64,000 nt of DNA, taken from contig JBAYZO010000006.1 of NCBI GenBank assembly GCA_041672465.1, positions 1,938 through 65,937 on the forward strand, in the 5' to 3' direction. How positions within the stretch are numbered: the stretch's first letter is position 1; every line of letters begins with the position of its first letter. Below the pieces are notes generated by a model, which saw only the letters and a program-made list of their open reading frames with translations, was not told where the DNA came from and did not search any database. The DNA comes from Eubacteriales bacterium. Lineage in GTDB: Bacteria > Bacillota > Clostridia > Oscillospirales > CAG-382. Shown here piece by piece: positions 1 to 64,000 of this stretch. The position numbers were made by a program, and so were the translations under genes.

Positions 1-29
1 TTGGAATGTTTATGTCGCCAATTTTCATA

Positions 30-2078
30 TCAGTTTAAAATGTTCCGCTTAAAGCTCTTAACAAACAGCTCTTCCGCCGCGGAGTTTAGCTCGGCGTAGC
101 CGTTTTCGTCAAGCAGTCCTTTGTCTATAATCATATCAACCAGCGCCCTTGTCTGTTTAATAAGCGCCATATCAGCTATGTTAGCGATTTTAAAACTAAT
201 TTCCCCCGATTGTTTTTCGCCGAAGAACTCGCCCGGGCCGCGGAGCTTGAGGTCGGTTTCGGCTATTTCAAAGCCGTTTTGGGTACGGCACATAATTTCC
301 AGCCTCTCGCGTGACTTTTTTGATTCCTTGTCATACACCAAAAGGCAAAACGATTCCTCCCGCCCTCTGCCTATTCTCCCTCTTAGCTGATGCAGAGTGG
401 AAAGCCCGAACCGTTCGGAGTTTTCAACAACCATAACCGTGGCGTTGGGGACATCCACGCCCACCTCCACAACCGTGGTCGACACGAGTATCTTGGTCTC
501 CCCCGACTTAAAGGCCGCCATTATAGCGTTTTTATCCTTCCCTTTCATCCTGCCGTGGAGGAGCGACGCGGGGTAGCTTGGAAAATCCCTTATCACGGCT
601 TCATATTTTTCAGCGGCGGAAAGCGCGTCGACAACTTCCGATTCCTCCGCCAAGGGGCAAACGACAAACACCTGCCTGCCGCGCCTGAGCTGACTTTCGA
701 GAAGGTCGTTTATTTGTTTTCTGTCTGAGCCGTCTATCGCGTAGGTCTTTATGTTTTGTCTCCCCGGCGGGAGCTCGTCGAGAACGGATACGTCAAGGTC
801 GCCGTACAGTATAAGGCTGAGCGTCCGCGGTATCGGCGTCGCCGACATTACAAGGGTGTGGGGGCTGGTCTCGCCCTCGCCTTTGGTAATAAGCGACGCG
901 CGCTGGATAACGCCGAATCGGTGCTGTTCGTCCGTTATCGCGAGCCCGAGGTTTGAAAACTCCACATCTGATTGTATGACCGCGTTGGTTCCGATTATTA
1001 CATCGACTTCCCCGTTTGATATATCGTCTTTTATCTTCTTTTTTGAAGCCGCGCCAAGCGAGCCCGTCAAAATCCCCGATTTTATGCCGTGGGGGGAAAG
1101 CATCCCCGACAATGTCGCGAAGTGCTGAGCGGCAAGGATCTCGGTCGGCGCCATAAACGCGGTTTGAAAGCCGTTTTTGGCGGCGAGATAAGCGGAAGCG
1201 GCGGCGAGCACCGTTTTTCCGCTCCCCACGTCGCCCTGAAGCAGCCTTGTCATAGGGGTTTCTTTTTGAAGGTCGGCGAATATTTCCTTAACGGCGTTTT
1301 TCTGCGCGTTTGTCAGCTCAAACGGGAGCGAGTCAAAAAACAGTTTTGATTTCGCGCCTTTCAGCGAAAGCGTTTTCGCGGCTTTTTTCGACTGCCCCGC
1401 CTTTAGCTTATACAGCGCGAGCTGAAACACGGCGAGTTCCTCAAAAGCAAGCCGCCTTACGGCCTCGTCGGCCTCTTTTTGGTTTTGGGGGAAATGCACT
1501 TGTTTTATGGCAAGGGTTTTAGTTATGAGAGAAAATTGTTTTCTTACTTCCTCGGGGAACGTCTCCGGTACTTCGTCCGCAAGCGCGAGCACGGACTCGA
1601 CTGCCTTTGCCATTGCTTTTTGGGTAAGCGATTTTGTGGCGGGGTATACTGGGGACACGGCTTTTAAGTCGGGCGAGTATGGCTCGACAGCCGGGTTTAT
1701 CATCTCATGCCCGTAAAGCGTGACCGCAACCCTGCCGTAAACCCTGAGCAGTCTTCCGGGCGATAACGCCGGGACTATCCATCTGCTGTTAAAAAAAGTC
1801 AGATACAGTACGTCGTCTCCGTCGGTGCCAGACGATTTAACATAGTGAATCCCGCTTTTACCCCTCCCCTCGCGGGGGGTAGAGTCGATTTTAATAACCG
1901 CCGAGCATGTTTCGCCGTCCCGCGTTTGGGCTATTCTTTTTATATCCCCGCGGAACTCATAGCGTTTGGGATAAAAGCAAAGCAAATCGCCCGCGGTAAA
2001 AACCCCGAGCCTGCCGAACGCTTTGGCGCGGGACTCCCCGACGCCTTTTATATAACCCACCGGTGTTTTAAGGTCCAT
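30..2078 (-). CDS. recG: ATP-dependent DNA helicase RecG
   Basis: 682-aa ORF with Walker A GDVGSGKT, a DEQHRFG box and helicase C motif QLRGRIGRG. The N-terminal wedge-like region begins MDLKTPVGYIKGVG. Confidence 0.93.
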   Translation of the reverse strand: MDLKTPVGYIKGVGESRAKAFGRLGVFTAGDLLCFYPKRYEFRGDIKRIAQTRDGETCSAVIKIDSTPREGRGKSGIHYVKSSGTDGDDVLYLTFFNSRWIVPALSPGRLLRVYGRVAVTLYGHEMINPAVEPYSPDLKAVSPVYPATKSLTQKAMAKAVESVLALADEVPETFPEEVRKQFSLITKTLAIKQVHFPQNQKEADEAVRRLAFEELAVFQLALYKLKAGQSKKAAKTLSLKGAKSKLFFDSLPFELTNAQKNAVKEIFADLQKETPMTRLLQGDVGSGKTVLAAASAYLAAKNGFQTAFMAPTEILAAQHFATLSGMLSPHGIKSGILTGSLGAASKKKIKDDISNGEVDVIIGTNAVIQSDVEFSNLGLAITDEQHRFGVIQRASLITKGEGETSPHTLVMSATPIPRTLSLILYGDLDVSVLDELPPGRQNIKTYAIDGSDRKQINDLLESQLRRGRQVFVVCPLAEESEVVDALSAAEKYEAVIRDFPSYPASLLHGRMKGKDKNAIMAAFKSGETKILVSTTVVEVGVDVPNATVMVVENSERFGLSTLHQLRGRIGRGREESFCLLVYDKESKKSRERLEIMCRTQNGFEIAETDLKLRGPGEFFGEKQSGEISFKIANIADMALIKQTRALVDMIIDKGLLDENGYAELNSAAEELFVKSFKRNILN

Positions 2079-2104
2079 GCCGGCACATCCTTTAAAATTA
2101 TAAG

Positions 2105-4315
2105 CTAATCAAACGCTAAGGCGTTAAAACCAATGCCGAGTTCGCTCAGCATGCTGCCCTCGCGGGAATGACATGTCAGAATAAATATCTGCTGGGTTTC
2201 CGACAGCCCCGCAAGGGTCGCGAGAAACTTTTTAAGCCTTTTGTCGTCAACCCGCGACAGCGCGTCGTCAAGGACGATAAACGGCCGCGCCCCGCCGTAA
2301 AGAAGCGAGATAAGCGCTTGCCGCAAGCAGAGGTATGCCATGTCTTTGGTTCCCGCCGAGAGGTAATCGGCGGATTTTTCCCCGACAGGGGTGTCAATGC
2401 TCATTGCAAGGTCTGTGGAAAGCCTTACGCTTTGATATTTTCCGTCGGTGATACCCGAAAAGCAGGGAGACGCCAGCTTTGCGAGCTTTGGGGAAATGGT
2501 GGCTTTCATATAATCCCCCGATTCCTCAAGCACTTCGAGCGCGAGAGTTAGCGATTTAAATTTGCCGTTCAGCGAGTTCAGGCTGTTTTTTACCGCTTCA
2601 TGCTTGCTATAAATCACAGCGGGGGAGACGGCGCTCACCCCAAGCGCGGATTTTTGCTTTTCAAGGGCAATTTCCTGCTGCTTTAAGCCTTGGTTCGCGT
2701 GTTTGTAAAAATCTATTTGCTGTTCCACGGCGGCTATGTCCCGCGCAGGCTTAACCGCGCCGGCGGCAAGGCTGACGAGGGAGTCCATATCCACGCCGTC
2801 AAGGTTTGCCTCAAGCTGGCGGGAGAGCGAGAGGTGCTCGGCTTTGAGCTCGCCCGCTTCCACCGAAAGGTTTAGCATTTTTTGAATAAGCAGCCCGTAA
2901 GTGGCCTCTTCTTCGGGAAAATAGCGCTTAACCCGCGTTTCTATTGATTTTTTCAGCCCGTTAAAACTCTTGGCGTCTTCCGAATATGACTTTTCAAGCG
3001 AGTTTAGCTGATTACGCGCTTCCTCCGCTTTAACTTTAACGATTGGAAAATCTTTTGCCTTTTTATAAAACTCCACTTTTCCGCTTATCCCGAGCTTTTT
3101 AAGGGCGGGCGGCTGTTTTAAAAACAGAAAAAACCCGACCGCGCCGAACACAGCCCCCGCCCCCGCGAAGATATGCGAAAACATGCCGAACAATTTAAAG
3201 CCATACCCCGCCCCCGCGAGAGACAGCCCCAAAGCGGCGGCGAGAAGAAGTACCCCGCTTAATATGTTTCTGATCTTCAGCGACTTTTTCAGCTTTTCAA
3301 TGTCGGTTTTAAAAAACGGGGTTGATTTTTCAATGCTCTCTCGCTTTTCTTCTTGGGCTTTTATTTGGGTTTCGGTTTCGTCAAGCCGCTTTTTAATAAG
3401 CGAATACTCCGCGTAATCGTTTATGAGCCGGTTTACAAACTCCGTCTCGGGGATATTGCTGTCGGCAAAGCACGCCATCCGCTGTTTATATTTTTCCTCG
3501 GCCTTTAGCGCGTCGGCCGCTAAAGCGTTAAGGCGGTCAAGGCGGTCTTTCGCCTCGTATTTTCTGATATTTACAATTTCTTTTTCAAGGCTTTCAAGCT
3601 TTGACTCATTAAACGCGATCTTCTGCCTTTTTTCGCCGAGAGCGCTCAGCACCCCGTCAAGCCGGCGCTTTGTCTCTACCGAGTCGGTAAGTTTTTCCCC
3701 GTAACTTTCGAGCCGAGCCTCAAGGTCGGGGATAAACCCTCGGTTTTGGTTGTTTTTAAGGGCCGCTTTCGCCTCTTTAAGCCTTTTCGCGGCGCGTTCG
3801 GCGGAGGTTTTCTCGTCTGCCGAAAACATAAGGTTTTGAATTTGCTCGGCAAGCGCCCCGTCGCCGCCTTTCGGCTGGTAGAGCTGTTTAAAAAATAAAA
3901 CCTTCTGGAACGATTCCTCGCCCACGCCGAAGAAAACCTCCCCCGGCACCATTCCCGTGAAAAGCGACTTCCTTGTAAAATAATCAAAAACATCAACCGT
4001 TTCCTTGGTGTCCGACTGGGTTCTTTCCACCCGGAACTTCCCATTTGGGGTGGTGATGGTTATGGCGCCCGCCGCTTTTCCGCCGCCCCAAGGCATTTGA
4101 AGCAGCTTTTCGTTTTCTGAAATCGACTGCTTGCGGAGACCGGAAAAGCCGTAAAAAACAAACTTAATAAACCCGGCAAGGGTAGACTTCCCCGCCTCGT
4201 TTGGGGCGCAGAGCAGGTTAAGCCCTTTTTGGGGGGAAATCGACAGGTTTTTTATCTTGCCGAAAGCGGCAATATCAATTCTGTCAATACACAAACCATG
4301 AATTTGGCTATCCAT
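2105..4315 (-). CDS. SMC-like AAA ATPase, SbcC/YhaN (SbcE) family
   Basis: 736-aa ORF with N-terminal P-loop APNEAGKST, a long heptad-rich middle and C-terminal Walker B FIVLDDALSRVD. Its start overlaps the upstream nuclease gene by 8 nt. Two hydrophobic segments lie mid-protein. Confidence 0.8.
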   Translation of the reverse strand: MDSQIHGLCIDRIDIAAFGKIKNLSISPQKGLNLLCAPNEAGKSTLAGFIKFVFYGFSGLRKQSISENEKLLQMPWGGGKAAGAITITTPNGKFRVERTQSDTKETVDVFDYFTRKSLFTGMVPGEVFFGVGEESFQKVLFFKQLYQPKGGDGALAEQIQNLMFSADEKTSAERAAKRLKEAKAALKNNQNRGFIPDLEARLESYGEKLTDSVETKRRLDGVLSALGEKRQKIAFNESKLESLEKEIVNIRKYEAKDRLDRLNALAADALKAEEKYKQRMACFADSNIPETEFVNRLINDYAEYSLIKKRLDETETQIKAQEEKRESIEKSTPFFKTDIEKLKKSLKIRNILSGVLLLAAALGLSLAGAGYGFKLFGMFSHIFAGAGAVFGAVGFFLFLKQPPALKKLGISGKVEFYKKAKDFPIVKVKAEEARNQLNSLEKSYSEDAKSFNGLKKSIETRVKRYFPEEEATYGLLIQKMLNLSVEAGELKAEHLSLSRQLEANLDGVDMDSLVSLAAGAVKPARDIAAVEQQIDFYKHANQGLKQQEIALEKQKSALGVSAVSPAVIYSKHEAVKNSLNSLNGKFKSLTLALEVLEESGDYMKATISPKLAKLASPCFSGITDGKYQSVRLSTDLAMSIDTPVGEKSADYLSAGTKDMAYLCLRQALISLLYGGARPFIVLDDALSRVDDKRLKKFLATLAGLSETQQIFILTCHSREGSMLSELGIGFNALAFD

Positions 4316-5462
4316 TTATGTTTATTTCCTCCTCGCCGAAATCAATTACATTTCTGTCATGCAGCGCGGAAATGCCGTATTTCAAGGCGGCGAGCGTAAC
4401 GGCGTACTCGTCGCTGCCGGCGTCGCATTTGCCAAGCCTTTCGGTCATTCGGGAATAAAAAACCCCTCTGAGCGTTGTGTCCTTTTCAAGACCGGTTAAG
4501 TTAATCTCCGGGAAAGTGGAGTCGATAAGTTCCATCTGAAACGGATAGCCGTACCCCTTGCCGACTTCCGCGGGGGAAATCACAAAAGGCTCGCTCACGG
4601 TGCCCGTCATAATAATTCGTATAGCGGTATCGTTGCCGAACGGGCGGACTTTTGCCCTTATAATGTCAATTGCCGACGATTTGCTTACCGCTTTGCTGAT
4701 GTCTACATTCAGCGTTTCATATCTCCTCCGCGAGAGCTGAATTGTCTTGAGGTTGACTTCCCCTTTGCCTATCGTGCCTATAAGGGCGCCGTGGTGGCCG
4801 GGCTCGTCAAAGCTCCTGCCCTCGATACAGCCGGGGTAGGCGTAAGACGTGTTCCCCTCTTTTAAAACGCCGGTTGGCATATGTATATGCCCCAGCGCGA
4901 TATAGTCAAAGCCGGAGGCGGCGATTTCCTGTTTTGTTATAGGCCCGTTTTTAGACGACGGCGAGGATGTGTCCCCGTGACACACCAAAATATTAATCGC
5001 CGACATATCAAGCGGCCCGTACCCCACGACGGGGCTTGACATAAACACCATATCGGTAAAACCCACCCCATAGACGTTAACGCCCAGCTCGGGGATCGGC
5101 ACTTTTTCTCTGTTCCCGCCAAAAATATGGACGTTGGGAGGGAAAGGGACGGTTTTATAAAACGATGAGTCGTTAATTGGGTCATGGTTCCCGGGGGAAA
5201 TAAAAAACCTGCAGCTCGGGAAAGAGTTAAATTCGCTTATAAGCAGTTCCGCCGTGTCTTTTGTGACATATTCGGTGTCAAAAAGGTCGCCGGAAATGAA
5301 AAACAGCTTTATCATCTCCTGCTTTGCAACCATTATCGCCGAGGTAAAGGCGCTCCTTAGCTCTATCTTTCTCTGTTCGGCTTGCGCGGGGCCGGAAAGG
5401 GAAAAAGGCGAATCGAGATGGAGATCGGCGCAGTGAAAAACCCTGACGCTCAGTTGAACCAC
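4308..5462 (-). CDS. DNA repair exonuclease, SbcD/YhaO (SbcF)-type metallophosphoesterase
   Basis: Calcineurin-like motifs HCADLHLD, GDLFD, GNHD and GHIH. It is paired with and overlaps the SMC-like ATPase gene. Confidence 0.85.
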   Translation of the reverse strand: MVQLSVRVFHCADLHLDSPFSLSGPAQAEQRKIELRSAFTSAIMVAKQEMIKLFFISGDLFDTEYVTKDTAELLISEFNSFPSCRFFISPGNHDPINDSSFYKTVPFPPNVHIFGGNREKVPIPELGVNVYGVGFTDMVFMSSPVVGYGPLDMSAINILVCHGDTSSPSSKNGPITKQEIAASGFDYIALGHIHMPTGVLKEGNTSYAYPGCIEGRSFDEPGHHGALIGTIGKGEVNLKTIQLSRRRYETLNVDISKAVSKSSAIDIIRAKVRPFGNDTAIRIIMTGTVSEPFVISPAEVGKGYGYPFQMELIDSTFPEINLTGLEKDTTLRGVFYSRMTERLGKCDAGSDEYAVTLAALKYGISALHDRNVIDFGEEEINING

Positions 5463-5522
5463 CGCCTTTCAAAAGTCGTGTAATTATTAATTATTTTTAT
5501 CGCTTATCTATAATAATGATTT

Positions 5523-6335
5523 TTATGTTTGCTTTGACTTCGGGGTAATAAACGCCGCCATCGCTCCCCTGTTTACCCCCTGACGGCGGTGGGAGAAAAA
5601 CAATTCTTCCTCACAACAGGTGCAGAGGTTACAGATCTCAATATTTTCTTCTCTAAGACCGGCGTTTATAAGCCGCTTTTTAATGGCTTTCGGGATATCA
5701 AAGAAAACGCTCCCATCGGTTTTTACAAACGCCTCTCCGCAGTCGGGGAAAAGCCCGTAAAATTCCTCCCCCACGCTAAAACAGCAGCTTTTGACCGAAG
5801 GGCCGAGCGCGGCTATGATTTCCGCCGGGTCTGCTCCCATGCCCGTCATGATTCCCGCCGCTTTTTCGGATATTCCCTTTTGCGTCCCCCGCCAGCCCGA
5901 GTGAAGAGCGGCGGCGGTGTTTGTTTTTTTGTCGTAAAGGAGAACCGGCACGCAGTCGGCAACCCTTACCGATATAACCATATCCTCGCGGGTTATAAGC
6001 CCGTCCACCCCGCGCCCGAACGGCGGTTTTGTTATCCCTATTCCTTTGTGGTAAAGTTCGGCGACCACAATTTCGTCCGTGTGAAGCTGGAACGTCAGGC
6101 AGGTTTCCTCGGGCGTCTTCCCAAGAAGCGACGCCGCGAGTAAATAGTTTTTATAGATATTTTCGGGGTCGTCTTTGGTCTCCCCCGCGTAATGGGCGAA
6201 GTTAAGGCTTGAAAAGCACCCGCTGCTCACCCCGCCGAGCTTTGCGGTAAAGGCGTGGGGAACGCCGAAAGAGTCAAACAGCGGAGAGGTGAAAAATAAA
6301 AACGGCTTGTCGTGACTAATAAAAGTTTTGGAAAT
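5523..6335 (-). CDS. pgeF: Peptidoglycan editing factor PgeF / YfiH family (laccase-domain protein)
   Basis: Motifs VRVADCVPVL, HSGWRG and FFSHRR. The track ORF starts at GTG 6230, but the conserved FTAKLGGVS block lies in-frame upstream. The only plausible start there is ATT 6335, 8 nt after AAGGAG, so the start is uncertain. Confidence 0.8.
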   Translation of the reverse strand: MSKTFISHDKPFLFFTSPLFDSFGVPHAFTAKLGGVSSGCFSSLNFAHYAGETKDDPENIYKNYLLAASLLGKTPEETCLTFQLHTDEIVVAELYHKGIGITKPPFGRGVDGLITREDMVISVRVADCVPVLLYDKKTNTAAALHSGWRGTQKGISEKAAGIMTGMGADPAEIIAALGPSVKSCCFSVGEEFYGLFPDCGEAFVKTDGSVFFDIPKAIKKRLINAGLREENIEICNLCTCCEEELFFSHRRQGVNRGAMAAFITPKSKQT

Positions 6336-6489
6336 ACGCGCTTCTCCTTACGGGATATGTTTGAGGGAAATACCCTTCCTTTTGAATTATAGCAGAACGT
6401 TTTAATATTATCAAGCGAATAAAGTCATTTTCTGCATGATGCAAACGCTAAAATACCTTAAAATTTTATGCCTTTGGGCGTTTTTTCTA

Positions 6490-6518
6490 TTGACAAGACG
6501 CGTCCGGCTTGCTATAAT
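6490..6518 (+). promoter_or_regulatory. Consensus sigma-A promoter for the tRNA pair
   Basis: TTGACA (6490-6495), a 17-nt spacer, then TATAAT (6513-6518). The -10 ends 13 nt upstream of the tRNA-Met 5' end. Confidence 0.65.
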
Positions 6519-6531
6519 ACACAAGTCACGC

Positions 6532-6608
6532 GGCGGAATAGCTCAGCTGGCTAGAGCATCCGGTTCATACCCGGCAGGTCGTTGGTTCAAATCCGACTTC
6601 CGCTACCA
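6532..6608 (+). tRNA. tRNA-Met (CAT anticodon, elongator type)
   Basis: Manual cloverleaf: acceptor GGCGGAA/TTCCGCT, D-arm TAGCTCAGCTGGCTAGAGC, anticodon loop TTCATAC, T-arm GTTGG-TTCAAAT-CCGAC, encoded CCA. It resembles Bacillus elongator tRNA-Met. A lysidine-modified Ile2 tRNA cannot be excluded. Confidence 0.85.
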
Positions 6609-6659
6609 TTTTTTAAAGCCTTTTAACTGCCGCCGCCTTAGCGCCGAAAAAGGCGAAAA

Positions 6660-6734
6660 GGCCCGTTGGTCAAGTGGTTAAGACACCGCCCTTTCACGGC
6701 GGTAACAGCAGTTCGAACCTGCTACGGGTCACCA
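6660..6734 (+). tRNA. tRNA-Glu (TTC anticodon)
   Basis: GGCCCGTTGGTCAAGTGGTTAAGACACCGCC-CTTTCAC-GGCGG followed by the T-arm and ACGGGTCACCA. This is the typical Firmicutes tRNA-Glu sequence with encoded CCA. Confidence 0.9.
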
Positions 6735-6736
6735 TA

Positions 6737-6775
6737 AAAGCACGCACACGCTTAACGCGGCGGCGTGCTTTTTGT
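6737..6775 (+). terminator. Rho-independent terminator after the tRNA pair
   Basis: AAAGCACGC ... GCGTGCTTT stem followed by a T run. Confidence 0.6.
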
Positions 6776-7057
6776 CAAAAAAAGCCGGGGAGCGTATCGC
6801 GAAAAAACTCCCTCCGCGGCGGTTTTTGAACATTCTTTTACCTTTCCTTGTATATTTTTCCCAACAAACTAAACTAAAAGTGTTATAAAACATATATAAT
6901 AACGCTTGTTTTTTTTTGTATAAAGTAGTATTATTAGGTTGTGTTTTTCTCTCTTCCGAAAAAAAGCGGAGTTTGACCCCCAAACACAGGAAAAAAACGG
7001 GAGAATTTCATTCATAAAACTCAACACGGCAATACGCCAAAAGGCAAGGATATAACA

Positions 7058-9340
7058 ATGACTGAGCTTAAAAAGTTCCCGCCGTCGGTAGTGGCGTTCT
7101 TTGGGGAAAAAGGCATTCCCAAGGACGAATGTATCATAACCATGGAAAGCGACATGGGTGGGGACGGCGTTTATAAAAACGTTTACATACTCCTGACAAA
7201 AGAAAAAATAGCGGTTGCTGAAGGGTTTATCACTTTTGAGGGTAAAGCGAAGCAGGACAAAAGGATCGAATACTTCAACTGCAACCGTTTTGAGGAAATC
7301 CCCATAGAAAAGTGTGAAAGCTTTTCTGTGGAGTTGTTTATTTCCGGCGGCAGAGCAGTTTGCGAAACAAGCGGGAAGACAAAAGAAGTTTTCAGATTTA
7401 CCTCGTCTTTTAAGCACGACGCCAATGTGCTCTGCAACGCCGCGAATCAGCTTAAAAAAGACGGCAAAGTAGACGAGGAAAAGCTAAAGGGCGAGAGCGA
7501 GGAATCAAGGTTTTGCCCCACCTGCCACCGCCGCTACCCCGACCCGGACCGCAAGATTTGCCCGAAATGTATGGAAAAAGCAAAGCTTGTAAAACGGCTC
7601 TCGGTGCTGTTTTTAAAGTACAAATACTATATATTTCTTATTTTTATCGCTTTCGGGCTTGTGGCGAGCCTTGGGATTGTCGCCCCCTATGTGTCAAACG
7701 ACGTGTTTTACAACAAGGTTTTGGCAAAGGGCGGCTCCATGTACGGGAAAATAGGCACCGTTGTGCTTATGATAATAGGAGTGCGGCTGTTGTCGCTTGT
7801 CATTTCGGTAATCAACGGCATTTTGAACGCGAAAATTTCCGCCGAAGTCGTATATGACCTTAAAAAAACCATTTTCAACACTATCGGCGGGCTTTCGCTG
7901 CGGTTTTTTACCAACCGTCAGACCGGCGGACTTATGACGCAAATCAACTCGGACGCCACCACGATATACTGGTTTTTCTGCGACGGTTTCCCTTATCTTG
8001 TGACAAACATACTTCAGCTCCTCGCGGTGCTGGTTGTCATGCTGACCATGGACCCGCTGCTGACGCTTTACACTTTTATAACAATTCCCATTTTTGTTGT
8101 CGCCTTTAAACTCACCTTTACCATGTTCAGCAAGCTCCACGCGCGTTCTTATTCAAAACGCCGGTCGTTTAACTCGTTAATCTCGGACGTGCTCAACGGG
8201 ATGAGGGTGGTCAAGTCCTTCTCAAGGGAAGAGGCCGAAATAAAAAGGTTTCAGGACCGCTCGCAGGCTCAGGCGGACGCGCAAACCACAATAGGAGTCA
8301 CCGCCAATAAAATATTCCGTATGCTGGGCTTTTTAATGAAGATAGGCATTTATGTCGTCTGGGGCGTGGGGGGCTGGCAGGTTATGAAGCACACCGGCAG
8401 CCTTAACTACGGCAAGCTTATGACTTTTATCGCCTATGTGGGGATGATCTACGACCCGCTTGACTTTTTCGCCGACGTCTCAAACTGGTGGTCGGAATGT
8501 CTTAACGCCCTCCAGCGGCTGTTTGAGATAAGCGACTCCATACCCGAGGTAAAAGAGGCGGAAAACCCGGTGGTGTTTGACAAAATACTCGGCAAAGTGG
8601 AATTCAAAGACGTTACTTTTTCCTATGAGGAAAACAGAACCGTCATTGACAACATATCTTTTTCAATCCCCGCCGGCGATACCCTTGGCATCGTGGGCAA
8701 AACGGGGGCGGGAAAGTCAACGCTCGCCAATCTTCTCACCCGGCTGTACGACCCGAATATGGGCGAGATATTTATCGACGACGTTAACCTTAAAAACCTT
8801 TCGTTTGACTCGCTCCGCCGCGCCGTTGCCATTGTGTCTCAGGAAACTTATTTGTTCAGGGGAACGCTGATGGAAAACATTCGCTACGCGCGCCCCGACG
8901 CCACAAATGAGGAGGTTATCGCCGCCTCAAAAATCGCCTCCGCCCACCAGTTTATAATCAAATACCCCGACGCCTACGAAACCATGGTCGGCTTTGGGTA
9001 TAAGGAACTCTCCGGGGGCGAAAAGCAAAGGGTGTCTATCGCCCGCGCGGTTTTAAAAAACCCGAGCATTCTTGTGCTTGACGAGGCGACCGCCGCCATG
9101 GATACCCAGACCGAAAGGCAGATTCAAACGGCGCTTGACAACCTGACCAAAAACCGCACCACCATAATTATCGCGCACAGGCTTTCAACCCTCCGCGACG
9201 CCGACAGCCTTATTGTCCTTGAGGACGGCAAAGTGCCGGAAAAGGGCTCGGCTACCGAACTGCTTAAGAAAAAGGGCAAATACTTTGAGCTATATAAAAT
9301 GCAGGCGCAGGCGCTAAAGACTATTGGAATTGAGGAATGA
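7058..9340 (+). CDS. ABC exporter half-transporter (TMD+NBD) with N-terminal cytoplasmic domain and C4 zinc ribbon
   Basis: 760 aa. A roughly 150-aa soluble N-domain is followed by CPTC-x11-CPKC (residues 153-171). Six TM-type ABC exporter membrane regions follow. The NBD has GKTGAGKST, LSGGEKQR, LVLDEATAAMD and AHRL. Confidence 0.9.
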   Translation: MTELKKFPPSVVAFFGEKGIPKDECIITMESDMGGDGVYKNVYILLTKEKIAVAEGFITFEGKAKQDKRIEYFNCNRFEEIPIEKCESFSVELFISGGRAVCETSGKTKEVFRFTSSFKHDANVLCNAANQLKKDGKVDEEKLKGESEESRFCPTCHRRYPDPDRKICPKCMEKAKLVKRLSVLFLKYKYYIFLIFIAFGLVASLGIVAPYVSNDVFYNKVLAKGGSMYGKIGTVVLMIIGVRLLSLVISVINGILNAKISAEVVYDLKKTIFNTIGGLSLRFFTNRQTGGLMTQINSDATTIYWFFCDGFPYLVTNILQLLAVLVVMLTMDPLLTLYTFITIPIFVVAFKLTFTMFSKLHARSYSKRRSFNSLISDVLNGMRVVKSFSREEAEIKRFQDRSQAQADAQTTIGVTANKIFRMLGFLMKIGIYVVWGVGGWQVMKHTGSLNYGKLMTFIAYVGMIYDPLDFFADVSNWWSECLNALQRLFEISDSIPEVKEAENPVVFDKILGKVEFKDVTFSYEENRTVIDNISFSIPAGDTLGIVGKTGAGKSTLANLLTRLYDPNMGEIFIDDVNLKNLSFDSLRRAVAIVSQETYLFRGTLMENIRYARPDATNEEVIAASKIASAHQFIIKYPDAYETMVGFGYKELSGGEKQRVSIARAVLKNPSILVLDEATAAMDTQTERQIQTALDNLTKNRTTIIIAHRLSTLRDADSLIVLEDGKVPEKGSATELLKKKGKYFELYKMQAQALKTIGIEE

Positions 9341-9350
9341 TTTTTTACGA

Positions 9351-9417
9351 GCAACTTTTTGTCTTTGCAGTTTAATAAACTGCAATTTCGCTAAAGCGAA
9401 ACCGACAAAAACATTGC
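9351..9417 (+). repeat. Nested-hairpin repeat element (same family as 62680-62879, opposite genomic strand)
   Basis: Outer stem GCAACTTTTTGTC/GACAAAAACATTGC encloses hairpins TTGCAGTTTAATAAACTGCAA and TTTCGCTAAAGCGAAA. Both inner hairpins are near-identical to the reverse complement of the 62.7-62.9 kb units. Confidence 0.8.
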
Positions 9418-9495
9418 GGTTCTCTAAATAAATAAGTACTAAGCGTAACCACAAAAAGCTTGTATACCGATAGAAAGAAAGGACTGGTTATAAAA

Positions 9496-10080
9496 ATGCC
9501 GGAAAATTCAATTAATGCTAAAAACGATTATTTGGAAATAATTGAAATAATATACCTCTCCCCCGAAAACGCCGAGTTTTATGAGACCGAAAACGGTTTT
9601 CCCTGCGTCAAGGCCTTTATTCCTCCTGTCAAGAAAGACGACCTTGAGGAAGAAGCCTCCAAAGACCCCGTATGGCAGGACTTGGGGCGGGCGTTTTTCC
9701 ACCGCGCTTTTCCCTTTGACGACGCCGAAAACTTTATTTCCGTCACCGACAAGGACGGCAACGAGTACGGAGTCATAAAAAGCCTTGACCTGTTTGACGG
9801 GGCGGGGAGAGATATTATTGAAAAAGAGCTTAAGCGAAAATATTTTACCCCTGTTATCACAAAAATACTGTCTTTAAAAGAGCGGTTCGGCTATTCCTAC
9901 TGGGAAGCCGACACCAATCACGGCAGAATGTCGTTCGCCATGCACGACACTTACAGGAATATCGCCAAGGTTTCTGAAAGCCGGCTAATTTTAACCGATG
10001 TTGACGGAAACAGATTTGAGATCCCTGACGTCTTCGGGCTTGACAGAAAAAGCTTTAGAAAAATAGAGCTTTATTTGTAA
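9496..10080 (+). CDS. DUF1854 domain-containing protein
   Basis: About 194 aa from ATG 9496 (the track ORF starts at TTG 9460). The pattern RAFPF, ISV.D.DG.E, FTPVI and D.DGNRFEIPD...LD..S matches my recollection of PF08909. That family typically sits beside ABC exporter genes. Confidence 0.7.
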   Translation: MPENSINAKNDYLEIIEIIYLSPENAEFYETENGFPCVKAFIPPVKKDDLEEEASKDPVWQDLGRAFFHRAFPFDDAENFISVTDKDGNEYGVIKSLDLFDGAGRDIIEKELKRKYFTPVITKILSLKERFGYSYWEADTNHGRMSFAMHDTYRNIAKVSESRLILTDVDGNRFEIPDVFGLDRKSFRKIELYL

Positions 10081-10127
10081 CCCCAACCGCAAAAACTTTT
10101 GCAAATTTGATAAGGAATGATAACTAT

Positions 10128-12368
10128 ATGCCTCCCAAACTAAAAACAAACCGCCATCTGTACGACGGCGTTTTGGAGCGGGTGAAGGCCTCTTTTGACG
10201 CCGAACCGCAGTTTACCTTCAGGTACAACTTGTCAAGAGACAACATATATATCGTCGGCGCGGGCGGGGTGGGGAAAAATACCCTTCACTTGTGCGGCGA
10301 TAAAAAGAATGAAACGGGAAAAACAGAAATAATAACGCTTTCCATCGCAGATATGGACGATATCGAGTATATTCAGTATGTCGGCTGCGCCGCCATTGAG
10401 TACACCTCCGGCGGGGTGAGAAAAGAGCTTTGCCGAAGCGATATGAAAAACGCCGTCGCCCTTCAAAACACCGTTAAGCGGCTGAAAGCCGTCCGCGACG
10501 GCAGGGTTATAGGCGCTATCGACGAAAACGAGGACTTCACAAGCTGCCCGAACTGCGGCACGCCCTACCGCGCCGGGTCAAAGACCTGCGCCGTCTGCGC
10601 CAACCGTAAAAAGCTGTTTATGCGGGTGATTCCGTTCGCGAAGGACTACAAGTGGCCGATCGCTCTGTCGCTGGTTTTGTTTTTCGCAGTCACGGCAATT
10701 AATATTTACGCTCCTTATATAAGCAAGGAGCTTATCGACGGGTATCTAAGCGTTAAGGACGGACTGCCGGGCCCGGACAGCGGGTTTTTCAAGCTTATTG
10801 CCGCCATGGTGGGGGTGGCGTTTTTGCTGACCCTCCTCCCCATGCTGAGGCAGATAATTCTTGTTAAGGTCGGCAACAAAATTTCGGTCAACCTAAAAGA
10901 GGCAGTTTACCGCAAGGTTCAGGAAATGTCGCTGGCAGGTATCAGCAAAAGGACGGCGGGGGAAATTATCACCCGGATAACACAGGACACCGACGTCATG
11001 AGAGACTTTTTGGTGGCTGTGCTCCCCGACGTTTTGCGAATCGGGCTGACGTTTATCGGGGTAAGCCTTGTGATGTTCTTTATGAGCTGGCAGCTCACGC
11101 TTCTCGTACTCCTCCCCATTCCCTTTATAATGATAATGTTTTATTTCCTGCGGACCTTTATGCACTCGATTTTTGTAAGGCAGTGGCATTCGGAATCGGC
11201 GGTGAACTCGCTGCTCCACGACGTGTTTTCGGGGATACGCGTGGTAAAAGTCTTCGGCACCGAAAAATACGAATCCGTGCGGTTTGACAAAGCCGCCAAA
11301 AAGGTCGCGGATATATCTAAAAAGAACGAAAAGACTTGGAACACAATAATGCCTTTCGCTTTCTTTCTGCTTGGAATCGGCGAGTACGCCGTGCTGTTTT
11401 TCGTGGGGGGAAAAATTATCGACGGCGCTATGACGCTGGGTCAGCTCACTTTGTTTATGAGCTATGTCTATATGATTTACGGCCCGGTAAGACAGGCCGC
11501 TTTCTTGCCGAGGCAGTTCGCCAGAGCCATGACGTCTATGTCAAAGGTGTTCGAGCTCCTTGACGAGCAGCCCGAAGTCGCCGATATAGAAATACCGGTC
11601 GAAAGGGATATCATAGGCGACATTCATTTTGAGAACGTCCGATTTGGGTATAATAACTATGAGGACGTGCTTAAAAACATCACCGTCGGCATTAACAAAG
11701 GTGACATGGTGGGGCTTGTCGGGCGAAGCGGCGTGGGGAAATCCACCCTTATTAACCTTGTCATGCGCCTTTACGACGTGACGGGCGGGGGAATAAAAAT
11801 TGACGGCACCGATATCCGCGAATACGAACAGCACTGCCTTAGGTCGCAAATCGGCGTGGTTTTGCAGGAGACATATCTCTTCCGGGGGACGATATACTCA
11901 AACATCGCCTACGCCCTGCCGGGCTGCACAAAAGAGGACGTTATAAAAGCCTCCAAGCTCGCCAACGCGCACCAGTTTATAATGAAGCTCCCCGACGCCT
12001 ACAACACCCTTGTGGGGGAAAGAGGGCAGACGCTCTCGGGCGGAGAAAAGCAAAGAGTGGCAATCGCCCGCGCCGTGCTCCGCAACCCGAGAATACTTAT
12101 TCTTGACGAGGCGACGGCGTCGCTTGACACCATCACCGAAAAGCTTATCCAAGACGCCCTTAACCAGCTTACCTCCGGGAGGACGACTATCGCCATCGCT
12201 CACAGGCTCGCCACCCTCCGCAACGCCACAAAGCTTATAGTGCTTGAAAGGGGCGAGATAGAGGAAGTCGGCACCCATGACGAGCTTTTAGCGAACGGCA
12301 AGAGGTATTACAAGCTTGTAATGGCGCAGAGACAAATGTCGCGGATGTTAAAGACAAAAAAGCGGTGA
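10128..12368 (+). CDS. ABC exporter half-transporter (TMD+NBD) with N-terminal cytoplasmic domain and C4 zinc ribbon
   Basis: The N-domain is followed by CPNC-x10-CAVC, then the TMD. The NBD has GRSGVGKST, LSGGEKQR, LILDEATASLD and AHRL. The start is ATG 10128 or TTG 10107. Confidence 0.9.
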   Translation: MPPKLKTNRHLYDGVLERVKASFDAEPQFTFRYNLSRDNIYIVGAGGVGKNTLHLCGDKKNETGKTEIITLSIADMDDIEYIQYVGCAAIEYTSGGVRKELCRSDMKNAVALQNTVKRLKAVRDGRVIGAIDENEDFTSCPNCGTPYRAGSKTCAVCANRKKLFMRVIPFAKDYKWPIALSLVLFFAVTAINIYAPYISKELIDGYLSVKDGLPGPDSGFFKLIAAMVGVAFLLTLLPMLRQIILVKVGNKISVNLKEAVYRKVQEMSLAGISKRTAGEIITRITQDTDVMRDFLVAVLPDVLRIGLTFIGVSLVMFFMSWQLTLLVLLPIPFIMIMFYFLRTFMHSIFVRQWHSESAVNSLLHDVFSGIRVVKVFGTEKYESVRFDKAAKKVADISKKNEKTWNTIMPFAFFLLGIGEYAVLFFVGGKIIDGAMTLGQLTLFMSYVYMIYGPVRQAAFLPRQFARAMTSMSKVFELLDEQPEVADIEIPVERDIIGDIHFENVRFGYNNYEDVLKNITVGINKGDMVGLVGRSGVGKSTLINLVMRLYDVTGGGIKIDGTDIREYEQHCLRSQIGVVLQETYLFRGTIYSNIAYALPGCTKEDVIKASKLANAHQFIMKLPDAYNTLVGERGQTLSGGEKQRVAIARAVLRNPRILILDEATASLDTITEKLIQDALNQLTSGRTTIAIAHRLATLRNATKLIVLERGEIEEVGTHDELLANGKRYYKLVMAQRQMSRMLKTKKR

Positions 12369-12427
12369 TAAGTTAAAGGCGAACCTTGCAGTCCGCCCTT
12401 AAAATAAAACAGGAAGAAATATGGAGT

Positions 12428-13825
12428 ATGACTAACAAAGAAAAAACAATGGACAAAATCGTTGCCTTTTGCAAAGGCAGGGGGTTTATTTACGGCGGGA
12501 GCGAAATATACGGCGGGCTCGCGAACACTTGGGATTACGGCCCGCTTGGCGTTGAGCTGAAAAACAACGTAAAAAAAGCCTGGTGGAAGAAGTTTGTCCA
12601 GGAATCCCCTTACAACGTGGGGATTGACAGCGCCATACTCATGAACCGCGAGGTTTGGGTGGCGTCGGGGCATATCTCAAGCTTTAACGACCCGCTTATT
12701 GACTGCCGTTCCTGCAAGATGAGGCATAGAGCCGACAATCTGATAGAGGCTTGGGCAAAAGAAAAAGGGGAAGAAGTCAGCGTCGAAACCCTTGACAACG
12801 ACGCGATGACTGAATTTATAGCTAAAAACAATGTCGCCTGCCCCGGCTGCGGCAAGAGCGACTTCACCCCGATAAGAAAATTCAACATGATGTTTAAAAC
12901 TTTTCAGGGTGTTACCGAGGACGGCGCAAACGAGGTATACCTCCGCCCCGAGACCGCTCAGGGGATTTTTGTAAACTTTAAAAACATAACCCGTACCACG
13001 CGGAAGAAGATACCTTTCGGCGTGTGCCAGATAGGAAAATCCTTTAGAAACGAGATAACCCCGGGCAACTTCACCTTCCGCACGCGGGAATTTGAGCAAA
13101 TGGAGCTTGAGTTTTTTTGCAAGCCGGGTGATGACCTCGAATGGTTTGATTATTGGAAGAATTATTGCCATAACTGGCTTATCGAACTCGGGCTAAAGGA
13201 CGAAAACCTAAAGCTCCGCGACCACGACAAAGCGGAACTTTCGTTTTACTCAAGGGCGACTACCGATTTTGAATACCTGTTCCCCTTTGGCTGGGGGGAG
13301 CTGTGGGGGGTCGCCGACAGGACTGACTATGATTTGTCCGCCCATATGAAACGCTCGGGCGAGGATCTCACTTATTTTGACCAAGACGAAAACACAAAAT
13401 ATATCCCCTATGTAATAGAACCGTCGCTCGGCGCCGACAGGGTCACGTTAGCGTTTTTAATCGACGCGTATGACGAGGAGGAAGTCCCGGACACCGCCGG
13501 CGAAACCCGCGCGGTGCTTAGGCTCCACCCGGCGCTGTCCCCGTTCAAGGCGGCGGTGCTTCCGCTTTCAAAAAAGCTTTCCCCAAGGGCCCGCGAGGTT
13601 CACGCTCTGCTCTCAAAGTATTTTATGACCGATTACGATGAGTCGGGCTCCATAGGCAAGCGGTACAGACGGCAGGACGAGATTGGCACGCCGTTTTGCG
13701 TGACATTTGACTTTGATTCCGAAACCGACGGGAGCGTAACCGTCCGCGACAGGGACACCATGGCGCAGGAAAGGCTTAAAATAAGCGAGGTCAAGGCGTA
13801 TATAGAAGAAAAAATAATTTTTTAA
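12428..13825 (+). CDS. glyQS: Glycine--tRNA ligase (class II, alpha2 type)
   Basis: [22 protein letters not shown], class II motifs and a C-terminal anticodon-binding domain. ATG 12428 follows a GGAAG/TGGAG SD. Confidence 0.93.
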
Positions 13826-13840
13826 TATATTTAATAAAAC

Positions 13841-13885
13841 AACCGGGCGGGTTTTGGCTTTTGCCGTATACCGCCCGGTTTTTTT
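13841..13885 (+). terminator. Rho-independent terminator after glyQS
   Basis: AACCGGGCGG ... CCGCCCGGTT stem followed by T7. Confidence 0.8.
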
Positions 13886-14003
13886 ACCGCTGTTCGCGTT
13901 TTAAAACTCAAAGGGCTCTTCGGGCGTAAAACCCGAAAAACCCTTTGGAAAACAACTTTGCCTTATATTTAAGGCGTATTCGCAAGCGCTTGGCTTGGTT
14001 TTA

Positions 14004-14840
14004 TTACCTGCCGCCACCGCAGCGATCGTCGCGGGGGCGCGGGGGGTCCGCGTAGGGGTAGAACTCATCAAACGGGAACGCCATCTTGCCGAACACAGAG
14101 CAAGGGTCGGTGCCGCCGTGGGGGGTGGATTCTTTTTCCGGCAGACAGTAGTTGCAGGCCGGGAGTATGAGCTGAACGGGGCGCTCCATGCGAATGACGG
14201 TGAACATTCCTATTGTGACATACACTCTTTTTGAACCTATATCCTCGACAAAACACCCCTCAAAGCAATTTCTTATGCTGTCGGGTATGGCGTCGACGGA
14301 AATGCAGCAGTTCCCGAAAGGACGGCAGCGCTCGTGCACCTTGGTGTCAAGGCAAACGGGGGAGGCCGCTTCCACGGTCACTATGGGGAGAGTTGGCTCT
14401 ACCTTGCAGTTAAACTCAATCGGAGGGGGGCAGAAGGTATTGTGATAGGGGTCGGACGTAAATACCGAAACGTTCTTTTCGCTTCCGTAGAGAATGATTT
14501 TCTTGTCGAAAACCGCGAGCCCTTTAACCATTTCAACCTTACCCATGCACATACAGCACTCAAGCTTTACGCAGAAGTAGAAACGGATGAGAACCTGATA
14601 AAACCCCTTGTTAAAGGGAATGGGTTCCAGGCTTATATGGGTGTTAATAACCTCCACGCTTTTGCAGCGAATAGCGGTGGCTCTGTCAATTATCTCCTGA
14701 TAACAGTCGCAGAAGTGGACTCTGACATCTTCCAGACAATCCTTATCTTTCGCGGAATCAAAAACCTTATTCACGCTGATGCAGCAAAGCGGGTCGGAGG
14801 GCTTCCCGCAAAAGCAGCGGGAAGGCGTTTTGTCAACCAT
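14004..14840 (-). CDS. Cysteine-rich protein of unknown function (candidate spore coat/exosporium component)
   Basis: 278 aa with about 24 Cys. The CCISV motif occurs twice (residues 19-23 and 178-182). A strong AGGAGG SD sits upstream, there is no signal peptide, and the gene ends in tandem stops. Confidence 0.6.
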   Translation of the reverse strand: MVDKTPSRCFCGKPSDPLCCISVNKVFDSAKDKDCLEDVRVHFCDCYQEIIDRATAIRCKSVEVINTHISLEPIPFNKGFYQVLIRFYFCVKLECCMCMGKVEMVKGLAVFDKKIILYGSEKNVSVFTSDPYHNTFCPPPIEFNCKVEPTLPIVTVEAASPVCLDTKVHERCRPFGNCCISVDAIPDSIRNCFEGCFVEDIGSKRVYVTIGMFTVIRMERPVQLILPACNYCLPEKESTPHGGTDPCSVFGKMAFPFDEFYPYADPPRPRDDRCGGGR

Positions 14841-15021
14841 TTATATACCTCCTAAGTAATATACGGAAAATTCCTTCTCCTTGTAACAGGTTATGCCGTT
14901 ACGTACGATTTGTGAAAATTTTGTAGAAAAGACAGAAAAGAAATTTATTTGTATAAAAATGGCGACAGGTTGTTTTTTATTATATATATTATTCGGTACA
15001 ATACAATTTGCCTCGGAGGCA

Positions 15022-15050
15022 ATAAAAAAATCGTCTAAGCAGACGATTTG
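15022..15050 (-). terminator. Rho-independent terminator at the end of the opp-like operon
   Basis: On the minus strand: AATCGTCT-GCTT-AGACGATT followed by T7. The hairpin contains the stop codon of the last gene. Confidence 0.75.
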
Positions 15051-15475
15051 TTAAAGAGCAGTAAAAAAATAACGGCGAGCAAAAGATAAACCAACCCGGC
15101 GAATATGAGGTGAAGATATTCCCGCTTTTTTTCGCTCATCGCCAGACGGTATTCATAAAAATCGCGGTAGGTTCGTTTTTCCTTTGAAATATCCCTTTTA
15201 AAGAGCAAAAAAAACGTTCTTATGCCGTAACGCAGCATATCAAACGTCCCCTGAGCCGAAATAACCGTCAACATACCTATACCGATAAACAAAACGCCGG
15301 GGATTAAAAAGGAATCCGAAAGCCGCCTTAAAGTTTGGGGCATGTCTTCCCCCCTGCCGCCGTACAGGGCGAAAACCCCCGCGAAAATAAGCCCGCCGAC
15401 GCTAAGCGAGACAATAAAAGGAATAAGATTCTTTATTCTGTCTCTGATTCTGCTTTCGGCGGGTTTTGGTTTCAT
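15035..15475 (-). CDS. Small membrane protein, DUF3899-like
   Basis: The start is taken at ATG 15475, forming an ATGA overlap with the oppF stop. The protein has 3-4 hydrophobic helices and the motif FDMLRYGIRTFF...YRDFYEYR. Confidence 0.55.
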   Translation of the reverse strand: MKPKPAESRIRDRIKNLIPFIVSLSVGGLIFAGVFALYGGRGEDMPQTLRRLSDSFLIPGVLFIGIGMLTVISAQGTFDMLRYGIRTFFLLFKRDISKEKRTYRDFYEYRLAMSEKKREYLHLIFAGLVYLLLAVIFLLLFNKSSA

Positions 15476-16528
15476 GGCTTGTCTTTGGCTTCCCGGGATT
15501 TTTTGCAAGCTTCCTCCTCGGCGGAGTTGCAGAGGACGAAATGCCCGGGCGTGACTTCCCTAAGCGTGGGTTTATCGGTTGAATAGTCGTGGTCAAGGGC
15601 GGGCTCGTATTTCAGCCTGACCCTCTTTTTTTCATACAGCGGGTCGGGGAGGGGTATCGCCGACAGCAGCGCTTTGGTGTAGGGGTGGTACGGATGGGCG
15701 AAAAGCTCGTCGGTGTCGGCGAGTTCCACCATTTTGCCGTAGTACATAACGGCGATTCGGTCCGAAAAATACTTGACCACCGAGAGGTCATGGGCGATAA
15801 ACATTATCGTAAGCCCCATTTTAACCCGCAGGTCGTTGAGCAGGTTTATTATTTGCGCCTGTATCGAGACGTCAAGCGCCGAGATAGGCTCGTCGGCTAT
15901 TATGAGTTCCGGCTCAAGCGCCATGGCGCGGGCGATGCCGATACGCTGTTTTTGCCCGCCCGAAAACTCATGCGGATAGCGTTCGGCGTGTTCGGGAACA
16001 AGCCCAACCATATCAAGCATTTCTCCCACGCGCTTGTCAATATAGGCTTTGTCGTTTTTACCTTTAATAATCAGCCCTTCGGATATTATTTCCCTGACCG
16101 TCATCCGCGGGTTGAGCGACGCGACGGGATCTTGGAAGATCATTTGCATTTTAGTCATTATACCGGCGTTTTTCACCTCGGCGACTTCTTTTTTAGCCCT
16201 TGTTATTTCAAGCTGTTTTTCTCTCGCCTCTTTAGTTTTTCCCGCTCTGCGGAGCTTTGCCAGCTGCTTTTTCTTCTCGTTGATCCCGCTGCTTATGCGA
16301 TGGCCTTTAAAGAAAATATCCCCGCCGGTGATTTCGTACAACTTAATGATATCCCTGCCTGTGGTCGTCTTCCCGCAGCCGGATTCCCCGACCATGCCGA
16401 ACACCTCGCCTTTTTTTATAAAGAACGAAATGTCGTCGACAGCCTTGACCACCGATCCCCTGCCCAGCTTAAAATATTGTTTTAAATGCTCTACCCGGAG
16501 GATTATTTCTCTGTTATCATTGTCGTTA

Positions 16529-16536
<8 letters not shown>
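15472..16536 (-). CDS. oppF: Oligopeptide/dipeptide-type ABC transporter ATP-binding protein (OppF-like, with insertion)
   Basis: GESGCGKTT, FQDP, FSGGQKQR, IADEPISALD and a C-terminal oligopeptide-type extension. A charged insert of about 45 aa lies before the Q-loop. Confidence 0.88.
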
Positions 16537-18652
<2,116 letters not shown>

Positions 18653-18655
18653 GAT

Positions 18656-20158
18656 TTATTCCTCCGTTCCCCTAAGCGACGGGTTAAACGCGTCGCGAAG
18701 TCCGTTGCCGAAGAGGTTAAACGAAATCATTAGTAACGAGATAACGAGCGACGGCCAAAAAATGATATGCGGGAAGTTCATAAGCGACCCCTGACCGTTT
18801 GCCAGCATGGCGCCGAGCGACGTGGTGTTTTTGCCCTGTAGGTTTACGATCCCGAGATATGACAAAAACGATTCTGAAAATATAACGCCGGGGATAACAA
18901 GCACCGAGGAAGTAATTATGGTTCCGATGGCGTTTGGGAAGATATGCTTGAACATAATCCGCGCGTCGCCCGCGCCGAGAGTCCTTGCCGCCAGCACATA
19001 TTCCTGCCCCTTAAAGCGGTAAAACTGAGTTCTGACGCGGTAGGCGGTTCCCAGCCAGCCGGTGAGCACAAAGGCGAACAGCAGCGCGGTAAACGCCGAA
19101 ACCTTGCCGGTTCTGACAAGGTGGAGCTGGAACAGCGTCGCCACCACCAAAAACGGCACCTCGTTTAGGATATCCGAAATCCTTTCCATTATTAGGTCTA
19201 TCCAGCCGCCGTAATAACCCTCGACAGCCCCGTAAATGGCGCCGATAATAAAGTTGATAATAGAAACAAAAACCGAAAGCAGCAGCGAAAGCCTGATTCC
19301 GTAAGCGAGGCGAACCATGATGTCGTATCCCTGCGTGTCGGTGCCCAAGATATATTGCGGCTCATTGCCGTTTTGATATATATAGTAATTGTAATAAAGG
19401 ATCCTCACCCTGTACTGCTTCGGGGCGTCTTTTTCGCTTGAGGCAATCGGGGTTTCGTAAAGTATATCGCCGTTTTTGTCGCGCTTGTAGTTGTCAACGT
19501 AAACGCCGTTTTTAGCCTCCGTGTACCACATATTGGCGTCGTTTTCGGAAAGCGGGACGTCAAGCACGGGATAAATAATGGTCAGTCCGGATTCTTTCTC
19601 CCACGCTATGATGGCGTCATATTCTTTTTGAGTGATTTGTTTAAATTGAAATCCTTCCTGATAGTAGACCTCAACATCCACATTATAATATGTCTTGCCG
19701 GCGTCAACGGTTGCGGAATAACTCTTTACGGGGTTATATTTATTTGCGGCGGCTATATCAAAAGAAGCATTTTTGTCTGTTTCTTTATTAAAAGTGGCGG
19801 CTACGCCTATGCCATAGATATAATTAAATTCATTTTGGTTGACCGTTTTATGAGTAATAGCGGTGCCGAGCCCTATTTTTGAGAGCAGAAAGCTCCTCGC
19901 GGTCTTTTTTTTATAGGTTATGTCGCTCTCGTACACCGCGTGGTTGGAAAAAAGCGGGGCAAGCAAGCCGAAAAGCACTATTACAATTATTATAATGGCG
20001 GCGACGACCGACGATTTATTTTTTCTGAACCTTATCCAAGCGTCTTTAAAATATCCGATCGGTTTTGTCTCGAACTTTAAGTCGTGTATATTTTTATCAA
20101 GCTGGGCAAACTCAAAAGCCCCTTTTTCAATCGGTTCCCTGTATTCGTTCGGACTCAT
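18656..20158 (-). CDS. oppC: ABC transporter permease (OppC/DppC-like) with large extracytoplasmic insertion
   Basis: 500 aa. N-terminal TM1 is followed by a hydrophilic segment of about 200 aa, then a BPD-transporter core with the EAA-like loop ARTLGAGDARIMFKHIFPN. Confidence 0.88.
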   Translation of the reverse strand: MSPNEYREPIEKGAFEFAQLDKNIHDLKFETKPIGYFKDAWIRFRKNKSSVVAAIIIIVIVLFGLLAPLFSNHAVYESDITYKKKTARSFLLSKIGLGTAITHKTVNQNEFNYIYGIGVAATFNKETDKNASFDIAAANKYNPVKSYSATVDAGKTYYNVDVEVYYQEGFQFKQITQKEYDAIIAWEKESGLTIIYPVLDVPLSENDANMWYTEAKNGVYVDNYKRDKNGDILYETPIASSEKDAPKQYRVRILYYNYYIYQNGNEPQYILGTDTQGYDIMVRLAYGIRLSLLLSVFVSIINFIIGAIYGAVEGYYGGWIDLIMERISDILNEVPFLVVATLFQLHLVRTGKVSAFTALLFAFVLTGWLGTAYRVRTQFYRFKGQEYVLAARTLGAGDARIMFKHIFPNAIGTIITSSVLVIPGVIFSESFLSYLGIVNLQGKNTTSLGAMLANGQGSLMNFPHIIFWPSLVISLLMISFNLFGNGLRDAFNPSLRGTEE

Positions 20159-21135
20159 TGTTTTTTCGCCCCCATTCTTATGCGCGGGTCAATAAACCCA
20201 TAACTTAAGTCAATTAGTATTGACGCCGCAAGCCCTATAAAGGTATAAAACATCCCCACCGCCATAAACACGTCATAGTCGAGAAGCGATATCGCCTTGA
20301 CATAAATTGGCCCGATGCCGGGAATCGCGAAAATTTGCTCGATAATGATCGAGCCGCCGAGCACCCCGACAAACGAACCGATTATCGCGGGCAAAATCGG
20401 CACCATCGCGTTGCGGAGAGCGTGGCGGCGGGTTGCCTGCGATTTTGATAGTCCTTTTGTGCGGGCGAGCAGCATATAGTCGCTGGTAAGCGTTTCGGTA
20501 AGTTCGGCGCGGGTGAATCTGGTCAGCCCGGCAATACTGCCGAAAGACAGCGCGAGCACGGGGAGGATTTGCGACCTGAACATGATCCAAGTGAAATAAG
20601 ACCCCCCCGCCTCCCTGAGGGATGCTTGAATAATCGGCAGAAGTCCTAATTTATACGCGATAAAATACTGGACGATAAAGGCGTAAACATAACTTGGCAC
20701 CGAATAAAAAACCATAGTGAGGGTGGAAAGCGTGTAGTCCTGCCATTTGTTCTTTTTGAGCGCCGAATAAATGCCTATAAGAATACCTATGGGCACCGAG
20801 AAAATAAGGGAGTAGGTGTTTACCAGCACCGTCGGCAGCAGTCTTGAAAAAATAACGTCGTTGACTGTCGAGAGGCGGTCAATCTTCCATGAAGTTCCCC
20901 AATCCCATTTTGTTATTATATTTTTAGCGTATATTCTAAGCTGTTCCAAGATAGGTTTGTTATACCCCAGCGCCTCTCTGCGAGCTTCCTCAACCGCGGC
21001 CTGATCGGCATACATAGCGTCTTCCCTTGAGTTGTCAAGCGCTTTTATAAGAACAAAACATATTGTAAAAATAATAACAAACGTCAGCAGCATCAGCAGT
21101 ATGCGCTTTAAGATATATAGTATCATATCGTTCAT
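20155..21135 (-). CDS. oppB: ABC transporter permease (OppB/DppB-like)
   Basis: 326 aa with N-terminal ILKRILLMLLTF and EAA loop ARTKGLSKSQATRRHALRNA. Its stop forms an ATGA overlap with the oppC start. Confidence 0.9.
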   Translation of the reverse strand: MNDMILYILKRILLMLLTFVIIFTICFVLIKALDNSREDAMYADQAAVEEARREALGYNKPILEQLRIYAKNIITKWDWGTSWKIDRLSTVNDVIFSRLLPTVLVNTYSLIFSVPIGILIGIYSALKKNKWQDYTLSTLTMVFYSVPSYVYAFIVQYFIAYKLGLLPIIQASLREAGGSYFTWIMFRSQILPVLALSFGSIAGLTRFTRAELTETLTSDYMLLARTKGLSKSQATRRHALRNAMVPILPAIIGSFVGVLGGSIIIEQIFAIPGIGPIYVKAISLLDYDVFMAVGMFYTFIGLAASILIDLSYGFIDPRIRMGAKKQ

Positions 21136-21340
21136 ATATCTTTGTTTCTCCTGTTTCTGGTTCTACACGATTACGCCCTTTTTTACACAAACAGACAATC
21201 TAACGCCGGAACTCAGCTTAAAAACAATCTTATGTTATATGTTATATGTTATACTAAAGACGGCTTTTATATTATAAATTCCGCTAAAAGGCAATAATCA
21301 GGAAAATTTATCCGCAATGATAAGAAAAATTTGTTTTACT

Positions 21341-21372
21341 AAAGACAGGGCGTAAACATACGCCCTGTCTTT
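21341..21372 (-). terminator. Strong intra-operon hairpin after the binding-protein gene (candidate partial terminator or RNA stabiliser)
   Basis: 13-bp perfect stem AAAGACAGGGCGT/ACGCCCTGTCTTT with a 6-nt loop. It lies about 100 nt downstream of the SBP stop and upstream of oppB. The U-tract is weak. Confidence 0.45.
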
Positions 21373-21472
21373 AAGCGTCTCGGTTACAAACAGTTTAATA
21401 GATTTTTACCGGGCTTCAGACCGACTCGCGGCAATAAAGCCGGCAATAGTAATAATCTAATATAAGTATCTG

Positions 21473-23893
21473 TTATGAGTAAACCTTGCCGCCGCCGGAA
21501 ACATATGCGTCCCAGCCGGTGTCATCATAGTTATAGGTGAGGAAACGAATCCCGCCGTAACCGTACATGATGTTATATTCGGTGGTGGCATATTTTATTT
21601 TGTTTGAATAAGCGGAAACCGTTGCAAGACTGGTGAGAACGATAAAGTGGTATCCCTTGATGAGGTTATACTCAAGCGCGGCGAGTATTGTAAGCATTTT
21701 GCTGTAGTCGCCGGTGGTGCTGTAGTTGTCCCCGCCCGGGTTAATGGATATCGCCCATTCTTGGTAGGTTCTTGTTACGTCCTTGCCGTTAAGTTTGATC
21801 GTGACCGTTTCGGTCGTCGGGTCAAAACCGCACTGTTCGTGAATGGTGTTGACATGGCTCGGGTCGGTGTAGACGCGTATGAGCGCGAAAGGATAGAAAG
21901 AGGCCCCGCCCCACGCGCCCATCGCCATTTCGTTAACGCCGTTTGCCACGTCGTCATACCTGTTGGGGGACGTGGTGTAGGTAATTTTGATCTTACCCTC
22001 AAACGGAGTGTCTTTAGTAGCTTCGTCGATGTAGCCCTGGATAAGGGTGTTTCTTATAGACTGTTCATCGGTCAAAGACTCGTTGGCGCCGACCGAGCAG
22101 GTGAACTCAAAGACATCGGTATCGGTGAGGTCGCCCTCTGCTTTCGCTTCAGCGTAAACATCGGCGAACAGAGCCCTCGCTTTTTCGATATCAAAGCCGG
22201 TTATGGCGTTATAAGCCTCGTCAAGCGTGGCGTATTCTTTGCCCTCGCCGTACTCAATACCGTAAACATCGGTGATAACCTTTTTAGCCTCGTCGGATTT
22301 TCTGTAAATGGAATCCGGGTCGTTTTCAACATCATAATAGTACTGAGAATTTATAAGGCCGAGCGCGACTGTTTCGCCGGCGGTGCCCTTTTTGGCGTAG
22401 TCCGCTCTGTCAATGGCGAACGACATGGCTTCCCTGAACTTATCATACGCGAGAATGACTTTGTTTACCCTCTTGCTGGTGGAGGAAGCGTTGTCGGAAA
22501 GCGTCTCAAGCACTTCTTTGTCGGTCACAAAGAAGAAACGGTAGGTATAGGTTTCTTCTGTCCTCAAAAGGTTATCGGCAAAGCGATAGGTGTCCATATC
22601 CTCGGCGGTGAGCTCGACAGAGTCAAGTTTGCCGGTGTTGAACAGTTCGAGTTCCGTGTTGTGGTCGGAAATTACCGAGCAAATAATTTTATCGGTGGTG
22701 TAATGGCCTTTATGCTTGTCGTCAGAATAACCGTACCAGTTAAGGTTTCTTTCAAAAACAATTTCTTTGTCTTTTTCAAAAGAAGAAAGTTTATACGGGC
22801 CAAACGACTTGTAGCTGTCAACCGATTTGCCGTAAGTGGTGGCGACAAGCTCTCCCACGTCTTTTTTGTTCGCTTCGTATAATTCTTCATAGACAATCCA
22901 GTTGGATGTGCCGGCTGTGTTCATATAGAACTGGGTGATGGTGTTAAGGGTTATGTAAAGGAACGTGTAGTCGTCTACTACCTTAAAACCAACCTCATCC
23001 CAAGTGCCGTCGCCGACCGAGATAATGGAGACCGCGAGATAGGTTGACGCGTAAGCGGCGTAGACGGCATCCTGCGCGAGATAGGTTTCAAAGATATATT
23101 TGGCGGAAACCCAGTCTTCATCCTCGCCTTCCGTAACGGCGGCGTCGCGGTACATGGTGTCGTCGTTAATGTTGACAAAGTTAGGGCAGGCGTTGCCTTC
23201 CTCGTCGACACAGCCTTCACCGTCAAGACCCCAGAATTTCCACATATCGACAAAAACATCTTCGTCTTCGGCTTCTTCGGCAAAATCATAACCGGCGTCG
23301 CCAAGCGCTTTGTATGACACCGCCGGGCCGCCGGAGTAGTAGCTGAACGCGCCGTAAATGGCGGCGTCGCCGGAAAAATAGTTGTTTGCTCTGTAGTTTT
23401 TCATTGCCGGGTCAAGCAGGGCTTTGAGCGAATACTCATAAGTAGCCGCGTTAATAACCGTGCCGTCTTCCCATTTCGCGTTTTTGTTTAACTTATAAAG
23501 CCAAACGCGTCCGGTGTCCTCTTCGTCAATGTCCCAATCCGCAAGGTCGATGTCGTAATCCGCGGCGTTGGCGGTGACGTCTTTGATATCGTCGGCCATT
23601 TCAAAATTCCACTTAAAAGTTTCATTTTCCTTGTCGTAAATGGCGTCGACAAATCCCATTTCCGCGTAATCCGAGATATAACGATCCCCGTTTGTTTCCC
23701 AGGTATGCGGGTTCCAGTTCTGCGGGTTAGCTCCGATGTATTCGCGAAGTGTATAGTCTTTTTCATCGTCTATTCCGCTTTTACCGGGTGTCTCGCTTTT
23801 AGTGCCGTCCGATCCGCCGCCGCAAGCGCTGAGCGCTACCATGGCGAATACAAAAAGCAGCGATAAAGCGAGCGCAAGTACCTTCTTGTACAT
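21473..23893 (-). CDS. ABC transporter substrate-binding lipoprotein, family 5 (peptide/nickel type), enlarged
   Basis: 806 aa with signal peptide and lipobox LSAC-GGGS. It is the first gene of the opp-like operon. The size is about 250 aa above typical OppA/DppA. Confidence 0.8.
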   Translation of the reverse strand: MYKKVLALALSLLFVFAMVALSACGGGSDGTKSETPGKSGIDDEKDYTLREYIGANPQNWNPHTWETNGDRYISDYAEMGFVDAIYDKENETFKWNFEMADDIKDVTANAADYDIDLADWDIDEEDTGRVWLYKLNKNAKWEDGTVINAATYEYSLKALLDPAMKNYRANNYFSGDAAIYGAFSYYSGGPAVSYKALGDAGYDFAEEAEDEDVFVDMWKFWGLDGEGCVDEEGNACPNFVNINDDTMYRDAAVTEGEDEDWVSAKYIFETYLAQDAVYAAYASTYLAVSIISVGDGTWDEVGFKVVDDYTFLYITLNTITQFYMNTAGTSNWIVYEELYEANKKDVGELVATTYGKSVDSYKSFGPYKLSSFEKDKEIVFERNLNWYGYSDDKHKGHYTTDKIICSVISDHNTELELFNTGKLDSVELTAEDMDTYRFADNLLRTEETYTYRFFFVTDKEVLETLSDNASSTSKRVNKVILAYDKFREAMSFAIDRADYAKKGTAGETVALGLINSQYYYDVENDPDSIYRKSDEAKKVITDVYGIEYGEGKEYATLDEAYNAITGFDIEKARALFADVYAEAKAEGDLTDTDVFEFTCSVGANESLTDEQSIRNTLIQGYIDEATKDTPFEGKIKITYTTSPNRYDDVANGVNEMAMGAWGGASFYPFALIRVYTDPSHVNTIHEQCGFDPTTETVTIKLNGKDVTRTYQEWAISINPGGDNYSTTGDYSKMLTILAALEYNLIKGYHFIVLTSLATVSAYSNKIKYATTEYNIMYGYGGIRFLTYNYDDTGWDAYVSGGGKVYS

Positions 23894-23965
23894 AATTTAC
23901 CTCCTTAAATTTTACGAAAAAATCGTTTTCGCATTGAAATATAGCAGACATACTAATGTAAGATG

Positions 23966-23993
23966 ATTATAACATAAAAAACTGCCTTGTCAA
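23966..23993 (-). promoter_or_regulatory. Sigma-A promoter of the opp-like operon
   Basis: On the minus strand: TTGACA (23993-23988), a 16-nt spacer, then TGtTATAAT, an extended -10 (TATAAT at 23971-23966). Confidence 0.6.
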
Positions 23994-24148
23994 GCAAATA
24001 TTTGTGCAAAACTCATATTTTGTGCTTTATTATTAATAATAAAGCCCCAAAGCGCAACTTTTTTAGTCTTTGCGACATAAATATAAAAACCGATACTTTT
24101 GGTTGCGCAACCGTATTTTGACGCGAAACGTCGAAAAAGCAAATAGGT

Positions 24149-25480
24149 TCAGCCGTAAAGGGCCTGATCCGCGTTCCATTCGGAAAGTATGTAAATGACA
24201 TAGTCGGCGTTGTATCTCACAATATTATTAACGCTGTATGTGTAATCCCACATTTTCTGGAACAGAGTGTTGTTCAGGTTCCCCGCTATGAGGTCGGTCA
24301 GCTGGGTGCCGTAAGAGTCGCGGATAACAATGGCGTTCGGCAGTTCGGGGCGGTTCGCGGCGATAAAATGCCGATAGGTGACCTCCTCGCTGTAAACCCC
24401 GGTCTCTTTAAAGCGTTTTCGCTCTACCCCCGTCACGTCCGTTTTCATCGACCTGAAAAAGCTGTACTCAAGGCAGTCGGAATCGAAAAACCCCGGCGTG
24501 AGATACACGGGGGACGTCATTTTTAAATAGTTGAGCATATCCCCGGTTTTAAAATACCCCGAATACCAGTCAAAATAATCAAAGTCATACGGGGCGGCGG
24601 AGGGAAAATCCTCTTTGATTATGCCGAACAGCTCGCGATAAGCGACAAACGCCCCGTACTCTGTCCAGTGGCTGTCGGTTTTATAGTACAGCGGAAGCTC
24701 GTCATACTTATGGAGGGTAAAAACCTCGTCAAGGTCAATCGCCACCGCGCCGCCCTTGCGTATCGCCTCTATAATAAGCTGCCGCTTTGTCTTCCCCGCT
24801 CCCTGCGCGTATTCATCCGGGACAAGCTCGGGGTAGATTGAAATAACCGACGGCGCTATTATATATATGATTTTTGTGTTCATCCCGTTATTTTTCAATT
24901 CGTTAACTCGTGTTTTTATTCGGTTTGTAAGAGAGTTCAGAGCCGATTCTGAGGGGAGGTTTTGCCTTTTAAAATCCCTAAGGCATTTTTCATAGAAAAA
25001 CTGAAAATTCCCCCCCGCCACCACGCCCTCGGCGTCGCCCGGACGGGTTGGCGGCTTGCCGTACAGGGTTTCGCCCTCCGCCCTTACGCCGCCGATTTCT
25101 TGGGTAAGCGTTGTTTCAAGACCGCTTGAATATTTCACCCGCACCGAAAACCACCCGTAAAACGACTGCGAAAAGACGCTTTGCCCGTCAGAGGTAACCG
25201 CCCTTACAACCGCGCCGTCCTCGCAGGTCCCCACCATCACGGCGTAGGGGCTTTGGTCATAGGCGAAATACATAACCGAAACAGGCGTTATAACCGGGGT
25301 TGGTATATCGGAACTCATATTGCTGTTCTCACTCTCGCCGCTTTGGCCGCTTTCGCTTTCCTCGCCGTTTTGGTTTGAGATTTCTTCCTCAGACGACAGG
25401 TCATCTGAGGAAGACGGGCAGGAACAAAGAAAAACCGACATTATAAGCGCCAAAGCGCAAATTACTAACCTCTTTAGCAT
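24149..25480 (-). CDS. DHHW-family / AlgJ-AlgX-like SGNH-type lipoprotein (putative O-acyltransferase or esterase)
   Basis: Lipobox FLCSC, an acidic Ser/Glu linker, a beta-rich domain, then KTDSHWTEYGAFVAYRELF (D-x-H-W signature). It is a paralog of 58833-60461. Confidence 0.7.
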   Translation of the reverse strand: MLKRLVICALALIMSVFLCSCPSSSDDLSSEEEISNQNGEESESGQSGESENSNMSSDIPTPVITPVSVMYFAYDQSPYAVMVGTCEDGAVVRAVTSDGQSVFSQSFYGWFSVRVKYSSGLETTLTQEIGGVRAEGETLYGKPPTRPGDAEGVVAGGNFQFFYEKCLRDFKRQNLPSESALNSLTNRIKTRVNELKNNGMNTKIIYIIAPSVISIYPELVPDEYAQGAGKTKRQLIIEAIRKGGAVAIDLDEVFTLHKYDELPLYYKTDSHWTEYGAFVAYRELFGIIKEDFPSAAPYDFDYFDWYSGYFKTGDMLNYLKMTSPVYLTPGFFDSDCLEYSFFRSMKTDVTGVERKRFKETGVYSEEVTYRHFIAANRPELPNAIVIRDSYGTQLTDLIAGNLNNTLFQKMWDYTYSVNNIVRYNADYVIYILSEWNADQALYG

Positions 25481-25533
25481 TATGTAAACAACCTTAAAAA
25501 TAAAATTTTCCGCTTATCGGGAACAAAACATTT

Positions 25534-26406
25534 TTAAAAATAGCGGGTTTCATGGCAAAGCGAGATAAAATCGCTGTCTTCGCTCTTGCCGCCGCCAAGC
25601 CGCGATACCCCGATACTTTTGATGTTCGCCGCCTGAACCGACCAGACATAGTCTAACTTATCCTCGCTCCAAGGCAGGCCGTCTATTTCAAGGTTGTCAA
25701 AAGATCCTTTTAAAAACGTGGAGTCGGGGATATCGTCTTCCCCCTTGCCGGTTCGCGGGACAAGGGAAATAAACCTGACAAGCCGCGCCAGCGGTCTTCC
25801 GTTTTCTCTCACAAACACTTCCCCCGCTTTGTTTTCCAAAACCGCGACAATCTCGCCGATTACGCTTTTGTCCTCGCTTAAAAAGCGGTAAGCACATTCC
25901 ACTATATCGCTTTTTTCGTCGCAAAGCCCGATATTTAGCTCGGTTTCAAAATAAACCGCGTTTTTATAGTTGTCGGTGTTAAACCCCGCGATATCCTTAT
26001 ATGTAAGCCCCTTTGGCGTTCCGAGTCCGAAATCGCACAAAAACGCCGCCCAGACGTCTTTTTCCTGGTTATTGCAAAGCCCGGTGTCAATATGCCAGAG
26101 CCTGCCGCCGGATATAAAGCCCAAGCACAAATACGCGTTGCGGCAGGGCGCGCCGCCACGGTCGCGGCGGTTGATTTTAAGCCCTCTCAAATCGACAAGC
26201 GCCTTTGTCCGTGAATACATATTTGTATAGGGGCCATGCGCGTAGTAATGCGCGCCCGCCCTGTCTTCCACAATGCACTTTATATGCTCGCCGAAGCCCA
26301 CCTCGCGCCCGAGCCGGCTCTCATAACTTTTATAGATATAGCCGTCCACGTTCCCGCTGACGACAAATCCGCCGCTTGTTACGCCGTCGTAATTTTTATC
26401 CGCCAT
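25534..26406 (-). CDS. Hypothetical cytoplasmic protein (no recognisable family)
   Basis: 290-aa ORF with GGAGG-like SD (AAGGGAGGCAAACA ATG). Codon usage resembles its neighbours, and no signal peptide or TM is visible. Confidence 0.55.
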   Translation of the reverse strand: MADKNYDGVTSGGFVVSGNVDGYIYKSYESRLGREVGFGEHIKCIVEDRAGAHYYAHGPYTNMYSRTKALVDLRGLKINRRDRGGAPCRNAYLCLGFISGGRLWHIDTGLCNNQEKDVWAAFLCDFGLGTPKGLTYKDIAGFNTDNYKNAVYFETELNIGLCDEKSDIVECAYRFLSEDKSVIGEIVAVLENKAGEVFVRENGRPLARLVRFISLVPRTGKGEDDIPDSTFLKGSFDNLEIDGLPWSEDKLDYVWSVQAANIKSIGVSRLGGGKSEDSDFISLCHETRYF

Positions 26407-26495
26407 TGTTTGCCTCCCTTAAAAAATATTGTTAAATACAACAAGGCGTTTGCCTGTTTTAGCAACGTTTGCATACGCCTTGTCGAAAATGTTAT

Positions 26496-27734
26496 TCAGT
26501 TATAAATAGGGAACTTTTCGCAAAGCTCTTTTACCCCCGAAAGGATTGCCGATTTGTTTTTTTCGTAATCTCGCGCGGCAAGCCCCATCCATTCGGCTAT
26601 CATCGCCATTTCGCCTTTTCCGAACCCCCGCGAGGTGACGGCGGGAGTGCCGACTCTCAGCCCGCTTGTGACGGTGGGGAGCTGGGGGTCGTCGGGGATG
26701 GCGTTTTTGTTGGCGGTGATATGCACATCGTCAAGATTTTTCTCATAAACCTTGCCGGTGACGCCAAAACGCCGCAGGTCAAGGAGGATCAAATGGTTGT
26801 CGGTGCCGCCGGAAACAAGGTCAAAGCCGTTTTCCGCAAGTCTTTCGGCAAGCGAAGACGCGTTTTCAACTATATGTTTCTGGTAAGATTTAAACTCGTC
26901 GGTGAGCGCCTCGCCGAAAGCCACCGCCTTGGCGGCGATTATATGCATGAGCGGCCCGCCCTGAGTGCCGGGGAAGAGCGCCTTGTCGATTTTCTTTCCA
27001 AGCTCTTCCTTGCAGAGTATCAGCCCGCCTCTTGGGCCGCGGAGCGTCTTGTGGGTTGTGGTGGTCACCACATCGGCATAGGGAACCGGATTCGGGTGAA
27101 GCCCTGCCGCCACAAGCCCCGCTATGTGAGCCATATCCACCATAAGGTAGGCGCCGGCCTTTCGGGCGATCTCGCCGCAGCGCTTAAAGTCAATCACCCG
27201 CGGATACGCCGACGCGCCCGCGAGAATAAGCTTTGGCTTGTGTTTTACGGCAAGGCGTTCCATTTCGTCATAGTCAATCCGCCGGTCGGCCTTGTCAACG
27301 CCGTACGGGACAATATTAAAATATTTACCCGAGATATTCACGGGAGAGCCGTGGGAGAGATGCCCGCCGTGGGCGAGCGACATCGACAGCACCGTGTCGC
27401 CGGGAGTCAGCAGCGCGAAAAAAACCGCGAGGTTGGCGTTCGCGCCGCTGTGGGGCTGAACGTTGGCGTGCTCGGCGCCGAAAAGCACTTTCGCCCGATC
27501 CCGCGCTATGTTCTCAACTATATCCACATACTGGCACCCGCCGTAATACCTCGCCGCCGGGTAGCCCTCGGCGTATTTGTTGGTCAGCACGCTCCCGGCC
27601 GCAAGCAGCACTGCTTTTGACACGATGTTTTCAGAGGCGATAAGCTCGATATTATAGCGCTGCCTTTGCATTTCAAGTTCGCAGGCGTCATAAACCTCGG
27701 CGTCATAATTTTTTAACTCGTCAAAAAAGAACAT
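26496..27734 (-). CDS. glyA: Serine hydroxymethyltransferase
   Basis: [11 protein letters not shown] and the PLP-Lys motif [17 protein letters not shown] 27734 lies 6 nt after GGGGGT. Confidence 0.95.
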
Positions 27735-27879
27735 TAAATACCCCCACAGCATATAGCATTAAATTTTGTCGCGGCTTTTAAAGCCGTTGTCAATTATATA
27801 ACAAGTTCCCCGATTTGTAAATAGCCCAAGGCAATTATAAAAGACTTTGGTTAAATTTATAAAGCTTTGCGCGTTGACT

Positions 27880-29253
27880 TTAGCGGGTGAGCTCCCAGTA
27901 AAAGCCTATCTCCCCCGTCGGCGGTGAAATAAAAGTTATGGTTATCTCGGTCGCGTCGGCGGTGGCGTAGTACTGGGCTTTCGCGGCGCCCGAAGTCGAC
28001 GGCGTCAGGATAACGGTTTTCGGAACGGCTTTTAAGGAATGTTTGATTTTATACACGGTCTTTTCCCCCGTCGCGCCAAAGCTGAAACTGCCGCTGACTC
28101 TGTCGTTATACACATATGTTCCGGTTCGGTCATACACCTGAAGGTTTGTTATGGCGAGAACCGAGTTTTTATCCGAAGGAGATTTTATTCCGTCGTCGTT
28201 AACCACCGTGCAGGAATCAAGCGTCACCACGCCGACGGCGTTTGTCGCGTCGAGTAAAAAGTAATTTTTATTGTCGGCGGTCGAGTTAAGCATACAGTCG
28301 CGGAAGGTCAGGTTCATAACCCGCGTTCCGGTGTTGGTGATGTTCAGTATGCCATGAGAGGCGTTTTCAAACCATGTTCCGACAAAATTTGTCGGCCTTG
28401 TCCCGCCTTTTTTGGGGATAAGTATATCGGTGACGTTCGAGGCGAAGATCCCGCCTATGACATGAACGCCGTCAAAGGATTCGCCGTTGAGGTAGTCGAG
28501 CACAAGCCCCGCCTCGCAGGTGGCTATTCTCGGGTGGATAATTATGTTGCCCGAGCCGTACAGGTGAAGCCCGTATGTGCAGCTTGAGCAAAACACGTTT
28601 TCAAACATACAGTCGAAGATTCCAACCCCCGACGGTTCCGCGCCGCCGTCAATTCCGCAGTATATCCCCGAAAAAACAAGGTTTTTAAACGTGCCGATGG
28701 CGGAATTATATTTGTCAAGCGTAGAGCCACCCAAAATACCCGTTACCCCGCTCACGCCCGAGGACAGGAAAAAGAAGTTTTCGATATCCGTTCCCCAAAG
28801 CGCCTCGTTTGAGGTGTCTATCATCGGTGAATCGGGGTTCCCCGCCCAAATAAGCCTTGTCGACCACATTCCCTCGCCCGTAAGGGAGACTTTCGCCTTT
28901 TTTACAAGAGTTGACTTTAAAGTATAGCTCCCCGACGGGAAATAGACAACCCCTCCGCCCGACGCCGCGCAGGCGTCGATTGCGGACTGAATAGCCCCCG
29001 AGTCGTCCAACCCGTTCCCTTTCGCGCCGTAGTCAAGGATATTGTGCGCCGTCATTACGTTTTTGGCTTTTTCGTATATCACTTTCGGCTCCTCGCTTGT
29101 TTTTTCTTTTTCCGAGCTTTCGTTGCTTCCGCTGTTTTCAAATGAACTTGCCGATTCCCCGCTGTTTGTTCCCCCGCCGGCGCAGGAGGTAAAAGCCGCG
29201 AAGAGAAGCGCGGCGATAAGAGAAACGGAAATAAAAAGTATTTTCTTTTTCAT
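27880..29253 (-). CDS. Lipoprotein with pectate-lyase-superfamily right-handed beta-helix domain
   Basis: Lipobox FTSC. HNILDYGAKGNGLDDSGAIQSAIDACAASGGGVVYFPSGSY is the signature N-terminus of the Pectate_lyase_3 / tailspike-like fold. Confidence 0.75.
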   Translation of the reverse strand: MKKKILFISVSLIAALLFAAFTSCAGGGTNSGESASSFENSGSNESSEKEKTSEEPKVIYEKAKNVMTAHNILDYGAKGNGLDDSGAIQSAIDACAASGGGVVYFPSGSYTLKSTLVKKAKVSLTGEGMWSTRLIWAGNPDSPMIDTSNEALWGTDIENFFFLSSGVSGVTGILGGSTLDKYNSAIGTFKNLVFSGIYCGIDGGAEPSGVGIFDCMFENVFCSSCTYGLHLYGSGNIIIHPRIATCEAGLVLDYLNGESFDGVHVIGGIFASNVTDILIPKKGGTRPTNFVGTWFENASHGILNITNTGTRVMNLTFRDCMLNSTADNKNYFLLDATNAVGVVTLDSCTVVNDDGIKSPSDKNSVLAITNLQVYDRTGTYVYNDRVSGSFSFGATGEKTVYKIKHSLKAVPKTVILTPSTSGAAKAQYYATADATEITITFISPPTGEIGFYWELTR

Positions 29254-29296
29254 TAATAAAACCATCCCTTAATTAATACGTTAATCAATCTAACCG

Positions 29297-30490
29297 CTAA
29301 CCTTTTGTTTTTTCACCGGCGGTAATTCGGTTTACCCCAAGAAGACCGTCCATTATATTCGAGCAGCACCAGCCGGTGTAAACCGAATACATTCCGCCCT
29401 CGTCTATGGTGTTGTTTTGGTTTGCTCTCCCCTCCCAGCGCTTTGAGACCGGGTTATACGAGCCGCGCCACGCGCCGTCCCACAGTTTGCTCTCGCCCTC
29501 GCACTGGACGGACACCAAAAAGTCGGCCAGCTTTACCGCGGCGCGCTTGTATTCGTCTCTGCCGGTCAGATCAAACGCCTCGTTAAGCCCCATGAGCGCA
29601 AAGCCTTGGGTATAGACAAGGTCGCATATAAACATATTGCTCTGGAGCGACGCGGTCTTGCCCTCCTCGTCGGAATTCATTATCCCGCCGCTCTCATGCT
29701 GAAGCGACATTACATAATCTGCCGCTTTTTCAAAGGCGTTTTTATAAACGTCGGATTTAATATACTTAAGTATTCTCGCGAGACAAAACACGGCGATTGA
29801 CGCTTCGGAGGAGGCGGGCCGCCAGTCTTCTCTTTTCATAAGTTCATATGAAGTGGTAAATCTGCCGTTTTCCTTTTGGAGCGGGAGTACATAACCAAGC
29901 GCCAAAACCGCGCTTGACTTATATTTTTCTTCCCCCGTCAGCCCATAGCACATGGCGAGCCCCGCCGCGAGCCAAAACACAAAGCAGGGGCCTTTATAGG
30001 GGCTTTGGGTGACGCCGTTGTCGTACCGCATGAAAAAGCCCTGCGGGCGCTGGATACTCATCCAGTGGTTCGCGAGCTTTAGGGCGGCTTCTTTCAGCCT
30101 TTCGTCGCCGGAAATTTCAAACATATCCAAAAGCGCGATAAGCACCTTGCCGTTGTCGTTCTGCCACCTCGCCTGACCGTTGTTCGCGAGAATTTCGCCG
30201 TCGTTTAAAAAGAAGGGGAACGAGCCGTACCACGCCGACATGGGTTCGTTGTCCTGAACCGAAAGCAGCCAGTTTATAATATTTTCGTATACGTCGGCCG
30301 AGCTTTCCCTGCCGCGCTTTAAATAGGCGCGGGCGATTTCGGAATTGCAGTCGGGGCGGGTCCAGTTAACCCGGCGGTTGACGTCAATTCGGATTCTCTC
30401 ATACACTCCCACGCTCCCGCGGTTAAAGGAAAGCATTTGGCTTTCCATCCAGTCAAGGCATTTGTCAACGCTTTTTACATACTTATCCAT
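29297..30490 (-). CDS. Hypothetical protein, probable (alpha/alpha)6-toroid (six-hairpin glycosidase/prenyltransferase-like) fold
   Basis: 397 aa with repeated helical hairpin segments carrying conserved W/G/aromatic positions. There is no signal peptide. The fold assignment is an impression only. Confidence 0.4.
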   Translation of the reverse strand: MDKYVKSVDKCLDWMESQMLSFNRGSVGVYERIRIDVNRRVNWTRPDCNSEIARAYLKRGRESSADVYENIINWLLSVQDNEPMSAWYGSFPFFLNDGEILANNGQARWQNDNGKVLIALLDMFEISGDERLKEAALKLANHWMSIQRPQGFFMRYDNGVTQSPYKGPCFVFWLAAGLAMCYGLTGEEKYKSSAVLALGYVLPLQKENGRFTTSYELMKREDWRPASSEASIAVFCLARILKYIKSDVYKNAFEKAADYVMSLQHESGGIMNSDEEGKTASLQSNMFICDLVYTQGFALMGLNEAFDLTGRDEYKRAAVKLADFLVSVQCEGESKLWDGAWRGSYNPVSKRWEGRANQNNTIDEGGMYSVYTGWCCSNIMDGLLGVNRITAGEKTKG

Positions 30491-30502
30491 TTTGCACTTC
30501 CT

Positions 30503-31981
30503 TTATCTGAATTTTTCCATGGCGTCGAAAAGATCTGTCATGACTTTCCCCTCGATCCTGTCGTAATAAGAGACAAAGTCCGAGGAAGACGCAATGTTCA
30601 TGTTTTGAATGAGCTCCCCTATACCGCCGAAATTGTAAATATAACCCAAGTCGTACACGCGGGAGGAAAAGATAATGTCAAGCATTCTTTCCGATTCCTC
30701 GTCGACAAGGTCGCGGCCTTTTAAGGTTTTGTCGTAATAGGCTTTCGTGAGTGTTTCCACCGAGTAAAAAGCCATGGCGTCGAGCACCGATGCGGTGTTC
30801 TCGGGGCTTTTGCAGTTGGCGGGGATCACCACGCAGGGGACAAGCCCCGTCGAAACAAGACAGCGGTAGCTCTCCTGCTCCGAATCAAGCAGGGGATAGG
30901 GGAGGATCCCGAAGTCAAACCCCTCCGCGCCGCGGAAACCCTTGATATCAATCAGCGCGAAAGTGGTAAACATCACTTGGTCGTTTAGGAACATGGGGCA
31001 GATATCCTGAAAAGTGCCGCAGCCTCTGTTTTTATTTGTAAGCACATCGGGCTTAAAGGCAATTTCAAACACGCGGGAAAGTATAGACTGATTTGCCTTT
31101 GATGTTATTGAAATAACAAGGTTGCCCTCGGCGTCTGTTTCCGTTATCGTGCCGCCGCAGCCGAAATAAAACGAGTGCGGGGCGTTAAACGCCACATGAA
31201 GGCCGTAGTTGTCGTGGTTATCCCAAATATTCTCGTCGGCCTTGTTTTCAGAAAAACCCTTGCTTATCTCGTAAACATGGTCGAGCGTCCAAGTTTTTTC
31301 CTCCACCATTTTATAAACGTCGCCTATGCCGTAGTCGCGGGCAAGCTTTTTGTTGAAGAACATCACCATTGTGCAGTCGTTGTCGAGAATTGAAATATCG
31401 CCTGTGGAAAAAAACAGTTTTCCGTTTATCTCAAGCCCTTCGTTGGCTTTTTGGTCCCACCAGCTCTCGGCGAGATTGAGCTGTTCAAAGTCGTGCAGGT
31501 CAAGCATATACCCGTCGCCCGCGATCTTGGCGGCGTCGTTTATCATGGGCATATAGACGTCATATGTATTCAGCCCCGCGTCAAAATTAAGCCGCAGGTC
31601 GTTTGTCACATTGTTTGACTTGTCGGCGCGGATTAAACACCCCAGCCGGCTTTCAACAAGCTGGTTTCTGTTATAGACGGCGTCGTTGATGGTTTCCTCG
31701 GTGCGCTCTTCCGAATAAATTTCAAACGATTCGTAGTATGAGTACCCGCTCCCCGGCACAAGGAAGTTAAAAATAACTCCGCCGAGGTTAAGCTGTTCGG
31801 GCTCGTAAGGTATTTCTTCGCTGACGGACGACTCGTTGCTTTCGGGTTCGCCGGGGTCGCTGATTGCCGAAGACGAATCCCCCGGTGAGGGTTCCCCGCA
31901 GGAAGACAGAAACAGCGATGCGGAAATAAGCGTTAAAACAAAAAGAACCGATAAGAGTAAACTGACCCTTCGTGAAAACAT
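30503..31981 (-). CDS. Lipoprotein, extracellular solute-binding-protein-like
   Basis: Lipobox LSSC and a Ser/Glu/Pro linker. Size and composition resemble the about-490-aa family-1 SBP-like proteins of Clostridia. No permease genes are adjacent. Confidence 0.5.
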   Translation of the reverse strand: MFSRRVSLLLSVLFVLTLISASLFLSSCGEPSPGDSSSAISDPGEPESNESSVSEEIPYEPEQLNLGGVIFNFLVPGSGYSYYESFEIYSEERTEETINDAVYNRNQLVESRLGCLIRADKSNNVTNDLRLNFDAGLNTYDVYMPMINDAAKIAGDGYMLDLHDFEQLNLAESWWDQKANEGLEINGKLFFSTGDISILDNDCTMVMFFNKKLARDYGIGDVYKMVEEKTWTLDHVYEISKGFSENKADENIWDNHDNYGLHVAFNAPHSFYFGCGGTITETDAEGNLVISITSKANQSILSRVFEIAFKPDVLTNKNRGCGTFQDICPMFLNDQVMFTTFALIDIKGFRGAEGFDFGILPYPLLDSEQESYRCLVSTGLVPCVVIPANCKSPENTASVLDAMAFYSVETLTKAYYDKTLKGRDLVDEESERMLDIIFSSRVYDLGYIYNFGGIGELIQNMNIASSSDFVSYYDRIEGKVMTDLFDAMEKFR

Positions 31982-32132
31982 ATTTCTTCCACCTTTCTTT
32001 ACATAGTCTGAACAGTTTTGGCTAAGTTTTAGGCTAAAGCCTGTTTTAACCTAAGAATACATTACACAAGGCTAAAAGTCAATGAACTTTGTTAAAAATT
32101 CCCGCCGGGCAAAAATAAAACAGACGTTCTTA

Positions 32133-32162
32133 TTGACATACGGCGATAAGATATGTTATATT
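32133..32162 (+). promoter_or_regulatory. Sigma-A promoter of the SCIFF locus
   Basis: TTGACA (32133-32138), a 17/18-nt spacer, then TGtTATATT, an extended -10. Confidence 0.55.
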
Positions 32163-32217
32163 TTATATGTAAAAAGACAAACGATAAAAGACTTAGACTT
32201 AAAAGGGGATATTATCA

Positions 32218-32379
32218 ATGAAAGTTAAGAGAATTAAAACCTTAAAGACCCGCGACTTATGCGTCAGCGCCGTAAAAGGCGGCTGCGGCGAATGCCAGAC
32301 TTCCTGCCAGTCCGCCTGCAAAACGTCCTCGGGCGTGGCTAACCAGCCCTGCGAAAACCAAAAGTCAAAGCAGCGGTAA
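32218..32379 (+). CDS. SCIFF (six-cysteines-in-forty-five) ranthipeptide precursor
   Basis: Hand translation gives MKVKRIKTLKTRDLCVSAVKGGCGECQTSCQSACKTSSGVANQPCENQKSKQR. An AAAGGGG SD lies 8 nt upstream. It sits directly upstream of the cognate radical SAM maturase. It is absent from the ORF track because it is under 60 aa. Confidence 0.9.
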   Translation: MKVKRIKTLKTRDLCVSAVKGGCGECQTSCQSACKTSSGVANQPCENQKSKQR

Positions 32380-32411
32380 AACAAGTTATGCCTTTGCACG
32401 GCAGAGCATAT

Positions 32412-32453
32412 AAAGGGCCGACGCATACGCATATGCCGAGGTCCTTTTAATTT
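32412..32453 (+). terminator. Hairpin plus T-tract between precursor and maturase genes (candidate attenuator)
   Basis: AAAGGGCC ... GGTCCTTTT outer stem (one G-U pair) with inner stem GCATA-CGCA-TATGC, followed by TTTTAATTT. Confidence 0.55.
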
Positions 32454-32470
32454 GGAGATGGATTTAACAA

Positions 32471-33958
32471 ATGATTCACATGTATAAGCTAAACGGCTAT
32501 AACATAGTCCTTGACACCTACAGCGGGAGCGTCCACAGCGTGGACGACGTCGCGTATGATATGATTTCGCTTTACCAAAGCCTTGGCGGGGGCAAAGAAG
32601 GGGAGGGGGAAATTATACGCCTGCTGACGGAAAAATACGGCGCAGGCCATGGCGTGAGCCGCGGAGAGCTTGAAGAGTGTCTTTGCGATATAAAAGAACT
32701 AATAAACGAAAAAAAGCTTTTTAGCCCCGATATTTATAAAGACCTTGCCAAAACGCGCCATAAAAGCGACAATGCCGTGAAAGCGCTCTGCCTGCATGTC
32801 GCCCACACCTGCAACTTAAACTGCGAGTACTGTTTCGCGAGTCAGGGCAAGTATAAAGGGGAGCGGGCGCTTATGACGTTTGAGGCGGGAAAGCGGGCGA
32901 TTGATTTTCTTGTGGAAAACAGTTCTTCCCGCCATAACCTTGAAGTGGATTTTTTCGGCGGAGAACCGCTTATGAACTTTGACACGGTCAAGCGCCTTGT
33001 CGGCTACGCGAGGAGTATTGAAAAGTCAAAAAACAAGAATTTTCGGTTTACCCTCACCACAAACGGGCTGCTTATCGACGACGGGGTAATCGACTTCTGC
33101 AACAGAGAAATGGACAACGTAGTGCTCAGCCTTGACGGGAGAAAAGAAGTCCACGACCGTTTCAGGAAGGATTACCGCGGCAACGGCAGCTATGAAAGAA
33201 TTCTGCCGAAGTTCCGCGAGTTTGTAAAGCGGCGGGGGGATAAAAGCTATTATATCCGCGGCACATATACGCATCTGAACACCGACTTTACAAATGATTT
33301 GTTTCATATGGCGTCCCTTGGGTTTAAGCACCTTAGCATGGAGCCCGTGGTCTGCCCGCCCGGCGATATTTACGCGCTTACAAAAGAGGATATCCCGGTA
33401 TTGTTCGGGCAATATGAGATTTTGGCAAAGGAAATGATAAAGCGGGAAAAACAGGGCAACCCCTTTACCTTCTACCACTTTACCCTTGACCTTGAGGGCG
33501 GCCCCTGCGTTTACAAACGGATAAACGGCTGCGGGTCGGGGAGCGAATACCTTGCCGTGACCCCTTGGGGCGACCTGTACCCCTGCCACCAGTTTGTGGG
33601 GGACGAAAAATTTCTTATGGGGAACATTTATGACGGGGTGACAAATACAAATTTAAGGGAAAAGTTTAAAAAAACAAGCGCGTATTCCCGCGAGGAATGC
33701 GAGAATTGCTGGGCAAAGCTTTACTGTTCCGGCGGGTGCGCGGCAAACGCCTACCACGCCACGGGGGAGATAAACGGGGTTTATGAATACGGCTGCGAAC
33801 TGTTTAAAAAGCGAATGGAATGCGCGATAATGGTAAAAGTCGCCGCCGCCGATAGCGAAAGCGATGAAATTGACGGCCGCAACACGGAAAAAAGCCATAA
33901 CCGCGGCGAGCGCAATAAAGCGGAAAGCTTTCCGGCGGGTAAAAAAGCGGGGGTTTAA
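32471..33958 (+). CDS. SCIFF radical SAM/SPASM maturase (ranthipeptide thioether synthase)
   Basis: MIHMYKLNGYNIVLDTYSGSVHSVDD N-terminus, CNLNCEYC radical SAM cluster motif, and SPASM Cys clusters (CGSGSEY...YPCHQF...CENCWAKLYCSGGC). Confidence 0.92.
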   Translation: MIHMYKLNGYNIVLDTYSGSVHSVDDVAYDMISLYQSLGGGKEGEGEIIRLLTEKYGAGHGVSRGELEECLCDIKELINEKKLFSPDIYKDLAKTRHKSDNAVKALCLHVAHTCNLNCEYCFASQGKYKGERALMTFEAGKRAIDFLVENSSSRHNLEVDFFGGEPLMNFDTVKRLVGYARSIEKSKNKNFRFTLTTNGLLIDDGVIDFCNREMDNVVLSLDGRKEVHDRFRKDYRGNGSYERILPKFREFVKRRGDKSYYIRGTYTHLNTDFTNDLFHMASLGFKHLSMEPVVCPPGDIYALTKEDIPVLFGQYEILAKEMIKREKQGNPFTFYHFTLDLEGGPCVYKRINGCGSGSEYLAVTPWGDLYPCHQFVGDEKFLMGNIYDGVTNTNLREKFKKTSAYSREECENCWAKLYCSGGCAANAYHATGEINGVYEYGCELFKKRMECAIMVKVAAADSESDEIDGRNTEKSHNRGERNKAESFPAGKKAGV

Positions 33959-33959
33959 A

Positions 33960-35318
33960 GTGGAAACGCCTATTGTGTCTTTTGTAAACGAATATATAAA
34001 AAATAAACCCTCGCGGTTTCATGTGCCGGGGCATAAGGGGAGGGTGAAGTGCGGCGGAGAGCCCTTTGATATCACCGAAGTCACGGGAGCGGGGAATCTT
34101 TACTCTTTTGAGGGAATTATCGCCGAAAGCGAAAAAATTGCCTCTCGTTTGTTTGGCTTCGGGGGGACGTTTTATTCGACCGAGGGGTCTTCCCAATGCG
34201 TCAAGGTAATGCTGTACCTCGCGAAAAAAGCCTGTCTTTCCGACGGAAGCGAGGGGGGGCGCATAATCGCCGAACGGGGGGCGCATAGGTCTCTCTTGTC
34301 CGCTCTCGCGTTCTGTAATATTGATGTAAACTGGGTTTATTCGGAAAAAACCAAGGACGGGAAGGCTGTTTTAAGTAAAGACGAGCTTATGGGCGCCGTA
34401 AACGGCTCAAAAGACAAGCCCTTTGCTTTGTTTGTCACTTCCCCCGACTACTACGGGCGCGCCCATGACATTGCAAGACTTGCGGCTTTTTGCCGCGAGA
34501 ACGGGATGTTTCTCCTTGTCGACAACGCCCACGGCGCGTATATGAGGTTTCTTTCCCCCTCCGCTCACCCGGTTTCTCTCGGCGCTTTTATGTCGAGTGA
34601 CTCCGCCCATAAGACGCTTCCCGTCTATACCGGCGGGGCGTATCTCCAGCTTTCGGTTCAGGCGAGCGCAAAAGTCTTTTACCTTGCCAAAAGCGCTATT
34701 TCGCTGTTTTGCTCCACCAGCCCGTCGTATCTCACGCTTTGCTCGCTTGACAGGTGCAACGCTTATCTTTCTGACGGCTACGCCGAAAAACTAAGCCGCC
34801 ATATTAAAGAGATTGAAGCCGTTAAACAAAAAGCCGCTGAAAAAGGCTTTTGCGTTTTGCCGTCAGACCCGCTGAGAATGGTCATAGACGCCAAAGAAAG
34901 CCGCTTTGACGGGCGTGAAATAGCGGCAATCCTTTGTAAAAATCATGTTGAAGCCGAGCTTTATGACAAAGATTCGCTTGTGCTGATGACAACCCCGGAA
35001 AACACGCCGAAAGACTTTGAAAAGCTTTTATCCGCGCTTGACTTGTGTTTAAAACTAAAAAAGAGCGGTATCGGGGAACATACGGAACCCCACCGCCCGC
35101 TAACGCCAAAAAAACAAATGACGGTAAAACAAGCGCTTGAGTCGCGGCATGAGGAAGTTATAACGGATTTGGCGCTTGGGAGAACGCTTGCCTTCCCCCC
35201 GTTTTGCGGAACCCCGGAAACGCTTGCCGCGGTAAGCGGAGAGGTTATAGACCAAAGTATAATAGACTTTTATAAAGAAAAAGGCGTAAAAAGCCTGCTC
35301 ATCGTTAAAGACCGCTGA
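33960..35318 (+). CDS. PLP-dependent Orn/Lys/Arg decarboxylase-family protein
   Basis: FHVPGHKG N-terminal motif and PLP-lysine motif SDSAHKTLP. The start is taken at GTG 33960, one nt after the maturase stop. The ATG at 33864 lies inside the maturase gene. Confidence 0.8.
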   Translation: METPIVSFVNEYIKNKPSRFHVPGHKGRVKCGGEPFDITEVTGAGNLYSFEGIIAESEKIASRLFGFGGTFYSTEGSSQCVKVMLYLAKKACLSDGSEGGRIIAERGAHRSLLSALAFCNIDVNWVYSEKTKDGKAVLSKDELMGAVNGSKDKPFALFVTSPDYYGRAHDIARLAAFCRENGMFLLVDNAHGAYMRFLSPSAHPVSLGAFMSSDSAHKTLPVYTGGAYLQLSVQASAKVFYLAKSAISLFCSTSPSYLTLCSLDRCNAYLSDGYAEKLSRHIKEIEAVKQKAAEKGFCVLPSDPLRMVIDAKESRFDGREIAAILCKNHVEAELYDKDSLVLMTTPENTPKDFEKLLSALDLCLKLKKSGIGEHTEPHRPLTPKKQMTVKQALESRHEEVITDLALGRTLAFPPFCGTPETLAAVSGEVIDQSIIDFYKEKGVKSLLIVKDR

Positions 35319-35326
35319 ATATAACA

Positions 35327-35357
35327 AAAGCCCCGGTTTAAATTTCGCCGGGGTTTT
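35327..35357 (+). terminator. Terminator between convergent decarboxylase and CDF genes
   Basis: AAAGCCCCGG-loop-CCGGGGTTTT. It overlaps the last codons of the CDF gene. Confidence 0.65.
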
Positions 35358-36255
35358 CATGTATCATAATATGTTTTACGTCGGGGAAGGCCTTTTCAAT
35401 GTCGTCGTGAAGTTCCTCGGCTATTTTATGCGCCTGCTCAAGCGAGAGGCTGCCGTCGACTTTTATTTCGGCGTCAACGTAAACGCCCTCGCCGAACACC
35501 CTTGTCCTCAGCCTGTCTATCCCGAGCACCCCGGAATGGTCAAGTATCAGCCGCTTTATCCCCTCAGAGGTATTGCTGTCGCAGGCGCGGTCGGTCAGCT
35601 TACTCACGGAGCGCCGAAAGATATCAACCGCAACCTTTACGATAACGGCGGAGATTGCAACGCTCGCCAGCGGGTCGAGCACCCTCAGCCCTAACCTCGC
35701 GCCGGCGATTCCGACAAGAGACCCCACAGAAGACAGCGCGTCAGAGCGGTGATGCCACGCGTCGGCCAAAAAAGCCGACGATTTAATTTTCTTTGCCCTT
35801 GATTTTGTATACCGATACATCCATTCCTTGATTACAATTGAAATCAGCGCCGCGGCAAGCGCCAGCTTCCCGGGAATCGGGAGGAGAGAATTGGTTTTTG
35901 TAAAGATAAGAGTTAAGCCTTTAGCGCCTATCGCGATCCCGGTTGCCGCGAGAAGCCCGGCGAGAAGAATCGACGCTATACTCTCAAGCCTGTCGTGTCC
36001 GTACATATGCTCGCTATCGGGCGCTTTTTTTGACAGCCTGACCCCTATGTAGGCGATAACGGTGGTAAACATATCAGAGGCGGAGTGAACGGCGTCGGAC
36101 ACCATCGCCCCTGAATTTGAAAATATCCCCGCGAAGAGCTTAAAGACCGAAAGGGCGAAATTAACGGCGACGGTCATTATCGTAAGCGAGTTTAAAGCTT
36201 GCTTATTTCCGTCGTCTTTATTGGGGTTAAGCTTTTTTCCCATAGTTCTAACCAC
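35338..36255 (-). CDS. Cation diffusion facilitator family transporter
   Basis: Six TM helices with HSASD and HHRSD metal-site motifs and a C-terminal cytoplasmic domain. Confidence 0.88.
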   Translation of the reverse strand: MVRTMGKKLNPNKDDGNKQALNSLTIMTVAVNFALSVFKLFAGIFSNSGAMVSDAVHSASDMFTTVIAYIGVRLSKKAPDSEHMYGHDRLESIASILLAGLLAATGIAIGAKGLTLIFTKTNSLLPIPGKLALAAALISIVIKEWMYRYTKSRAKKIKSSAFLADAWHHRSDALSSVGSLVGIAGARLGLRVLDPLASVAISAVIVKVAVDIFRRSVSKLTDRACDSNTSEGIKRLILDHSGVLGIDRLRTRVFGEGVYVDAEIKVDGSLSLEQAHKIAEELHDDIEKAFPDVKHIMIHENPGEI

Positions 36256-36308
36256 CTTTCAAACAGCGGCGGTTTTTAACCCTTATCTCCCGGCATTTCT
36301 TTACCAAT

Positions 36309-36337
36309 ATTATACAATATTACATCGCTTTTGTCAA
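36309..36337 (-). promoter_or_regulatory. Consensus sigma-A promoter of the CDF gene
   Basis: On the minus strand: TTGACA (36337-36332), a 17-nt spacer, then TATAAT (36314-36309). Confidence 0.6.
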
Positions 36338-36429
36338 TTAAAAACACTTCGGCGTTTTAAAGTAAAAGGCAAAGCGGGAAATAAAAGCGTACCTTAAATG
36401 TAAAAAAATAAAAATCTTTGTTTTGTATA

Positions 36430-36458
36430 TTGACAAGCCCGCTTTGCGGTGATAAAAT
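36430..36458 (+). promoter_or_regulatory. Sigma-A promoter of the pyr operon
   Basis: TTGACA (36430-36435), a 17-nt spacer, then TAAAAT (36453-36458). Confidence 0.6.
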
Positions 36459-36533
36459 ATAAACAATCTTTAAGCGCAGTACGTGATACTGCCAAGACGG
36501 TGACAAAAACATACGCCATTTTCTTGGTTTTAC

Positions 36534-36558
36534 GTCCTGCTTTCGCGGGGCTTTTTTT
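36534..36558 (+). terminator. Leader terminator-like hairpin upstream of pyrC (candidate attenuator)
   Basis: GTCCTGC-TTTC-GCGGGGC (two G-U pairs) followed by T7. It ends 24 nt before the pyrC ATG and is preceded by a CCAAGA...TCTTGG hairpin. Confidence 0.5.
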
Positions 36559-36581
36559 CGCGGCGGAGGGTAAAAATAAAA

Positions 36582-37775
36582 ATGAATGAAGTTTTAAAAA
36601 ATCGCCGTCGCGGCGAACCGAAAAGCGCGGCCGCATATGATTTTACAAAAATCATTGACGCTTTTAAAAAAGACAAATATTCGGAATACGTTGTTTTCCC
36701 CGGCTTCGCGGATGTTCATGTGCATCTGCGCGAGCCGGGTTTTTCTTATAAAGAAACAATCCGCACCGGGACTCTCGCCGCCGCGCGAGGGGGGTACACT
36801 TCTGTTTGCGCCATGCCCAACCTTAACCCTTTTCCCCATGACACAGAGGGGATAAAAAAACAGCTTCATATTATTAATACAAGCGCCGTCGTGGATGTAT
36901 TCCCCTACGGCACCATAACATATCGGGAAGAGGGCGAAAAGGTTTCGGACATGGAAGCTCTCGCGAAATACGCGGTGGCTTTTTCCGACGACGGCAGAGG
37001 CGTTGCCGATAAAGCTGTGATGCGCGAGGCCATGCTAAGGGCAAAAAGCCTTGGCAGAATTATCGCGTCGCACTGCGAGCTAAACCCAAAACAGCCCGGG
37101 GAAAGCGGCGGAGAAGAGGAATGGCGGCAGGTTGAGCGGGACTTAAGCCTCGCGCAAGAAACCGGCTGTAAATATCACGTCTGCCATGTCTCCACAAAAG
37201 AATCGGTCAATCTCATCCGCGGGGCAAAGAAGTCCGGGGTTGACGTCAGCTGCGAGACCGCGCCGCATTATCTTATTCTTGATAAGACTTCGCGAAAAGA
37301 CTCCGGCAGGTTTAAAATGAACCCTCCGCTTAGGACAAAGCAAGACCGCGAGGCGCTGGCGGCGGGGGTTTGCGACGGAACGGTAGATATGATAGCGACC
37401 GATCACGCCCCGCACTCGGAGGAAGAAAAATCCCGCGGGTTTAAGGACAGTCTCCCCGGCGTGACGGGGCTTGAGGTTTCGTTCCCGGCGCTTTACACTT
37501 TTCTTGTCAAAGGCGGGTTGATAACGCTTGAAAAACTTCTTGGCCTTATCACCCGCGCACCGAGAGAGCGTTTTGGGCTTAGCCAATCCCCCGATGACTT
37601 TACGGTGTTTGACCTTAATGAGAGCTTTACGATTGACCCGGGCGAATTTATCTCAAAAGGCAAATCCACGCCTTTCGAGGGGATTTCCGTGTTCGGGCGG
37701 TGCCATTTCACCCACGCAAAAGGGAAAAATGTGTGGGTTTCAAAAAGGGCGGAGGAAATTTTAAGGGGAATATGA
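36582..37775 (+). CDS. pyrC: Dihydroorotase
   Basis: DVHVHLREPG motif, carboxylated-lysine region and ATDHAPH. Confidence 0.92.
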   Translation: MNEVLKNRRRGEPKSAAAYDFTKIIDAFKKDKYSEYVVFPGFADVHVHLREPGFSYKETIRTGTLAAARGGYTSVCAMPNLNPFPHDTEGIKKQLHIINTSAVVDVFPYGTITYREEGEKVSDMEALAKYAVAFSDDGRGVADKAVMREAMLRAKSLGRIIASHCELNPKQPGESGGEEEWRQVERDLSLAQETGCKYHVCHVSTKESVNLIRGAKKSGVDVSCETAPHYLILDKTSRKDSGRFKMNPPLRTKQDREALAAGVCDGTVDMIATDHAPHSEEEKSRGFKDSLPGVTGLEVSFPALYTFLVKGGLITLEKLLGLITRAPRERFGLSQSPDDFTVFDLNESFTIDPGEFISKGKSTPFEGISVFGRCHFTHAKGKNVWVSKRAEEILRGI

Positions 37776-38518
37776 AAGAAAACACGATAGAGCAAAAGTT
37801 TGAGATAACAGAAAACCGCAAAATCGCCGATATGGTCTACGAGACTGTCCTTGTCGGCGACACTTCCCGCGTCACTTCCCCGGGGCAGTTTGTGAGCGTC
37901 TCGCTCGGGGGTTTCTTCCTGCGGAGGCCGTTTTCGGTCTGCGATAAAAGCGGCGGCCGCCTGACGCTTATATACAAAACGGTGGGGAGCGGGACAAAAT
38001 ATATGTCAAGCCTTAAAAAAGGGAGCGTTTTAAACCTCTTAACCGGGCTTGGCAACGGGTTTGAGGTGAAAAACAGCAAAGACTCTCCCCTGCTTATCGG
38101 CGGGGGGGTGGGTCTGCCGCCGCTGTATTTTTTGGCTAAATGTCTTACCGCCGAGGGAAAAGATGTGGCGCTTATAATGGGGTTCGGCAAATCAAGCGAA
38201 GTATTCTATGAAGAAAAGTTTAAGGAGTTGGGGGTAAGGGTCGCCGTTACCACGGCAGACGGTTCACGGGGGATAAAAGGTTTTGTGACAGACGCGCTCG
38301 GCCTTTTTACCGGCTACACCTATACCTATGCCTGCGGCCCCGAACAAATGTTAAAGGCGGTTTGGGAAAGTACCCGAACGGACGGCGAGTACAGCTTTGA
38401 GGAGCGAATGGGCTGCGGGTTCGGCGCCTGTATGGGGTGTTCGAGAAAAACAGTCGGCGGGTATAAAAAAGTGTGCAGCGACGGCCCGGTCTTTAAAAAG
38501 GGGGAAATCCTATGGTGA
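37772..38518 (+). CDS. pyrK: Dihydroorotate dehydrogenase B electron-transfer subunit
   Basis: FAD/NAD-binding fold (RRPFSV) and C-terminal 2Fe-2S Cys cluster CGFGACMGC...C. The start forms an ATGA overlap with the pyrC stop. Confidence 0.9.
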   Translation: MKENTIEQKFEITENRKIADMVYETVLVGDTSRVTSPGQFVSVSLGGFFLRRPFSVCDKSGGRLTLIYKTVGSGTKYMSSLKKGSVLNLLTGLGNGFEVKNSKDSPLLIGGGVGLPPLYFLAKCLTAEGKDVALIMGFGKSSEVFYEEKFKELGVRVAVTTADGSRGIKGFVTDALGLFTGYTYTYACGPEQMLKAVWESTRTDGEYSFEERMGCGFGACMGCSRKTVGGYKKVCSDGPVFKKGEILW

Positions 38519-39501
38519 GAAAAATCGAAAACGGAGCGCAAAACCCCATGGGGTACCGTAAAAATTCAACCGGACAGCCCGAGGGCAACCCCGACACAAG
38601 AGTCAGCCTTTGCGGGGTTGAGCTTGACAACCCGATTATCCCCGCCAGCGGGACTTTTGGCTACGGAGTTGAGTTCGCCAAGCTCTATGACATTAACATT
38701 TTAGGCACGTTTTCCATGAAAAGCGCTACAAAAGAACCCCGCTTCGGCAACATTACGCCGCGAATAGCCGAATGCGCGTCGGGTATGCTAAACGCGGTGG
38801 GACTTCAAAACCCGGGGCTTGAATCCGTGCTGGCTCATGAGCTGCCGGAGATTAAAAAGGTCTTTAAAAAAAAGATAATGGCAAACGTCAGCGGGTTTTC
38901 GGTGGACGAATATGTCACAAACGCCGCCGCCCTCGGGGACGACCCGCAAATCGGCTGGATAGAGCTTAACATAAGCTGCCCCAATGTAAAGCGCGGGGGG
39001 GAGCATTTCGGGAACAGCCCGAGCGACGCCTTTACCCTCACCCGGGAGGTTAAGCAAGCGGTTCAAAAACCAATTATCGTAAAGCTTTCCCCGAACACCG
39101 GGGATATCGCCGCGATTTCTGCCGCCTGCGAAGAGGCGGGGGCGGACGGGCTTAGCCTTATAAACACCATAAAAGGCATGAGAATTGATTTAAAAACTCA
39201 AAAGCCCGTCCTCGCCAACAAAACCGGCGGGCTTTCCGGCCCTGCCGTCTTCCCCGTGGCGCTGAGGATGGTCTATGAGGTCTACGAAGCGGTTAAGCTC
39301 CCCATTGTCGGTATCGGCGGGGTTTCAACCGCCGAAGACGTAATTGAAATGATGCTGGCGGGCGCCGCCGCCGTGGGGGTGGGCGCCGCGAATCTTATAA
39401 ACCCCTACGCCTGCAGGGATATAATCGAGTCCCTGCCCGGCGTTATGAGGGAATACGGCATAACAAGGCTCACGGATATAATAGGAGGCGCGCATAATTA
39501 A
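38512..39501 (+). CDS. pyrD: Dihydroorotate dehydrogenase B catalytic subunit
   Basis: NPIIPASGTFGYG, GLQNPG and IGIGGV motifs. The start may be ATG 38512 or 38548. Confidence 0.92.
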   Translation: MVRKIENGAQNPMGYRKNSTGQPEGNPDTRVSLCGVELDNPIIPASGTFGYGVEFAKLYDINILGTFSMKSATKEPRFGNITPRIAECASGMLNAVGLQNPGLESVLAHELPEIKKVFKKKIMANVSGFSVDEYVTNAAALGDDPQIGWIELNISCPNVKRGGEHFGNSPSDAFTLTREVKQAVQKPIIVKLSPNTGDIAAISAACEEAGADGLSLINTIKGMRIDLKTQKPVLANKTGGLSGPAVFPVALRMVYEVYEAVKLPIVGIGGVSTAEDVIEMMLAGAAAVGVGAANLINPYACRDIIESLPGVMREYGITRLTDIIGGAHN

Positions 39502-40196
39502 TGGGTAAAGACGTGATAATCGCCCTTGACTTTTCGGCAAAAGCCGAAGTGATTGCTTTTTTAGGGCTGTTCGGCGGAGAAAGACCGTTTGTTAAGGTCG
39601 GAATGGAGCTGTTTTACGCCGAAGGGCCGAAAATTATCGACGAAATTAAAAAAAGAGGCCACAAGGTGTTCCTCGACTTAAAACTGCACGACATTCCAAA
39701 CACGGTCAAAAAAGCCATGAGGGTGATCTCGGAACTTGAAGTCGATATGGTAAATATACACGCTTCGGGTACAAGGGCAATGATGCGGAGCGCCGTGGAG
39801 GGGCTTGAGAATCAAAGCGGAAAAAAACCGCTGCTTATAGCGGTGACCCTGCTCACGTCGGTGAGCGCCGCGAGCCTGAAAGACGAGCTGTTCACGCATT
39901 GTACCCCGGAGGAAATTGTCATGGCTTACGCGGTTTCGGCAAAACAAGAAGGGCTTGACGGGGTGGTGTGTTCCCCGCTTGAGACAAAAGCCATCCGAAA
40001 CGCCTGCGGAGAGGGATTTTTGACCGTCACCCCCGGGATACGGTTTTCCCCCGGGGAAAACGACGACCAGGCGAGGTTCACAACCCCGCTCGCGGCGAAA
40101 AATCTCGGCGCCGATTATATTGTCGTCGGCCGCCCGATAACGTCTTCCGCCGACCCGGTCGCCGCCTATAACGAGTGTAAAAAACAATTCATTTAA
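39501..40196 (+). CDS. pyrF: Orotidine 5'-phosphate decarboxylase
   Basis: IIALDF, VKVGMELF, FLDLKLHDIPNTV and IVVGRPI motifs. Confidence 0.93.
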   Translation: MGKDVIIALDFSAKAEVIAFLGLFGGERPFVKVGMELFYAEGPKIIDEIKKRGHKVFLDLKLHDIPNTVKKAMRVISELEVDMVNIHASGTRAMMRSAVEGLENQSGKKPLLIAVTLLTSVSAASLKDELFTHCTPEEIVMAYAVSAKQEGLDGVVCSPLETKAIRNACGEGFLTVTPGIRFSPGENDDQARFTTPLAAKNLGADYIVVGRPITSSADPVAAYNECKKQFI

Positions 40197-40211
40197 AGGG
40201 GAAAAGCAGAT

Positions 40212-40883
40212 ATGCAGAAAAATAACAGCGAAAAAGCCACGGGGCGAAAAGAAAAAGCCGCCAAACGGCTGCTTGAGATAAAAGCGGTGTTCTTCAGACC
40301 CGACGACCCGTTTATCTGGGCGAGCGGAATTAAAAGCCCGGTGTACTGCGACAACAGGCTGATATTATCCGAAGCGGCCGTGAGGGGGGAGATTGAGGCG
40401 ATGCTTGCCGAACTCATAAGCGAAAACTTCCCCGATGTCTCTCTTATCATGGGGACGAGCACCGCCGGGATACCCCACGCGGCGCTTGCGGCGGATATAT
40501 TGGGGCTCCCCATGGGTTATGTCAGGGCGGGCGCCAAAAGCCACGGCAGAAAGAACCTGATTGAGGGGAAGCTTGAAAAAGGGCAGAAAACCGTTGTGGT
40601 GGAAGACCTTATCTCAACGGGTGGGAGCGCGCTCGACGTAGCGGATATCCTCCGGCTGGAGGGAGCGGACGTGCTGGGGGTGGCGAGCATTTTTACCTAC
40701 GGCATGGATATCGCGGGCAAGCGCTTTGCCGACGCGGGGCTTAAGGCCGTGTCACTTACCGATTTTGACGAGGTGACCAAAACGGCGGCGAGGCTCGGGT
40801 ATATTAAAAGCGAGGACGTCGAAAGGCTGCTGCGGTTCAGGGACAACCCCCTTGACCAGAGCTGGGCGGAGGGGAGAGCATGA
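40212..40883 (+). CDS. pyrE: Orotate phosphoribosyltransferase
   Basis: PRPP-binding motif VVVEDLISTGGS and SGIKSPVYCDNR. Confidence 0.9.
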   Translation: MQKNNSEKATGRKEKAAKRLLEIKAVFFRPDDPFIWASGIKSPVYCDNRLILSEAAVRGEIEAMLAELISENFPDVSLIMGTSTAGIPHAALAADILGLPMGYVRAGAKSHGRKNLIEGKLEKGQKTVVVEDLISTGGSALDVADILRLEGADVLGVASIFTYGMDIAGKRFADAGLKAVSLTDFDEVTKTAARLGYIKSEDVERLLRFRDNPLDQSWAEGRA

Positions 40884-41794
40884 AGAGCCTTACCGATATA
40901 AAAGAGCTTTCGGTTGAGGAAATTGATTCTTTAATAACCGTCGCGCTTGATATAGCCGAAAACCCCGCAAAATACAGCGGCGTATGTAAGGGTAAAAAAA
41001 TAGCCACCCTGTTTTATGAACCCTCCACCCGGACGCGGTTTAGCTTTGAGGCGGCGATGATAGAGCTCGGCGGGAGCGTTATCGGTTTTTCCACTTCGGG
41101 CGGGAGCTCGGCGGCAAAGGGCGAAAGCGTCGCCGACACGGTTAAAACGGTGTCTTTTTTCGCCGATATCATAGCTGTCCGCCACCCGAAAGAGGGCGCG
41201 GCGCTTGTGGCGGCGAAAAACGCCTTTGTTCCGGTGATAAACGCGGGCGACGGCGGGCATAACCACCCCACCCAGACCCTTGCCGATCTCCTCACCATCA
41301 AGCGCGAAAAAGGGGGTTTTGACGGGCTTAACGTTGGGTTTTGCGGGGATTTAAAGTTCGGCAGAACAGTTCACTCCCTCCTTTCGGCGCTGTCAAGATA
41401 TGATATGGCATCGTTCACGCTTATTTCGCCCGAAGAGCTGTGTATCCCCGAATACCTAAAGAGCGAAGTGCTGCTGACGGGAAAAATTCCGTTTTTTGAA
41501 GTGAGGGATCTCGGCAAAGCTCTCCCGGAGCTTGATATTCTTTACATGACAAGAGTGCAAAGAGAACGGTTTTTTAACGAGGCGGACTATCTGCGGCTAA
41601 AAGATACCTATGTGCTGACCCCGCAAAAGCTTGAGTCCGGGAAGAGTGACCTTTGCGTCATGCACCCGCTGCCGAGGGTTAACGAAATTTCCGTGGCGGT
41701 CGACAGCGATATCCGCGCCTGCTATTTTAAGCAAGTGGAAAACGGCAAATTTATGCGAATGGCGCTTATTTTGAAATTACTGGGGGTAAACTAA
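40880..41794 (+). CDS. pyrB: Aspartate carbamoyltransferase catalytic subunit
   Basis: STRTR, HPTQ and HPLPR motifs. Confidence 0.93.
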   Translation: MKSLTDIKELSVEEIDSLITVALDIAENPAKYSGVCKGKKIATLFYEPSTRTRFSFEAAMIELGGSVIGFSTSGGSSAAKGESVADTVKTVSFFADIIAVRHPKEGAALVAAKNAFVPVINAGDGGHNHPTQTLADLLTIKREKGGFDGLNVGFCGDLKFGRTVHSLLSALSRYDMASFTLISPEELCIPEYLKSEVLLTGKIPFFEVRDLGKALPELDILYMTRVQRERFFNEADYLRLKDTYVLTPQKLESGKSDLCVMHPLPRVNEISVAVDSDIRACYFKQVENGKFMRMALILKLLGVN

Positions 41795-41798
41795 ACAT

Positions 41799-42215
41799 AT
41801 GGTAATAGGACAAATAAAAGACGGCATAGTGCTTGACCACATTACCGCCGGGCGGGGAATGGAGATATATGACGCGCTGGGGCTGGGGAGTCTTGACTGT
41901 ATGGTCGCCATGATAACCAAAGCCCAAAGCACCAAAATGGGGCGAAAAGATATTATAAAAGTGGGAAAAGTCATAGCGTTTGACTTTGACGTTTTGGGGT
42001 ATATCGACCCGGGGATAACCGTGAATATCATCCGCGACGGCAAGCTGTTCAAGCGCGACAAGTTAAGGCTCCCGGATTCCCTTGTAAACGTGCTGAAATG
42101 CAAAAACCCCCGCTGTATAACCTCAATCGAGCAGGAGCTTGACAATGTGTTCAGGCTGGCCGACACAAAAAGCCGCGTCTACCGCTGTGTTTACTGCGAT
42201 ACCGACGCGAAATAA
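41799..42215 (+). CDS. pyrI: Aspartate carbamoyltransferase regulatory subunit
   Basis: IKDGIVLDHI N-terminus and C-terminal zinc site CKNPRC...YRCVYC. Confidence 0.9.
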   Translation: MVIGQIKDGIVLDHITAGRGMEIYDALGLGSLDCMVAMITKAQSTKMGRKDIIKVGKVIAFDFDVLGYIDPGITVNIIRDGKLFKRDKLRLPDSLVNVLKCKNPRCITSIEQELDNVFRLADTKSRVYRCVYCDTDAK

Positions 42216-42261
42216 AGCTTATGTCAACATATCAATGTCTTCCGGGGCGGCGGGTTAATGA

Positions 42262-42289
42262 TTGACTTTTCCCGCCGCCGCGTTATAAT
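42262..42289 (+). promoter_or_regulatory. Sigma-A promoter embedded in the GC-rich hairpin after pyrI
   Basis: TTGACT (42262-42267), a 16-nt spacer, then TATAAT (42284-42289). It overlaps the stem GGCGGCGGG (42246-42254)/CCCGCCGCC (42271-42279). Confidence 0.5.
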
Positions 42290-42326
42290 GGTTTTAAGCA
42301 AAAGTATAAAAGGCGGGATAAAATAA

Positions 42327-43427
42327 ATGGAAAAAGATAATGAAAAGACAAAATTTTACAATGGACTTGGGTTTGGACTTCATTCGCTGACGCTCCTCTC
42401 GGGCGCGAAGTCGCGCTCTCTCTCCGCCGAAAACAAAACGGGCGAAAAGGGTCGCGGCGGAGCGGCCGAAGACGGCACGGGAAGGCTTGCCGCGCGGGAC
42501 TTGGGGCAGGGCTGGAAGGTTTCGCCCTCAATACTGTTAAAGGCGGGCGAAACGGCCGAAATCGCCGATATCGCGGGCGAGGGGGTTATTAAACATATCT
42601 GGATGACAGACTCGTCGGGGGACAAGCGCCCGATAATTCTTAGAATTTATTTTGACGGCTACAAAAAAGCCGCCGTAGAGACCCCTCACTGCGACTTTTT
42701 CTGCGCCGCCGACTACGGCGAATACAAGCAGATTTCCTCGCTTGCCGTCTGCGTTAACCCGCGGCGCGGCTTTAACTCTTACTTTGAAATGCCGTTTTTC
42801 AAAAACTTTAAGATAACGCTTGAAAACATAACCAAAAACGATATAACCGTGTATTATCAAATCGATTACCTGTTGACCGAGCTCCCGGCAAACGCCGGTT
42901 ATTTTCACGCCCAGTTCAGGCGCGTCAACCCATTGCCGTATAAAACGCCGTACACAATACTCGACAACATAAAAGGGCGCGGGCAGTATGTCGGCACATA
43001 TCTTTTTTGGGGATCTAACAGCTCGGGCTGGTGGGGGGAGGGTGAAATAAAGTTCTACCTCGACGGCGACTTCAAATACCCCACAATCTGCGGCACGGGA
43101 ACCGAGGACTACTTTTGCGGCGCCTATAATTTTGACGTCAACGGCCGCTACACCGACTTTTCAGGCCCTTACTGCGGCTTTTTCAAAACAAAAACAGACG
43201 ACGCCTACCGCTCCCAGTCAAGGTTTTCAATGTACCGATTTCATATAGCCGATCCGATTTATTTTGAGGAGGACATAAAAGTCACCATTCAGGCGCTGGG
43301 CTGGCGGGAGGGCGGGAGATATCTTCCGCTTATGGATGACATTTCCTCCGTGGCGTACTGGTACAGCGATAACCTTGACGACGACTACCCCCCTCTCCCG
43401 GACAGAGACGGGCTGGAAATTATATAA
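42327..43427 (+). CDS. DUF2961 / glycoside hydrolase family 172-like protein
   Basis: 366 aa. The GEGVIKHIWMT, RIYFDG and GTGTEDYF pattern matches my recollection of DUF2961 (GH172). Confidence 0.7.
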   Translation: MEKDNEKTKFYNGLGFGLHSLTLLSGAKSRSLSAENKTGEKGRGGAAEDGTGRLAARDLGQGWKVSPSILLKAGETAEIADIAGEGVIKHIWMTDSSGDKRPIILRIYFDGYKKAAVETPHCDFFCAADYGEYKQISSLAVCVNPRRGFNSYFEMPFFKNFKITLENITKNDITVYYQIDYLLTELPANAGYFHAQFRRVNPLPYKTPYTILDNIKGRGQYVGTYLFWGSNSSGWWGEGEIKFYLDGDFKYPTICGTGTEDYFCGAYNFDVNGRYTDFSGPYCGFFKTKTDDAYRSQSRFSMYRFHIADPIYFEEDIKVTIQALGWREGGRYLPLMDDISSVAYWYSDNLDDDYPPLPDRDGLEII

Positions 43428-43445
43428 GACTTTTGAGACAGAAAA

Positions 43446-43967
43446 TCACTCCACAAAAACCGCCGAATACCAGTTTTGGGTTTCGTTTTCGGGGTCTTTC
43501 AGGGTGTAAAGCGAAAGGCCGAACTTTGAAGCCGTTTTAAAAACGTCAATGCCAACCGAGTGAAAAGCGGGGCGCGCCTGACTTACAAAACGGCAGGGCT
43601 TGCCGTCGGCGGCGGCGCATTTTTCGCACTTCGCGCAATCGGAAAGCGAAAAGGCAAAGTAATACCCGTCGCGAAACGCCATTCCCTCTATGGCAAAGGA
43701 AATCTTCTGCGACAGCGTTTTGTCATGAGTGTGGATAATAATCCCCCATTTATAACGGGAAAACATTTCTTTGTATTCCGCCATTGACGGCGAGCCGGGC
43801 TTTGACGGGCAGGTGTGGTTGTTCCCGAAATCTGGGCAGCCGTACAGGCATTTAAGGTAAGTTCGGCTGTCAAAGCAAATATCCGAAATATCAAACCTCA
43901 CGGCGTCAGAAGCGCCGTTTTCAAGCGCGTATTTTATGTATTTTTCCGGGTAAGATTTGTTTTCCAT
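43446..43967 (-). CDS. DUF2284-like predicted metal-binding protein
   Basis: 173 aa with Cys motifs CLYGCPDFGNNHTCP and CAKCEKC. Confidence 0.6.
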   Translation of the reverse strand: MENKSYPEKYIKYALENGASDAVRFDISDICFDSRTYLKCLYGCPDFGNNHTCPSKPGSPSMAEYKEMFSRYKWGIIIHTHDKTLSQKISFAIEGMAFRDGYYFAFSLSDCAKCEKCAAADGKPCRFVSQARPAFHSVGIDVFKTASKFGLSLYTLKDPENETQNWYSAVFVE

Positions 43968-44126
43968 TTAATATACACCTGCTTTGCGTTTTTAAAGTTT
44001 TTGTTTTTTGAGTATATCACAGCGCCGATACGCTGTCAAGGCGGCGGGGTGTTGTGTTTTTGGGTTCCCCGTGTTATAATCTACCTCGCTCCCTTTTCCC
44101 CGTAAAACTTGCTTGGAGGATAACAT

Positions 44127-46571
44127 TTGCAGCATTTGGATAATTTAAAAACCGCCCATATCAGGCAAAAGGTCGATTTCGCAAACGCCAAAAGGCTATA
44201 CCCCGAACACACCATCGGACTTTCAAACGCCGAGGTTGAGGAACGGGTAAACGACGGATACGTTAACTTTGACTCGGCTTACAAGTCAAAGAGCGCGTCC
44301 CGGATAATAGCGGGGCATTTGCTGACGCTCTTTAATTTGGTTAACATTATTATCTTCGCCGCCCTTCTTTGGGTGGGGTCTTTTAAAAACCTTTCGTTTA
44401 TGGCTGTTATCGCCGCCAATATTTGTATCGGGGTTATTCAAGAGATAAGGGCGAAAAAGGCGGTGGACAGGCTTTCTTTTTTATCCTTGCGGGACGCTCT
44501 TGTAATAAGAGAGGGAAAAGAGGTAAAAATCCCCGTCGGGGAGATAGTCCTCGACGATGTGCTCGAATATAAAGCCGGCGACCAGATAATGGTCGACTGC
44601 GAGGTGCTTGACGGGGAGTGCGAGTCAAACGAGGCTTTTGTGACGGGGGAGAGCGACACGGTTTTCAAAGAGAAAGGCGAAACACTCCTCGCCGGTTCGT
44701 TTATCGCCAGCGGCGCCTGCAGGGCAAGAGCGGATAAAATCGCGGGGAACAGCTATATTTCAACTATCTCAAAGTCGGCGAAAACCATTAAAGCCGCCAA
44801 AAGCGTGCTGATGACCTCAATGAAAAGGGTTATCACCGTTTTATCGCTTGTTATCTTCCCGCTCGGGGCTTTTTTGTTTTTGGATCAGCTTAAAATTCAC
44901 GGCTCCGAAAGAGAGGCCGTCATAAACACCTCCGCCGCCCTTATCGGGATGATTCCGCAAGGGCTTATGCTGCTGACTTCAACCGCGCTTGCGATTTCGG
45001 TGTTAAGGCTTTCAAGGCGGAAAGTGCTGGTCAAAGATCTTTACAGCGTGGAAATGCTCGCCAGAGTGGACACCATCTGCCTTGATAAAACCGGCACGCT
45101 GACCGAAGGGATGCTGACGGTTGACAGGGTGGTTGAAATTGACTCCTCGGGTTACCACAAAACCCTTCTCCCGGCTTTAACATTGGCTCTGGGCGGCGAC
45201 AACGCCACGATGACGGCGATTTCAAAGGCTTTTCCGGGGAGAGAGACAAAAGCCGTCGTTAAAAAAATACCATTCTCTTCAAAGACAAAGTGGTCGGGCA
45301 TTATTTTTGACGACTTAACCGGCGCTTTTATAGGCGCGCCGGAATATTTGGCGGCGGGAGACGAAAAAATAATTCAAATGGCAAGGGAACTCTCAAAAGA
45401 CCACAGGGTGCTCTTGCTTTCGGCCTCAAAAGGCGGCGCCGAAAATGGGAGTCTCCCCGAAAAGCTCACCCCGGCGGCTTTTGTGCTTCTTTCCGACAAA
45501 ATAAGGGAGGGGGCGCCGCTCCTTGTAAAATACCTCGCGGCGCAGGGGGTTGATATCAAAATCATATCCGGAGACAACCCGATAACCGTGTCTTCTCTTT
45601 CGGTTCAGGTGGGGATAGCCGGGGCGGAAAAATATCTTGACTGCTCGGGCTTGAAAAACGACAGGGAGCTAAGAAAATCAGTGGGTAAATACACGGTTTT
45701 CGGCCGCGTCACGCCTTTTCAGAAAAAAATAATAATTCAATCGCTTAAAAAGAAAAAACATACCGTCGCCATGACAGGCGACGGGGTTAACGACGTGCTC
45801 GCCCTAAAAGAGGCCGACTGCTCCATTGCCATGGGGAGCGGCACCGACGCGGCGCGGAACGTGGCGAAGCTTGTGCTCTTAAAGCCAAGCTTTGACTCGC
45901 TCCCCGCCGTTATCGCGGAGGGGAGAAGGGCGGTCAACAATATCCAGCGCTCGGCGTCGTTTTTCCTTGTCAAAACCGTGTATGCCACGCTGATGGCGTT
46001 CTTGTTTCTTCTCCTCCACAAACCCTACCCCTTTCAGCCCATACAGCAGTCGTTTATCGCTTTCGCCTGTATCGGGCTCCCGTCTTTCGTGCTGGCTTTC
46101 GAGCCCAACAAAGACCGTATAAAGGGGAGCTTTTTTGGGAATGTTATGCTAAGGGCGCTGCCGGGCGGAATAGCCATTTCGGGGGCGATGACGCTGATAG
46201 CCTGCCTTAACGGCATCGCGGGGAGCATTGCCAAGGTTAGGTTTATATCTTTTTTGGCGGTGAGCGTAGACCCGGCGCATATACCGACAATTTCGCTTAT
46301 CACCACAAGCTTTTTGTCTTTTTTAGTCCTCGCCGCCATTTGTTATCCCCCGAACGCGCTGGGGAAAACCCTTATGGTCACCGTCGGCGCGCTTTCGGTG
46401 GGCGGTCTTACGGTTTTGAGGGGCTATCTTGAGCTCTCCCCGCTTTCGCTGAAATCGTCGCTTATGACTTTATTTATCTGCGCCTTATCGGGGGGAGTAA
46501 TGTTTCTTCTCACAAAGCTTTCGCGGCGGCTTACTCGGGAAACAAACAAAAAAGAGGTTGCCGCGCAATGA
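44127..46571 (+). CDS. Cation-translocating P-type ATPase (HAD-IC family)
   Basis: TGES, ICLDKTGTLTEG, MTGDGVNDVLALKEAD and ten TM segments. TTG 44127 lies 6 nt after GGAGGA. Confidence 0.9.
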   Translation: MQHLDNLKTAHIRQKVDFANAKRLYPEHTIGLSNAEVEERVNDGYVNFDSAYKSKSASRIIAGHLLTLFNLVNIIIFAALLWVGSFKNLSFMAVIAANICIGVIQEIRAKKAVDRLSFLSLRDALVIREGKEVKIPVGEIVLDDVLEYKAGDQIMVDCEVLDGECESNEAFVTGESDTVFKEKGETLLAGSFIASGACRARADKIAGNSYISTISKSAKTIKAAKSVLMTSMKRVITVLSLVIFPLGAFLFLDQLKIHGSEREAVINTSAALIGMIPQGLMLLTSTALAISVLRLSRRKVLVKDLYSVEMLARVDTICLDKTGTLTEGMLTVDRVVEIDSSGYHKTLLPALTLALGGDNATMTAISKAFPGRETKAVVKKIPFSSKTKWSGIIFDDLTGAFIGAPEYLAAGDEKIIQMARELSKDHRVLLLSASKGGAENGSLPEKLTPAAFVLLSDKIREGAPLLVKYLAAQGVDIKIISGDNPITVSSLSVQVGIAGAEKYLDCSGLKNDRELRKSVGKYTVFGRVTPFQKKIIIQSLKKKKHTVAMTGDGVNDVLALKEADCSIAMGSGTDAARNVAKLVLLKPSFDSLPAVIAEGRRAVNNIQRSASFFLVKTVYATLMAFLFLLLHKPYPFQPIQQSFIAFACIGLPSFVLAFEPNKDRIKGSFFGNVMLRALPGGIAISGAMTLIACLNGIAGSIAKVRFISFLAVSVDPAHIPTISLITTSFLSFLVLAAICYPPNALGKTLMVTVGALSVGGLTVLRGYLELSPLSLKSSLMTLFICALSGGVMFLLTKLSRRLTRETNKKEVAAQ

Positions 46572-47407
46572 AAAAAAACCTTCTGAAAGTTTATAACCTT
46601 TACAGAAGATTTTCCGCCGCCTATTCATCGCGAAGCTTGGGGGCGTATTCCTCGCAGGCGGCGTTTTTTTTGTTTATTTCGTTTTTTCCCTTTTGCGCTC
46701 TCCTCTTCGGCACAATAAAGGCGCTACCGTTCAGGGGCGCCGACGCCGGCGCGAAAATAGCGCTCGCCCTGCCGGGAATTATGGGAAACGTTATAACCGA
46801 AGCGTACGCGTCGGCGGGGAAATACCCCGCGGCGGCCGTTATCCCCATAACGGCGATTCTCACGCTCTGGGCTTCCTCAAAAGGCGTGTTCGCGGTGGCC
46901 TGCGGGGTTGAGTCAGCTTATGGGGGAAAAGCCCCCGGGGGGCTTAAAAAACGCGCCCTCTCGATACTCCACACGCTGTTTCTTATCGCGTCGCTTATTT
47001 TATCCCTCTTCCTCCTTGTGTTCGGAAACTTTGTTTTTGGCTTTTTAACCGAGCTGTTTCCCGCGCTGACAAAGCTCGCCATTGCGCTAAAAGCGCTGAG
47101 AGCGGCGCTGACGTTCGCGACAATAAGCGTGTTTTTTATTTTGGTGTATATGTTTTTCCCCGCGCGAAAGCAAAGACTTAGGGACACCCTGCCGGGGGCG
47201 GCGCTGTCGGGGTTAAGCTGGATAGCCATTTCATACGGCTATTCTTTATATATTGACTATTATATGGCAAAGGGAAGCACGCTTTACGGCAGCCTTACCG
47301 CGGCGGTGCTGCTGCTTTTCTGGCTTGACATGTGTATGTCGGTAACGCTGGCGGGGGGGCTTTTAAACTCGTATTTATTACGGAATCGCGCCAAACGGCT
47401 GCTTTAG
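46568..47407 (+). CDS. YihY/BrkB family membrane protein
   Basis: 279 aa, six TM segments, N-terminal SSQAAFFLFISFFPF pattern. The start forms an ATGA overlap with the ATPase stop. Confidence 0.75.
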   Translation: MKKNLLKVYNLYRRFSAAYSSRSLGAYSSQAAFFLFISFFPFCALLFGTIKALPFRGADAGAKIALALPGIMGNVITEAYASAGKYPAAAVIPITAILTLWASSKGVFAVACGVESAYGGKAPGGLKKRALSILHTLFLIASLILSLFLLVFGNFVFGFLTELFPALTKLAIALKALRAALTFATISVFFILVYMFFPARKQRLRDTLPGAALSGLSWIAISYGYSLYIDYYMAKGSTLYGSLTAAVLLLFWLDMCMSVTLAGGLLNSYLLRNRAKRLL

Positions 47408-48238
47408 CTTTGGCACTTTAATAATTATTTCAATGGAATCCCCCTTGTCGACTTCCTCCCGCTCCACGTTTACCCCGACGTCTCTCACCATTTTAACGGC
47501 GTTGTCAATTGAGTTTATAAAAATCCCGATATCGGTTATTAGCCCCACTTTTCTGCCCCGAAACTTTACCCTCGCGCTCCTTGACTCCGGCGTGGCGAGG
47601 AAAAGGCTGACTTTTTTATCCGTCTCCTGCGCCGACCAGCCGCATATGACGGCTTTTTTTATAAATTCCCGCCGCTTTTCGGTGTTGTCTATTCTTATGA
47701 GCGCTCTGGCGTGCTTTTCGGTAAGCTTTCCCCGCAAAATGTCTTCCCGCTCGGAGGGCGAAAGCTTTAAAAGCCGCAGCTTGTTTGCGATTGAGGACTG
47801 GCTCACCGAAAGCTTGCCCGCAAGCTGGGCCTGAGTCTGCCGCGACGCCATAAGCATGTCCTGAAACGCGCCGGCGACGTCAAAGAAAGTCAGATCTTCC
47901 CTGAACACGTTTTCGGAAAAAGCGAGGTAAGCGGTGTTTTCGGCGTCACAGGCGGTTATAAGGCAGGGGACTTCCCTAAGGCCTATTTTTTTTGCCGCCC
48001 GCCACCGCCTTTCGCCCGCTATTATCTCATAACCCGGACCCGTGACCAACTGCCCGTTTATATTCATCTTCGGCACATAGTCGCGCCGCTTAACGGTTAT
48101 GGGCTGGATTATGCCGAACTTTTTTATACTCTCCGCGAGGGAGTTTAAAGCGTCGTCGTCGAAATAACTCCTTGGCTGGTTGGGGTTGGGGAGCATTTCG
48201 CTTATCGGTATGTAAACGACCTTTTCTTTTCGCTTCAC
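47378..48238 (-). CDS. ParB/Spo0J-family protein with Noc-like C-terminal domain
   Basis: ParB box IQPI, GERRWRAAKK, HTH QAQLAGKLSVSQSSIANKLRLL, and a C-terminus DIGIFINSIDNAVKMV...IIIKVPK resembling Noc. Confidence 0.75.
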   Translation of the reverse strand: MKRKEKVVYIPISEMLPNPNQPRSYFDDDALNSLAESIKKFGIIQPITVKRRDYVPKMNINGQLVTGPGYEIIAGERRWRAAKKIGLREVPCLITACDAENTAYLAFSENVFREDLTFFDVAGAFQDMLMASRQTQAQLAGKLSVSQSSIANKLRLLKLSPSEREDILRGKLTEKHARALIRIDNTEKRREFIKKAVICGWSAQETDKKVSLFLATPESRSARVKFRGRKVGLITDIGIFINSIDNAVKMVRDVGVNVEREEVDKGDSIEIIIKVPKLKQPFGAIP

Positions 48239-48261
48239 GTCTTTTCACCCTGTCCTTTCAA

Positions 48262-48292
48262 AAAATAAAAAAACGGTATACCAATATATACC
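48262..48292 (-). terminator. Terminator after truB
   Basis: On the minus strand: GGTATA-TATTGG-TATACC followed by GTTTTTTTATTTTTT. Confidence 0.55.
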
Positions 48293-48325
48293 ATTTCTTT
48301 AATGTATAATTTTGTAAAAACAGGC

Positions 48326-49216
48326 TTATATAAATAATTTTTTATGCTTTAAAAGCCTTTTGCCGCCGGCCTCGAAAACCTCTCCTATGGCGAACATACT
48401 TCCCCCTGAATAAAGCCTGACAAACCCAAGCTCGGTGCAGGTAAACCCCAATTTTCTTGTCTCCACCGCGTTCCCCGTTTTTATTAAAGCGGCGAAAAAA
48501 TCTTCGATATTGACCTTCCGCATATGTTCCAGCGCGGTGTCAATCGGTTTTACAAAGCTCTGCCTTTCTGTTTCAGAAAGGGACGTGAGGAACTCGGGCG
48601 TCACCGCGTTTGCCGATGTAAAACCCCCCACCCTTGTCCGCTCAAGCGAGCCCATACAGGCGCAGGTGCCGAGCTTTCGCCCGATATCCTCACAGAGGGT
48701 TCGGATATATGTCCCTTTTTGGCAGGTCACAGAAAGGCGGTATTCCCCATCCTCAAGCTCCGCGTCAATGTTTTCAATCCCCACAAAACGCGGCTCGCGC
48801 TCGATAACCCTGCCCTTTCGCGCCTCGTCGACAAGCTTTTTGCCGTTTACCTTAAGCGCCGAATACATCGGCGGAGTTTGAAAATAGCCGCCCTCAAAGC
48901 TTTTGGCGGCGGCGCGAACGCTGTTGTAATCGGGAACGGCCGGTCCGCTCGTCCTTGTCACTTTTCCGGTGATATCCCCGGTGTCGGTCTCAAACCCCGT
49001 GACAAGAACCGCTTTGTAGCTTTTTTCCTGAGTGACGATAAATTCGGCGGCTTTTACGGCGTTCCCCAAGAGAACAAGAAGCACTCCCGAGGCGTTTGGG
49101 TCAAGGGTTCCGCAATGCCCGGCTTTTTTACACGAAAAAAGCCGCCTCACCCTGTTTGTGGCGGCAAACGATGTTATCCCCACGGGTTTATATAGGTTTA
49201 GAATTCCGTCAGTCAC
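48326..49216 (-). CDS. truB: tRNA pseudouridine(55) synthase
   Basis: GILNLYKPVGITS and GHCGTLDPNASGVL motifs. The start is taken at GTG 49216 (8-nt overlap with the nrnA stop). The track ORF extends to ATG 49252. Confidence 0.9.
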   Translation of the reverse strand: MTDGILNLYKPVGITSFAATNRVRRLFSCKKAGHCGTLDPNASGVLLVLLGNAVKAAEFIVTQEKSYKAVLVTGFETDTGDITGKVTRTSGPAVPDYNSVRAAAKSFEGGYFQTPPMYSALKVNGKKLVDEARKGRVIEREPRFVGIENIDAELEDGEYRLSVTCQKGTYIRTLCEDIGRKLGTCACMGSLERTRVGGFTSANAVTPEFLTSLSETERQSFVKPIDTALEHMRKVNIEDFFAALIKTGNAVETRKLGFTCTELGFVRLYSGGSMFAIGEVFEAGGKRLLKHKKLFI

Positions 49217-50261
49217 GTTCAAAATCCTTTTTAAGCCTTGCGAGTATTTCATCTTTCGCCTGCGTCAACTCGGTATAAAACCTGCACCCGGCGGCGTGCT
49301 TGTGACCGCCCCCGCCAAACTCTTTGGCAAGCGACGCCACGTCATAGTAATCGTTGGACCTTAGCGAAACTTTAACTTCGCCGCCGTTTTTTCGTATCAG
49401 CGCCGAAACTTCCACCCCCGCCTGCTGCCGCGGGATATCGTTAACGTTTTCAACATCGGATAATTCCACAAAATCCTGTTCCGTAACGGATTCGGAAAGA
49501 CAGGCAACCGCCACCTTTCCGCCAAAGAAAAACTCCAAGTTTTCATAGGCGTTCTTTTCAAGGGCAAGCTGGCCTTTTGTCTTGCGTTCAAAAATTCGCC
49601 GGTTTATTTTGGCGAAATCAATCCCTGTCTTCATAAGCTCCGACGCCGTCACCATTGTTTCCGGGCGGGTTGAGGAATATCTGAAACACCCCGTGTCGGA
49701 GGAAATGGCGGCGTAGAGCAGAAAGGCGGTTTTTTTGTCGTAGCTCACCCCAAGTTTTTTAAAAAGTTCGGCGATAATCTCGCCGGTCGCCGGGTAATCG
49801 GGGAGCAAAAGGAGTTTTTTTGTTTTAACCGTGTTAATCTCGTGGTGGTCGATTGAAAGGTCAAAGACAAGGTTTTTGAGATATTCTTCCCCCATCCCGC
49901 TGAGCATGGCGGGGGAGGCGATATCCACGCTGACTTTGAAAAATCTCCCTTTGGGAGGAATTTTATATATTTTCTCGCTCTCGGTTAGAAAGGCAAGGCG
50001 GGCCGGAACCGGGTCGGGGTTTATGACAAACGCCTTTTTGCCAAGGTCCTCAAGCGCGGCTTTTAACGCCAGCGCCGAACCCAGAGTGTCCGCGTCGGGG
50101 GAAGCGTGGGTGTAGAGCAAAAAGCCTTTTTCCTTTTCGCTTTCACTGCTTTGCAGGAAAAAAGCCGCGCAATCTTCAATTGATATTCTTGTCGTTTTCA
50201 TTTTTATCGATGTTTTCATTGTTATTATTGTTTTCATTGTCCCCGTCAAGTGAGCCGCCAA
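49209..50261 (-). CDS. nrnA: DHH-family phosphoesterase (NrnA-like oligoribonuclease/pAp phosphatase)
   Basis: HASPDADTLGS (DHH motif I), DHH, and C-terminal DHHA1 GGGHKHAAG. The start is uncertain (50201-50261) and overlaps the rbfA tail. Confidence 0.85.
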   Translation of the reverse strand: MAAHLTGTMKTIITMKTSIKMKTTRISIEDCAAFFLQSSESEKEKGFLLYTHASPDADTLGSALALKAALEDLGKKAFVINPDPVPARLAFLTESEKIYKIPPKGRFFKVSVDIASPAMLSGMGEEYLKNLVFDLSIDHHEINTVKTKKLLLLPDYPATGEIIAELFKKLGVSYDKKTAFLLYAAISSDTGCFRYSSTRPETMVTASELMKTGIDFAKINRRIFERKTKGQLALEKNAYENLEFFFGGKVAVACLSESVTEQDFVELSDVENVNDIPRQQAGVEVSALIRKNGGEVKVSLRSNDYYDVASLAKEFGGGGHKHAAGCRFYTELTQAKDEILARLKKDFERD

Positions 50262-50643
50262 GGCCGATGTCTTTTAAAATGCCCGCTATGTTCAGGGCTT
50301 TTTTAGCCGAGTCGTCCTTGATAAAAGCAAGCTTTGGGGTGACGCGGAGGTTAAGCCGGGAAGCGAGTTCCCGCCTTATATAGCCGCCCGCCGATTTAAG
50401 CCCCTCTTTAAGGTCGTTTTCGATTTTGTCATTTTCGGTATTACCGTTGTTCTCGGCGCCGCTTTTACCGTGACCCTCAAGCACGCTGTAATAAATCTTC
50501 GCCACCGAAAAATCCTTTGCCACGTCTGCTCCGGTCAGCGACACAAACAAACCCGAAACGCGGGGGTCCTTAACGGTGCGGAGTATATCCGCAAGGGTTT
50601 GGAGCACCTGCTCGTTTATCTGGTCGATCCTGAAACGGGCCAT
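50176..50643 (-). CDS. rbfA: Ribosome-binding factor A
   Basis: RIDQINEQVLQTLADIL and RLNLRVTPKLAFIKDDS, plus an Asn/Asp-rich insert and tail. Confidence 0.88.
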   Translation of the reverse strand: MARFRIDQINEQVLQTLADILRTVKDPRVSGLFVSLTGADVAKDFSVAKIYYSVLEGHGKSGAENNGNTENDKIENDLKEGLKSAGGYIRRELASRLNLRVTPKLAFIKDDSAKKALNIAGILKDIGLGGSLDGDNENNNNNENIDKNENDKNIN

Positions 50644-52967
50644 TATCTTTCAATTTCCTCCATAATATAGGACTCCAGCACGTCGCCCTCTTTGATGTCG
50701 TTGAATCTTTCAAGGCCTATTCCGCACTCATACGACTGGGCGACCTCCCGCACGTCGTCTTTAAAGCGCTTCAGCGATGAAATTTTATCCTCGAAAATCA
50801 CCACACCGCCCCTGACGACTCTTATGAGCGAGTTTCGCGTAACTTTTCCGTCGGTGACATATGAGCCGGCTATCGTCCCCACGCTCGGCACTCGGATTGT
50901 TTGCCTTACGGACGCTCTCCCCAAAACCACTTCTTTATATATCGGGGCGAGAAGCCCCTTCATCGCCGACTCGACTTCCTCGATACACTCGTAGATAATC
51001 CTGTAGGTTCGTATCTCAACCTTGTCGCGGCTCGCGGCGTCGGAAGATTGTTTGTCCGGCCTTACGTTAAAGCCTACAATCAGCGCGTTCGACGCGGCGG
51101 CAAGCATGACGTCGCCCTCGGTTATCGCGCCCACTCCGGCGTGGAGCACCTCAACCTTGACTTCCTCGTTTGAAAGCTTTTCAAGGCTTGACCTGACCGC
51201 CTCCGCTGTGCCCTGAACGTCGGCCTTGACAATAAGATTAAGCGTTTTTACCCCGCTTTCGATTTGGTCAAACAAATCGGTGAGGTTTACCTTTGCCTCG
51301 CAGACGAACTGCTTGGTTTTTTCCTCATGTTTCCGTTGTGAGACAAGCTCTTTCGCTAACTTTTCGTCGGTCACGGCGCAAAACTGGTCGCCGGCGCCGG
51401 GAACTTCCGACAGCCCCATTATCTCGACAGGCGTGGAGGGGCCGGCCGATTTAAGCGTCCTGCCCTTGTAGTCGCCCATATGCCTTATTCTTCCCGTCGT
51501 CGTCCCGGCGATAATTGTGTCGCCGGTGTTAAGGGTGCCTTCCTGAACCAGCAGCGTCGCCACCGCCCCCCGCCCTTTGTCAAGCTTAGCCTCGATAACA
51601 AGGCCTTTCGCCGCTTTTTTGGGGTTGGACTTAAGCTCCATCATATCGGAGGAAAGGATAATCATCTCGAGCAGCTTATCAATGTTTGTCCTCTTAAGCG
51701 CCGAAATGGGTATGCAAATGACGTCTCCCCCCCATTCTTCCGGGACGAGGTCATATTTGGTGAGCTCATTTTTAATCCGTTCGGGATCGGCGCCGGGTTT
51801 GTCAATTTTATTTATCGCCACGATAATTGAAACTTTGGCGGCCTTGGCGTGGTTTATCGCCTCCACGGTCTGGGGCATAATTCCGTCGGCGGCGGCGACA
51901 ACAAGCACCGCGATATCGGTGAGATCCGCGCCCCGCGCGCGCATGGCGGTAAACGCCTCATGCCCCGGGGTGTCAAGGAAGGTGATGTCCCTGTCGCCTA
52001 TTTTAACGCTGTACGCGCCTATATGCTGGGTTATTCCCCCCGCTTCTCCCTCGGTGACGTTTGTGTTGCGAATGGCGTCAAGCAGCGAGGTTTTGCCGTG
52101 GTCGACGTGACCCATGACCACCACCACGGGGGCTCTGGGTTTTAAGTCTTCTTCTTTATCCGGGGTGTCGCAGCCGAAAAGCCTTTCCTCAAGAGAAATG
52201 ACGATTTCTTTTTCAACTTTAATTTTAAACTCATCGGCTAAGAGAAACGCGGTGTCATAGTCTATTATATCCGTAACCCCCGCCATTACGCCCATGCCGA
52301 GAAGTTTTTTAACAACTTCTCCCGCAGCCGTCTTCATTCTTACGGCAAGCTCGCCCACGGATATTTCGTCCGGAACGGAAATTTTAAGCTGCTGGACGGG
52401 TCTCGGCGCCGACTTCGGTCTTTTGTCGCCGAACCTGCGCCGCTGGCGCGCCGCGTCCTGCTGGGCTTCCCTTGAGGGTTTCTTTTTTATTTTAACCTTT
52501 GAGCTCTTGGAGGCGTCCGTATCGGGGACAAAAGTGTCGAGTTTTTCGTCATATTTGGCGATATTAACCGTTTCTGTTCCCCTTGTGTTGACCACCCGCA
52601 CGTCGCCCTTGGAGCGCTTTGGCGGCGGGGTATGCGGCTGTTTTTTGGCAGCCTGAGAAGACGGGGTTTTAATCGGTTTCATCGCGTCCCGCCTCGCCTT
52701 TGCCTCCGCCTTTTTCTTTTCTCTTTCTTCTTCAAAAAGCCTTTGCTTTTCAGCCTTTTTTTCTTCGTAAGACTTAAAGAAAGCTTCTATATTGGTTTGA
52801 GTCTTTTGGGTATAATGCTCGAACACCAAAGAGAGCTCATCCGTCTCAAGAGAAGTCATATAGCTCTTTCCCCTGTATCCGTGCTCACCCAAAAAATCAA
52901 TTATTTCCTTGCTTTTAACCCCAAAATCTTTGGCAAGAGCGTTTACCCGTATTTTTTCTTCCGCCAT
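50643..52967 (-). CDS. infB: Translation initiation factor IF-2
   Basis: GTPase motifs [14 protein letters not shown] and NKID, and C-terminal IF-2 domains. Confidence 0.95.
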
Positions 52968-52985
52968 CAGTTTACCTCCGCTGTG

Positions 52986-53300
52986 TTAAGTCTGCCGTTT
53001 TGTTTTAGTTTTATATGTTTTAACGAAACCTCTGTCGCAAATCGCCGCGCAGGCGGTGGGCGGTTTGCCTAAGGCTTTTCCGATTTCCTCCATGGAATAA
53101 GGTGAAAATTCGCATTCCACTCCGTAAAAGGTACATTTGTCCGTTAAATCTTTTTTGGTGTTTGGCGAGGCATCGCTTGCGACGATAACCAAAAACGCCT
53201 GTCTTCGCCTTATTTTTTCTAACGCCCCCCGCGTCCCGAAAGCTAAGGCGCCCGCTCTGTACGCAAGTCCAAGCAAAGATAAAGACAATATTTTATCCAT
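52986..53300 (-). CDS. ylxQ: L7Ae-family RNA-binding protein YlxQ
   Basis: 104 aa with GLAYRAGALAFG and VIVASDAS. It occupies the conserved position between ylxR and infB. Confidence 0.8.
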   Translation of the reverse strand: MDKILSLSLLGLAYRAGALAFGTRGALEKIRRRQAFLVIVASDASPNTKKDLTDKCTFYGVECEFSPYSMEEIGKALGKPPTACAAICDRGFVKTYKTKTKRQT

Positions 53301-53330
53301 TTTGTATACTCCGTTGCCGGCTTGACAAAA

Positions 53331-53597
53331 TCAGTCTTGGAGCAAAAGTTCAAGCCGGGCGTAAACTTCGTCGGGGATTTGCAAGCCCAAAGCTTTGTCA
53401 AATCTCTTTGACTTCCTGCATTTCGAAAGACAGCTTTTGCTCGGGCAAATATACGCCCCGCGGCCGTTCGCCTTGCCGGTTTTGTCTAAGAAAACCCGAC
53501 CGTCGGGAGCCCTCACCACCCGGATAAGGCTTGATTTTTCCCTTCCCTCGCCGCAGCCCAAACACTTGCGTTCGGGTTTTTTCTTTTGCGTATTCAT
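53331..53597 (-). CDS. ylxR: YlxR/RnpM (DUF448) RNA-binding protein
   Basis: RKCLGC...LIRVV...GRGAYIC motif. It occupies the conserved position after nusA. Confidence 0.85.
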   Translation of the reverse strand: MNTQKKKPERKCLGCGEGREKSSLIRVVRAPDGRVFLDKTGKANGRGAYICPSKSCLSKCRKSKRFDKALGLQIPDEVYARLELLLQD

Positions 53598-53635
53598 ACA
53601 AAAACCCTTTCTTTCGCCCGCCGAACCCCGCCGCG

Positions 53636-54670
53636 CTAACTGCCGGACTTTATATCTATTTTAAGCCCGGTAAGCCTTGCCGCGAGCCGCGCGTTCTGCC
53701 CTTCCCTGCCGATAGCCAGAGAAAGCTGCTCTTCCGCGACAATCACCCGGTATGCCCTGTCGTTTTCGGGGAGCTTTGTCACATCCAGCACCGCGGCGGG
53801 CGCGAGAGCCGACGCGATAAATTCCTCGTTTGATTCGGAATATTTTATTATATCGATTTTTTCGCCGTTTAACTCATCGGTAACGGCGTTCTTCCGCGAC
53901 CCCCTCTGCCCTATGCAGGTTCCGATGGGGTCTACGTTGGGATCGTTTGAGACGACGGCCATTTTTGTCCTTGAGCCGGGTTCGCGGGCGATGGCTTTAA
54001 TCTCCACCACTCCGTCTTTTATTTCCGGTACCTCAAGCTCAAAAAGCCTTCTCACAAGGCCGGGATGCGTGCGGTTTAAAGACACCGACGGCCCGCGGTT
54101 GCCTTTTTTAACCTCGGTGATATACACTTTTATTCTATCCCCCGGGCTTAGGCTTTCGCCGGGGATCTGCTCGTTGCGGTAGAGGGTCATATGGTTTTTG
54201 CCTATCTCCAGCACCGCGTTGCCGGTGACGGGATCGACGATTTCAACCACCGCGGTAACGATTTCTTCTTTTTTCTCCTCATATTCGCGGAGCATCATCC
54301 CGCGCTCGGCTTCACGGATTCCCTGAATAATCACCTGCTTTGCAGTCTGGGCGGAAATTCGGCCGAAGTTATGGGTTTTTACTTCTTCCTCGTATATATC
54401 TTCAAGTTCGTATTTTTTTGATTTTGCCCTCGCGTCGGAGAGCGAGATTTCCGTTTTTTCGTTTTCAACGCTTTCAACGACCCTCAGCAGTCTTAAAAGC
54501 TTCAGCTCTTTTTTAACCGGGTCAAGCTTTACCATGGCGTTGGGAAAACCGCCGTTGTCGCGCTTAAACGCCGAAAGAAGGGCAGCCTCTACCTTTTCGA
54601 CCATATATTCTTTTGGTATGCCCTTTTCTTCAACTACGGCGTCGAGGGCGTCGAAAAACTCTTTGTTCAT
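53636..54670 (-). CDS. nusA: Transcription termination/antitermination factor NusA
   Basis: N-terminal domain, S1 domain and two KH domains (GACIGQRGSR-like TCIGQRGSR, AIGREGQNARLAA). Confidence 0.95.
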   Translation of the reverse strand: MNKEFFDALDAVVEEKGIPKEYMVEKVEAALLSAFKRDNGGFPNAMVKLDPVKKELKLLRLLRVVESVENEKTEISLSDARAKSKKYELEDIYEEEVKTHNFGRISAQTAKQVIIQGIREAERGMMLREYEEKKEEIVTAVVEIVDPVTGNAVLEIGKNHMTLYRNEQIPGESLSPGDRIKVYITEVKKGNRGPSVSLNRTHPGLVRRLFELEVPEIKDGVVEIKAIAREPGSRTKMAVVSNDPNVDPIGTCIGQRGSRKNAVTDELNGEKIDIIKYSESNEEFIASALAPAAVLDVTKLPENDRAYRVIVAEEQLSLAIGREGQNARLAARLTGLKIDIKSGS

Positions 54671-54734
54671 TAATTTGCTTTCCTTTCCGTGAAAATCGTA
54701 ACAGCCAAAATTGTTGCGGTTGCGGTTTTTAATT

Positions 54735-55220
54735 TTACCCCAAAACCGCCCGGGCTTTCGCGATATTGTTTTTGTTTATTTTAACGCTGTCAAGCATAAT
54801 ATAATCCCCGCCGATGAAAGTTATTTTCCCCGCGTGGCTTTTTGCCCCGTCCGACGGGGTGAACAGCTTTATTTCAACCTGCCAGCCGCTCTTTGCCGCC
54901 GCCGCGAAGTGTTCGGGCGTTCTGAGGAGCCGAGTGAGCCCCGCCGAGGACACCTCAAGAAAATAGCTGCCGGGTATGAGATCCGCTTTTTCGACAATCT
55001 CATCTATCACCGCGTTTGCCCTGCCGAGGTCGTCAAACGTAACTCCGCCGTTTTTTTCAAGCTCAAAGACAAGGTTTTGGTCCTTGCCCTCTTTTTCATA
55101 TCTCACGTCCCAGAGGGAAAACCCAATGTCAAGCAGGGGCCCTTCAACTTTTTCCCGCGCTATGGCCGCGACGGACTTTTTTGGTTTCAACTTCAAACTC
55201 CCTCCCGGCCGCCCAAACAT
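54735..55220 (-). CDS. rimP: Ribosome maturation factor RimP
   Basis: 161 aa with the LEVSSAGL motif. It is the first gene of the nusA-infB operon. Confidence 0.85.
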   Translation of the reverse strand: MFGRPGGSLKLKPKKSVAAIAREKVEGPLLDIGFSLWDVRYEKEGKDQNLVFELEKNGGVTFDDLGRANAVIDEIVEKADLIPGSYFLEVSSAGLTRLLRTPEHFAAAAKSGWQVEIKLFTPSDGAKSHAGKITFIGGDYIMLDSVKINKNNIAKARAVLG

Positions 55221-55262
55221 TTTACGCTTGTTTCGGACTTTGAAAAAACCGATTTACAAACT

Positions 55263-55290
55263 TTAAGAGTGGGCCGACGCCCACTCTTAA
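55263..55290 (-). promoter_or_regulatory. 12-bp perfect hairpin in the rimP-nusA leader
   Basis: TTAAGAGTGGGC-NNNN-GCCCACTCTTAA lies just downstream of the predicted promoter. On the transcript it is followed by AGTTTGTAAATCGGTTTTTT. Confidence 0.5.
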
Positions 55291-55302
55291 CCTTCTAAGA
55301 TT

Positions 55303-55331
55303 ATTATAACACGAAATAAAGTCAAATGCAA
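55303..55331 (-). promoter_or_regulatory. Sigma-A promoter of the rimP-nusA-infB operon
   Basis: On the minus strand: TTGCAT (55331-55326), a 17-nt spacer, then TGtTATAAT, an extended -10 (TATAAT at 55308-55303). Confidence 0.55.
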
Positions 55332-55430
55332 TACATTTTTTGAATTTTTAAGAAATTATTAACCAAAATAAAGCTGTATTCGGCTGTTTTTCGCATGGGT
55401 TCGGCTTTTATTTTTCCGCCGGCGTAAAAA

Positions 55431-56210
55431 TTATTGGGGTGACTCGTTTATATAGCCTTCTTTTTCAGCCTTTTCCCAGTTGACAAAAAGGACGTCTTTG
55501 TTCTGGCCTATTGACCGCTTGGTGATGATGCTCTCTTTTTCAAGCCTGTCGAGCGCGTCGGACAGTTCCTTTTTCTTTATGTTTTTGTTTTTCTTTATGA
55601 CGCCGTCGATAAGCGTTTGGGCTCTTATCATCTTCGCGGAATTTTTAAGTTCGCCCAAAATGAGCCCGTAGTCGTTGCCGCGAACGTCTTCTTCGGTCGG
55701 GAGGGTTACGCACCAGCTCGCCGTTTCTTGGAGCTGACGCGAAAAAGAGCCCCGTATGGCGTAAATGCCGACTTCCTTGCCGCAAATGTTTTTTAAAAAC
55801 GATGTCGCCGATGAAAAATGGCCGTCGCCGGAAAACAAAATAAAGACGTCGATGCCTTCGCTCAGCATTGCTTTTTGATAAATGTTGTCAAGAATAATAA
55901 AGTCGGTAAAGTCTTTTTTGACCCCCGTAGGGTTTCGTGTGTCAATAATCTTATTGGAAAACGGGCGGATTCTTTTAATCTCGTCCGCCAGCGATTTGTG
56001 GGAAAAGTCAGCGAAAAATACCGCTTCCGTCAGGTTTACTTTTCGCGAAAGGTCCTCAAACCATGCCTTAATGTTGGGTTTCATTCCGTAATTGACGCTC
56101 ATGGACACATACCATGACTCATAGTCAATAAAGGCGATACCCTTTTTCAGCCCGTTAGAAAACAGTTCCGGAGCGAAGGGCTTTTCTTTTCCCCTTGAAA
56201 AAATGGATAT
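55431..56210 (-). CDS. NYN/LabA-like domain protein with C-terminal winged-helix-like domain
   Basis: The conserved NYN N-terminus KKGIAFIDYESW lies in-frame upstream of the track start (GTG 56108). FSGDGHF motif present. The proposed start is ATA 56210 or ATT 56204, after AGGAGG. The start is uncertain. Confidence 0.7.
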   Translation of the reverse strand: MSIFSRGKEKPFAPELFSNGLKKGIAFIDYESWYVSMSVNYGMKPNIKAWFEDLSRKVNLTEAVFFADFSHKSLADEIKRIRPFSNKIIDTRNPTGVKKDFTDFIILDNIYQKAMLSEGIDVFILFSGDGHFSSATSFLKNICGKEVGIYAIRGSFSRQLQETASWCVTLPTEEDVRGNDYGLILGELKNSAKMIRAQTLIDGVIKKNKNIKKKELSDALDRLEKESIITKRSIGQNKDVLFVNWEKAEKEGYINESPQ

Positions 56211-56285
56211 TACTTTGTTCCTCCTCTCTTTTTTTATTATTGATTTATCTTTTATATTAACTTTTTTTCTATCTTTCCGAAAAAA

Positions 56286-56314
56286 AGTATATCATATAAA
56301 ACCCGCTCTGTCAA
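56286..56314 (-). promoter_or_regulatory. Sigma-A promoter of the NYN-domain gene
   Basis: On the minus strand: TTGACA (56314-56309), a 17-nt spacer, then TATACT (56291-56286). Confidence 0.55.
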
Positions 56315-56355
56315 TATCCCAAACTTGCGGATTGTTTTGGGTTTTAAGGAAAAAA

Positions 56356-57051
56356 TCAATAAGAGAGCTTGCCGAGTTCGTCTTTCAGCCTTACGATTAT
56401 CCGCTTTTCAAGCCTTGAGATATATGACTGGGAAATGCCGAGTATATCGGCGACTTCCTTTTGGGTTTTTTCCCCCCTGCACCCTCCGAACCCAAACCTC
56501 AGCTCAATTATCGTGCGCTCCCTTTCGGGGAGCTTTCTCAGCGCCTGACTTATTATTTTTCTGTCCTCGCTCTCTTCTATGTTTCGGTAAACATAGTCGC
56601 TTTCGGTGCCGAGCATATCGCCGAGCAGCAGCTCGTTGCCGTCCCAGTCCACGTTGAGCGGCTCGTCAAGCGAAACCTCGCCGCGCTGTCCGGAGGATTT
56701 TCTTATATACATAAGTATCTCGTTTTCCACGCACCGCGAAGCGTAGGTCGCGAGCTTTATCTGCTTGTCGCTTTTAAAAGTGTTTACCGCCTTAATAAGC
56801 CCGATAGTGCCGATTGAAATCAAGTCTTCTATCCCCGCGCCCGTAGACTCAAACTTTTTGGCTATATAAACGACAAGCCTCAGGTTATGCTCTATGAGCA
56901 GCTTTTTTGAGCCCTCTTCCGATATGCTCTCGATAAGGCGCTGTTCGTCCTCGTGGGTGAGCGGGGCGGGGAGAGAGGCGGGGCCGTTGATATAAAAGAC
57001 GTTGTTCTCAAGCAAAAAGTAGTTTAGTATCTTCTTTAACAAGGCTAACAT
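56356..57051 (-). CDS. sigE: Sporulation sigma factor pro-sigma-E
   Basis: Near-colinear match to B. subtilis SigE as I recall it: pro-sequence then [61 protein letters not shown] and [17 protein letters not shown] 57051 lies 6 nt after AAGGAG. Confidence 0.93.
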
Positions 57052-57061
57052 GTCGCACTCC

Positions 57062-57868
57062 TTATATAAGGGACTTCGGGATAAGCCCGTCGAAGCCCGA
57101 AAAATTTTCAGTGTAGCTGTCCACCGCCACGATGGCGTCAATTTCAAACCCCGCTTTCCCAAGCGGCCTTATCGTTATCTTGTCGGGGGAAAAGCCATAG
57201 ATAAGCCTTTCGCCCCCGCCGGCGGTTTTCAGCGGAATGGGGCGGGGGGTTTCGGGTTTTCGCCCCCCGAACGACTTTTCGGCGACAATTATCACCCGCT
57301 TTCCGCTGAACATGTCGAGCGCGAAACAGCCGCTGTCGATAAGCAGCCTTACTTTAAAGGTTTCGCCCCCTTTTTCAATGATGGCGTGCGCGGTGGTGAC
57401 GCACGCCCTTTTCCCCGCGATAAGCGCGTAGACATATGACGCCGCCACGGCGAAAAACGAAAGGCAAAGCAAAAATACCGGCTCCACTCTGGCGTAAAAC
57501 CCGCCGTTATACATATAATATCTCCCCGAAAGCGCGCAAACCGCGGAGAGCACCCCTCCCATAAGGGCGGCGGAGAGAATAAAAATAAGCGTCCGCTTTA
57601 GGAGAAGCCGAAAAGAACCGAAACCATACGCCAAAGCACACATGAGAAGCGATGCCCCCAAATGCGCGGGGAGGGCGAGCGCGCTAAACCCCCACCCGAG
57701 GTATAAAACCAAAAGCGACCAGCCCCCGCCGGCGGCGGAGGAGGCTATAAGCCGCGATGTTTTAAGTTTCGCTGAGACAATCGCCCCCGCGATATACAGG
57801 CAAAAAAAGTCAAGAGTGAAGTTTATAAGAAAAAAAATATCAGCGTATATTACATATGTCTCGCCCAT
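57062..57868 (-). CDS. spoIIGA: Sigma-E processing peptidase SpoIIGA
   Basis: Five N-terminal TM helices starting [16 protein letters not shown] and a C-terminal aspartic protease motif LIDSG. It lies immediately upstream of sigE. Confidence 0.88.
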
Positions 57869-57915
57869 AAGAGTAAAAAAGCACATCCTTTTAGCGTTTG
57901 CTGCCTTGTCCTCTC

Positions 57916-57948
57916 ATTTTAAAACCCCTGTCTTAAAAAACATGTCAA
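57916..57948 (-). promoter_or_regulatory. Candidate spoIIG-type promoter with over-long spacer
   Basis: On the minus strand: TTGACA (57948-57943), a 21-nt spacer, then TAAAAT (57921-57916). Confidence 0.4.
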
Positions 57949-58023
57949 CTGTTAGGGTAAAATAAAAATTTTTTAAGTCATTTCCCGCAAGGCTGGCGAA
58001 TAAATATATACGAGGCGATAATC

Positions 58024-58182
58024 TTGAAAAAACTGCTTGCTTTTATAATTTCACTAACGCTTATTATTTCGGCTCTTGCCCTGCTCGGCGAGCGCCCGAG
58101 CGACCTTGCGGCTTTCGCCGGTATTGGCGGGGAGTTCAAGCCCGTAAATATTGTTCAATTTTTCCGTCAGCTCCTTAAGTGA
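58024..58182 (+). CDS. Small membrane protein (52 aa), translationally coupled to the M50 protease gene
   Basis: Hand translation gives MKKLLAFIISLTLIISALALLGERPSDLAAFAGIGGEFKPVNIVQFFRQLLK. The TTG start lies 8 nt after GAGG. The stop overlaps the next start as GTGA. It is not in the ORF track. Confidence 0.5.
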   Translation: MKKLLAFIISLTLIISALALLGERPSDLAAFAGIGGEFKPVNIVQFFRQLLK

Positions 58183-58772
58183 GCGGGCTTTATTTCCCGG
58201 TGTTCGGCGGGAGGGTGAGGGTAAACATATTCGCCCCCGCCTGTTTTTGGATAATTGCCGTCTCGGAGGGAGTGCCGGCTTTTTTTTGCGTTTTGGCGGG
58301 GGCTCTTGTGCACGAGGCGGGGCATTTGATACTCATTTATTCGCACGGGCAAAAAGTGACCCGAGTTGATATCGAGCCGTTCGGCGGGACGATAGGCTAT
58401 ACCTCGGAGGGTCTCGGGTATACCGAAGAAGCCTCGATTTGCGCTGCGGGAATTTTTTTTAACTTGCTTTTCGCTTTTTTAGGATGTTTGCCGCTTGGGG
58501 TTTTACGGAGCGAATATCTGCTTTTATTTATATTTTCCTGTCTTTTTTTTGCTTTTATAAACATCATACCGCTTAAGACAAACGACGGCGGACACTTGAT
58601 TTACTTAAGAACAGCCAAAAACAAAGGGGAGGAAGCGGCCGAAAAAGCCTTGAAAACGGCGTCTGTTATCGGCGGGATTATTCTTGCCGCCCTTGGGATT
58701 TTTATCTTATATCTTTCGGACTTCAACAACGGTATGTGTGTTTTGTTCATACTTGCCGCCATACCGAAATAA
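58179..58772 (+). CDS. Site-2 protease (M50) family membrane metalloprotease, minimal SpoIVFB-like form
   Basis: HEAGH zinc motif in a TM helix, PFGG, and the second motif NIIPLKTNDG (NxxPxxxxDG). At 197 aa it has no CBS or PDZ domain. Confidence 0.8.
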   Translation: MSGLYFPVFGGRVRVNIFAPACFWIIAVSEGVPAFFCVLAGALVHEAGHLILIYSHGQKVTRVDIEPFGGTIGYTSEGLGYTEEASICAAGIFFNLLFAFLGCLPLGVLRSEYLLLFIFSCLFFAFINIIPLKTNDGGHLIYLRTAKNKGEEAAEKALKTASVIGGIILAALGIFILYLSDFNNGMCVLFILAAIPK

Positions 58773-58832
58773 AACCTTGATTTCGCCGGCCTTTTATGGT
58801 ACAATATGCGCTGAAAGGTTTGGTTGCGAAAT

Positions 58833-60461
58833 ATGAAAAAACTGCTCTTTTTAGTTCTGACGATTTTACTTTCGCTGTCGCTTGGGTACTGCGCGGGCGG
58901 AAACGGTGACAATACCGGAAAAAGCGAAACCGTCAGCAACGCCCCGGCGTCTGAATACAATTCATCCTCCAATGGCGGTCTTACATACCCCTCGTCGCCC
59001 GAAAGCGCGGGCAGCGCCGATAGGTCACAGCCCTCGGGTCTTTCGGAAGAGACAAGCCCGAACGACAGCGTTCAGGTTTCGGAACCTGTCTCCGAAGAGC
59101 CCTCCGTTCCGGAGGAAAGCTCGCGGACAAGCGGTGAGGTTTCAATAAATTCACCTGAAGTATCAACCCCGGCGCAAGTGAGTTCTGAAGAACCTTCGGA
59201 AGAGCCATCTGAAGAACCGTCGGTTGAATCATCGGAAGAACCTTCGGAAGAGCCGTCGGAAGAACCCTCTGAAGAGCCGTCAGAAGAGCCCTCAGAAGAA
59301 GAGCCTCCTAAAAAAGAGACAGCCGCCACCCCGTCCGTTTACGGCTGCACAAAGCTTTATGACGGGGCGTTTGTGATACTCGGCACCTGCGAAAACAACG
59401 CAACCATTTATTTCACCGCAAACGGCGTTACCGATTCCACAAATTCGGACCACGGCTTTTTCTCGGTAAGGGTAAAATCAATGGCGTCTTCGCTTGGCGT
59501 TTCGCTCTGGGCGGTTGTGGATGGTAAAGAAAACAGCAAAAAGTTAAGCTACACCGCGGTGCCCAAAGCGGTTTCCACCGATATGTGGGATATCATTGCC
59601 GGAAAAGACTATCAGTTCCACCTCGGGCTTACGCTGAACGACCACCTGCGTAACAACCTTTACAGTCAGTCGCAGCTAAGTGAACTCACCCAGCGCCTAA
59701 AGGCAAGGCAGGCGTCGCTCGGCGACACTCAAATTATATATGTGCTCGTGCCCTCCCCCGCCGAAATTTACCCCGAGACCATGCCGGCCGAATACAAACA
59801 AATCGGCAGTATCTCAAGGCTTGACCAAGTAATGAGCGCTATAAAAAAAGCCGGTGTGTCTTGCATAAACTTAAAATCGCTTTTCACCGAGCATAAAAAC
59901 GACGCTTATAAATTATATTGGAAGACAGACTCGCACTGGTCGGAATACGGAGCGTTTTTGGCTTATAAAGAAATTTTTGACCTTGTGTCCGAAAGATTCC
60001 CGAACGCCGCCGCGAGAAGTTTTGACGAGTTTAACTGGGTGAGCGACTTTTATGTGGGGGGCGATATGTCGTATTACCTTGAGTACTACAACGGCGTGTA
60101 CAGCCCGAACCTGCCCATGAAAGAGTACAGTTACCTCAGAGTGCCGAAATTTAGCATGCCGTCCGCGATAAAACAAATAAAACGGTATGTCAGCGATAAG
60201 ATTTTAATATTTGACCAGACGGCAATGACGTCAAAAATGGTTATTGAGACAAACCGCCCGAACCTCCCGAACGCCATTGTTATGCGAGACTCTTATTCCA
60301 CCCAGCTCTATGACATTCTTGCCGAACGCTTTAACCTCACCTGCTATGAGCCGATGTGGTCGTTCACTTTCAGCGAGCGGGAAATAAGCAGATATAACGC
60401 GGATTTTGTAATTTATATTATAGTTGAGAGAAATCTTGACTCCGTATTTAACTTTGGATGA
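58833..60461 (+). CDS. DHHW-family / AlgJ-AlgX-like SGNH-type lipoprotein (paralog 2)
   Basis: Lipobox LGYC, a long Ser/Glu/Pro repeat linker, a beta-rich domain, then KTDSHWSEYGAFLAYKEIF. It is colinear with 24149-25480. Confidence 0.7.
   Translation: MKKLLFLVLTILLSLSLGYCAGGNGDNTGKSETVSNAPASEYNSSSNGGLTYPSSPESAGSADRSQPSGLSEETSPNDSVQVSEPVSEEPSVPEESSRTSGEVSINSPEVSTPAQVSSEEPSEEPSEEPSVESSEEPSEEPSEEPSEEPSEEPSEEEPPKKETAATPSVYGCTKLYDGAFVILGTCENNATIYFTANGVTDSTNSDHGFFSVRVKSMASSLGVSLWAVVDGKENSKKLSYTAVPKAVSTDMWDIIAGKDYQFHLGLTLNDHLRNNLYSQSQLSELTQRLKARQASLGDTQIIYVLVPSPAEIYPETMPAEYKQIGSISRLDQVMSAIKKAGVSCINLKSLFTEHKNDAYKLYWKTDSHWSEYGAFLAYKEIFDLVSERFPNAAARSFDEFNWVSDFYVGGDMSYYLEYYNGVYSPNLPMKEYSYLRVPKFSMPSAIKQIKRYVSDKILIFDQTAMTSKMVIETNRPNLPNAIVMRDSYSTQLYDILAERFNLTCYEPMWSFTFSEREISRYNADFVIYIIVERNLDSVFNFG
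59187..59308 (+). repeat. 12-nt tandem repeat encoding (SEEP)n linker
   Basis: GAAGARCCNTCN is repeated about 10 times and encodes EEPSEEPSEEPS.... Confidence 0.85.
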
Positions 60462-60480
60462 ACTTTATTTGGATTATGTG

Positions 60481-60509
60481 TTGACAAAACGGAAAAAGCA
60501 TATTATACT
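60481..60509 (+). promoter_or_regulatory. Sigma-A promoter
   Basis: TTGACA (60481-60486), a 17-nt spacer, then TATACT (60504-60509). Confidence 0.55.
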
Positions 60510-60604
60510 TATTCTTAGATGGGTATAGAATAAGTTGCTATGAAAGCAATATACCGTAAACATCAATATACCACAATAATATTTTTAAGGAGTGTAAGAC
60601 AGAC

Positions 60605-61648
60605 ATGAAGAAAATTTCAGCGCTTATTTTAGTTTTTCTCCTTGTTGCGGCAAGCGTTTCAACGCTTGTGGTAAATGTCTCGGCCGAAAACGCGGACAAC
60701 AGGGAATTCACCGTTTACAGGGTTGAGACAGCTCCCACGATCGACGGCGTTATTGAGGAGGGCGAATACCCGCTTCTGACAAGCTGGCCCGACGACCAAC
60801 AAATGTCCAACAGGGGCGACTACGTGAACAACATCTCGGCATACATATATATGTGCTATGACGAGGACTACCTTTACTACGCGGTCAAGACCGAATGCGA
60901 CTCCCCCCACGTGGCGATGATGGACAACGACGCGCAGCATTGGGTGTTTAACGCCCATCACCTAATGACCCTTATTATCCCGGATGACCCCACAAACGGC
61001 ATTTATCCCGACGGAAGCGCCGGCTGGGCCGACCTTTACAACGGCGGATTTTGCTATGAGTGGACAATGATTTACACAAGCGAAGCCACTCCGTCCCACG
61101 GCGAGGGCGAAGCTTTCGCCACCGACCACTTCGGCAATTTGATTGCCGGCAATTTAGCTACATACGCCTGCGGAAGCGACGGCGACTATGATATGTATGA
61201 AATTAAAATACCCTGGTCGTCAATGAAATCCTCAAAGCAAACCACCCCTCTTATCGGCGAGGAAGGCACTGTTTTCGGCATAGACCTGACAATCGGGCTC
61301 ACCGACATCAATAACGACGCCGATGTAATTGCCAACGGCGGTTATGACGGCGGGGACGGCGTTTACAAAGGCAACTATCTGTATCTCGCCGACTGCTACG
61401 CACATGGCCCGAAAACCCTTAACGCCTGCGCGGTTATGACCCTTGGGGATCTGTATCAGGACACCATTGTCGATGAATCCAGCGAACCTGCCGAGGAAAC
61501 AAGCGAACCCGCCGCGGAAACAAGCGAACCGGCCGAGGAATCAAGCTCTAAAGACCCCACCCCTCCCACCGGGGACAGCGGTTTTGCGGCGCTTGCGATA
61601 CTAACTGTCGTCGCGCTTGCCGGAATTGTAATTGCTAAGAGAAAATAA
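60605..61648 (+). CDS. Secreted CBM9/DOMON-like carbohydrate-binding protein with C-terminal anchor
   Basis: Signal peptide, ETAPTIDGVIEEGEYP motif and SEPAEET repeats. The C-terminus is PPTGDSGF followed by a hydrophobic helix and KRK. Confidence 0.55.
   Translation: MKKISALILVFLLVAASVSTLVVNVSAENADNREFTVYRVETAPTIDGVIEEGEYPLLTSWPDDQQMSNRGDYVNNISAYIYMCYDEDYLYYAVKTECDSPHVAMMDNDAQHWVFNAHHLMTLIIPDDPTNGIYPDGSAGWADLYNGGFCYEWTMIYTSEATPSHGEGEAFATDHFGNLIAGNLATYACGSDGDYDMYEIKIPWSSMKSSKQTTPLIGEEGTVFGIDLTIGLTDINNDADVIANGGYDGGDGVYKGNYLYLADCYAHGPKTLNACAVMTLGDLYQDTIVDESSEPAEETSEPAAETSEPAEESSSKDPTPPTGDSGFAALAILTVVALAGIVIAKRK
61481..61548 (+). repeat. 21-nt tandem repeat encoding SEPA(E/A)ET linker
   Basis: AGCGAACCNGCCGNGGAAACA is repeated three times. 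Confidence 0.75.
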
Positions 61649-61686
61649 AATAAAAACAAGTTTGTTTTTATAATAAGTAAAACCGG

Positions 61687-61716
61687 ACAAAACCGCCTTT
61701 TTAAGGGCGGTTTTGT
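61687..61716. terminator. Bidirectional terminator between convergent genes
   Basis: ACAAAACCGCC-loop-GGCGGTTTTGT with A/T runs on both sides. Confidence 0.7.
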
Positions 61717-61738
61717 TATGGTCAGATATAAAAGGCTT

Positions 61739-62494
61739 TTATTTTGTCAGCCAGTCAAGCGCGGGTTGGATCTCATCGTCCCAATACTCCCAAGTATGCG
61801 AGCCGGGGGATTCTTTATAGGCGACTTCAAAACCCTTTTCGGTAAGGAATTTTTTAAGGTTTCTGTTGCAATCGATAAGCCCGTCCTCGGTTCCGCAGAC
61901 AAGGTAAAATTTGGGCTTTTTCCCCCCGCGACTAAGCAGTTTTTCGGCGGCGTACTCGACAGTGTGGGCTTCGCGATCGCGCGGGGGGCCGAAAATTGAG
62001 TTCCAATAAGGAGTGTCGGGGCGCTTATCAACGTTAAAAGAACCCGAGAGCGAAACCGCTTTAGAAAAAGTATCGCTTTCCCACAGCGCGGCCTTGACGC
62101 TGCCGTAACCCCCCATGGAAAGCCCGGCTATCCAGTTGTCCTCCCGCTTTGGGGACATTTTGGGGAAGAAATCACGGCAAATTCCCGGGAGTTCCTTTGA
62201 CACAAAGGTAAAATATTTTAAATACCCGCACTCCATGTCTGTGTACCAGCCCAAGTTTGTGGCCGGCATTACGACGGCGATGCCTTTATACGCGGCGTAG
62301 CGCTCAATCGAGGTCCTCCGCTGCCAGATGGTGTGATCGTCGCTCATGCCGTGGAGGAGGTACAGCGTGGGATAGGTTGCGGAGGAAGTTGTCTCCAGCC
62401 CTATCTGCCCGGTAGTCGACTGGGGTATAATCACGTCCATATTCACACACATTCCCAGTACGTTTGAAAAAAAGTTAACATGCATCAGCGCCAT
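61739..62494 (-). CDS. Esterase-family alpha/beta hydrolase (esterase D / tributyrin esterase-like)
   Basis: YLLHGMSDDH and nucleophile elbow GLSMGGYG, plus a C-terminal His region. An AAGGAG SD lies upstream. Confidence 0.8.
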   Translation of the reverse strand: MALMHVNFFSNVLGMCVNMDVIIPQSTTGQIGLETTSSATYPTLYLLHGMSDDHTIWQRRTSIERYAAYKGIAVVMPATNLGWYTDMECGYLKYFTFVSKELPGICRDFFPKMSPKREDNWIAGLSMGGYGSVKAALWESDTFSKAVSLSGSFNVDKRPDTPYWNSIFGPPRDREAHTVEYAAEKLLSRGGKKPKFYLVCGTEDGLIDCNRNLKKFLTEKGFEVAYKESPGSHTWEYWDDEIQPALDWLTK

Positions 62495-62535
62495 TTTTCT
62501 TCTCCTTGTTATATGAAAATTTATCCTGTAACCTT

Positions 62536-62879
62536 TGTAAAATTGAGTAACTTCAAGTTTTTAACGCTTTCGCTGTAACTGTTTAATTCAGCAATTCACC
62601 CTTTAAGCTTTATAAAATTGGGTAATGCAAGTTTTTGATGCTTTCGCTGTAATAAATTAACAAATTGTCTTTCAATTGTTGTAAAATCAAAGAATGCAAG
62701 TTTTTGACGGTTTCGCTTTAGCGAAATTGCAGTTGTTTAAACTGCAAAATCAAAAACTTGCCGGCTTAACTGACAATTCACCCTTTAAGCTTTATAAAAT
62801 TTGGTAATGCAAGTTTTTGATGCTTTCGCTTTAGCGAAATTGCAGTTGTTTAAACTGCAAAATCAAAAACTTGCCAGCC
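62536..62879. repeat. Array of four related repeat units; the last two are complete nested-hairpin elements
   Basis: Core TKTAAAAT-N7/8-(C/G)AAGTTTTTRAYGSTTTCGCT occurs four times. 62592-62649 and 62774-62832 differ by one base. 62711-62762 equals 62825-62876 (52 nt). Confidence 0.85.
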
Positions 62880-63582
62880 CAATTGAAACTTCCCCGCTGT
62901 CAAGCGCCATTATTCCCTCCGGGGTTTTAACAATTAGGCGGAATTTTTTATCTATATCAAGAACCCTGCCCGAAAAATTAATCCCACCGCGGACAAAGGA
63001 TACATCCCTCCCCGTAAGGCAGGATTTTTTTCTGTATTCGTCCACGCGGTCGGGGTGCCTTAGAAAGTCAAGGTCAAAATCAAGTTTTTCCGCGAGGCGG
63101 GAGGCAAGCCTTTGCCTTTCCGCCGGAACCACCCCCGCTTTATTTTTAAGCGTATCCGGCAGATTTACGCCGGGGAGGTTTACCCCCACCCCCACGATAA
63201 AACCGTCATACCCGGGCGATTTCCCCGCCGCAACACGCTCGGCAAGTATGCCGCAGACTTTTTTATTTCCGTGAAAAATATCGTTAACCCATTTTACCCG
63301 GAGTTCCAGCCCCGAAACCTCTTCTATCGCCGACAGCGCGGCAAGCGCCGCCACGGGGGTGACAAGCGTAAAATCGCCGGGTTTTATGTCCTCAAAACAG
63401 TAATAGGCGGAAAAATAAACCCCGCCGTCAGAAGAATAAAAACTTTTGCCCTGTCTTCCTCTCCCCGCCGTTTGGGTTCTCGCAAGCACCGCCGTGCCGT
63501 GCTTTGCCCCCTCCCTCGCCAAGGACTTTAAATAATTGTTTGTCGAATCGACGGTGTCTATATTTATAATATTAAAGGCCAA
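62863..63582 (-). CDS. birA: Biotin--[acetyl-CoA-carboxylase] ligase (group I, no DNA-binding domain)
   Basis: DSTNNYLK and GRGRQGKSF motifs, VKWVNDI, and a C-terminal SH3-like domain. The last codons lie in the repeat. Confidence 0.88.
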   Translation of the reverse strand: MAFNIINIDTVDSTNNYLKSLAREGAKHGTAVLARTQTAGRGRQGKSFYSSDGGVYFSAYYCFEDIKPGDFTLVTPVAALAALSAIEEVSGLELRVKWVNDIFHGNKKVCGILAERVAAGKSPGYDGFIVGVGVNLPGVNLPDTLKNKAGVVPAERQRLASRLAEKLDFDLDFLRHPDRVDEYRKKSCLTGRDVSFVRGGINFSGRVLDIDKKFRLIVKTPEGIMALDSGEVSIGLASF

Positions 63583-63694
63583 AAAATCACCTCAGAAAAT
63601 TATAGTCCCAAGGGGCGGTTTTGTCAAGATTCCTTGACAAAGCCGGGGCGCAAACGTATAATCAAAACATAAATTCAAAAAGGTTGTTGTTTTA

Positions 63695-64000
63695 ATGTTC
63701 CCGGAAATTAACCTTGGCTTTTTGGGTAGTCTCAGGCTTTACACCGTAATGGCCGCTATAGGGGTCGCCGTCTTTTGCCTGCTTGTTTATAAAGAGGTAA
63801 GCAGGATACAAAAAACCTCGCCGTTCCCCGAAAAAGCGTATATATTCCCAAAATTGGCGTGGAGCTTGTTTGGCGGCTATTTCGGCGCGCTTTTTTATGA
63901 CGCGGCGTTTAAATATGCCCAGCGGGGAGCTCTTGAGCTTAAAGGCATCGCGTTTTACGGCGGGCTAATCGGCGGGGTAATCACTCTGTACTTGTTTTTT
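63695..64000 (+). CDS. lgt: Prolipoprotein diacylglyceryl transferase (partial, runs off window)
   Basis: Hand translation gives MFPEINLGFLGSLRLYTVMAAIGVAVF...GIAFYGGLIGGVITLYLFF. This is the Lgt-like N-terminal pattern with the GxxFYGGLIGG motif. Confidence 0.6.
   Translation, partial: MFPEINLGFLGSLRLYTVMAAIGVAVFCLLVYKEVSRIQKTSPFPEKAYIFPKLAWSLFGGYFGALFYDAAFKYAQRGALELKGIAFYGGLIGGVITLYLFF

Follow-up and report, generated by a model that had tools for sequence, protein, structure and literature searches.

A three-gene ABC-DUF1854-ABC locus of Clostridia encoding half-transporters with predicted PH-like heads and C4 ribbons

The window (the whole 64-kb stretch of DNA analysed here, from a gut-type Clostridia genome) carries a three-gene module, not a gene pair, in which two paralogous ABC half-transporter genes, p1 and p2, flank a gene for a DUF1854 protein, p3 (Table 1). 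The gene order ABC-DUF1854-ABC is kept in 15 out of 15 related Clostridia genome loci. The encoded proteins fall below the cut-offs of NF052233 and NF052234, and no cphA was found among the scanned ORFs of the window. We read the locus as the Clostridial, heterodimeric form of an exporter family that is catalogued and genetically implicated but biochemically uncharacterised. A preliminary description had presented an ABC exporter pair with cytoplasmic N-terminal domains ending in a C4 ribbon. The ORFs, the Pfam matches and the invariant cysteines bear this out; the DUF1854 gene between the two ABC genes was overlooked, and the implied uniqueness of the N-terminal module does not stand, the module being common to a catalogued family that includes NF052233.

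The operon is surrounded by housekeeping genes, and comparison of the related loci revealed no conserved cargo-synthesis gene beside it. The start of p2 is likely the ATG at 10128 rather than the TTG at 10107. The glycyl-tRNA synthetase gene downstream occupies the same place in most related loci and is a syntenic neighbour; it is possibly co-transcribed with p2 and is not counted in the system. No T-box or riboswitch was found in an Rfam scan of the window.

Table 1. Features of the locus in window coordinates; residues of p2 are numbered from the ATG
Feature	Position	Strand	Basis and remarks
p1, ABC half-transporter, 760 aa	7058-9340	+	ORF and translation
p1 architecture: N-terminal PH-like domain, C4 ribbon, 6-TM domain, NBD	7058-9340	+	Pfam, AF2
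p1 predicted PH-like beta-sandwich and capping helix, residues ~27-135	7136-7462	+	AF2; helix 9-17 ahead
p1 putative C4 zinc ribbon, CPTC-x11-CPKC (C153, C156, C168, C171)	7514-7570	+	CPTC 7514-7525, CPKC 7559-7570
p3, DUF1854 protein, 194 aa from ATG	9496-10080	+	Pfam PF08909; ORF opens with TTG at 9460
p2, ABC half-transporter, 746 aa from ATG; p1-like architecture	10128-12368	+	ORF opens with TTG at 10107
p2 predicted PH-like beta-sandwich and capping helix, residues 29-123	10212-10496	+	AF2; helix 9-21 ahead
p2 putative C4 zinc ribbon, CPNC-x10-CAVC (C140, C143, C154, C157)	10545-10598	+	CPNC 10545-10556, CAVC 10587-10598
Glycyl-tRNA synthetase gene	12428-13825	+	Translation; 59 nt 3' of p2

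The N-terminal heads and their cysteine ribbons

Both half-transporters begin with a soluble region of about 150 residues that ends in the motif CxxC-x10/11-CxxC. The AF2 models of these heads (md1539d3fb7f6 for p1, pLDDT 88.7; m80756f1e8221 for p2, pLDDT 89.8) predict a PH-like fold, that is, a seven-stranded beta-sandwich with a C-terminal capping helix: the seven strands lie within residues 27-115 of p1 and 29-105 of p2, and the helix spans residues 116-135 and 106-123, respectively. In Foldseek searches against the PDB the top matches of both heads are all PH/PTB domains. The best E of the p1 head is 1.2e-2; the p2 head recovers the PH domains of TBC1D23 (4e-4), Sin1 and GRK2, as well as the bacterial PH domains 3dcx and 3hsa; these E-values, 4e-4 for p2 and 1e-2 for p1, are modest. 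The two heads are paralogous from one end to the other (hhalign 98.2%, E 4e-14, 139 columns), and L35, G86, C87, E91, E100 and R103 are invariant in the p2 head. The PH-like character and the paralogy of the N-terminal domains had both been anticipated in the preliminary description; the alignment it offered between them is correct in the C-terminal helix and shifted in the beta-hairpin.

At the sequence level neither head is matched in a Pfam scan, which covers the bacterial PH families bPH_1-6, or in a search of PDB sequences, so the heads do not match a known regulatory family. One distant relative, P0338, reaches bPH_3 at E 0.0096 with 16.8 bits, under the cut-off of 23. The searchable literature yielded no description of a head combining a PH-like domain with a zinc ribbon.

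The ribbon coordinates given earlier are exact. The cysteine quartet is present in 118/118 orthologues of p1 and 115/115 of p2, down to about 40% identity, and, among the matches listed, in each of the 24 ABC relatives of full length that come from distant clusters; being invariant in both orthologues and distant relatives, it cannot be put down to chance. With its two conserved CxxC knuckles about 10-20 residues apart it has the layout of a C4 ribbon, and it probably binds zinc, to judge from the motif. Profile matches are weak and point the same way: Pfam Zn_Ribbon_1 reaches 20.7 bits on p2, under threshold, the zinc-ribbon matches of p1 are likewise sub-threshold, DZR and the ribbons of ribosomal L32/L40e also appear, and a relative, P0290, attains the Zn_Ribbon_1 cut-off. 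The first strongly hydrophobic segment begins 10-20 residues after the last cysteine; therefore the ribbon, earlier placed directly ahead of TM1, is separated from it by a single short helix.

That the heads fall outside every Pfam family might suggest that they are functionless, lineage-specific decoration, with cysteine pairs that are a chance or purely structural motif. We give this next to no credence, since the quartet is retained in 100% of the 233 orthologues and in distant clusters ranging from 40 to 71% GC, the head is found from Clostridia to Ralstonia and the AF2 models are confident; the conservation effectively refutes it.

The transporter core and the DUF1854 protein

In both p1 and p2 an ABC_membrane 6-TM domain is followed by an ABC_tran NBD on a single polypeptide; both match PF00664 over its full length and PF00005, with ABC_membrane at residues 194-467 and ABC_tran at 531-679 of p1. 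The best PDB sequence matches of this core are ABCB1/4, Sav1866, TM287/288 and MsbA, in alignments that begin only past residue ~161, and by sequence p1 and p2 are type-IV (ABCB/MsbA-like) exporter half-transporters. As had been noted before, the ATPase motifs follow the consensus: neither protein departs from the canonical form of Walker A, Q-loop, signature, Walker B-Glu or H-loop, and the same holds for 116/118 p1 orthologues (755-770 aa, from Clostridia MAGs) and 113/115 p2 orthologues. The two proteins are 38% identical over 659 aa, and the paired paralogues stay together in all related loci, which suggests that they form a functional dimer exporting a substrate; this is most likely a heterodimer in which both ATP sites are competent for catalysis.

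TM287/288 and TmrAB share with the window proteins the TMD-NBD half-transporter fold and motifs and the encoding of a paralogous pair in a single operon. They have one degenerate ATP site each, whereas both sites follow the consensus in p1/p2. Sav1866 and MsbA, which have the same half-transporter fold and motifs, are homodimers. Unlike the window proteins, all four of these exporters are without a soluble N-terminal head and without a DUF1854 partner.

p3 is a member of the DUF1854 family (PF08909, 121.8 bits; cut-off 26.8). It scores 81.8 bits with NF052234, under the cut-off of 150, and is thus not the cphA-associated equivalog; compared with NF052234-type DUF1854 proteins it also contains some 17 additional, inserted residues. 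The association with the ABC gene takes several forms elsewhere: the ABC-DUF1854-ABC order recurs in loci L020, L021 and L027, a two-gene ABC-DUF1854 arrangement is seen in L022, L023 and L026, and in P0290 DUF1854 is fused to the C-terminus of the ABC protein. P0357 and P0381 have the head and no DUF1854 gene in the flanks examined, so DUF1854 may not be obligatory. In sequence the domain resembles neither the heads nor any protein of solved structure, and its role is accordingly read from gene context: p3 is probably a cytoplasmic accessory subunit and would bind the transporter.

Family spread and the link to cyanophycin

A profile of the head matched 748 clusters at 50% identity (E<=1e-3), and all 24 full-length ABC relatives among the matches listed carry the head module. 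The distant clusters range from 40 to 71% GC and cover Firmicutes and Proteobacteria, the head being detectable from Clostridia to Ralstonia, and DUF1854 has the look of an obligate partner. The heads of distant relatives can be aligned to the profile, and so can that of a Ralstonia NF052233 protein (hhalign 92.4%, E 5e-7), which reads GWLVVT..VGTLEL..CPTC-x10-CPQC. This protein, from the Ralstonia wenshanensis gene pair KOL96_03340/03345 (CP076412.1), is an NF052233 member with 1460 bits and adjoins cphA/cphA' and DUF1854. NCBIfam names NF052233 'cyanophycin metabolism-associated ABC transporter' and NF052234 'cyanophycin metabolism-associated DUF1854 family protein'. Like the window, the NF052233/NF052234 systems combine a PH-like domain, a CxxC-x10-CxxC ribbon, a 6-TM domain and an NBD with an adjacent DUF1854 gene. 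They differ in that the NF052233 family has one ABC gene where the window has two paralogues flanking DUF1854; further, the window has no cphA/cphA' nearby and its host is of a Gram-positive Clostridia lineage.

These likenesses raise the alternative that the locus encodes an exporter of a cyanophycin-like polyamide, as proposed for the beta-proteobacterial relatives; the cargo would then come from a CphA-type synthetase whose gene lies in another part of the genome. NF052233 and NF052234 are the best NCBIfam matches of the window proteins, the cphA-linked ABC protein of Ralstonia can be aligned with p2 from end to end (35% identity over 724 aa, N-domain included) and the DUF1854 proteins of the two loci are homologous (E 1e-15). 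Price et al. (bioRxiv 10.1101/072470), for Cupriavidus/Acidovorax genes, supply the genetic link: there is published genetic evidence on the DUF1854 partner of the family, and in two beta-proteobacteria cofitness ties the family to genes resembling cyanophycin synthetase. However, the scores lie far under the equivalog cut-offs, with 488 (p1) and 534 bits (p2) against 880 for NF052233 and 82 against 150 for NF052234. Moreover, no cphA was found among the scanned ORFs of the 64-kb window, including every ORF >680 aa, or in the flanks of the 15 Clostridial loci and of nine sampled distant relatives, and a 2023 paper on cyanophycin enzymes knows of no process for cyanophycin export. We hence regard cyanophycin-like cargo as quite improbable for this locus.

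A proposed docking or gating platform

The reading that we favour, and hold to be moderately probable, is that of a three-gene DUF1854-type export system in which p1 and p2 form a heterodimer and the heads and DUF1854 provide a docking or gating platform for a cytoplasmic cargo. The p1/p2 heterodimer would have two working ATP sites, and the cytoplasmic DUF1854 protein would join it as an accessory subunit. Each head would comprise a PH-like beta-sandwich of divergent bacterial type, followed by a Cys4 zinc ribbon and by a short helix entering TM1, an arrangement predicted to put it at the cytoplasmic face of the membrane, beside the intracellular helices of the transporter. The platform could bring in a peptide or polymer synthesised in the cytoplasm and/or tie the presence of cargo to the ATPase cycle, after which the cargo would cross the membrane outward; both the direction of transport and the nature of the cargo are predictions here.

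Exporters with dedicated cytoplasmic N-terminal domains, such as C39/CLD in PCATs and HlyB or SID in IrtA, are informative on cargo selection, and the C39 or C39-like N-terminal domains of PCAT/T1SS exporters serve cargo recognition. We propose, by analogy, that the platform role of the heads is comparable to that of C39/C39-like domains and of PH-domain proteins in bacteriocin export. In PCAT1 and HlyB, as in the window, a cytoplasmic N-terminal domain is fused just before TM1; the likeness is one of working principle alone, with a papain-like C39 fold in these exporters versus the PH-like domain and zinc ribbon in p1/p2. Peptidase_C39 has no Pfam match in p1/p2, the matches to HlyB and bacteriocin_ABC in NCBIfam are confined to the TMD-NBD core and stay under their cut-offs, and among the scanned window ORFs no gene near the operon encodes a bacteriocin/RTX substrate, a membrane-fusion protein or an outer-membrane component. 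The PH-domain proteins DdE/DdF are needed for the ABC-dependent export of enterocin DD14, a leaderless bacteriocin and thus a cytoplasmic peptide. They are separate proteins and not fused to the ABC subunit, a zinc ribbon or DUF1854 is unreported for them, and their likeness to the window heads lies in the PH-like domain and the export role.

Alternatively, the heads might be purely regulatory or anchoring: by binding either anionic lipids or a small ligand with a signalling role, they would tune a general-purpose (multidrug/lipid) exporter, and DUF1854 would be a regulator and not an adaptor for cargo. The PH fold indicated by Foldseek is a classical binder of phosphoinositides and membranes, the ribbon would lie near the membrane face, the core is closest to the MDR/MsbA-type exporters ABCB1, Sav1866 and MsbA, and the operon lies amid housekeeping genes, all of which would suit such a role. 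Nevertheless, the invariant E91, E100 and R103 make no basic lipid-binding patch, lipid binding is not known to be a general property of bacterial PH domains, and the cofitness with polymer synthetases seen among relatives speaks for a dedicated cargo. This explanation thus appears unlikely.

The platform reading concerns a widespread family whose head and DUF1854 protein are without a solved structure or described biochemistry, and for which the sole functional clue, from two beta-proteobacteria, is the cofitness with genes resembling cyanophycin synthetase. A bolder and rather doubtful extension is that the heads and DUF1854 together make up an undescribed cytoplasmic apparatus for both cargo selection and gating in type-IV ABC exporters, present here as a core-genome heterodimer with two functionally different heads that would export a polymer or peptide of cytoplasmic origin, unrelated to cyanophycin, for the Gram-positive envelope. 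The Clostridial form is probably heterodimeric, has no cphA nearby and carries diverged heads, which suggests that the cargo range of the family is broader than its database name implies; with its two diverged heads, this form is a natural asymmetric system for probing the roles of the head and DUF1854.

The exporter locus and its predicted head domains

The ABC half-transporters p1 and p2 share 38% identity over 659 residues and are encoded co-directionally with a third gene lying between them, whose product, p3, is a clear DUF1854 protein (PF08909 at 121.8 bits in Pfam). Thus, of the two-gene exporter pair proposed in the preliminary description both ABC genes are real, but the locus is a three-gene set with DUF1854 in the middle. 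The Cys motifs had been placed exactly at the positions tabulated below, and the NBD motifs had been correctly read as intact: Walker A, Q-loop, signature, Walker B-Glu and H-loop are canonical in both nucleotide-binding domains (NBDs) and are kept in 116 of 118 p1 orthologues and 113 of 115 p2 orthologues. For p3 the ATG was taken as the start rather than the TTG that opens the ORF, because the ribosome-binding site ahead of the ATG is the better one. p1 and DUF1854 are separated by an unusually long spacer; its counterpart in most related loci measures 3-50 nt.

Features of the window, with positions and strands where assigned
Feature	Positions	Strand	Remarks
Sigma-70 promoter	6490-6518		perfect, 12/12; precedes tRNA pair
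tRNA-Met	6532-6608	+	
tRNA-Glu	6660-6734	+	
tRNA region with terminator-like hairpin	6490-6772		hairpin after tRNA pair, directly upstream of p1 promoter region
p1, ABC half-transporter	7058-9340	+	760 aa
p1 Cys quartet	CPTC 7514-7525, CPKC 7559-7570	+	11-residue spacer
p1-DUF1854 spacer	9341-9495		155 nt, two short AT-rich hairpins
p3, DUF1854 protein	9496-10080	+	194 aa; start ATG 9496; ORF opens TTG 9460
p2, ABC half-transporter	10128-12368	+	746 aa; ORF opens TTG 10107
p2 Cys quartet	CPNC 10545-10556, CAVC 10587-10598	+	10-residue spacer
Glycyl-tRNA synthetase	12428-13825		ATG 12428
Opp-type peptide import operon	15472-23893	-	
AlgX-like SGNH-domain protein	24149-25480	-	
SCIFF system	32218-33958		precursor 32218-32379, maturase 32471-33958
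AlgX-like SGNH-domain protein	58824-60461	+	PT repeats

Pfam matches above cut-off in p1 and p2 are confined to ABC_membrane and ABC_tran; no Pfam model matches their first ~140 residues, and the zinc-ribbon matches over both Cys quartets are all sub-threshold. A head-only word-index search recovered just two fragments, and homologue sets were therefore built from queries combining the head (the predicted PH-like domain plus the C4 zinc ribbon preceding TM1) with the transmembrane domain. These yielded p1-type proteins of 755-770 aa and p2-type proteins of 730-750 aa from Clostridia, Eubacteriales and Ruminococcaceae MAGs. The zinc-ribbon ABC arrangement is real and strongly conserved: the Cys quartet, whose conservation had been named at the outset as a test, is invariant in 118 p1-type and 115 p2-type proteins with identity down to ~40%. 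This conservation leaves practically no room for the heads being decoration without function. The suspected paralogy of the two N-terminal domains is likewise borne out by a profile-profile match spanning their whole length (98.2%, E 4e-14, 139 columns). Beyond the Cys, p2-type heads keep L35, G86, C87, E91, E100 and R103 invariant, whereas the p1-type set comprises D32, E55, G56, E92 and ribbon-flanking residues; being homologous end to end with differing invariant positions, the heads are thus paralogous yet diverged. A 'VGxG ... R(F/Y)S' signature of distant relatives is kept by the p2-type heads only, not by the p1-type.

AlphaFold2 models built on alignments of p1-type and p2-type orthologues (pLDDT 88.7 and 89.8 for the p1 and p2 heads) share one topology, namely an N-terminal helix, seven β-strands, a long capping helix, a linker, the ribbon and a helix running into TM1. 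The top Foldseek matches of both models against the PDB are exclusively PH and PTB domains; those of the p2 model include the TBC1D23 PH domain (4e-4), Sin1, GRK2 and the bacterial PH domains 3dcx and 3hsa, and the best E-value for the p1 model is 1.2e-2. Therefore, the 'PH/GRAM-like feel' noted earlier is supported as a predicted fold. At the sequence level, the heads of p1 and p2 gave no significant bPH match, and one distant relative matched bPH_3 (E 0.0096). Sequence and profile searches of the PDB found no entry matching the head or DUF1854, and the alignments of full-length p1 and p2 to PDB entries begin only past the head. The idea that DUF1854 itself derives from the PH-like head by divergence was rejected at the sequence level: hhalign gave probabilities of <1% when DUF1854 profiles were compared with those of both heads and with broader ones of 28 and 11 sequences.

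p1 and p2, which are paralogues, are both complete half-transporters of type IV whose ATP sites match the consensus; we infer that they form a heterodimer. The heads are probably cytoplasmic, because in the 6-TM topology the N-termini fall on the side of the membrane that carries the NBDs, and a zinc site of four Cys would suit the reducing cytoplasm. The ribbon stands only 10-20 residues ahead of TM1 and would therefore lie against the membrane face, leaving the PH-like domain alongside the intracellular helices. DUF1854 is predicted to bind the transporter. We propose that the heads and DUF1854 provide a docking or gating platform for a cargo, a peptide or polymer made in the cytoplasm. Such a platform would work like the C39 and C39-like domains of the PCAT and HlyB exporters, or like DdE/DdF, PH-domain proteins needed for ABC-dependent export of enterocin DD14. 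That the heads instead regulate a general exporter by sensing lipids or a ligand strikes us as rather unlikely.

Relationship to the cyanophycin-associated family

The top NCBIfam models are NF052233, a 'cyanophycin metabolism-associated' ABC transporter, for p1 and p2 (488 and 534 bits, well below the curated cut-off of 880) and the DUF1854 family protein NF052234 for p3 (82 bits, well below the cut-off of 150). As a control we used a true family member from Ralstonia wenshanensis, found via P0384, a relative from the head-profile cluster search. On its 1.8-Mb megaplasmid (CP076412.1 765445-785532), two divergently transcribed cphA genes (cphA-cphA') adjoin ABC and DUF1854 genes scoring 1460 bits (NF052233) and 234 bits (NF052234), respectively. 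Genes for a beta-lactamase-family protein, glucan biosynthesis protein D and an OXA-60-family carbapenemase lie near this cluster. The N-terminus of the Ralstonia ABC protein has the same head, with 'GWLVVT', 'VGTLEL' and CPTC-x10-CPQC, and is matched by the p2-head profile (92.4%, E 5e-7). p2 aligns with it end to end at 35% identity, and p3 matches the Ralstonia DUF1854 protein (E 1e-15).

The head and the DUF1854 partner are therefore common to both systems, which differ in that two ABC genes are present here and the cphA linkage is seen only in Ralstonia. A precedent on the genetic side comes from Price et al. (bioRxiv 10.1101/072470), where DUF1854, the ABC transporter and cphA/cphA' cofit in Acidovorax and Cupriavidus. 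This was the only paper mentioning DUF1854 or PF08909 in the library searched and the sole relevant one from searches on zinc-ribbon ABC exporters and cyanophycin exporters, none of which returned a paper describing the PH-like/zinc-ribbon head. No export process is known for cyanophycin, according to work on its enzymes published in PNAS in 2023. A cyanophycin-like polymer as cargo, as proposed for Ralstonia and Cupriavidus, is quite improbable for the present locus, being weakened by the want of a nearby cphA and by the sub-threshold family scores. The initial view that no characterised precedent exists thus holds for biochemistry, but the architecture is no orphan: it marks out a family of DUF1854-associated ABC exporters that is already catalogued and genetically implicated, though biochemically uncharacterised. 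Judged by sequence, the window locus represents a putative heterodimeric Clostridial variant of this family, unlinked to cphA.

Gene order and distribution

Species-representative genomes scanned with a 10-sequence head alignment gave 15 loci, every one from Clostridia MAGs (e.g. Eubacteriales, Oscillospiraceae, Ruminococcus sp. CAG:382 and Ca. Woodwardibium), and all 15 keep the order p1-DUF1854-p2. A glycyl-tRNA synthetase gene follows p2 in most of them, and in the closest relatives the upstream flank carries RecG, SbcCD and a Cu-oxidase_4 gene. Since this ABC-DUF1854-ABC-GlyRS order is conserved in most related loci and the gap of only 59 nt between the p2 stop and glyS contains no terminator (and no T-box was detected), the exporter genes and glyS may share a transcript.

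With the p2-head profile, an exhaustive HMMER search covering 1.84 billion cluster representatives matched 748 clusters at E<=1e-3, of which 129 reach E<=1e-10. Among the matches listed, all 24 full-length ABC proteins have CxxC-x9-11-CxxC at residues ~110-210, with Walker A ~390 residues beyond; the others are fragments and a few unrelated zinc-ribbon-repeat giants. The latter (P0248, P0264, P0321) are 1300-3200 aa long, with up to 37 tandem repeats and no ABC domain, and were retrieved by the ribbon part of the profile.

Nine distant representatives (40-71% GC) were sampled for their neighbourhoods, none of which has cphA nearby. Two show ABC-DUF1854-ABC (P0313, P0287), three ABC-DUF1854 (P0384, P0338, P0367) and two an ABC gene without DUF1854 in its flanks (P0357, P0381); a short contig (P0318) was uninformative on gene order. 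The ninth, P0290 (locus L017, 7779-10571), is a 930-aa head-TMD-NBD-DUF1854 fusion, in which DUF1854 is attached C-terminally to the NBD; this gene stands by itself, with no second ABC gene on the contig. DUF1854 had no match among the PLSDB plasmids.

Other features of the window

Neither cphA nor other cargo genes were found among the window ORFs scanned, the largest of which encode a P-type ATPase, IF-2, the Opp binding protein, SbcC and RecG. Upstream of p1 and glyS no riboswitch, T-box or leader was found, only the two tRNA genes. An anti-phage defence system was considered and rejected, as PADLOC gave generic ABC-ATPase matches only and no defence signature was found. In the SCIFF system, a six-Cys precursor (...GGCGECQTSCQSACKTSS...) is followed by its radical-SAM maturase (TIGR03974 at 732 bits). 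The Opp-type operon encodes an SBP_bac_5 binding protein that is unusually large at 806 aa, together with an ATPase of 707 aa that has two ABC_tran matches. The two AlgX-like SGNH-domain proteins may be envelope polysaccharide acetylation factors.

Follow-up and report, generated by a model that had tools for sequence, protein, structure and literature searches.

SCIFF ranthipeptide loci are near-universal in the Clostridia, and both the precursor and the maturase families have curated equivalog HMMs and are named routinely by NCBI's annotation pipeline. They usually occur without a protease or an exporter in the vicinity. The underlying radical SAM/SPASM chemistry, in which a cysteine sulfur is joined to a non-alpha carbon, is common to other ranthipeptides including PapA/PapB (freyrasin) of Paenibacillus polymyxa, where six Cys-x3-Asp motifs give rise to S-C-beta links. 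The closest described SCIFF system is CteA/CteB (thermocellin) of Acetivibrio (Clostridium) thermocellus (PDB 5WGG/5WHY), which shows the same two-gene layout as the locus considered here, and Tte1186a/Tte1186 of Caldanaerobacter subterraneus belong to the same equivalog families, TIGR03973 and TIGR03974, a comparison that we draw from reviews and not from the sequences themselves.

For Tte1186, a single Cys32-derived thioether has been shown in vitro (PMC8326336). Cys32 is the sole cysteine ever shown to react in these peptides, and the literature is split on the identity of its acceptor, with Thr34 found in vivo and Thr37 in vitro (PMC8326336, PMC8172795). Six canonical cysteines are typical of the precursors but are not strictly defining, with "an average of 6 Cys" being described (PMC8172795). 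The preliminary description of the present locus had held the biological role of SCIFF peptides to be unresolved; it is still poorly defined but not wholly blank, in that Chen et al. 2020, as cited in reviews, connected SCIFF in solventogenic clostridia with quorum sensing and with the expression of sporulation genes (PMC8326336, PMC8102284).

The locus lies within a stretch of 64,000 nucleotides (the window). We are highly confident that it is a canonical SCIFF ranthipeptide operon, scfA-scfB, from an uncultured Clostridia bacterium of gut or rumen type. Its GC content equals that of the window and, among 80 GTDB loci fetched with scfB, about 75 have scfA directly before the maturase gene. 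It is an ordinary locus of which only two features are noteworthy, a minor Cys-to-Ser variant in the precursor and a clade-specific neighbour encoding a PLP enzyme. Thousands of SCIFF loci have been annotated, and a public assembly already contains the identical gene.

Precursor and maturase genes

The precursor gene scfA extends on the + strand from ATG 32218 to TAA 32377–32379 (positions 32218 to 32379), as read from the sequence and from the ORF listing, and its 53 codons yield the product MKVKRIKTLKTRDLCVSAVKGGCGECQTSCQSACKTSSGVANQPCENQKSKQR, exactly the peptide proposed earlier. In HMM searches, the peptide scored 76 bits against TIGR03973 (cutoff 50, model positions 1–43 of 43, E = 1.6e-21) and 73.9 bits against PF13165 (cutoff 27, model positions 1–44 of 44), and a homologue search yielded more than 4,300 SCIFF peptides. 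The gene had been described as unlisted, which is correct for the earlier ORF track, where a length cut-off was evidently applied such that scfA was missed, but not for public data. The NCBI MAG contig GCA_041668585.1:JBAYCT010000094.1, which is 100% identical to window positions 30177 to 37611, already carries the same 53-aa gene call with its SCIFF Pfam match recorded.

Comparison of 72 related loci revealed that 838 of 1026 base differences in the scfA core region fall at the third codon position of the + frame, and that the codon differences in this frame comprise 703 synonymous and 141 non-synonymous changes. Thus, scfA is under purifying selection. The 77-aa ORF that overlaps scfA on the - strand (32199 to 32432) had been considered spurious and this assessment holds, given that a Pfam search with it yielded no match and that the substitutions across loci fit the + frame.

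Alignment with CteA shows 21 identical positions in the core, GGCGECQTSCQSACKTS..NQ.CE. The leader, covering approximately residues 1–20, is two residues longer than that of CteA and includes Cys15, while the C-terminus carries a basic tail, NQKSKQR. Core residues of interest are Cys23, Cys26, Cys30, Cys34, Thr36, Ser38, Gly39 and Cys45. The preliminary description had pointed to the hallmark of the SCIFF family in this peptide and, although the family membership stands, the peptide is not fully canonical, since Ser38 occupies the position of the fifth conserved cysteine. Six cysteines do occur within the C-terminal 45 or so residues (9–53), at positions 15, 23, 26, 30, 34 and 45, but this literal count is reached because the leader Cys15 is included as the sixth.

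Separated from scfA by a 91-nt spacer on the same strand (scfA stop 32379 to scfB start 32471), scfB extends over positions 32471 to 33958 (+) and encodes a predicted 495-aa SCIFF thioether-forming radical SAM/SPASM maturase. It scored 732 bits against TIGR03974 (cutoff 425, model positions 1–451 of 451, E = 2.2e-220) and yielded Pfam matches to Radical_SAM, Fer4_12 and SPASM above the gathering cutoffs. The CxxxCxxC and SPASM cluster motifs anticipated for this gene were both located, the former as C114-x3-C118-x2-C121 and the latter as a region rich in cysteines (346, 354, 372, 410, 413, 419, 423, 442 and 451) each of which aligns with a cysteine of CteB, as does the radical SAM motif. CteB (PDB 5WGG) was the top match in the PDB, extending over the full length (E = 1e-162, 545 bits). 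Residues 1–103 of ScfB align, with an 11-residue insertion, to the N-terminus of CteB that forms the RRE, and an RRE-like N-terminus of about 100 residues is therefore predicted; at the other end ScfB carries an additional, non-conserved tail of 37 aa (residues 459–495). Judged by its sequence, scfB is an orthologue of CteB/Tte1186 carrying all three Fe-S cluster motifs.

It could be argued that the 53-codon frame arose by chance, or represents a pseudogene in decay, and that scfB encodes an orphan enzyme, given that the ORF is short, is overlapped by an antisense ORF and has lost one canonical cysteine. We regard this as extremely improbable and as effectively refuted by the HMM scores, which exceed the curated cutoffs, and by the strong skew of the substitutions towards synonymous changes. 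Moreover, the gene is preceded by a Shine-Dalgarno motif and a promoter match, independent lineages with intact loci carry the same Ser variant and, on NF040492, the exception model for orphan ("not_ScfB") maturases, the enzyme shows high homology (552 bits) yet falls under the cutoff of 855; unlike those orphans, it is encoded immediately downstream from its cognate SCIFF gene. Still harder to credit, to the point of being almost inconceivable, is the proposal that the enzyme belongs to another SPASM subfamily (anaerobic sulfatase maturase, PapB-type, QhpD or sactisynthase) and that the peptide is merely SCIFF-like. The radical SAM/SPASM architecture is common to all these families and all of them yield significant E-values, but TIGR03974 is the only model matched above its curated cutoff, and it is matched end to end. 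Scores remained under the cutoffs for PapB (265 bits, cutoff 340), QhpD (244 bits, cutoff 453), RumMC (116 bits, cutoff 720) and the anaerobic sulfatase maturase model TIGR03942 (108.6 bits, cutoff 349.45), and in the PDB search the 545 bits for CteB compare with 56 bits for the anaerobic sulfatase maturase 4K36. This comparison of scores rules out another SPASM subfamily for ScfB and bears out its earlier assignment as a SCIFF maturase. PapB represents a different family from the window enzyme, and the window core lacks Asp acceptors. No result contradicts SCIFF membership of the pair, and we infer its expression, its cross-link positions and the attenuator function considered below.

Expression signals and the intergenic hairpin

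The TTGACA/TATATT promoter proposed ahead of scfA is present at positions 32133 to 32162 (+). This predicted sigma-70-type promoter consists of TTGACA (starting at 32133), an 18-nt spacer and TG-n-TATATT (ending at 32162), conforming to the consensus at 11 of 12 positions with, in addition, an extended -10 TG, and it was the top-scoring site in a scan of positions 31900 to 34100. It is a strong match preceding the locus, to be read as a consensus match only. The Shine-Dalgarno motif AAAGGGG of scfA occurs at positions 32202 to 32208 (+), 9 nt before ATG 32218, such that the motif reported earlier is confirmed while the distance given for it, 8 nt, was trivially off.

The scfA-scfB spacer carries a hairpin (32412 to 32447) followed by a U-rich tail, UUUUAAUUU, the whole extending over positions 32412 to 32455 (+), and it was identified both by folding and by its recurrence at related loci. 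Folding of the 101-nt spacer region yielded an MFE of -27 kcal/mol (z = -2.4). A lenient definition of the hairpin (dG <= -8) was satisfied by 73 of 73 loci and was uninformative; it was superseded by a strict test requiring dG <= -12 together with a T-rich tail, with shuffled, reverse-strand and coding sequences as controls. By this test, a hairpin with a T-rich tail is present in the spacers of 69 of the 73 related loci, compared with 3 of 146 shuffled sequences and 4 of 73 scfB-internal controls, while 27 of the 73 reverse strands were positive, as palindromic stems would give. The hairpin sequences themselves vary from locus to locus. A scan for consensus terminators did not list the scfA-scfB hairpin of the window, because the stem has internal loops, and an Rfam scan of the window at the gathering threshold detected only two tRNAs and, close to the locus, neither a riboswitch nor a leader. 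From its structure and recurrence, we infer that the spacer hairpin acts as a leaky intrinsic terminator, or attenuator, at which a part of the transcripts would probably end, such that the precursor would outnumber the enzyme. A terminator-like hairpin between precursor and enzyme genes is a conserved design feature of these operons.

Core variation, predicted cross-link and the PLP-enzyme neighbour

Five of the six canonical core cysteine positions, represented in CteA by C21, C24, C28, C32, C36 and C43, are occupied in the window peptide. The donor Cys32 of CteA and its in vivo acceptor Thr34 have their counterparts in Cys34 and Thr36, whereas Cys36 and Thr37 of CteA are replaced by Ser38 and Gly39, respectively, such that the acceptor reported for Tte1186a, Thr37, also has no counterpart. 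Among 133 core units of the nearest homologues, Ser is found at the fifth cysteine position in 18, while it occurs in none of about 75 GTDB loci. The fourth and fifth cysteines are the only ones to vary among the 133 units, and Ser takes their place almost without exception (in 13 and 18 units, respectively). The relatives lacking an equivalent of Cys32 include fused double-SCIFF precursors. This tolerance of replacement at the fourth and fifth positions amounts to a natural mutagenesis experiment on which cysteines are essential. Sequencing error was considered as an origin of Ser38 and rejected; its codon is TCG and every cysteine codon of scfA is TGC, a difference at two positions, and the variant occurs in other lineages.

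By analogy with the reviewed systems, the N-terminal RRE domain of ScfB would bind the conserved leader (…RIKTLKTRDL…) (PMC8326336, PMC8172795). SAM would then be reductively cleaved to give a 5'-deoxyadenosyl radical which would take a hydrogen atom from the acceptor side chain, and the thiolate of a core cysteine, probably bound to an auxiliary cluster with open coordination, would form the non-alpha thioether. The likeliest link would be from the sulfur of Cys34 to C-gamma of Thr36, corresponding to the Cys32-Thr34 link found in vivo in CteA, and it is rated likeliest because both residues are retained. A link of the in vitro type (Cys32-Thr37) would be impossible as described in the window peptide because the equivalent residue is Gly39. 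The Thr37 equivalent is Gly throughout the clade and the Thr34 equivalent is invariant, which favours the Cys32-Thr34 assignment. The predicted Cys34-Thr36 link is an extrapolation; with Ser38 in place of the fifth cysteine, there could be five core thioethers at most. Moreover, the missing fifth cysteine, together with the existence of relatives lacking the Cys32 equivalent, suggests that the biologically essential link may be a different one from the single link characterised so far. Neither a protease nor an exporter, nor a second SCIFF gene or second OKR_DC_1 copy, was found near the locus within the window, and the absence of the first two is easier to reconcile with an intracellular or signalling role than with action as a bacteriocin.

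Immediately downstream from scfB, at positions 33960 to 35318 (+), lies a gene for a 452-aa PLP-dependent enzyme of the Orn/Lys/Arg-decarboxylase fold (OKR_DC_1, YaaO-like), and the public gene call is also of 452 aa. Its GTG start lies 1 nt past the scfB stop, and it is probably cotranscribed with scfB and translationally coupled to it. The protein scored 85 bits against PF01276 (cutoff 27, E = 5.6e-24) and matched PDB 2X3L (E = 1.5e-17), with the PLP-lysine motif SAHK218T aligning with SFHKT; thus it has the fold and motif in common with YaaO-type proteins, although the match is distant, and no specific NCBIfam model was matched. By sequence it belongs to the Orn/Lys/Arg decarboxylase family, as a putative decarboxylase with a possible functional link to SCIFF. 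Of 80 related loci, 65 carry a homologue beside scfAB on the same strand, and a further five have one at a distance of up to about 3 kb. The adjacent homologues occur in two layouts, upstream from scfA (36 loci) or downstream from scfB (29 loci). The next commonest neighbour of scfAB occurs in only 20 loci, and the other neighbours of the window locus are all unconserved among the 80.

Both departures from the described systems invite readings that go beyond an ordinary operon. For the serine variant, Ser38 could alter the chemistry, giving a different ring topology or employing the Ser hydroxyl as donor of an ether (O-C) cross-link. Radical SAM enzymes that form ethers in RiPPs exist, the replacement is nearly always Ser and not one of the other single-step neighbours of cysteine codons, and the TCG codon is not explained by a one-base error. 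Nevertheless, Ser is the isosteric, conservative substitute expected for a dispensable cysteine, the Cys32 position alone has ever been shown to react according to the reviews, the window maturase shows no distinguishing feature and, to our knowledge, there is no evidence for ether formation by ScfB enzymes. Altered chemistry at Ser38 is, therefore, very unlikely. Rather less remote, but still doubtful, is the proposal that scfA, scfB and the PLP-enzyme gene form a three-gene unit specific to an Oscillospirales-type clade, in which the PLP enzyme would have the peptide as its substrate or would operate in the same pathway, leading, for example, to an amine- or polyamine-linked signal; this would extend the assignment as a canonical scfA-scfB operon and not exclude it. 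In its favour are the 1-nt gap to the GTG start, the adjacency in the two layouts, and the retention of the PLP-lysine motif in 64 of the 65 adjacent homologues. The same adjacency is seen at loci L085 (gaps of 13 and 1 nt) and L086 (overlapping gene calls). However, seven loci with sufficient flanking sequence carry no PLP homologue, and SCIFF genes tend towards housekeeping neighbours, such that inherited synteny could account for the adjacency. Each layout corresponds to one of two scfB sub-clades, between which the PLP proteins are only about 29% identical, and was possibly inherited once. Moreover, according to the reviews, CteB and Tte1186 function without such a partner. The literature searched yielded no paper linking SCIFF with an enzyme of the Orn/Lys/Arg-decarboxylase fold. 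We know of no RiPP chemistry that uses this fold.

The clade-specific and tightly coupled PLP neighbour is, nonetheless, a possible lead to the physiological role of SCIFF and, if the three-gene unit were real, it would provide, together with the Cys-to-Ser variants at the fourth and fifth positions, a handle on SCIFF function and on which cross-links matter. Proximity of scfAB to a yaaO-tmk-holB housekeeping block, in keeping with the tmk/holB linkage of Bacillus yaaO, was considered as an explanation of the adjacency and rejected, since the neighbour clusters that recur at the 80 loci included none that, judged by eye, was tmk- or holB-like. A universal partnership of the PLP enzyme with SCIFF was likewise rejected, given that no homologue lies within 6 kb of scfAB in A. 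thermocellus (the source of CteB), Ruminiclostridium josui or Pseudoclostridium thermosuccinogenes. The conserved scfAB neighbours in these three genomes are queA-tgt-yajC and secDF, with CteAB located between yajC and secDF, whereas the window pair lies between a gene for a sugar-binding protein and the PLP-enzyme gene.

The scfA-scfB precursor-maturase pair

The scfA gene (ATG 32218 to TAA 32379, + strand) encodes the 53 aa peptide MKVKRIKTLKTRDLCVSAVKGGCGECQTSCQSACKTSSGVANQPCENQKSKQR, and both its coordinates and its product, as given in the preliminary description, were confirmed by the window sequence and the ORF list. It is preceded by a Shine-Dalgarno sequence AAAGGGG (32202-32208, +), lying 9 nt upstream of the ATG and not 8 nt as claimed originally, and by the anticipated promoter (TTGACA, 18 nt spacer, TATATT; 32133-32162, +), which matches 11 of 12 consensus positions, carries an extended -10 TG and is the top-ranked promoter-like site within the scanned region. 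An overlapping 77 aa antisense ORF (32199-32432, -) yielded no match in a Pfam scan. Comparison of the window's 26-codon core with 72 of the loci retrieved from GTDB revealed 703 synonymous and 141 non-synonymous codon differences, with 838 of 1026 base differences falling at the third codon position in the + frame, and this bias demonstrates that scfA is under purifying selection and that the antisense ORF, as suspected earlier, is spurious.

The peptide scored 76 bits against NCBIfam model TIGR03973 (curated cutoff 50) and 73.9 bits against Pfam PF13165 (cutoff 27), covering each model fully. The downstream gene scfB (32471-33958, +) encodes 495 aa and, with a cutoff of 425, scored 732 bits against the model TIGR03974 ('thioether cross-link-forming SCIFF peptide maturase'), aligning from position 1 to position 451 of its 451. 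Its best solved-structure match is CteB, the characterised SCIFF maturase of A. thermocellus (5WGG/5WHY; E = 1e-162, residues 1-457), with which the radical SAM motif, C114-x3-C118-x2-C121, and every cysteine of the SPASM region in the Cys-rich C-terminal region align. Thus the CxxxCxxC and SPASM cysteines attributed to the enzyme are present, and both HMM searches support the proposed pairing of a SCIFF precursor with its cognate maturase. Other subfamilies were rejected, including the ScfB-related orphan NF040492 (552 bits, cutoff 855), PapB (265, cutoff 340), QhpD (244, cutoff 453) and the anaerobic sulfatase maturase (108, cutoff 349), the last of which was also the second structure match, at only 56 bits. 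A charged, low-complexity C-terminal tail of 37 residues (AADSESDEIDGRNTEKSHNRGERNKAESFPAGKKAGV; 33845-33955) extends beyond the ends of both the TIGR03974 model and CteB; the maturase of L086, a locus labelled Lachnospiraceae, is of comparable length (497 aa).

A search of 5.8 billion proteins produced 4,339 homologues of the peptide at E <= 1e-3. Using the maturase as query, 80 loci were collected from GTDB species representatives (63-70% identity), MAGs of gut and rumen Clostridia with labels such as Acutalibacteraceae, Oscillospiraceae and Ruminococcus, and in about 75 of them a SCIFF ORF lies directly 5' of scfB on the same strand. The gene was described earlier as unlisted, and it was indeed absent from the ORF track, but it is not novel: an identical 53 aa protein, with a PF13165 match on record, is a called gene on GCA_041668585.1:JBAYCT010000094.1, an NCBI MAG contig that is 100% identical to window positions 30177-37611, and its omission therefore reflects only the ORF length threshold used. 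The locus is an ordinary, already annotated member of the SCIFF/ScfB family and not new in kind, with three small peculiarities: serine in place of the fifth Cys, a cysteine in the leader and the 37 aa maturase tail.

Precursor residues and thioether cross-links

The window peptide was aligned with the A. thermocellus precursor CteA (MKHIKILNGSTLKDSLKKGGCGECQTSCQSACKTSCTVANQSCEKR), taken from the genome of that organism, with a numbering offset of +2. CteA cysteines C21, C24, C28, C32 and C43 correspond to Cys23, Cys26, Cys30, Cys34 and Cys45, all encoded by TGC, whereas the fifth canonical cysteine, C36, is replaced by Ser38 (TCG). CteA-type leaders lack cysteine while the window leader carries Cys15 (32260-32262). 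According to two reviews (PMC8326336, PMC8172795), a single thioether, Cys32-Thr37, was found in vitro for Tte1186a and CteA, and an S-C-gamma link, Cys32-Thr34, was assigned by Hudson et al. 2019 on co-expression in E. coli. The Cys32/Thr34 pair is retained as Cys34/Thr36, but T37 is replaced by Gly39 and, therefore, the window peptide is unable to form the Cys32-Thr37 link. Glycine is the rule at this position across the clade as sampled (about 75 of 75 loci read KTSCGV) and the Thr34 position is invariant in our alignments, a comparative pattern that agrees better with the in vivo Cys32-Thr34 assignment.

The Ser38 variant is absent from the approximately 75 GTDB loci and occurs in 18 of 133 core units from the 120 nearest homologues in the database, a sample skewed towards the query. 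Of the cysteines in these units, only the fourth and fifth are variable, and it is nearly always serine that takes their place. The fourth, equivalent to CteA Cys32, is serine in 13 of the 133 (QSASKTS...). To our knowledge, Cys32 of CteA is the only thioether donor demonstrated experimentally; since the fourth-Cys variants cannot form a Cys32 link, we infer that other cross-links or functions must matter. These variants include database proteins P0001, P0002, P0005, P0008, P0009 and P0011, and several also carry serine at the fifth position. The leader Cys (D/N-L-C-x-S-A) is common in the window's clade, for example in P0013, P0037, P0048 and P0099, such that canonical clade members have seven cysteines, and in many members the final CE is followed by one more Cys (…QCEKCMSEK).

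P0001-P0011, together with the ORFs L085:3077-3355 and L065:5535-5825, are fused double-SCIFF precursors of 87-93 aa, each containing two full leader and core units, and they outscore the self-match of the query (131 versus 106 bits). We know of no earlier description of this architecture.

The spacer hairpin and the adjoining PLP-enzyme gene

Within the 91 nt scfA-scfB spacer, folding revealed a hairpin (32412-32447, +) followed by UUUUAAUUU, and the 101 nt spacer region has an MFE of -27 kcal/mol (z = -2.4). When a hairpin was defined by dG <= -12 kcal/mol followed by at least 5 T in 8 nt, it was detected in 69 of 73 related spacers, compared with 3 of 146 shuffled spacers, 4 of 73 scfB-internal segments and 27 of 73 reverse strands. 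The hairpin sequences vary among loci, and thus it is the structure and not the sequence that is conserved. It probably acts as a leaky intrinsic terminator, which would yield precursor transcript in excess of enzyme transcript.

A third gene starts at GTG 33960 (+), 1 nt after the scfB stop codon and at the same start as in the public gene call. It encodes a 452 aa PLP enzyme with an Orn/Lys/Arg decarboxylase major domain (PF01276, E = 5.6e-24), and its PLP-lysine motif SAHKT aligns with that of PDB 2X3L; S-x-H-K-T is retained in 64 of 65 copies. Our literature search found no paper linking SCIFF with this enzyme family. Same-strand homologues occur in 70 of the 80 related loci, directly 5' of scfA in 36, directly 3' of scfB in 29 and up to about 3 kb away in 5; three of the ten loci lacking one end just past scfB. 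The association also holds in L086, a Ser variant in which the calls overlap, and in L085, where the double precursor is separated by only 13 nt from the PLP-enzyme homologue and by 1 nt from scfB, so that an attenuator hairpin is absent.

The coupled PLP-enzyme gene is the sole unexpected feature of the locus and a clade-level feature of its context. A genuine functional coupling to SCIFF would accord with the 70 of 80 loci, given that the runner-up neighbour family reaches only 20 and that the window's other neighbours are conserved beside scfAB in none of the 80, but we consider it improbable. No such gene occurs within 6 kb of scfAB in A. thermocellus, R. josui or P. thermosuccinogenes, and the two layouts coincide with two scfB sub-clades (74% scfB identity between them, 79-81% within) whose PLP proteins share only about 29% identity across the two groups (43-54% within), so that each layout could have been inherited once.

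Genomic context and function

On the 5' side, polysaccharide-utilisation-type genes, among them homologues of pectin- or polysaccharide-degrading enzymes, form a run that is divergent from scfA (27880-31981, -). It comprises a gene resembling those for solute-binding proteins (weak SBP_bac_1), a gene whose weak matches to Glyco_hydro_88 and related (alpha/alpha)6-barrel glycosidase families fall below cutoff, and a pectate-lyase-fold lipoprotein; SHMT is encoded at 26496-27752. None of these genes is conserved beside scfAB in the 80 related loci. The neighbourhood within the window contains no protease, exporter or second SCIFF, and the GC content of the locus equals that of the window, in agreement with the view of SCIFF as part of the clostridial core genome and not a mobile bacteriocin cluster (PMC8326336). 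In the CteB clade (L082, L083, L084) scfA-scfB is located between queA-tgt-yajC-(DUF3792) and secD-secF, which suggests that SCIFF tends to adjoin housekeeping genes with clade-specific synteny; there, an HD-domain or hexapeptide-repeat gene comes after scfAB, and this conserved setting differs from that in the window's clade.

The biological role had been considered unresolved and it is, indeed, poorly defined, but it is not a complete blank. As cited in PMC8102284, Chen et al. 2020 found that disruption of the precursor and maturase genes in C. beijerinckii lowered expression of sporulation genes and raised that of the agr quorum-sensing locus, and 'quorum sensing' is listed for SCIFF in PMC8326336. 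Sporulation-type neighbours of scfAB, identified by eye in sub-clades, may offer a hint but only that: a SigE/K-like sigma factor directly 3' of scfB in 6 of 80 loci, a CwlD-like amidase nearby in 11 and a SleB-like hydrolase in 6 (for example L036:4710-5405, L023:7136-7846 and L035:198-671).

Downstream, a convergent cation-efflux (CDF) gene (35338-36255, -) precedes a pyrimidine operon encoding dihydroorotase (36582-37775), a pyrK-like protein (37700-38518) and PyrD (38512-39501). Two divergent promoters, both nearly perfect, occupy the CDF/pyrC intergenic region, that of the cation-efflux gene (36309-36337, -) matching 12 of 12 consensus positions and that of the operon (36430-36458, +) matching 11 of 12 and bearing an extended -10 TG. 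The only matches at the Rfam gathering threshold in the 64 kb window are tRNA genes at 6532-6605 and 6660-6731 (+). A possible pyr-type attenuator is a terminator-like hairpin (36534-36551, +) located between the operon promoter and the start of the dihydroorotase gene.

Follow-up and report, generated by a model that had tools for sequence, protein, structure and literature searches.

The window, i.e. the whole stretch of 64,000 nucleotides that was analyzed, contains a birA-like gene and an esterase gene, which are separated by an array of repeated units (Table 1). Both genes had been named in an earlier note on this DNA, and their identity was supported by Pfam matches to BPL_LplA_LipB and Esterase. 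The note had also described a structured repeat of four units between them, and a repeat search of the window recovered the units, their stems and the enclosed hairpins. Four copies of a 60-nt unit start at positions 62518, 62592, 62661, and 62774, and two 113-nt units (62655-62767 and 62768-62880) are 81% identical. The spacings of 74 and 113 had been given correctly, while the middle value is 69 instead of 70. Perfect 12-13-bp A/T-rich outer stems (62696-62707 with 62750-62761, and 62809-62821 with 62862-62874) enclose two hairpins, and the unit core (C/G)AAGTTTTTRAYGSTTTCGCT is found at 62554, 62628, 62697, and 62810. As the unit heads are TGTAAAAT in units 1 and 3 and TATAAAAT in units 2 and 4, their consensus is TRTAAAAT and not TKTAAAAT, as the note had it. 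The structure itself had been described properly, but on the plus strand, whereas the gene-sense strand is the minus strand here. Because both genes lie on the minus strand, the order in sense direction is birA, two full units, two half units, the AAGGAG site and the esterase gene.

Two of the four units of the array are full and two are half units, and the core of the repeat is a three-way junction of 65 nt (J). The G+C content of the array is 31%, compared to 50% for the window. A covariance model of the unit matched both full array units with E ~1e-16, far above chance. Both strands of the array fold (z-scores of -4.4 to -5.2), and the minimum-free-energy fold of unit 4 is the three-way junction on both strands. 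Units 2 and 4 as well as units 3 and 4 are nearly identical (for half unit 2 and unit 4 97% over 60 nt), indicating a recent local duplication. A 52-nt identity that had been reported between units exists, but it lies one base away from the coordinates given at that time (62711-62762 equals 62824-62875). Likewise, a near-identity of 57 bp has a single difference across 62592-62648 versus 62774-62830, but the following base differs as well. The units of the window represent a diverged subtype, which has an outer stem without a bulge and a degenerate version (AAAGGGTGA) of a module termed R in its tail. The tail of unit 4 was called a degenerate R by comparison with the compact elements of other species, in which J is followed by GAAAGG..ATG. 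A second copy in the window has an ABC transporter gene on one side, whose stop codon is at 9340, and a DUF1854-type gene on the other, which starts with the ATG at 9496; on its sense strand the copy is followed by a degenerate half unit and the string GAAAGGACTGGTTATAAAAATG.

Table 1. Features of the birA-esterase region and the second copy in the window.
Feature	Position	Strand	Remarks
birA-like biotin-protein ligase gene	62863..63582	-	sense-upstream of the array; Pfam PF03099, E 1.9e-15
Last five birA codons (GLASF) and TGA stop	62863..62880	-	outer-stem arm of unit 4 and end of half palindrome
Whole array	62518..62880	-	gene-sense order: full unit 4, full unit 3, half unit 2, half unit 1
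J of unit 4	62809..62874	-	13-bp outer stem and hairpins TTTCGC/GCGAAA and TTGCAGTT/AACTGCAA; covariance-model match 62791-62876
Tail of unit 4	62763..62808	-	sense ...ATTACCAAATTTTATAAAGCTTAAAGGGTGAATTG..., with Shine-Dalgarno-like AAAGGGTGA as degenerate R module; read from sequence
J of unit 3	62696..62761	-	inverted repeat; covariance-model match 62679-62763; predicted fold
Half unit 2	62592..62651	-	sense 3' half of J (AGCGAAA + GC + ATCAAAAACTTGC) and tail; lacks the two hairpins
Half unit 1	62518..62577	-	most diverged; 63% identity to reference copy
Native esterase ribosome-binding region	62495..62517	-	AAGGAG at plus-strand 62502-62507; outside the repeat
Esterase gene	61739..62494	-	downstream of the array; Pfam PF00756, E 8.8e-22
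Second window copy	9349..9435	+	covariance-model match (contig 11286-11372), E 1.1e-18; sense strand is plus

The genome that contains the window is a 1.85-Mb MAG of 97 contigs, which is 97.5% complete. A BLAST search of this genome with one unit yielded 62 matches. Iterated nhmmer searches yielded 63 matches, 49 of which contain the full J, at about 45 intergenic loci, and a half-unit profile detected 82 copies in 47 gaps. Four contigs (C30, C38, C42, and C49) begin or end within arrays, and therefore the true copy number is higher. The earlier note had proposed this comparison of the unit with the whole genome, and had stated that the array would be a local artifact if no further copies, expression or covariation existed; the search gave 49 full copies, and J covaries (see below). 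The array belongs to a dispersed family of modular, non-coding repeats, of which it is one insertion that was amplified locally. Because the same element is present at about 45 unrelated loci, it is not a control site that is specific for the birA-esterase locus. The family is apparently undescribed, and it is of the same kind as known small intergenic repeats of bacteria.

On the sense strand, the modules are arranged in the order H, J, tail, tandem units of "half J + tail", and often R. H is an AT-rich palindrome of 20-22 bp (ATTGAAAGATAAATCTTTCAAT), which is at times repeated along with the 5' part of J. J is followed by the tail GGTTCTCTGAATTTACAAAGTCGATA, the tandem half units (~49 nt each) number from 0 to 6 per locus in this genome, and R is a strong, gene-proximal Shine-Dalgarno string, GAAAGGAATGGTCATAAAAATG. 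Some full elements have H at both ends, and 22 of the 64 H palindromes of the genome lie away from any J. Owing to R, many downstream proteins seem to start with MVIKM, and R is enriched behind the element (7/36 genes versus 30/1570, Fisher p = 1e-5). This value stems from a cleaner test based on regular expressions, whereas an earlier version with refined start codons was underpowered.

Further arrangements of these modules were observed. A near-identical 21-mer, AAAGGAATGGT(C/T)ATAAAAATG, precedes about 37 unrelated gene starts, e.g. at 9475-9498 of the window, and makes an in-frame upstream ATG (MVIKM...). Though enriched behind the element, it occurs alone too, and it adjoins J in other families of Clostridia. 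A second repeat family, tandem or dispersed and with a period of 117 nt, was found outside the window at C24:16160-16520, C13:26400-26510, C13:27740-27960, and C50:596-700. It has a G+C-rich hairpin core (...GTTTGTTTCGGTCGCGTCCTTCGCGATTCGCGTCATTCTGCC...), H at one end and CTGCAAAAGGAATGGT, the Shine-Dalgarno string of the R module, at its terminus, which suggests that different cores may share the end modules H and R. At C46:4850-4950 a tandem 21-nt unit (GGATTGAAAGTTTATCTTTC) consists of repeated H half-palindromes.

The conservation of the fold was analyzed with an alignment of 45 distinct J copies from the genome, which has 27 base pairs. Pairing is realized in 97.6% of its cells, and both partners have changed at 12 of the pairs. 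Not one of 500 column shuffles attained any of the main measures, and slid partners were about 45% paired. In a cross-species alignment, which was fitted to the model, 94.5% are paired and nine pairs are changed on both sides. The covariance analysis that had been suggested earlier was thus performed, and J was found to covary in its own genome as well as among foreign copies, showing that the fold is kept by selection. The bases around the junction are invariant (GG, TTTCG/CGAAA, TTGC/GCAA, and a T5/A5 tract), and the distal stems and loops vary and covary. Wobble pairs were considered as an indicator of the strand of action and discarded: the counts of G-U versus A-C (21 versus 10) lean toward the strand antisense to the genes and are not significant. 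A pairing of an anti-Shine-Dalgarno sequence within J was also dismissed, as it is not conserved among copies. In one compact form (L113), the 9-nt linker GGTTCGGCG together with the end of an outer-stem arm can pair with GCCGAAACCGC of J, and the predicted minimum-energy RNA fold is this pairing of the 3' half of J and the linker, not the three-way junction. This alternative pairing might act as a switch or be accidental.

The element fills the space that separates the stop codon of a gene from the start codon of the following one, or it lies in a 5' UTR. According to crude gene calls (simple longest open reading frames), all 26 copies between co-directional genes of the own genome lie in the same direction as the genes. 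A further 10 copies lie between divergent and five between convergent genes, and none is antisense to both neighbors. The rule holds for 8/8 copies in the congeners G007 and G008 and for 12/12 copies in other families and metagenomes. Replication was rejected as the source of this orientation, because the polarity tracks the genes instead: the sense strand is on the leading strand, as defined by GC skew, in 15 of 19 informative cases (15:4), which is near the 75% of genes in general, and copy C12:27766 follows genes on the lagging strand. In three divergent gaps the best sigma-70-like site (10-11/12 matches) is just 5' of H-J on the sense strand, and for C39 and C40 such a site upstream of the element was also recognized by eye. 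The position of these putative promoters would place the element in the 5' UTR in divergent gaps. A consensus scan of the array in the window revealed no promoter-like site on either strand and no convincing terminator. A promoter inside the unit was rejected, since a consensus scan and inspection by eye (sigma-70, ECF-like GAAAC-N14-CGTAT, sigma-54) yielded no consistent site. As the element always has the same polarity as its neighbors, it is likely to be co-transcribed with them. The earlier proposal that the array forms a three-way-junction RNA within the birA-esterase transcript would be compatible with this arrangement.

The genes downstream of the element are unrelated, being housekeeping genes in the own genome, and include those for WhiA, Ffh, Pgk, RpiB, MotA, a pyridoxal-kinase-type protein, MazG, and HprK, as well as a nucleoside phosphorylase and an integrase. 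A riboswitch or cis-regulatory leader was rejected, because the downstream genes are unrelated, their orthologs in sister species lack the element, and there is no Rfam match; permissive scans of the array and two foreign variants against Rfam 15 gave only noise. A ribozyme was dismissed as well, since no hammerhead-type core was seen by eye and Rfam gave no match.

The history of the birA-esterase locus was reconstructed by comparison with congeners. In 10/10 congeners whose site is readable, the esterase gene is directly preceded by a PAP2-family gene, from which about 15 nt of spacer separate it, and the order is birA-PAP2-esterase in the four congeners in which birA is detectable, with the coding regions of birA and PAP2 overlapping by ATGA. 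In the genome under study a tblastn search found no PAP2 gene at the locus or in the whole assembly, and the 368-nt birA-esterase spacer stands in its place. The AAGGAGAA...ATG context precedes the esterase orthologs in all congeners. The C-terminus of BirA is ...GEVSIGLASF* here, compared to ...GEVSV plus three residues in the congeners, where the repeat is wholly missing at birA. The array has therefore replaced the PAP2 gene and has rewritten the end of birA. Neither change is mentioned in the earlier note, nor is the membership of the units in a larger modular element made up of palindrome, junction, tail or half units, and ribosome-binding string. Where birA meets the array, birA and H share the short sequence TTTC(A), and a microhomology-mediated deletion at this match could have fused the 3' end of birA with a copy of the element that preceded the esterase gene, which would have removed PAP2; we infer such a deletion as the origin of the array. 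In a Logan contig of SRR31904133 (L060, ~780-922), the upstream flank of the C50:6184 locus is joined to the esterase-proximal part of the array via the shared J. This join is probably an assembly chimera across the repeat, the alternative being a real recombinant between copies.

The distribution of the element is patchy. The covariance model (R1) found 49 copies in the own genome and five and 11 weaker copies in two congeners, while nine further congeners had no match, nor did the 25 genomes scanned from 14 other genera of the family. With strict filters, four other families of the order yielded single copies. The observation is thus one burst of about 50 copies in one species versus single copies in several families of Clostridia. 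An exact-pattern scan of 185,579 species genomes returned four contigs. An origin from a phage or plasmid was discarded, as there was no match in phage, plasmid, or IMG/VR collections.

A scan of metagenomes revealed three groups of matches. The first consists of the source of the MAG itself and sister samples, with 99.9-100% identity. The second stems from unrelated species that have a compact form, in which a stop codon is followed by the 22-bp H, J, 9 nt, R, and the next gene; in five other species R lies about 9 nt after J. The genes downstream of the compact form encode a xylose-isomerase-like TIM barrel, a phosphodiester glycosidase, HPr kinase, DUF4320, DUF3788, a flavoprotein, a pyrimidine-nucleoside phosphorylase, and a HEPN protein. 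The third group is a J variant from gut Clostridia, which has a conserved position immediately upstream of a gene for a tyrosine recombinase (Phage_integrase) in several samples, and possibly this variant is a vehicle for the horizontal spread of the element. The integrase-linked variant was seen to be preceded by two hairpins in gut and other metagenomes (L087, L089, L091, L094, L100, L125, L110, and L078/L051).

Three sites were found that are filled in a congener and empty in the own genome, i.e. G008 (L036) versus C30:13669-13689, G007 (L033) versus C5:29434-29458, and G008 (L040) versus the C51 site, and one site is filled in both (G007 L037 and C16:5894). The empty orthologous sites are plain spacers of 20-25 nt, and the insertions directly follow the stop codon or directly precede the start codon. 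Judged from these orthologous gaps, the element has been gained or lost between species. No clear target-site duplication was seen in the three filled/empty pairs, whose flanks have strongly diverged; the relatives are 45-87% identical at the protein level, and therefore the empty sites are not alignable base by base. As neither target-site duplications nor defined ends are apparent, the argument for mobility is drawn only from presence and absence in species with 60-87% protein identity. Spacer and array are identical in five independent assemblies of this species. Strain-level polymorphism was looked for and not found, since all collected assemblies of the species are identical at the locus, and consequently no ongoing movement was seen.

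From these results we infer that the element is a selfish, non-autonomous mobile or recombining cassette. Probably, it is a co-transcribed intercistronic cassette similar to BOX and MIRU, which is tolerated in one orientation only and which has J as the cis-structure for its propagation. Such a cassette would survive in operons because only one of its orientations would be "expression-neutral": near its 5' side, stop codons would end the upstream frame quickly, and the ribosome-binding string on its 3' side would serve the downstream gene. J with its invariant junction bases would be the part that is recognized by the propagating machinery, as folded DNA or as RNA, and slippage, or unequal recombination involving internal direct repeats, might produce the tandem half units. 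Not all results fit easily. The RAYT/IS200-type transposase that the earlier note had suggested to look for did not turn up: RAYT/Y1 HUH transposases (PF01797) had no match in the own genome, while control genomes did match. TnpB and reverse transcriptase (RVT_1) genes were missing from the carriers, and the only congeners with a reverse transcriptase were non-carriers. IS elements are frequently missing from MAGs. Furthermore, an RNA that is useful for the host could equally account for the invariant stem bases and for the conservation across distant hosts, the wobble lean toward the antisense strand, although not significant, does not suit a structure that acts purely at the mRNA level, and the predicted minimum-energy RNA fold of the compact form is not the junction.

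A more far-reaching version, which is offered only tentatively, is that H-J-R is a new, horizontally traveling, gene-less "stop-to-start" cassette. It would enter in one polarity, bring its own stop codons and ribosome-binding site, and have its J recognized by a folded-strand recombinase or an RNA-level process. H and R would be shared with at least one other repeat family, so that cores could be swapped by recombination.

It is rather unlikely that J, together with H and R, is an RNA insulator or stabilizer that benefits the host and has been recruited to adjust operon expression. The folded J might block the 3'-to-5' decay of the upstream cistron and the 5'-to-3' decay of the downstream cistron by RNase J, or J might instead be a processing site, with R securing downstream translation. 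The strict sense polarity, the intercistronic or 5' UTR position with promoters upstream, the compensatory changes that maintain the fold and the attached strong Shine-Dalgarno string would all be expected from such a function, and REP, BOX, ERIC, and Correia elements are known to act on mRNA stability, cleavage or expression (PMC3049150). However, unrelated housekeeping genes carry the element in one species while their orthologs in sister species do not, and the element is missing from nine congeners as well as from the 14 other genera of the family that were scanned. In addition, the trend of G-U versus A-C pairs does not favor the sense strand, and a pure stabilizer does not need conservation of the stem sequence.

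Still less probable is that J is a folded single-strand DNA site for recombination or transposition by a trans-acting HUH enzyme or tyrosine recombinase, with polarity resulting from strand-specific recognition. The recombinase would be encoded elsewhere, e.g. on an integrative element, comparable to REP/RAYT, IS200/IS605 ends, integron attC, and CTX-phage attP. Invariant bases around the junction with covarying distal stems, the slight excess of G-T wobbles on the strand antisense to the genes (21 versus 10) and a patchy distribution suggesting horizontal spread are in line with such a site, as is the conserved variant immediately upstream of the tyrosine-recombinase gene in several samples of gut Clostridia. 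Yet this link to an integrase is one context among many unrelated ones, neither Y1/RAYT nor TnpB genes were found, and no target-site signature was detected. Moreover, the orientation follows the genes and not the replication strand, whereas known single-strand transposition systems follow replication.

The units are very unlikely to be independent small-RNA genes or arrays of binding sites for a DNA-binding regulator of the birA-esterase region: they are tandem and structured, and both strands fold well, but the array has no promoter-like site or convincing terminator, Rfam gave no match, the element is present at about 45 unrelated loci, and the congeners' birA is entirely devoid of it. A stand-alone small RNA gene was rejected for the missing promoter-like site on either strand. 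That the array is a purely local duplication artifact without a wider family, as the near-identity of units 2/4 and 3/4 alone might suggest, has a negligible probability in view of the 49 full copies in the genome and the homologs in other species and families.

To our knowledge, the spread of most small interspersed repeats, e.g. BOX, MIRU, and ERIC, is still unexplained, and they are among the least understood parts of bacterial genomes. The present family has clean properties, i.e. a covarying three-way junction, an absolute transcription polarity and a built-in ribosome-binding string, which make the questions of recognition and of the single orientation testable with simple reporters and binding assays. 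Such elements break MAG assemblies, and several contigs of the own genome end in them. They rewrite gene ends, as seen for birA, and can accompany gene loss, as seen for PAP2. For synthetic operons in Firmicutes, they could also be used as natural insulators.

Taken as a cassette of the proposed kind, the element can be compared with several known systems. A CRISPR array was excluded, because the units are spaced irregularly (74/69/113) and the "spacers" are repeats in their turn. In integrons a folded, imperfectly paired attC site follows each co-directional gene in one orientation and is recognized as one folded strand. The likeness to attC is an analogy only: the present copies are dispersed among housekeeping genes outside of an integron integrase context, and the ends of the outer stem, as read from the sequence, do not fit the consensus RYYYAAC/GTTRRRY. 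The original work on Chunjie, a MITE from Geobacter uraniireducens, is reportedly that of Chen et al. 2008, as cited in later literature. Chunjie is also small and non-autonomous, sits in an operon without breaking it and has many partial copies (PMC10969869). It differs in having clear terminal inverted repeats and direct repeats, which were not clearly seen for the present element. H, an inverted repeat itself, bounds many full elements on both sides, but many copies including the array lack one or both. A search for Y1, TnpB, and RVT_1 genes revealed no parent IS or transposase with matching ends in the carriers.

The suggestion in the earlier note that the array is similar to REP/BIME or MITEs was right as to the kind of element, as the family is dispersed, is present or absent in congeners and covaries, but it is not strictly REP/BIME. 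Extragenic structured palindromes, mosaics, transcription with the neighbors and compensatory changes are shared with REP/BIME elements and their RAYTs (PMC2817692). However, strict membership was rejected, because the own genome has no RAYT/Y1 gene, the palindromes have no GTAG-type head and the array copies share one orientation instead of alternating. Furthermore, the fold is a junction and not a simple hairpin, and the copy number is lower.

Two systems are closer. Supply et al. 1997 are said to have found that MIRUs have one orientation relative to transcription. The present family also lies in operon gaps in one orientation (26:0, and 20/20 in other genomes). MIRUs occupy about 40-50 loci per genome as tandem units of 40-100 bp in operon gaps, are co-transcribed, have ends that overlap the flanking stop and start codons, and show filled and empty sites between species (PMC3184786). 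The number of loci, the overlap with stop and start codons and the filled and empty sites are likewise seen here. MIRUs carry small open frames that are thought to couple translation, whereas none run through the present array: no minus-strand open reading frame of at least 40 aa exists in 62495-62862, and the unit lengths (113, 74, 69, ~49, and 110-112 nt) are mostly not multiples of three. The element supplies the birA stop codon and often a Shine-Dalgarno/ATG context, without open frames of the MIRU type. MIRUs also differ in being G+C-rich, in having no three-way junction and in belonging to a different phylum.

The BOX elements of Streptococcus pneumoniae and S. suis (boxA - boxB(n) - boxC) share the small, non-coding, AT-rich build, the predicted tight folding upon transcription, the lack of an own transposase, the ability to modify gene ends and the lineage-specific occurrence in tens to hundreds of copies (PMC3049150). 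Both have end modules and a variable number of tandem internal modules, here H - J - (tail + half J)n - R with n = 0-6, and thus end modules, variable internal modules and lineage-specific dispersal were all found for the present family. The likeness is one of build in the sense of "works like"; no sequence relation was found in comparisons that left out BOX itself. The repeats of pneumococci exceed the expected number between convergent genes and fall short of it within operons (PMC3049150), and the present family is the opposite, being strictly polar and mainly located between co-directional genes. It is further distinguished from BOX by its core, a three-way junction with invariant junction bases, and by the ribosome-binding string.
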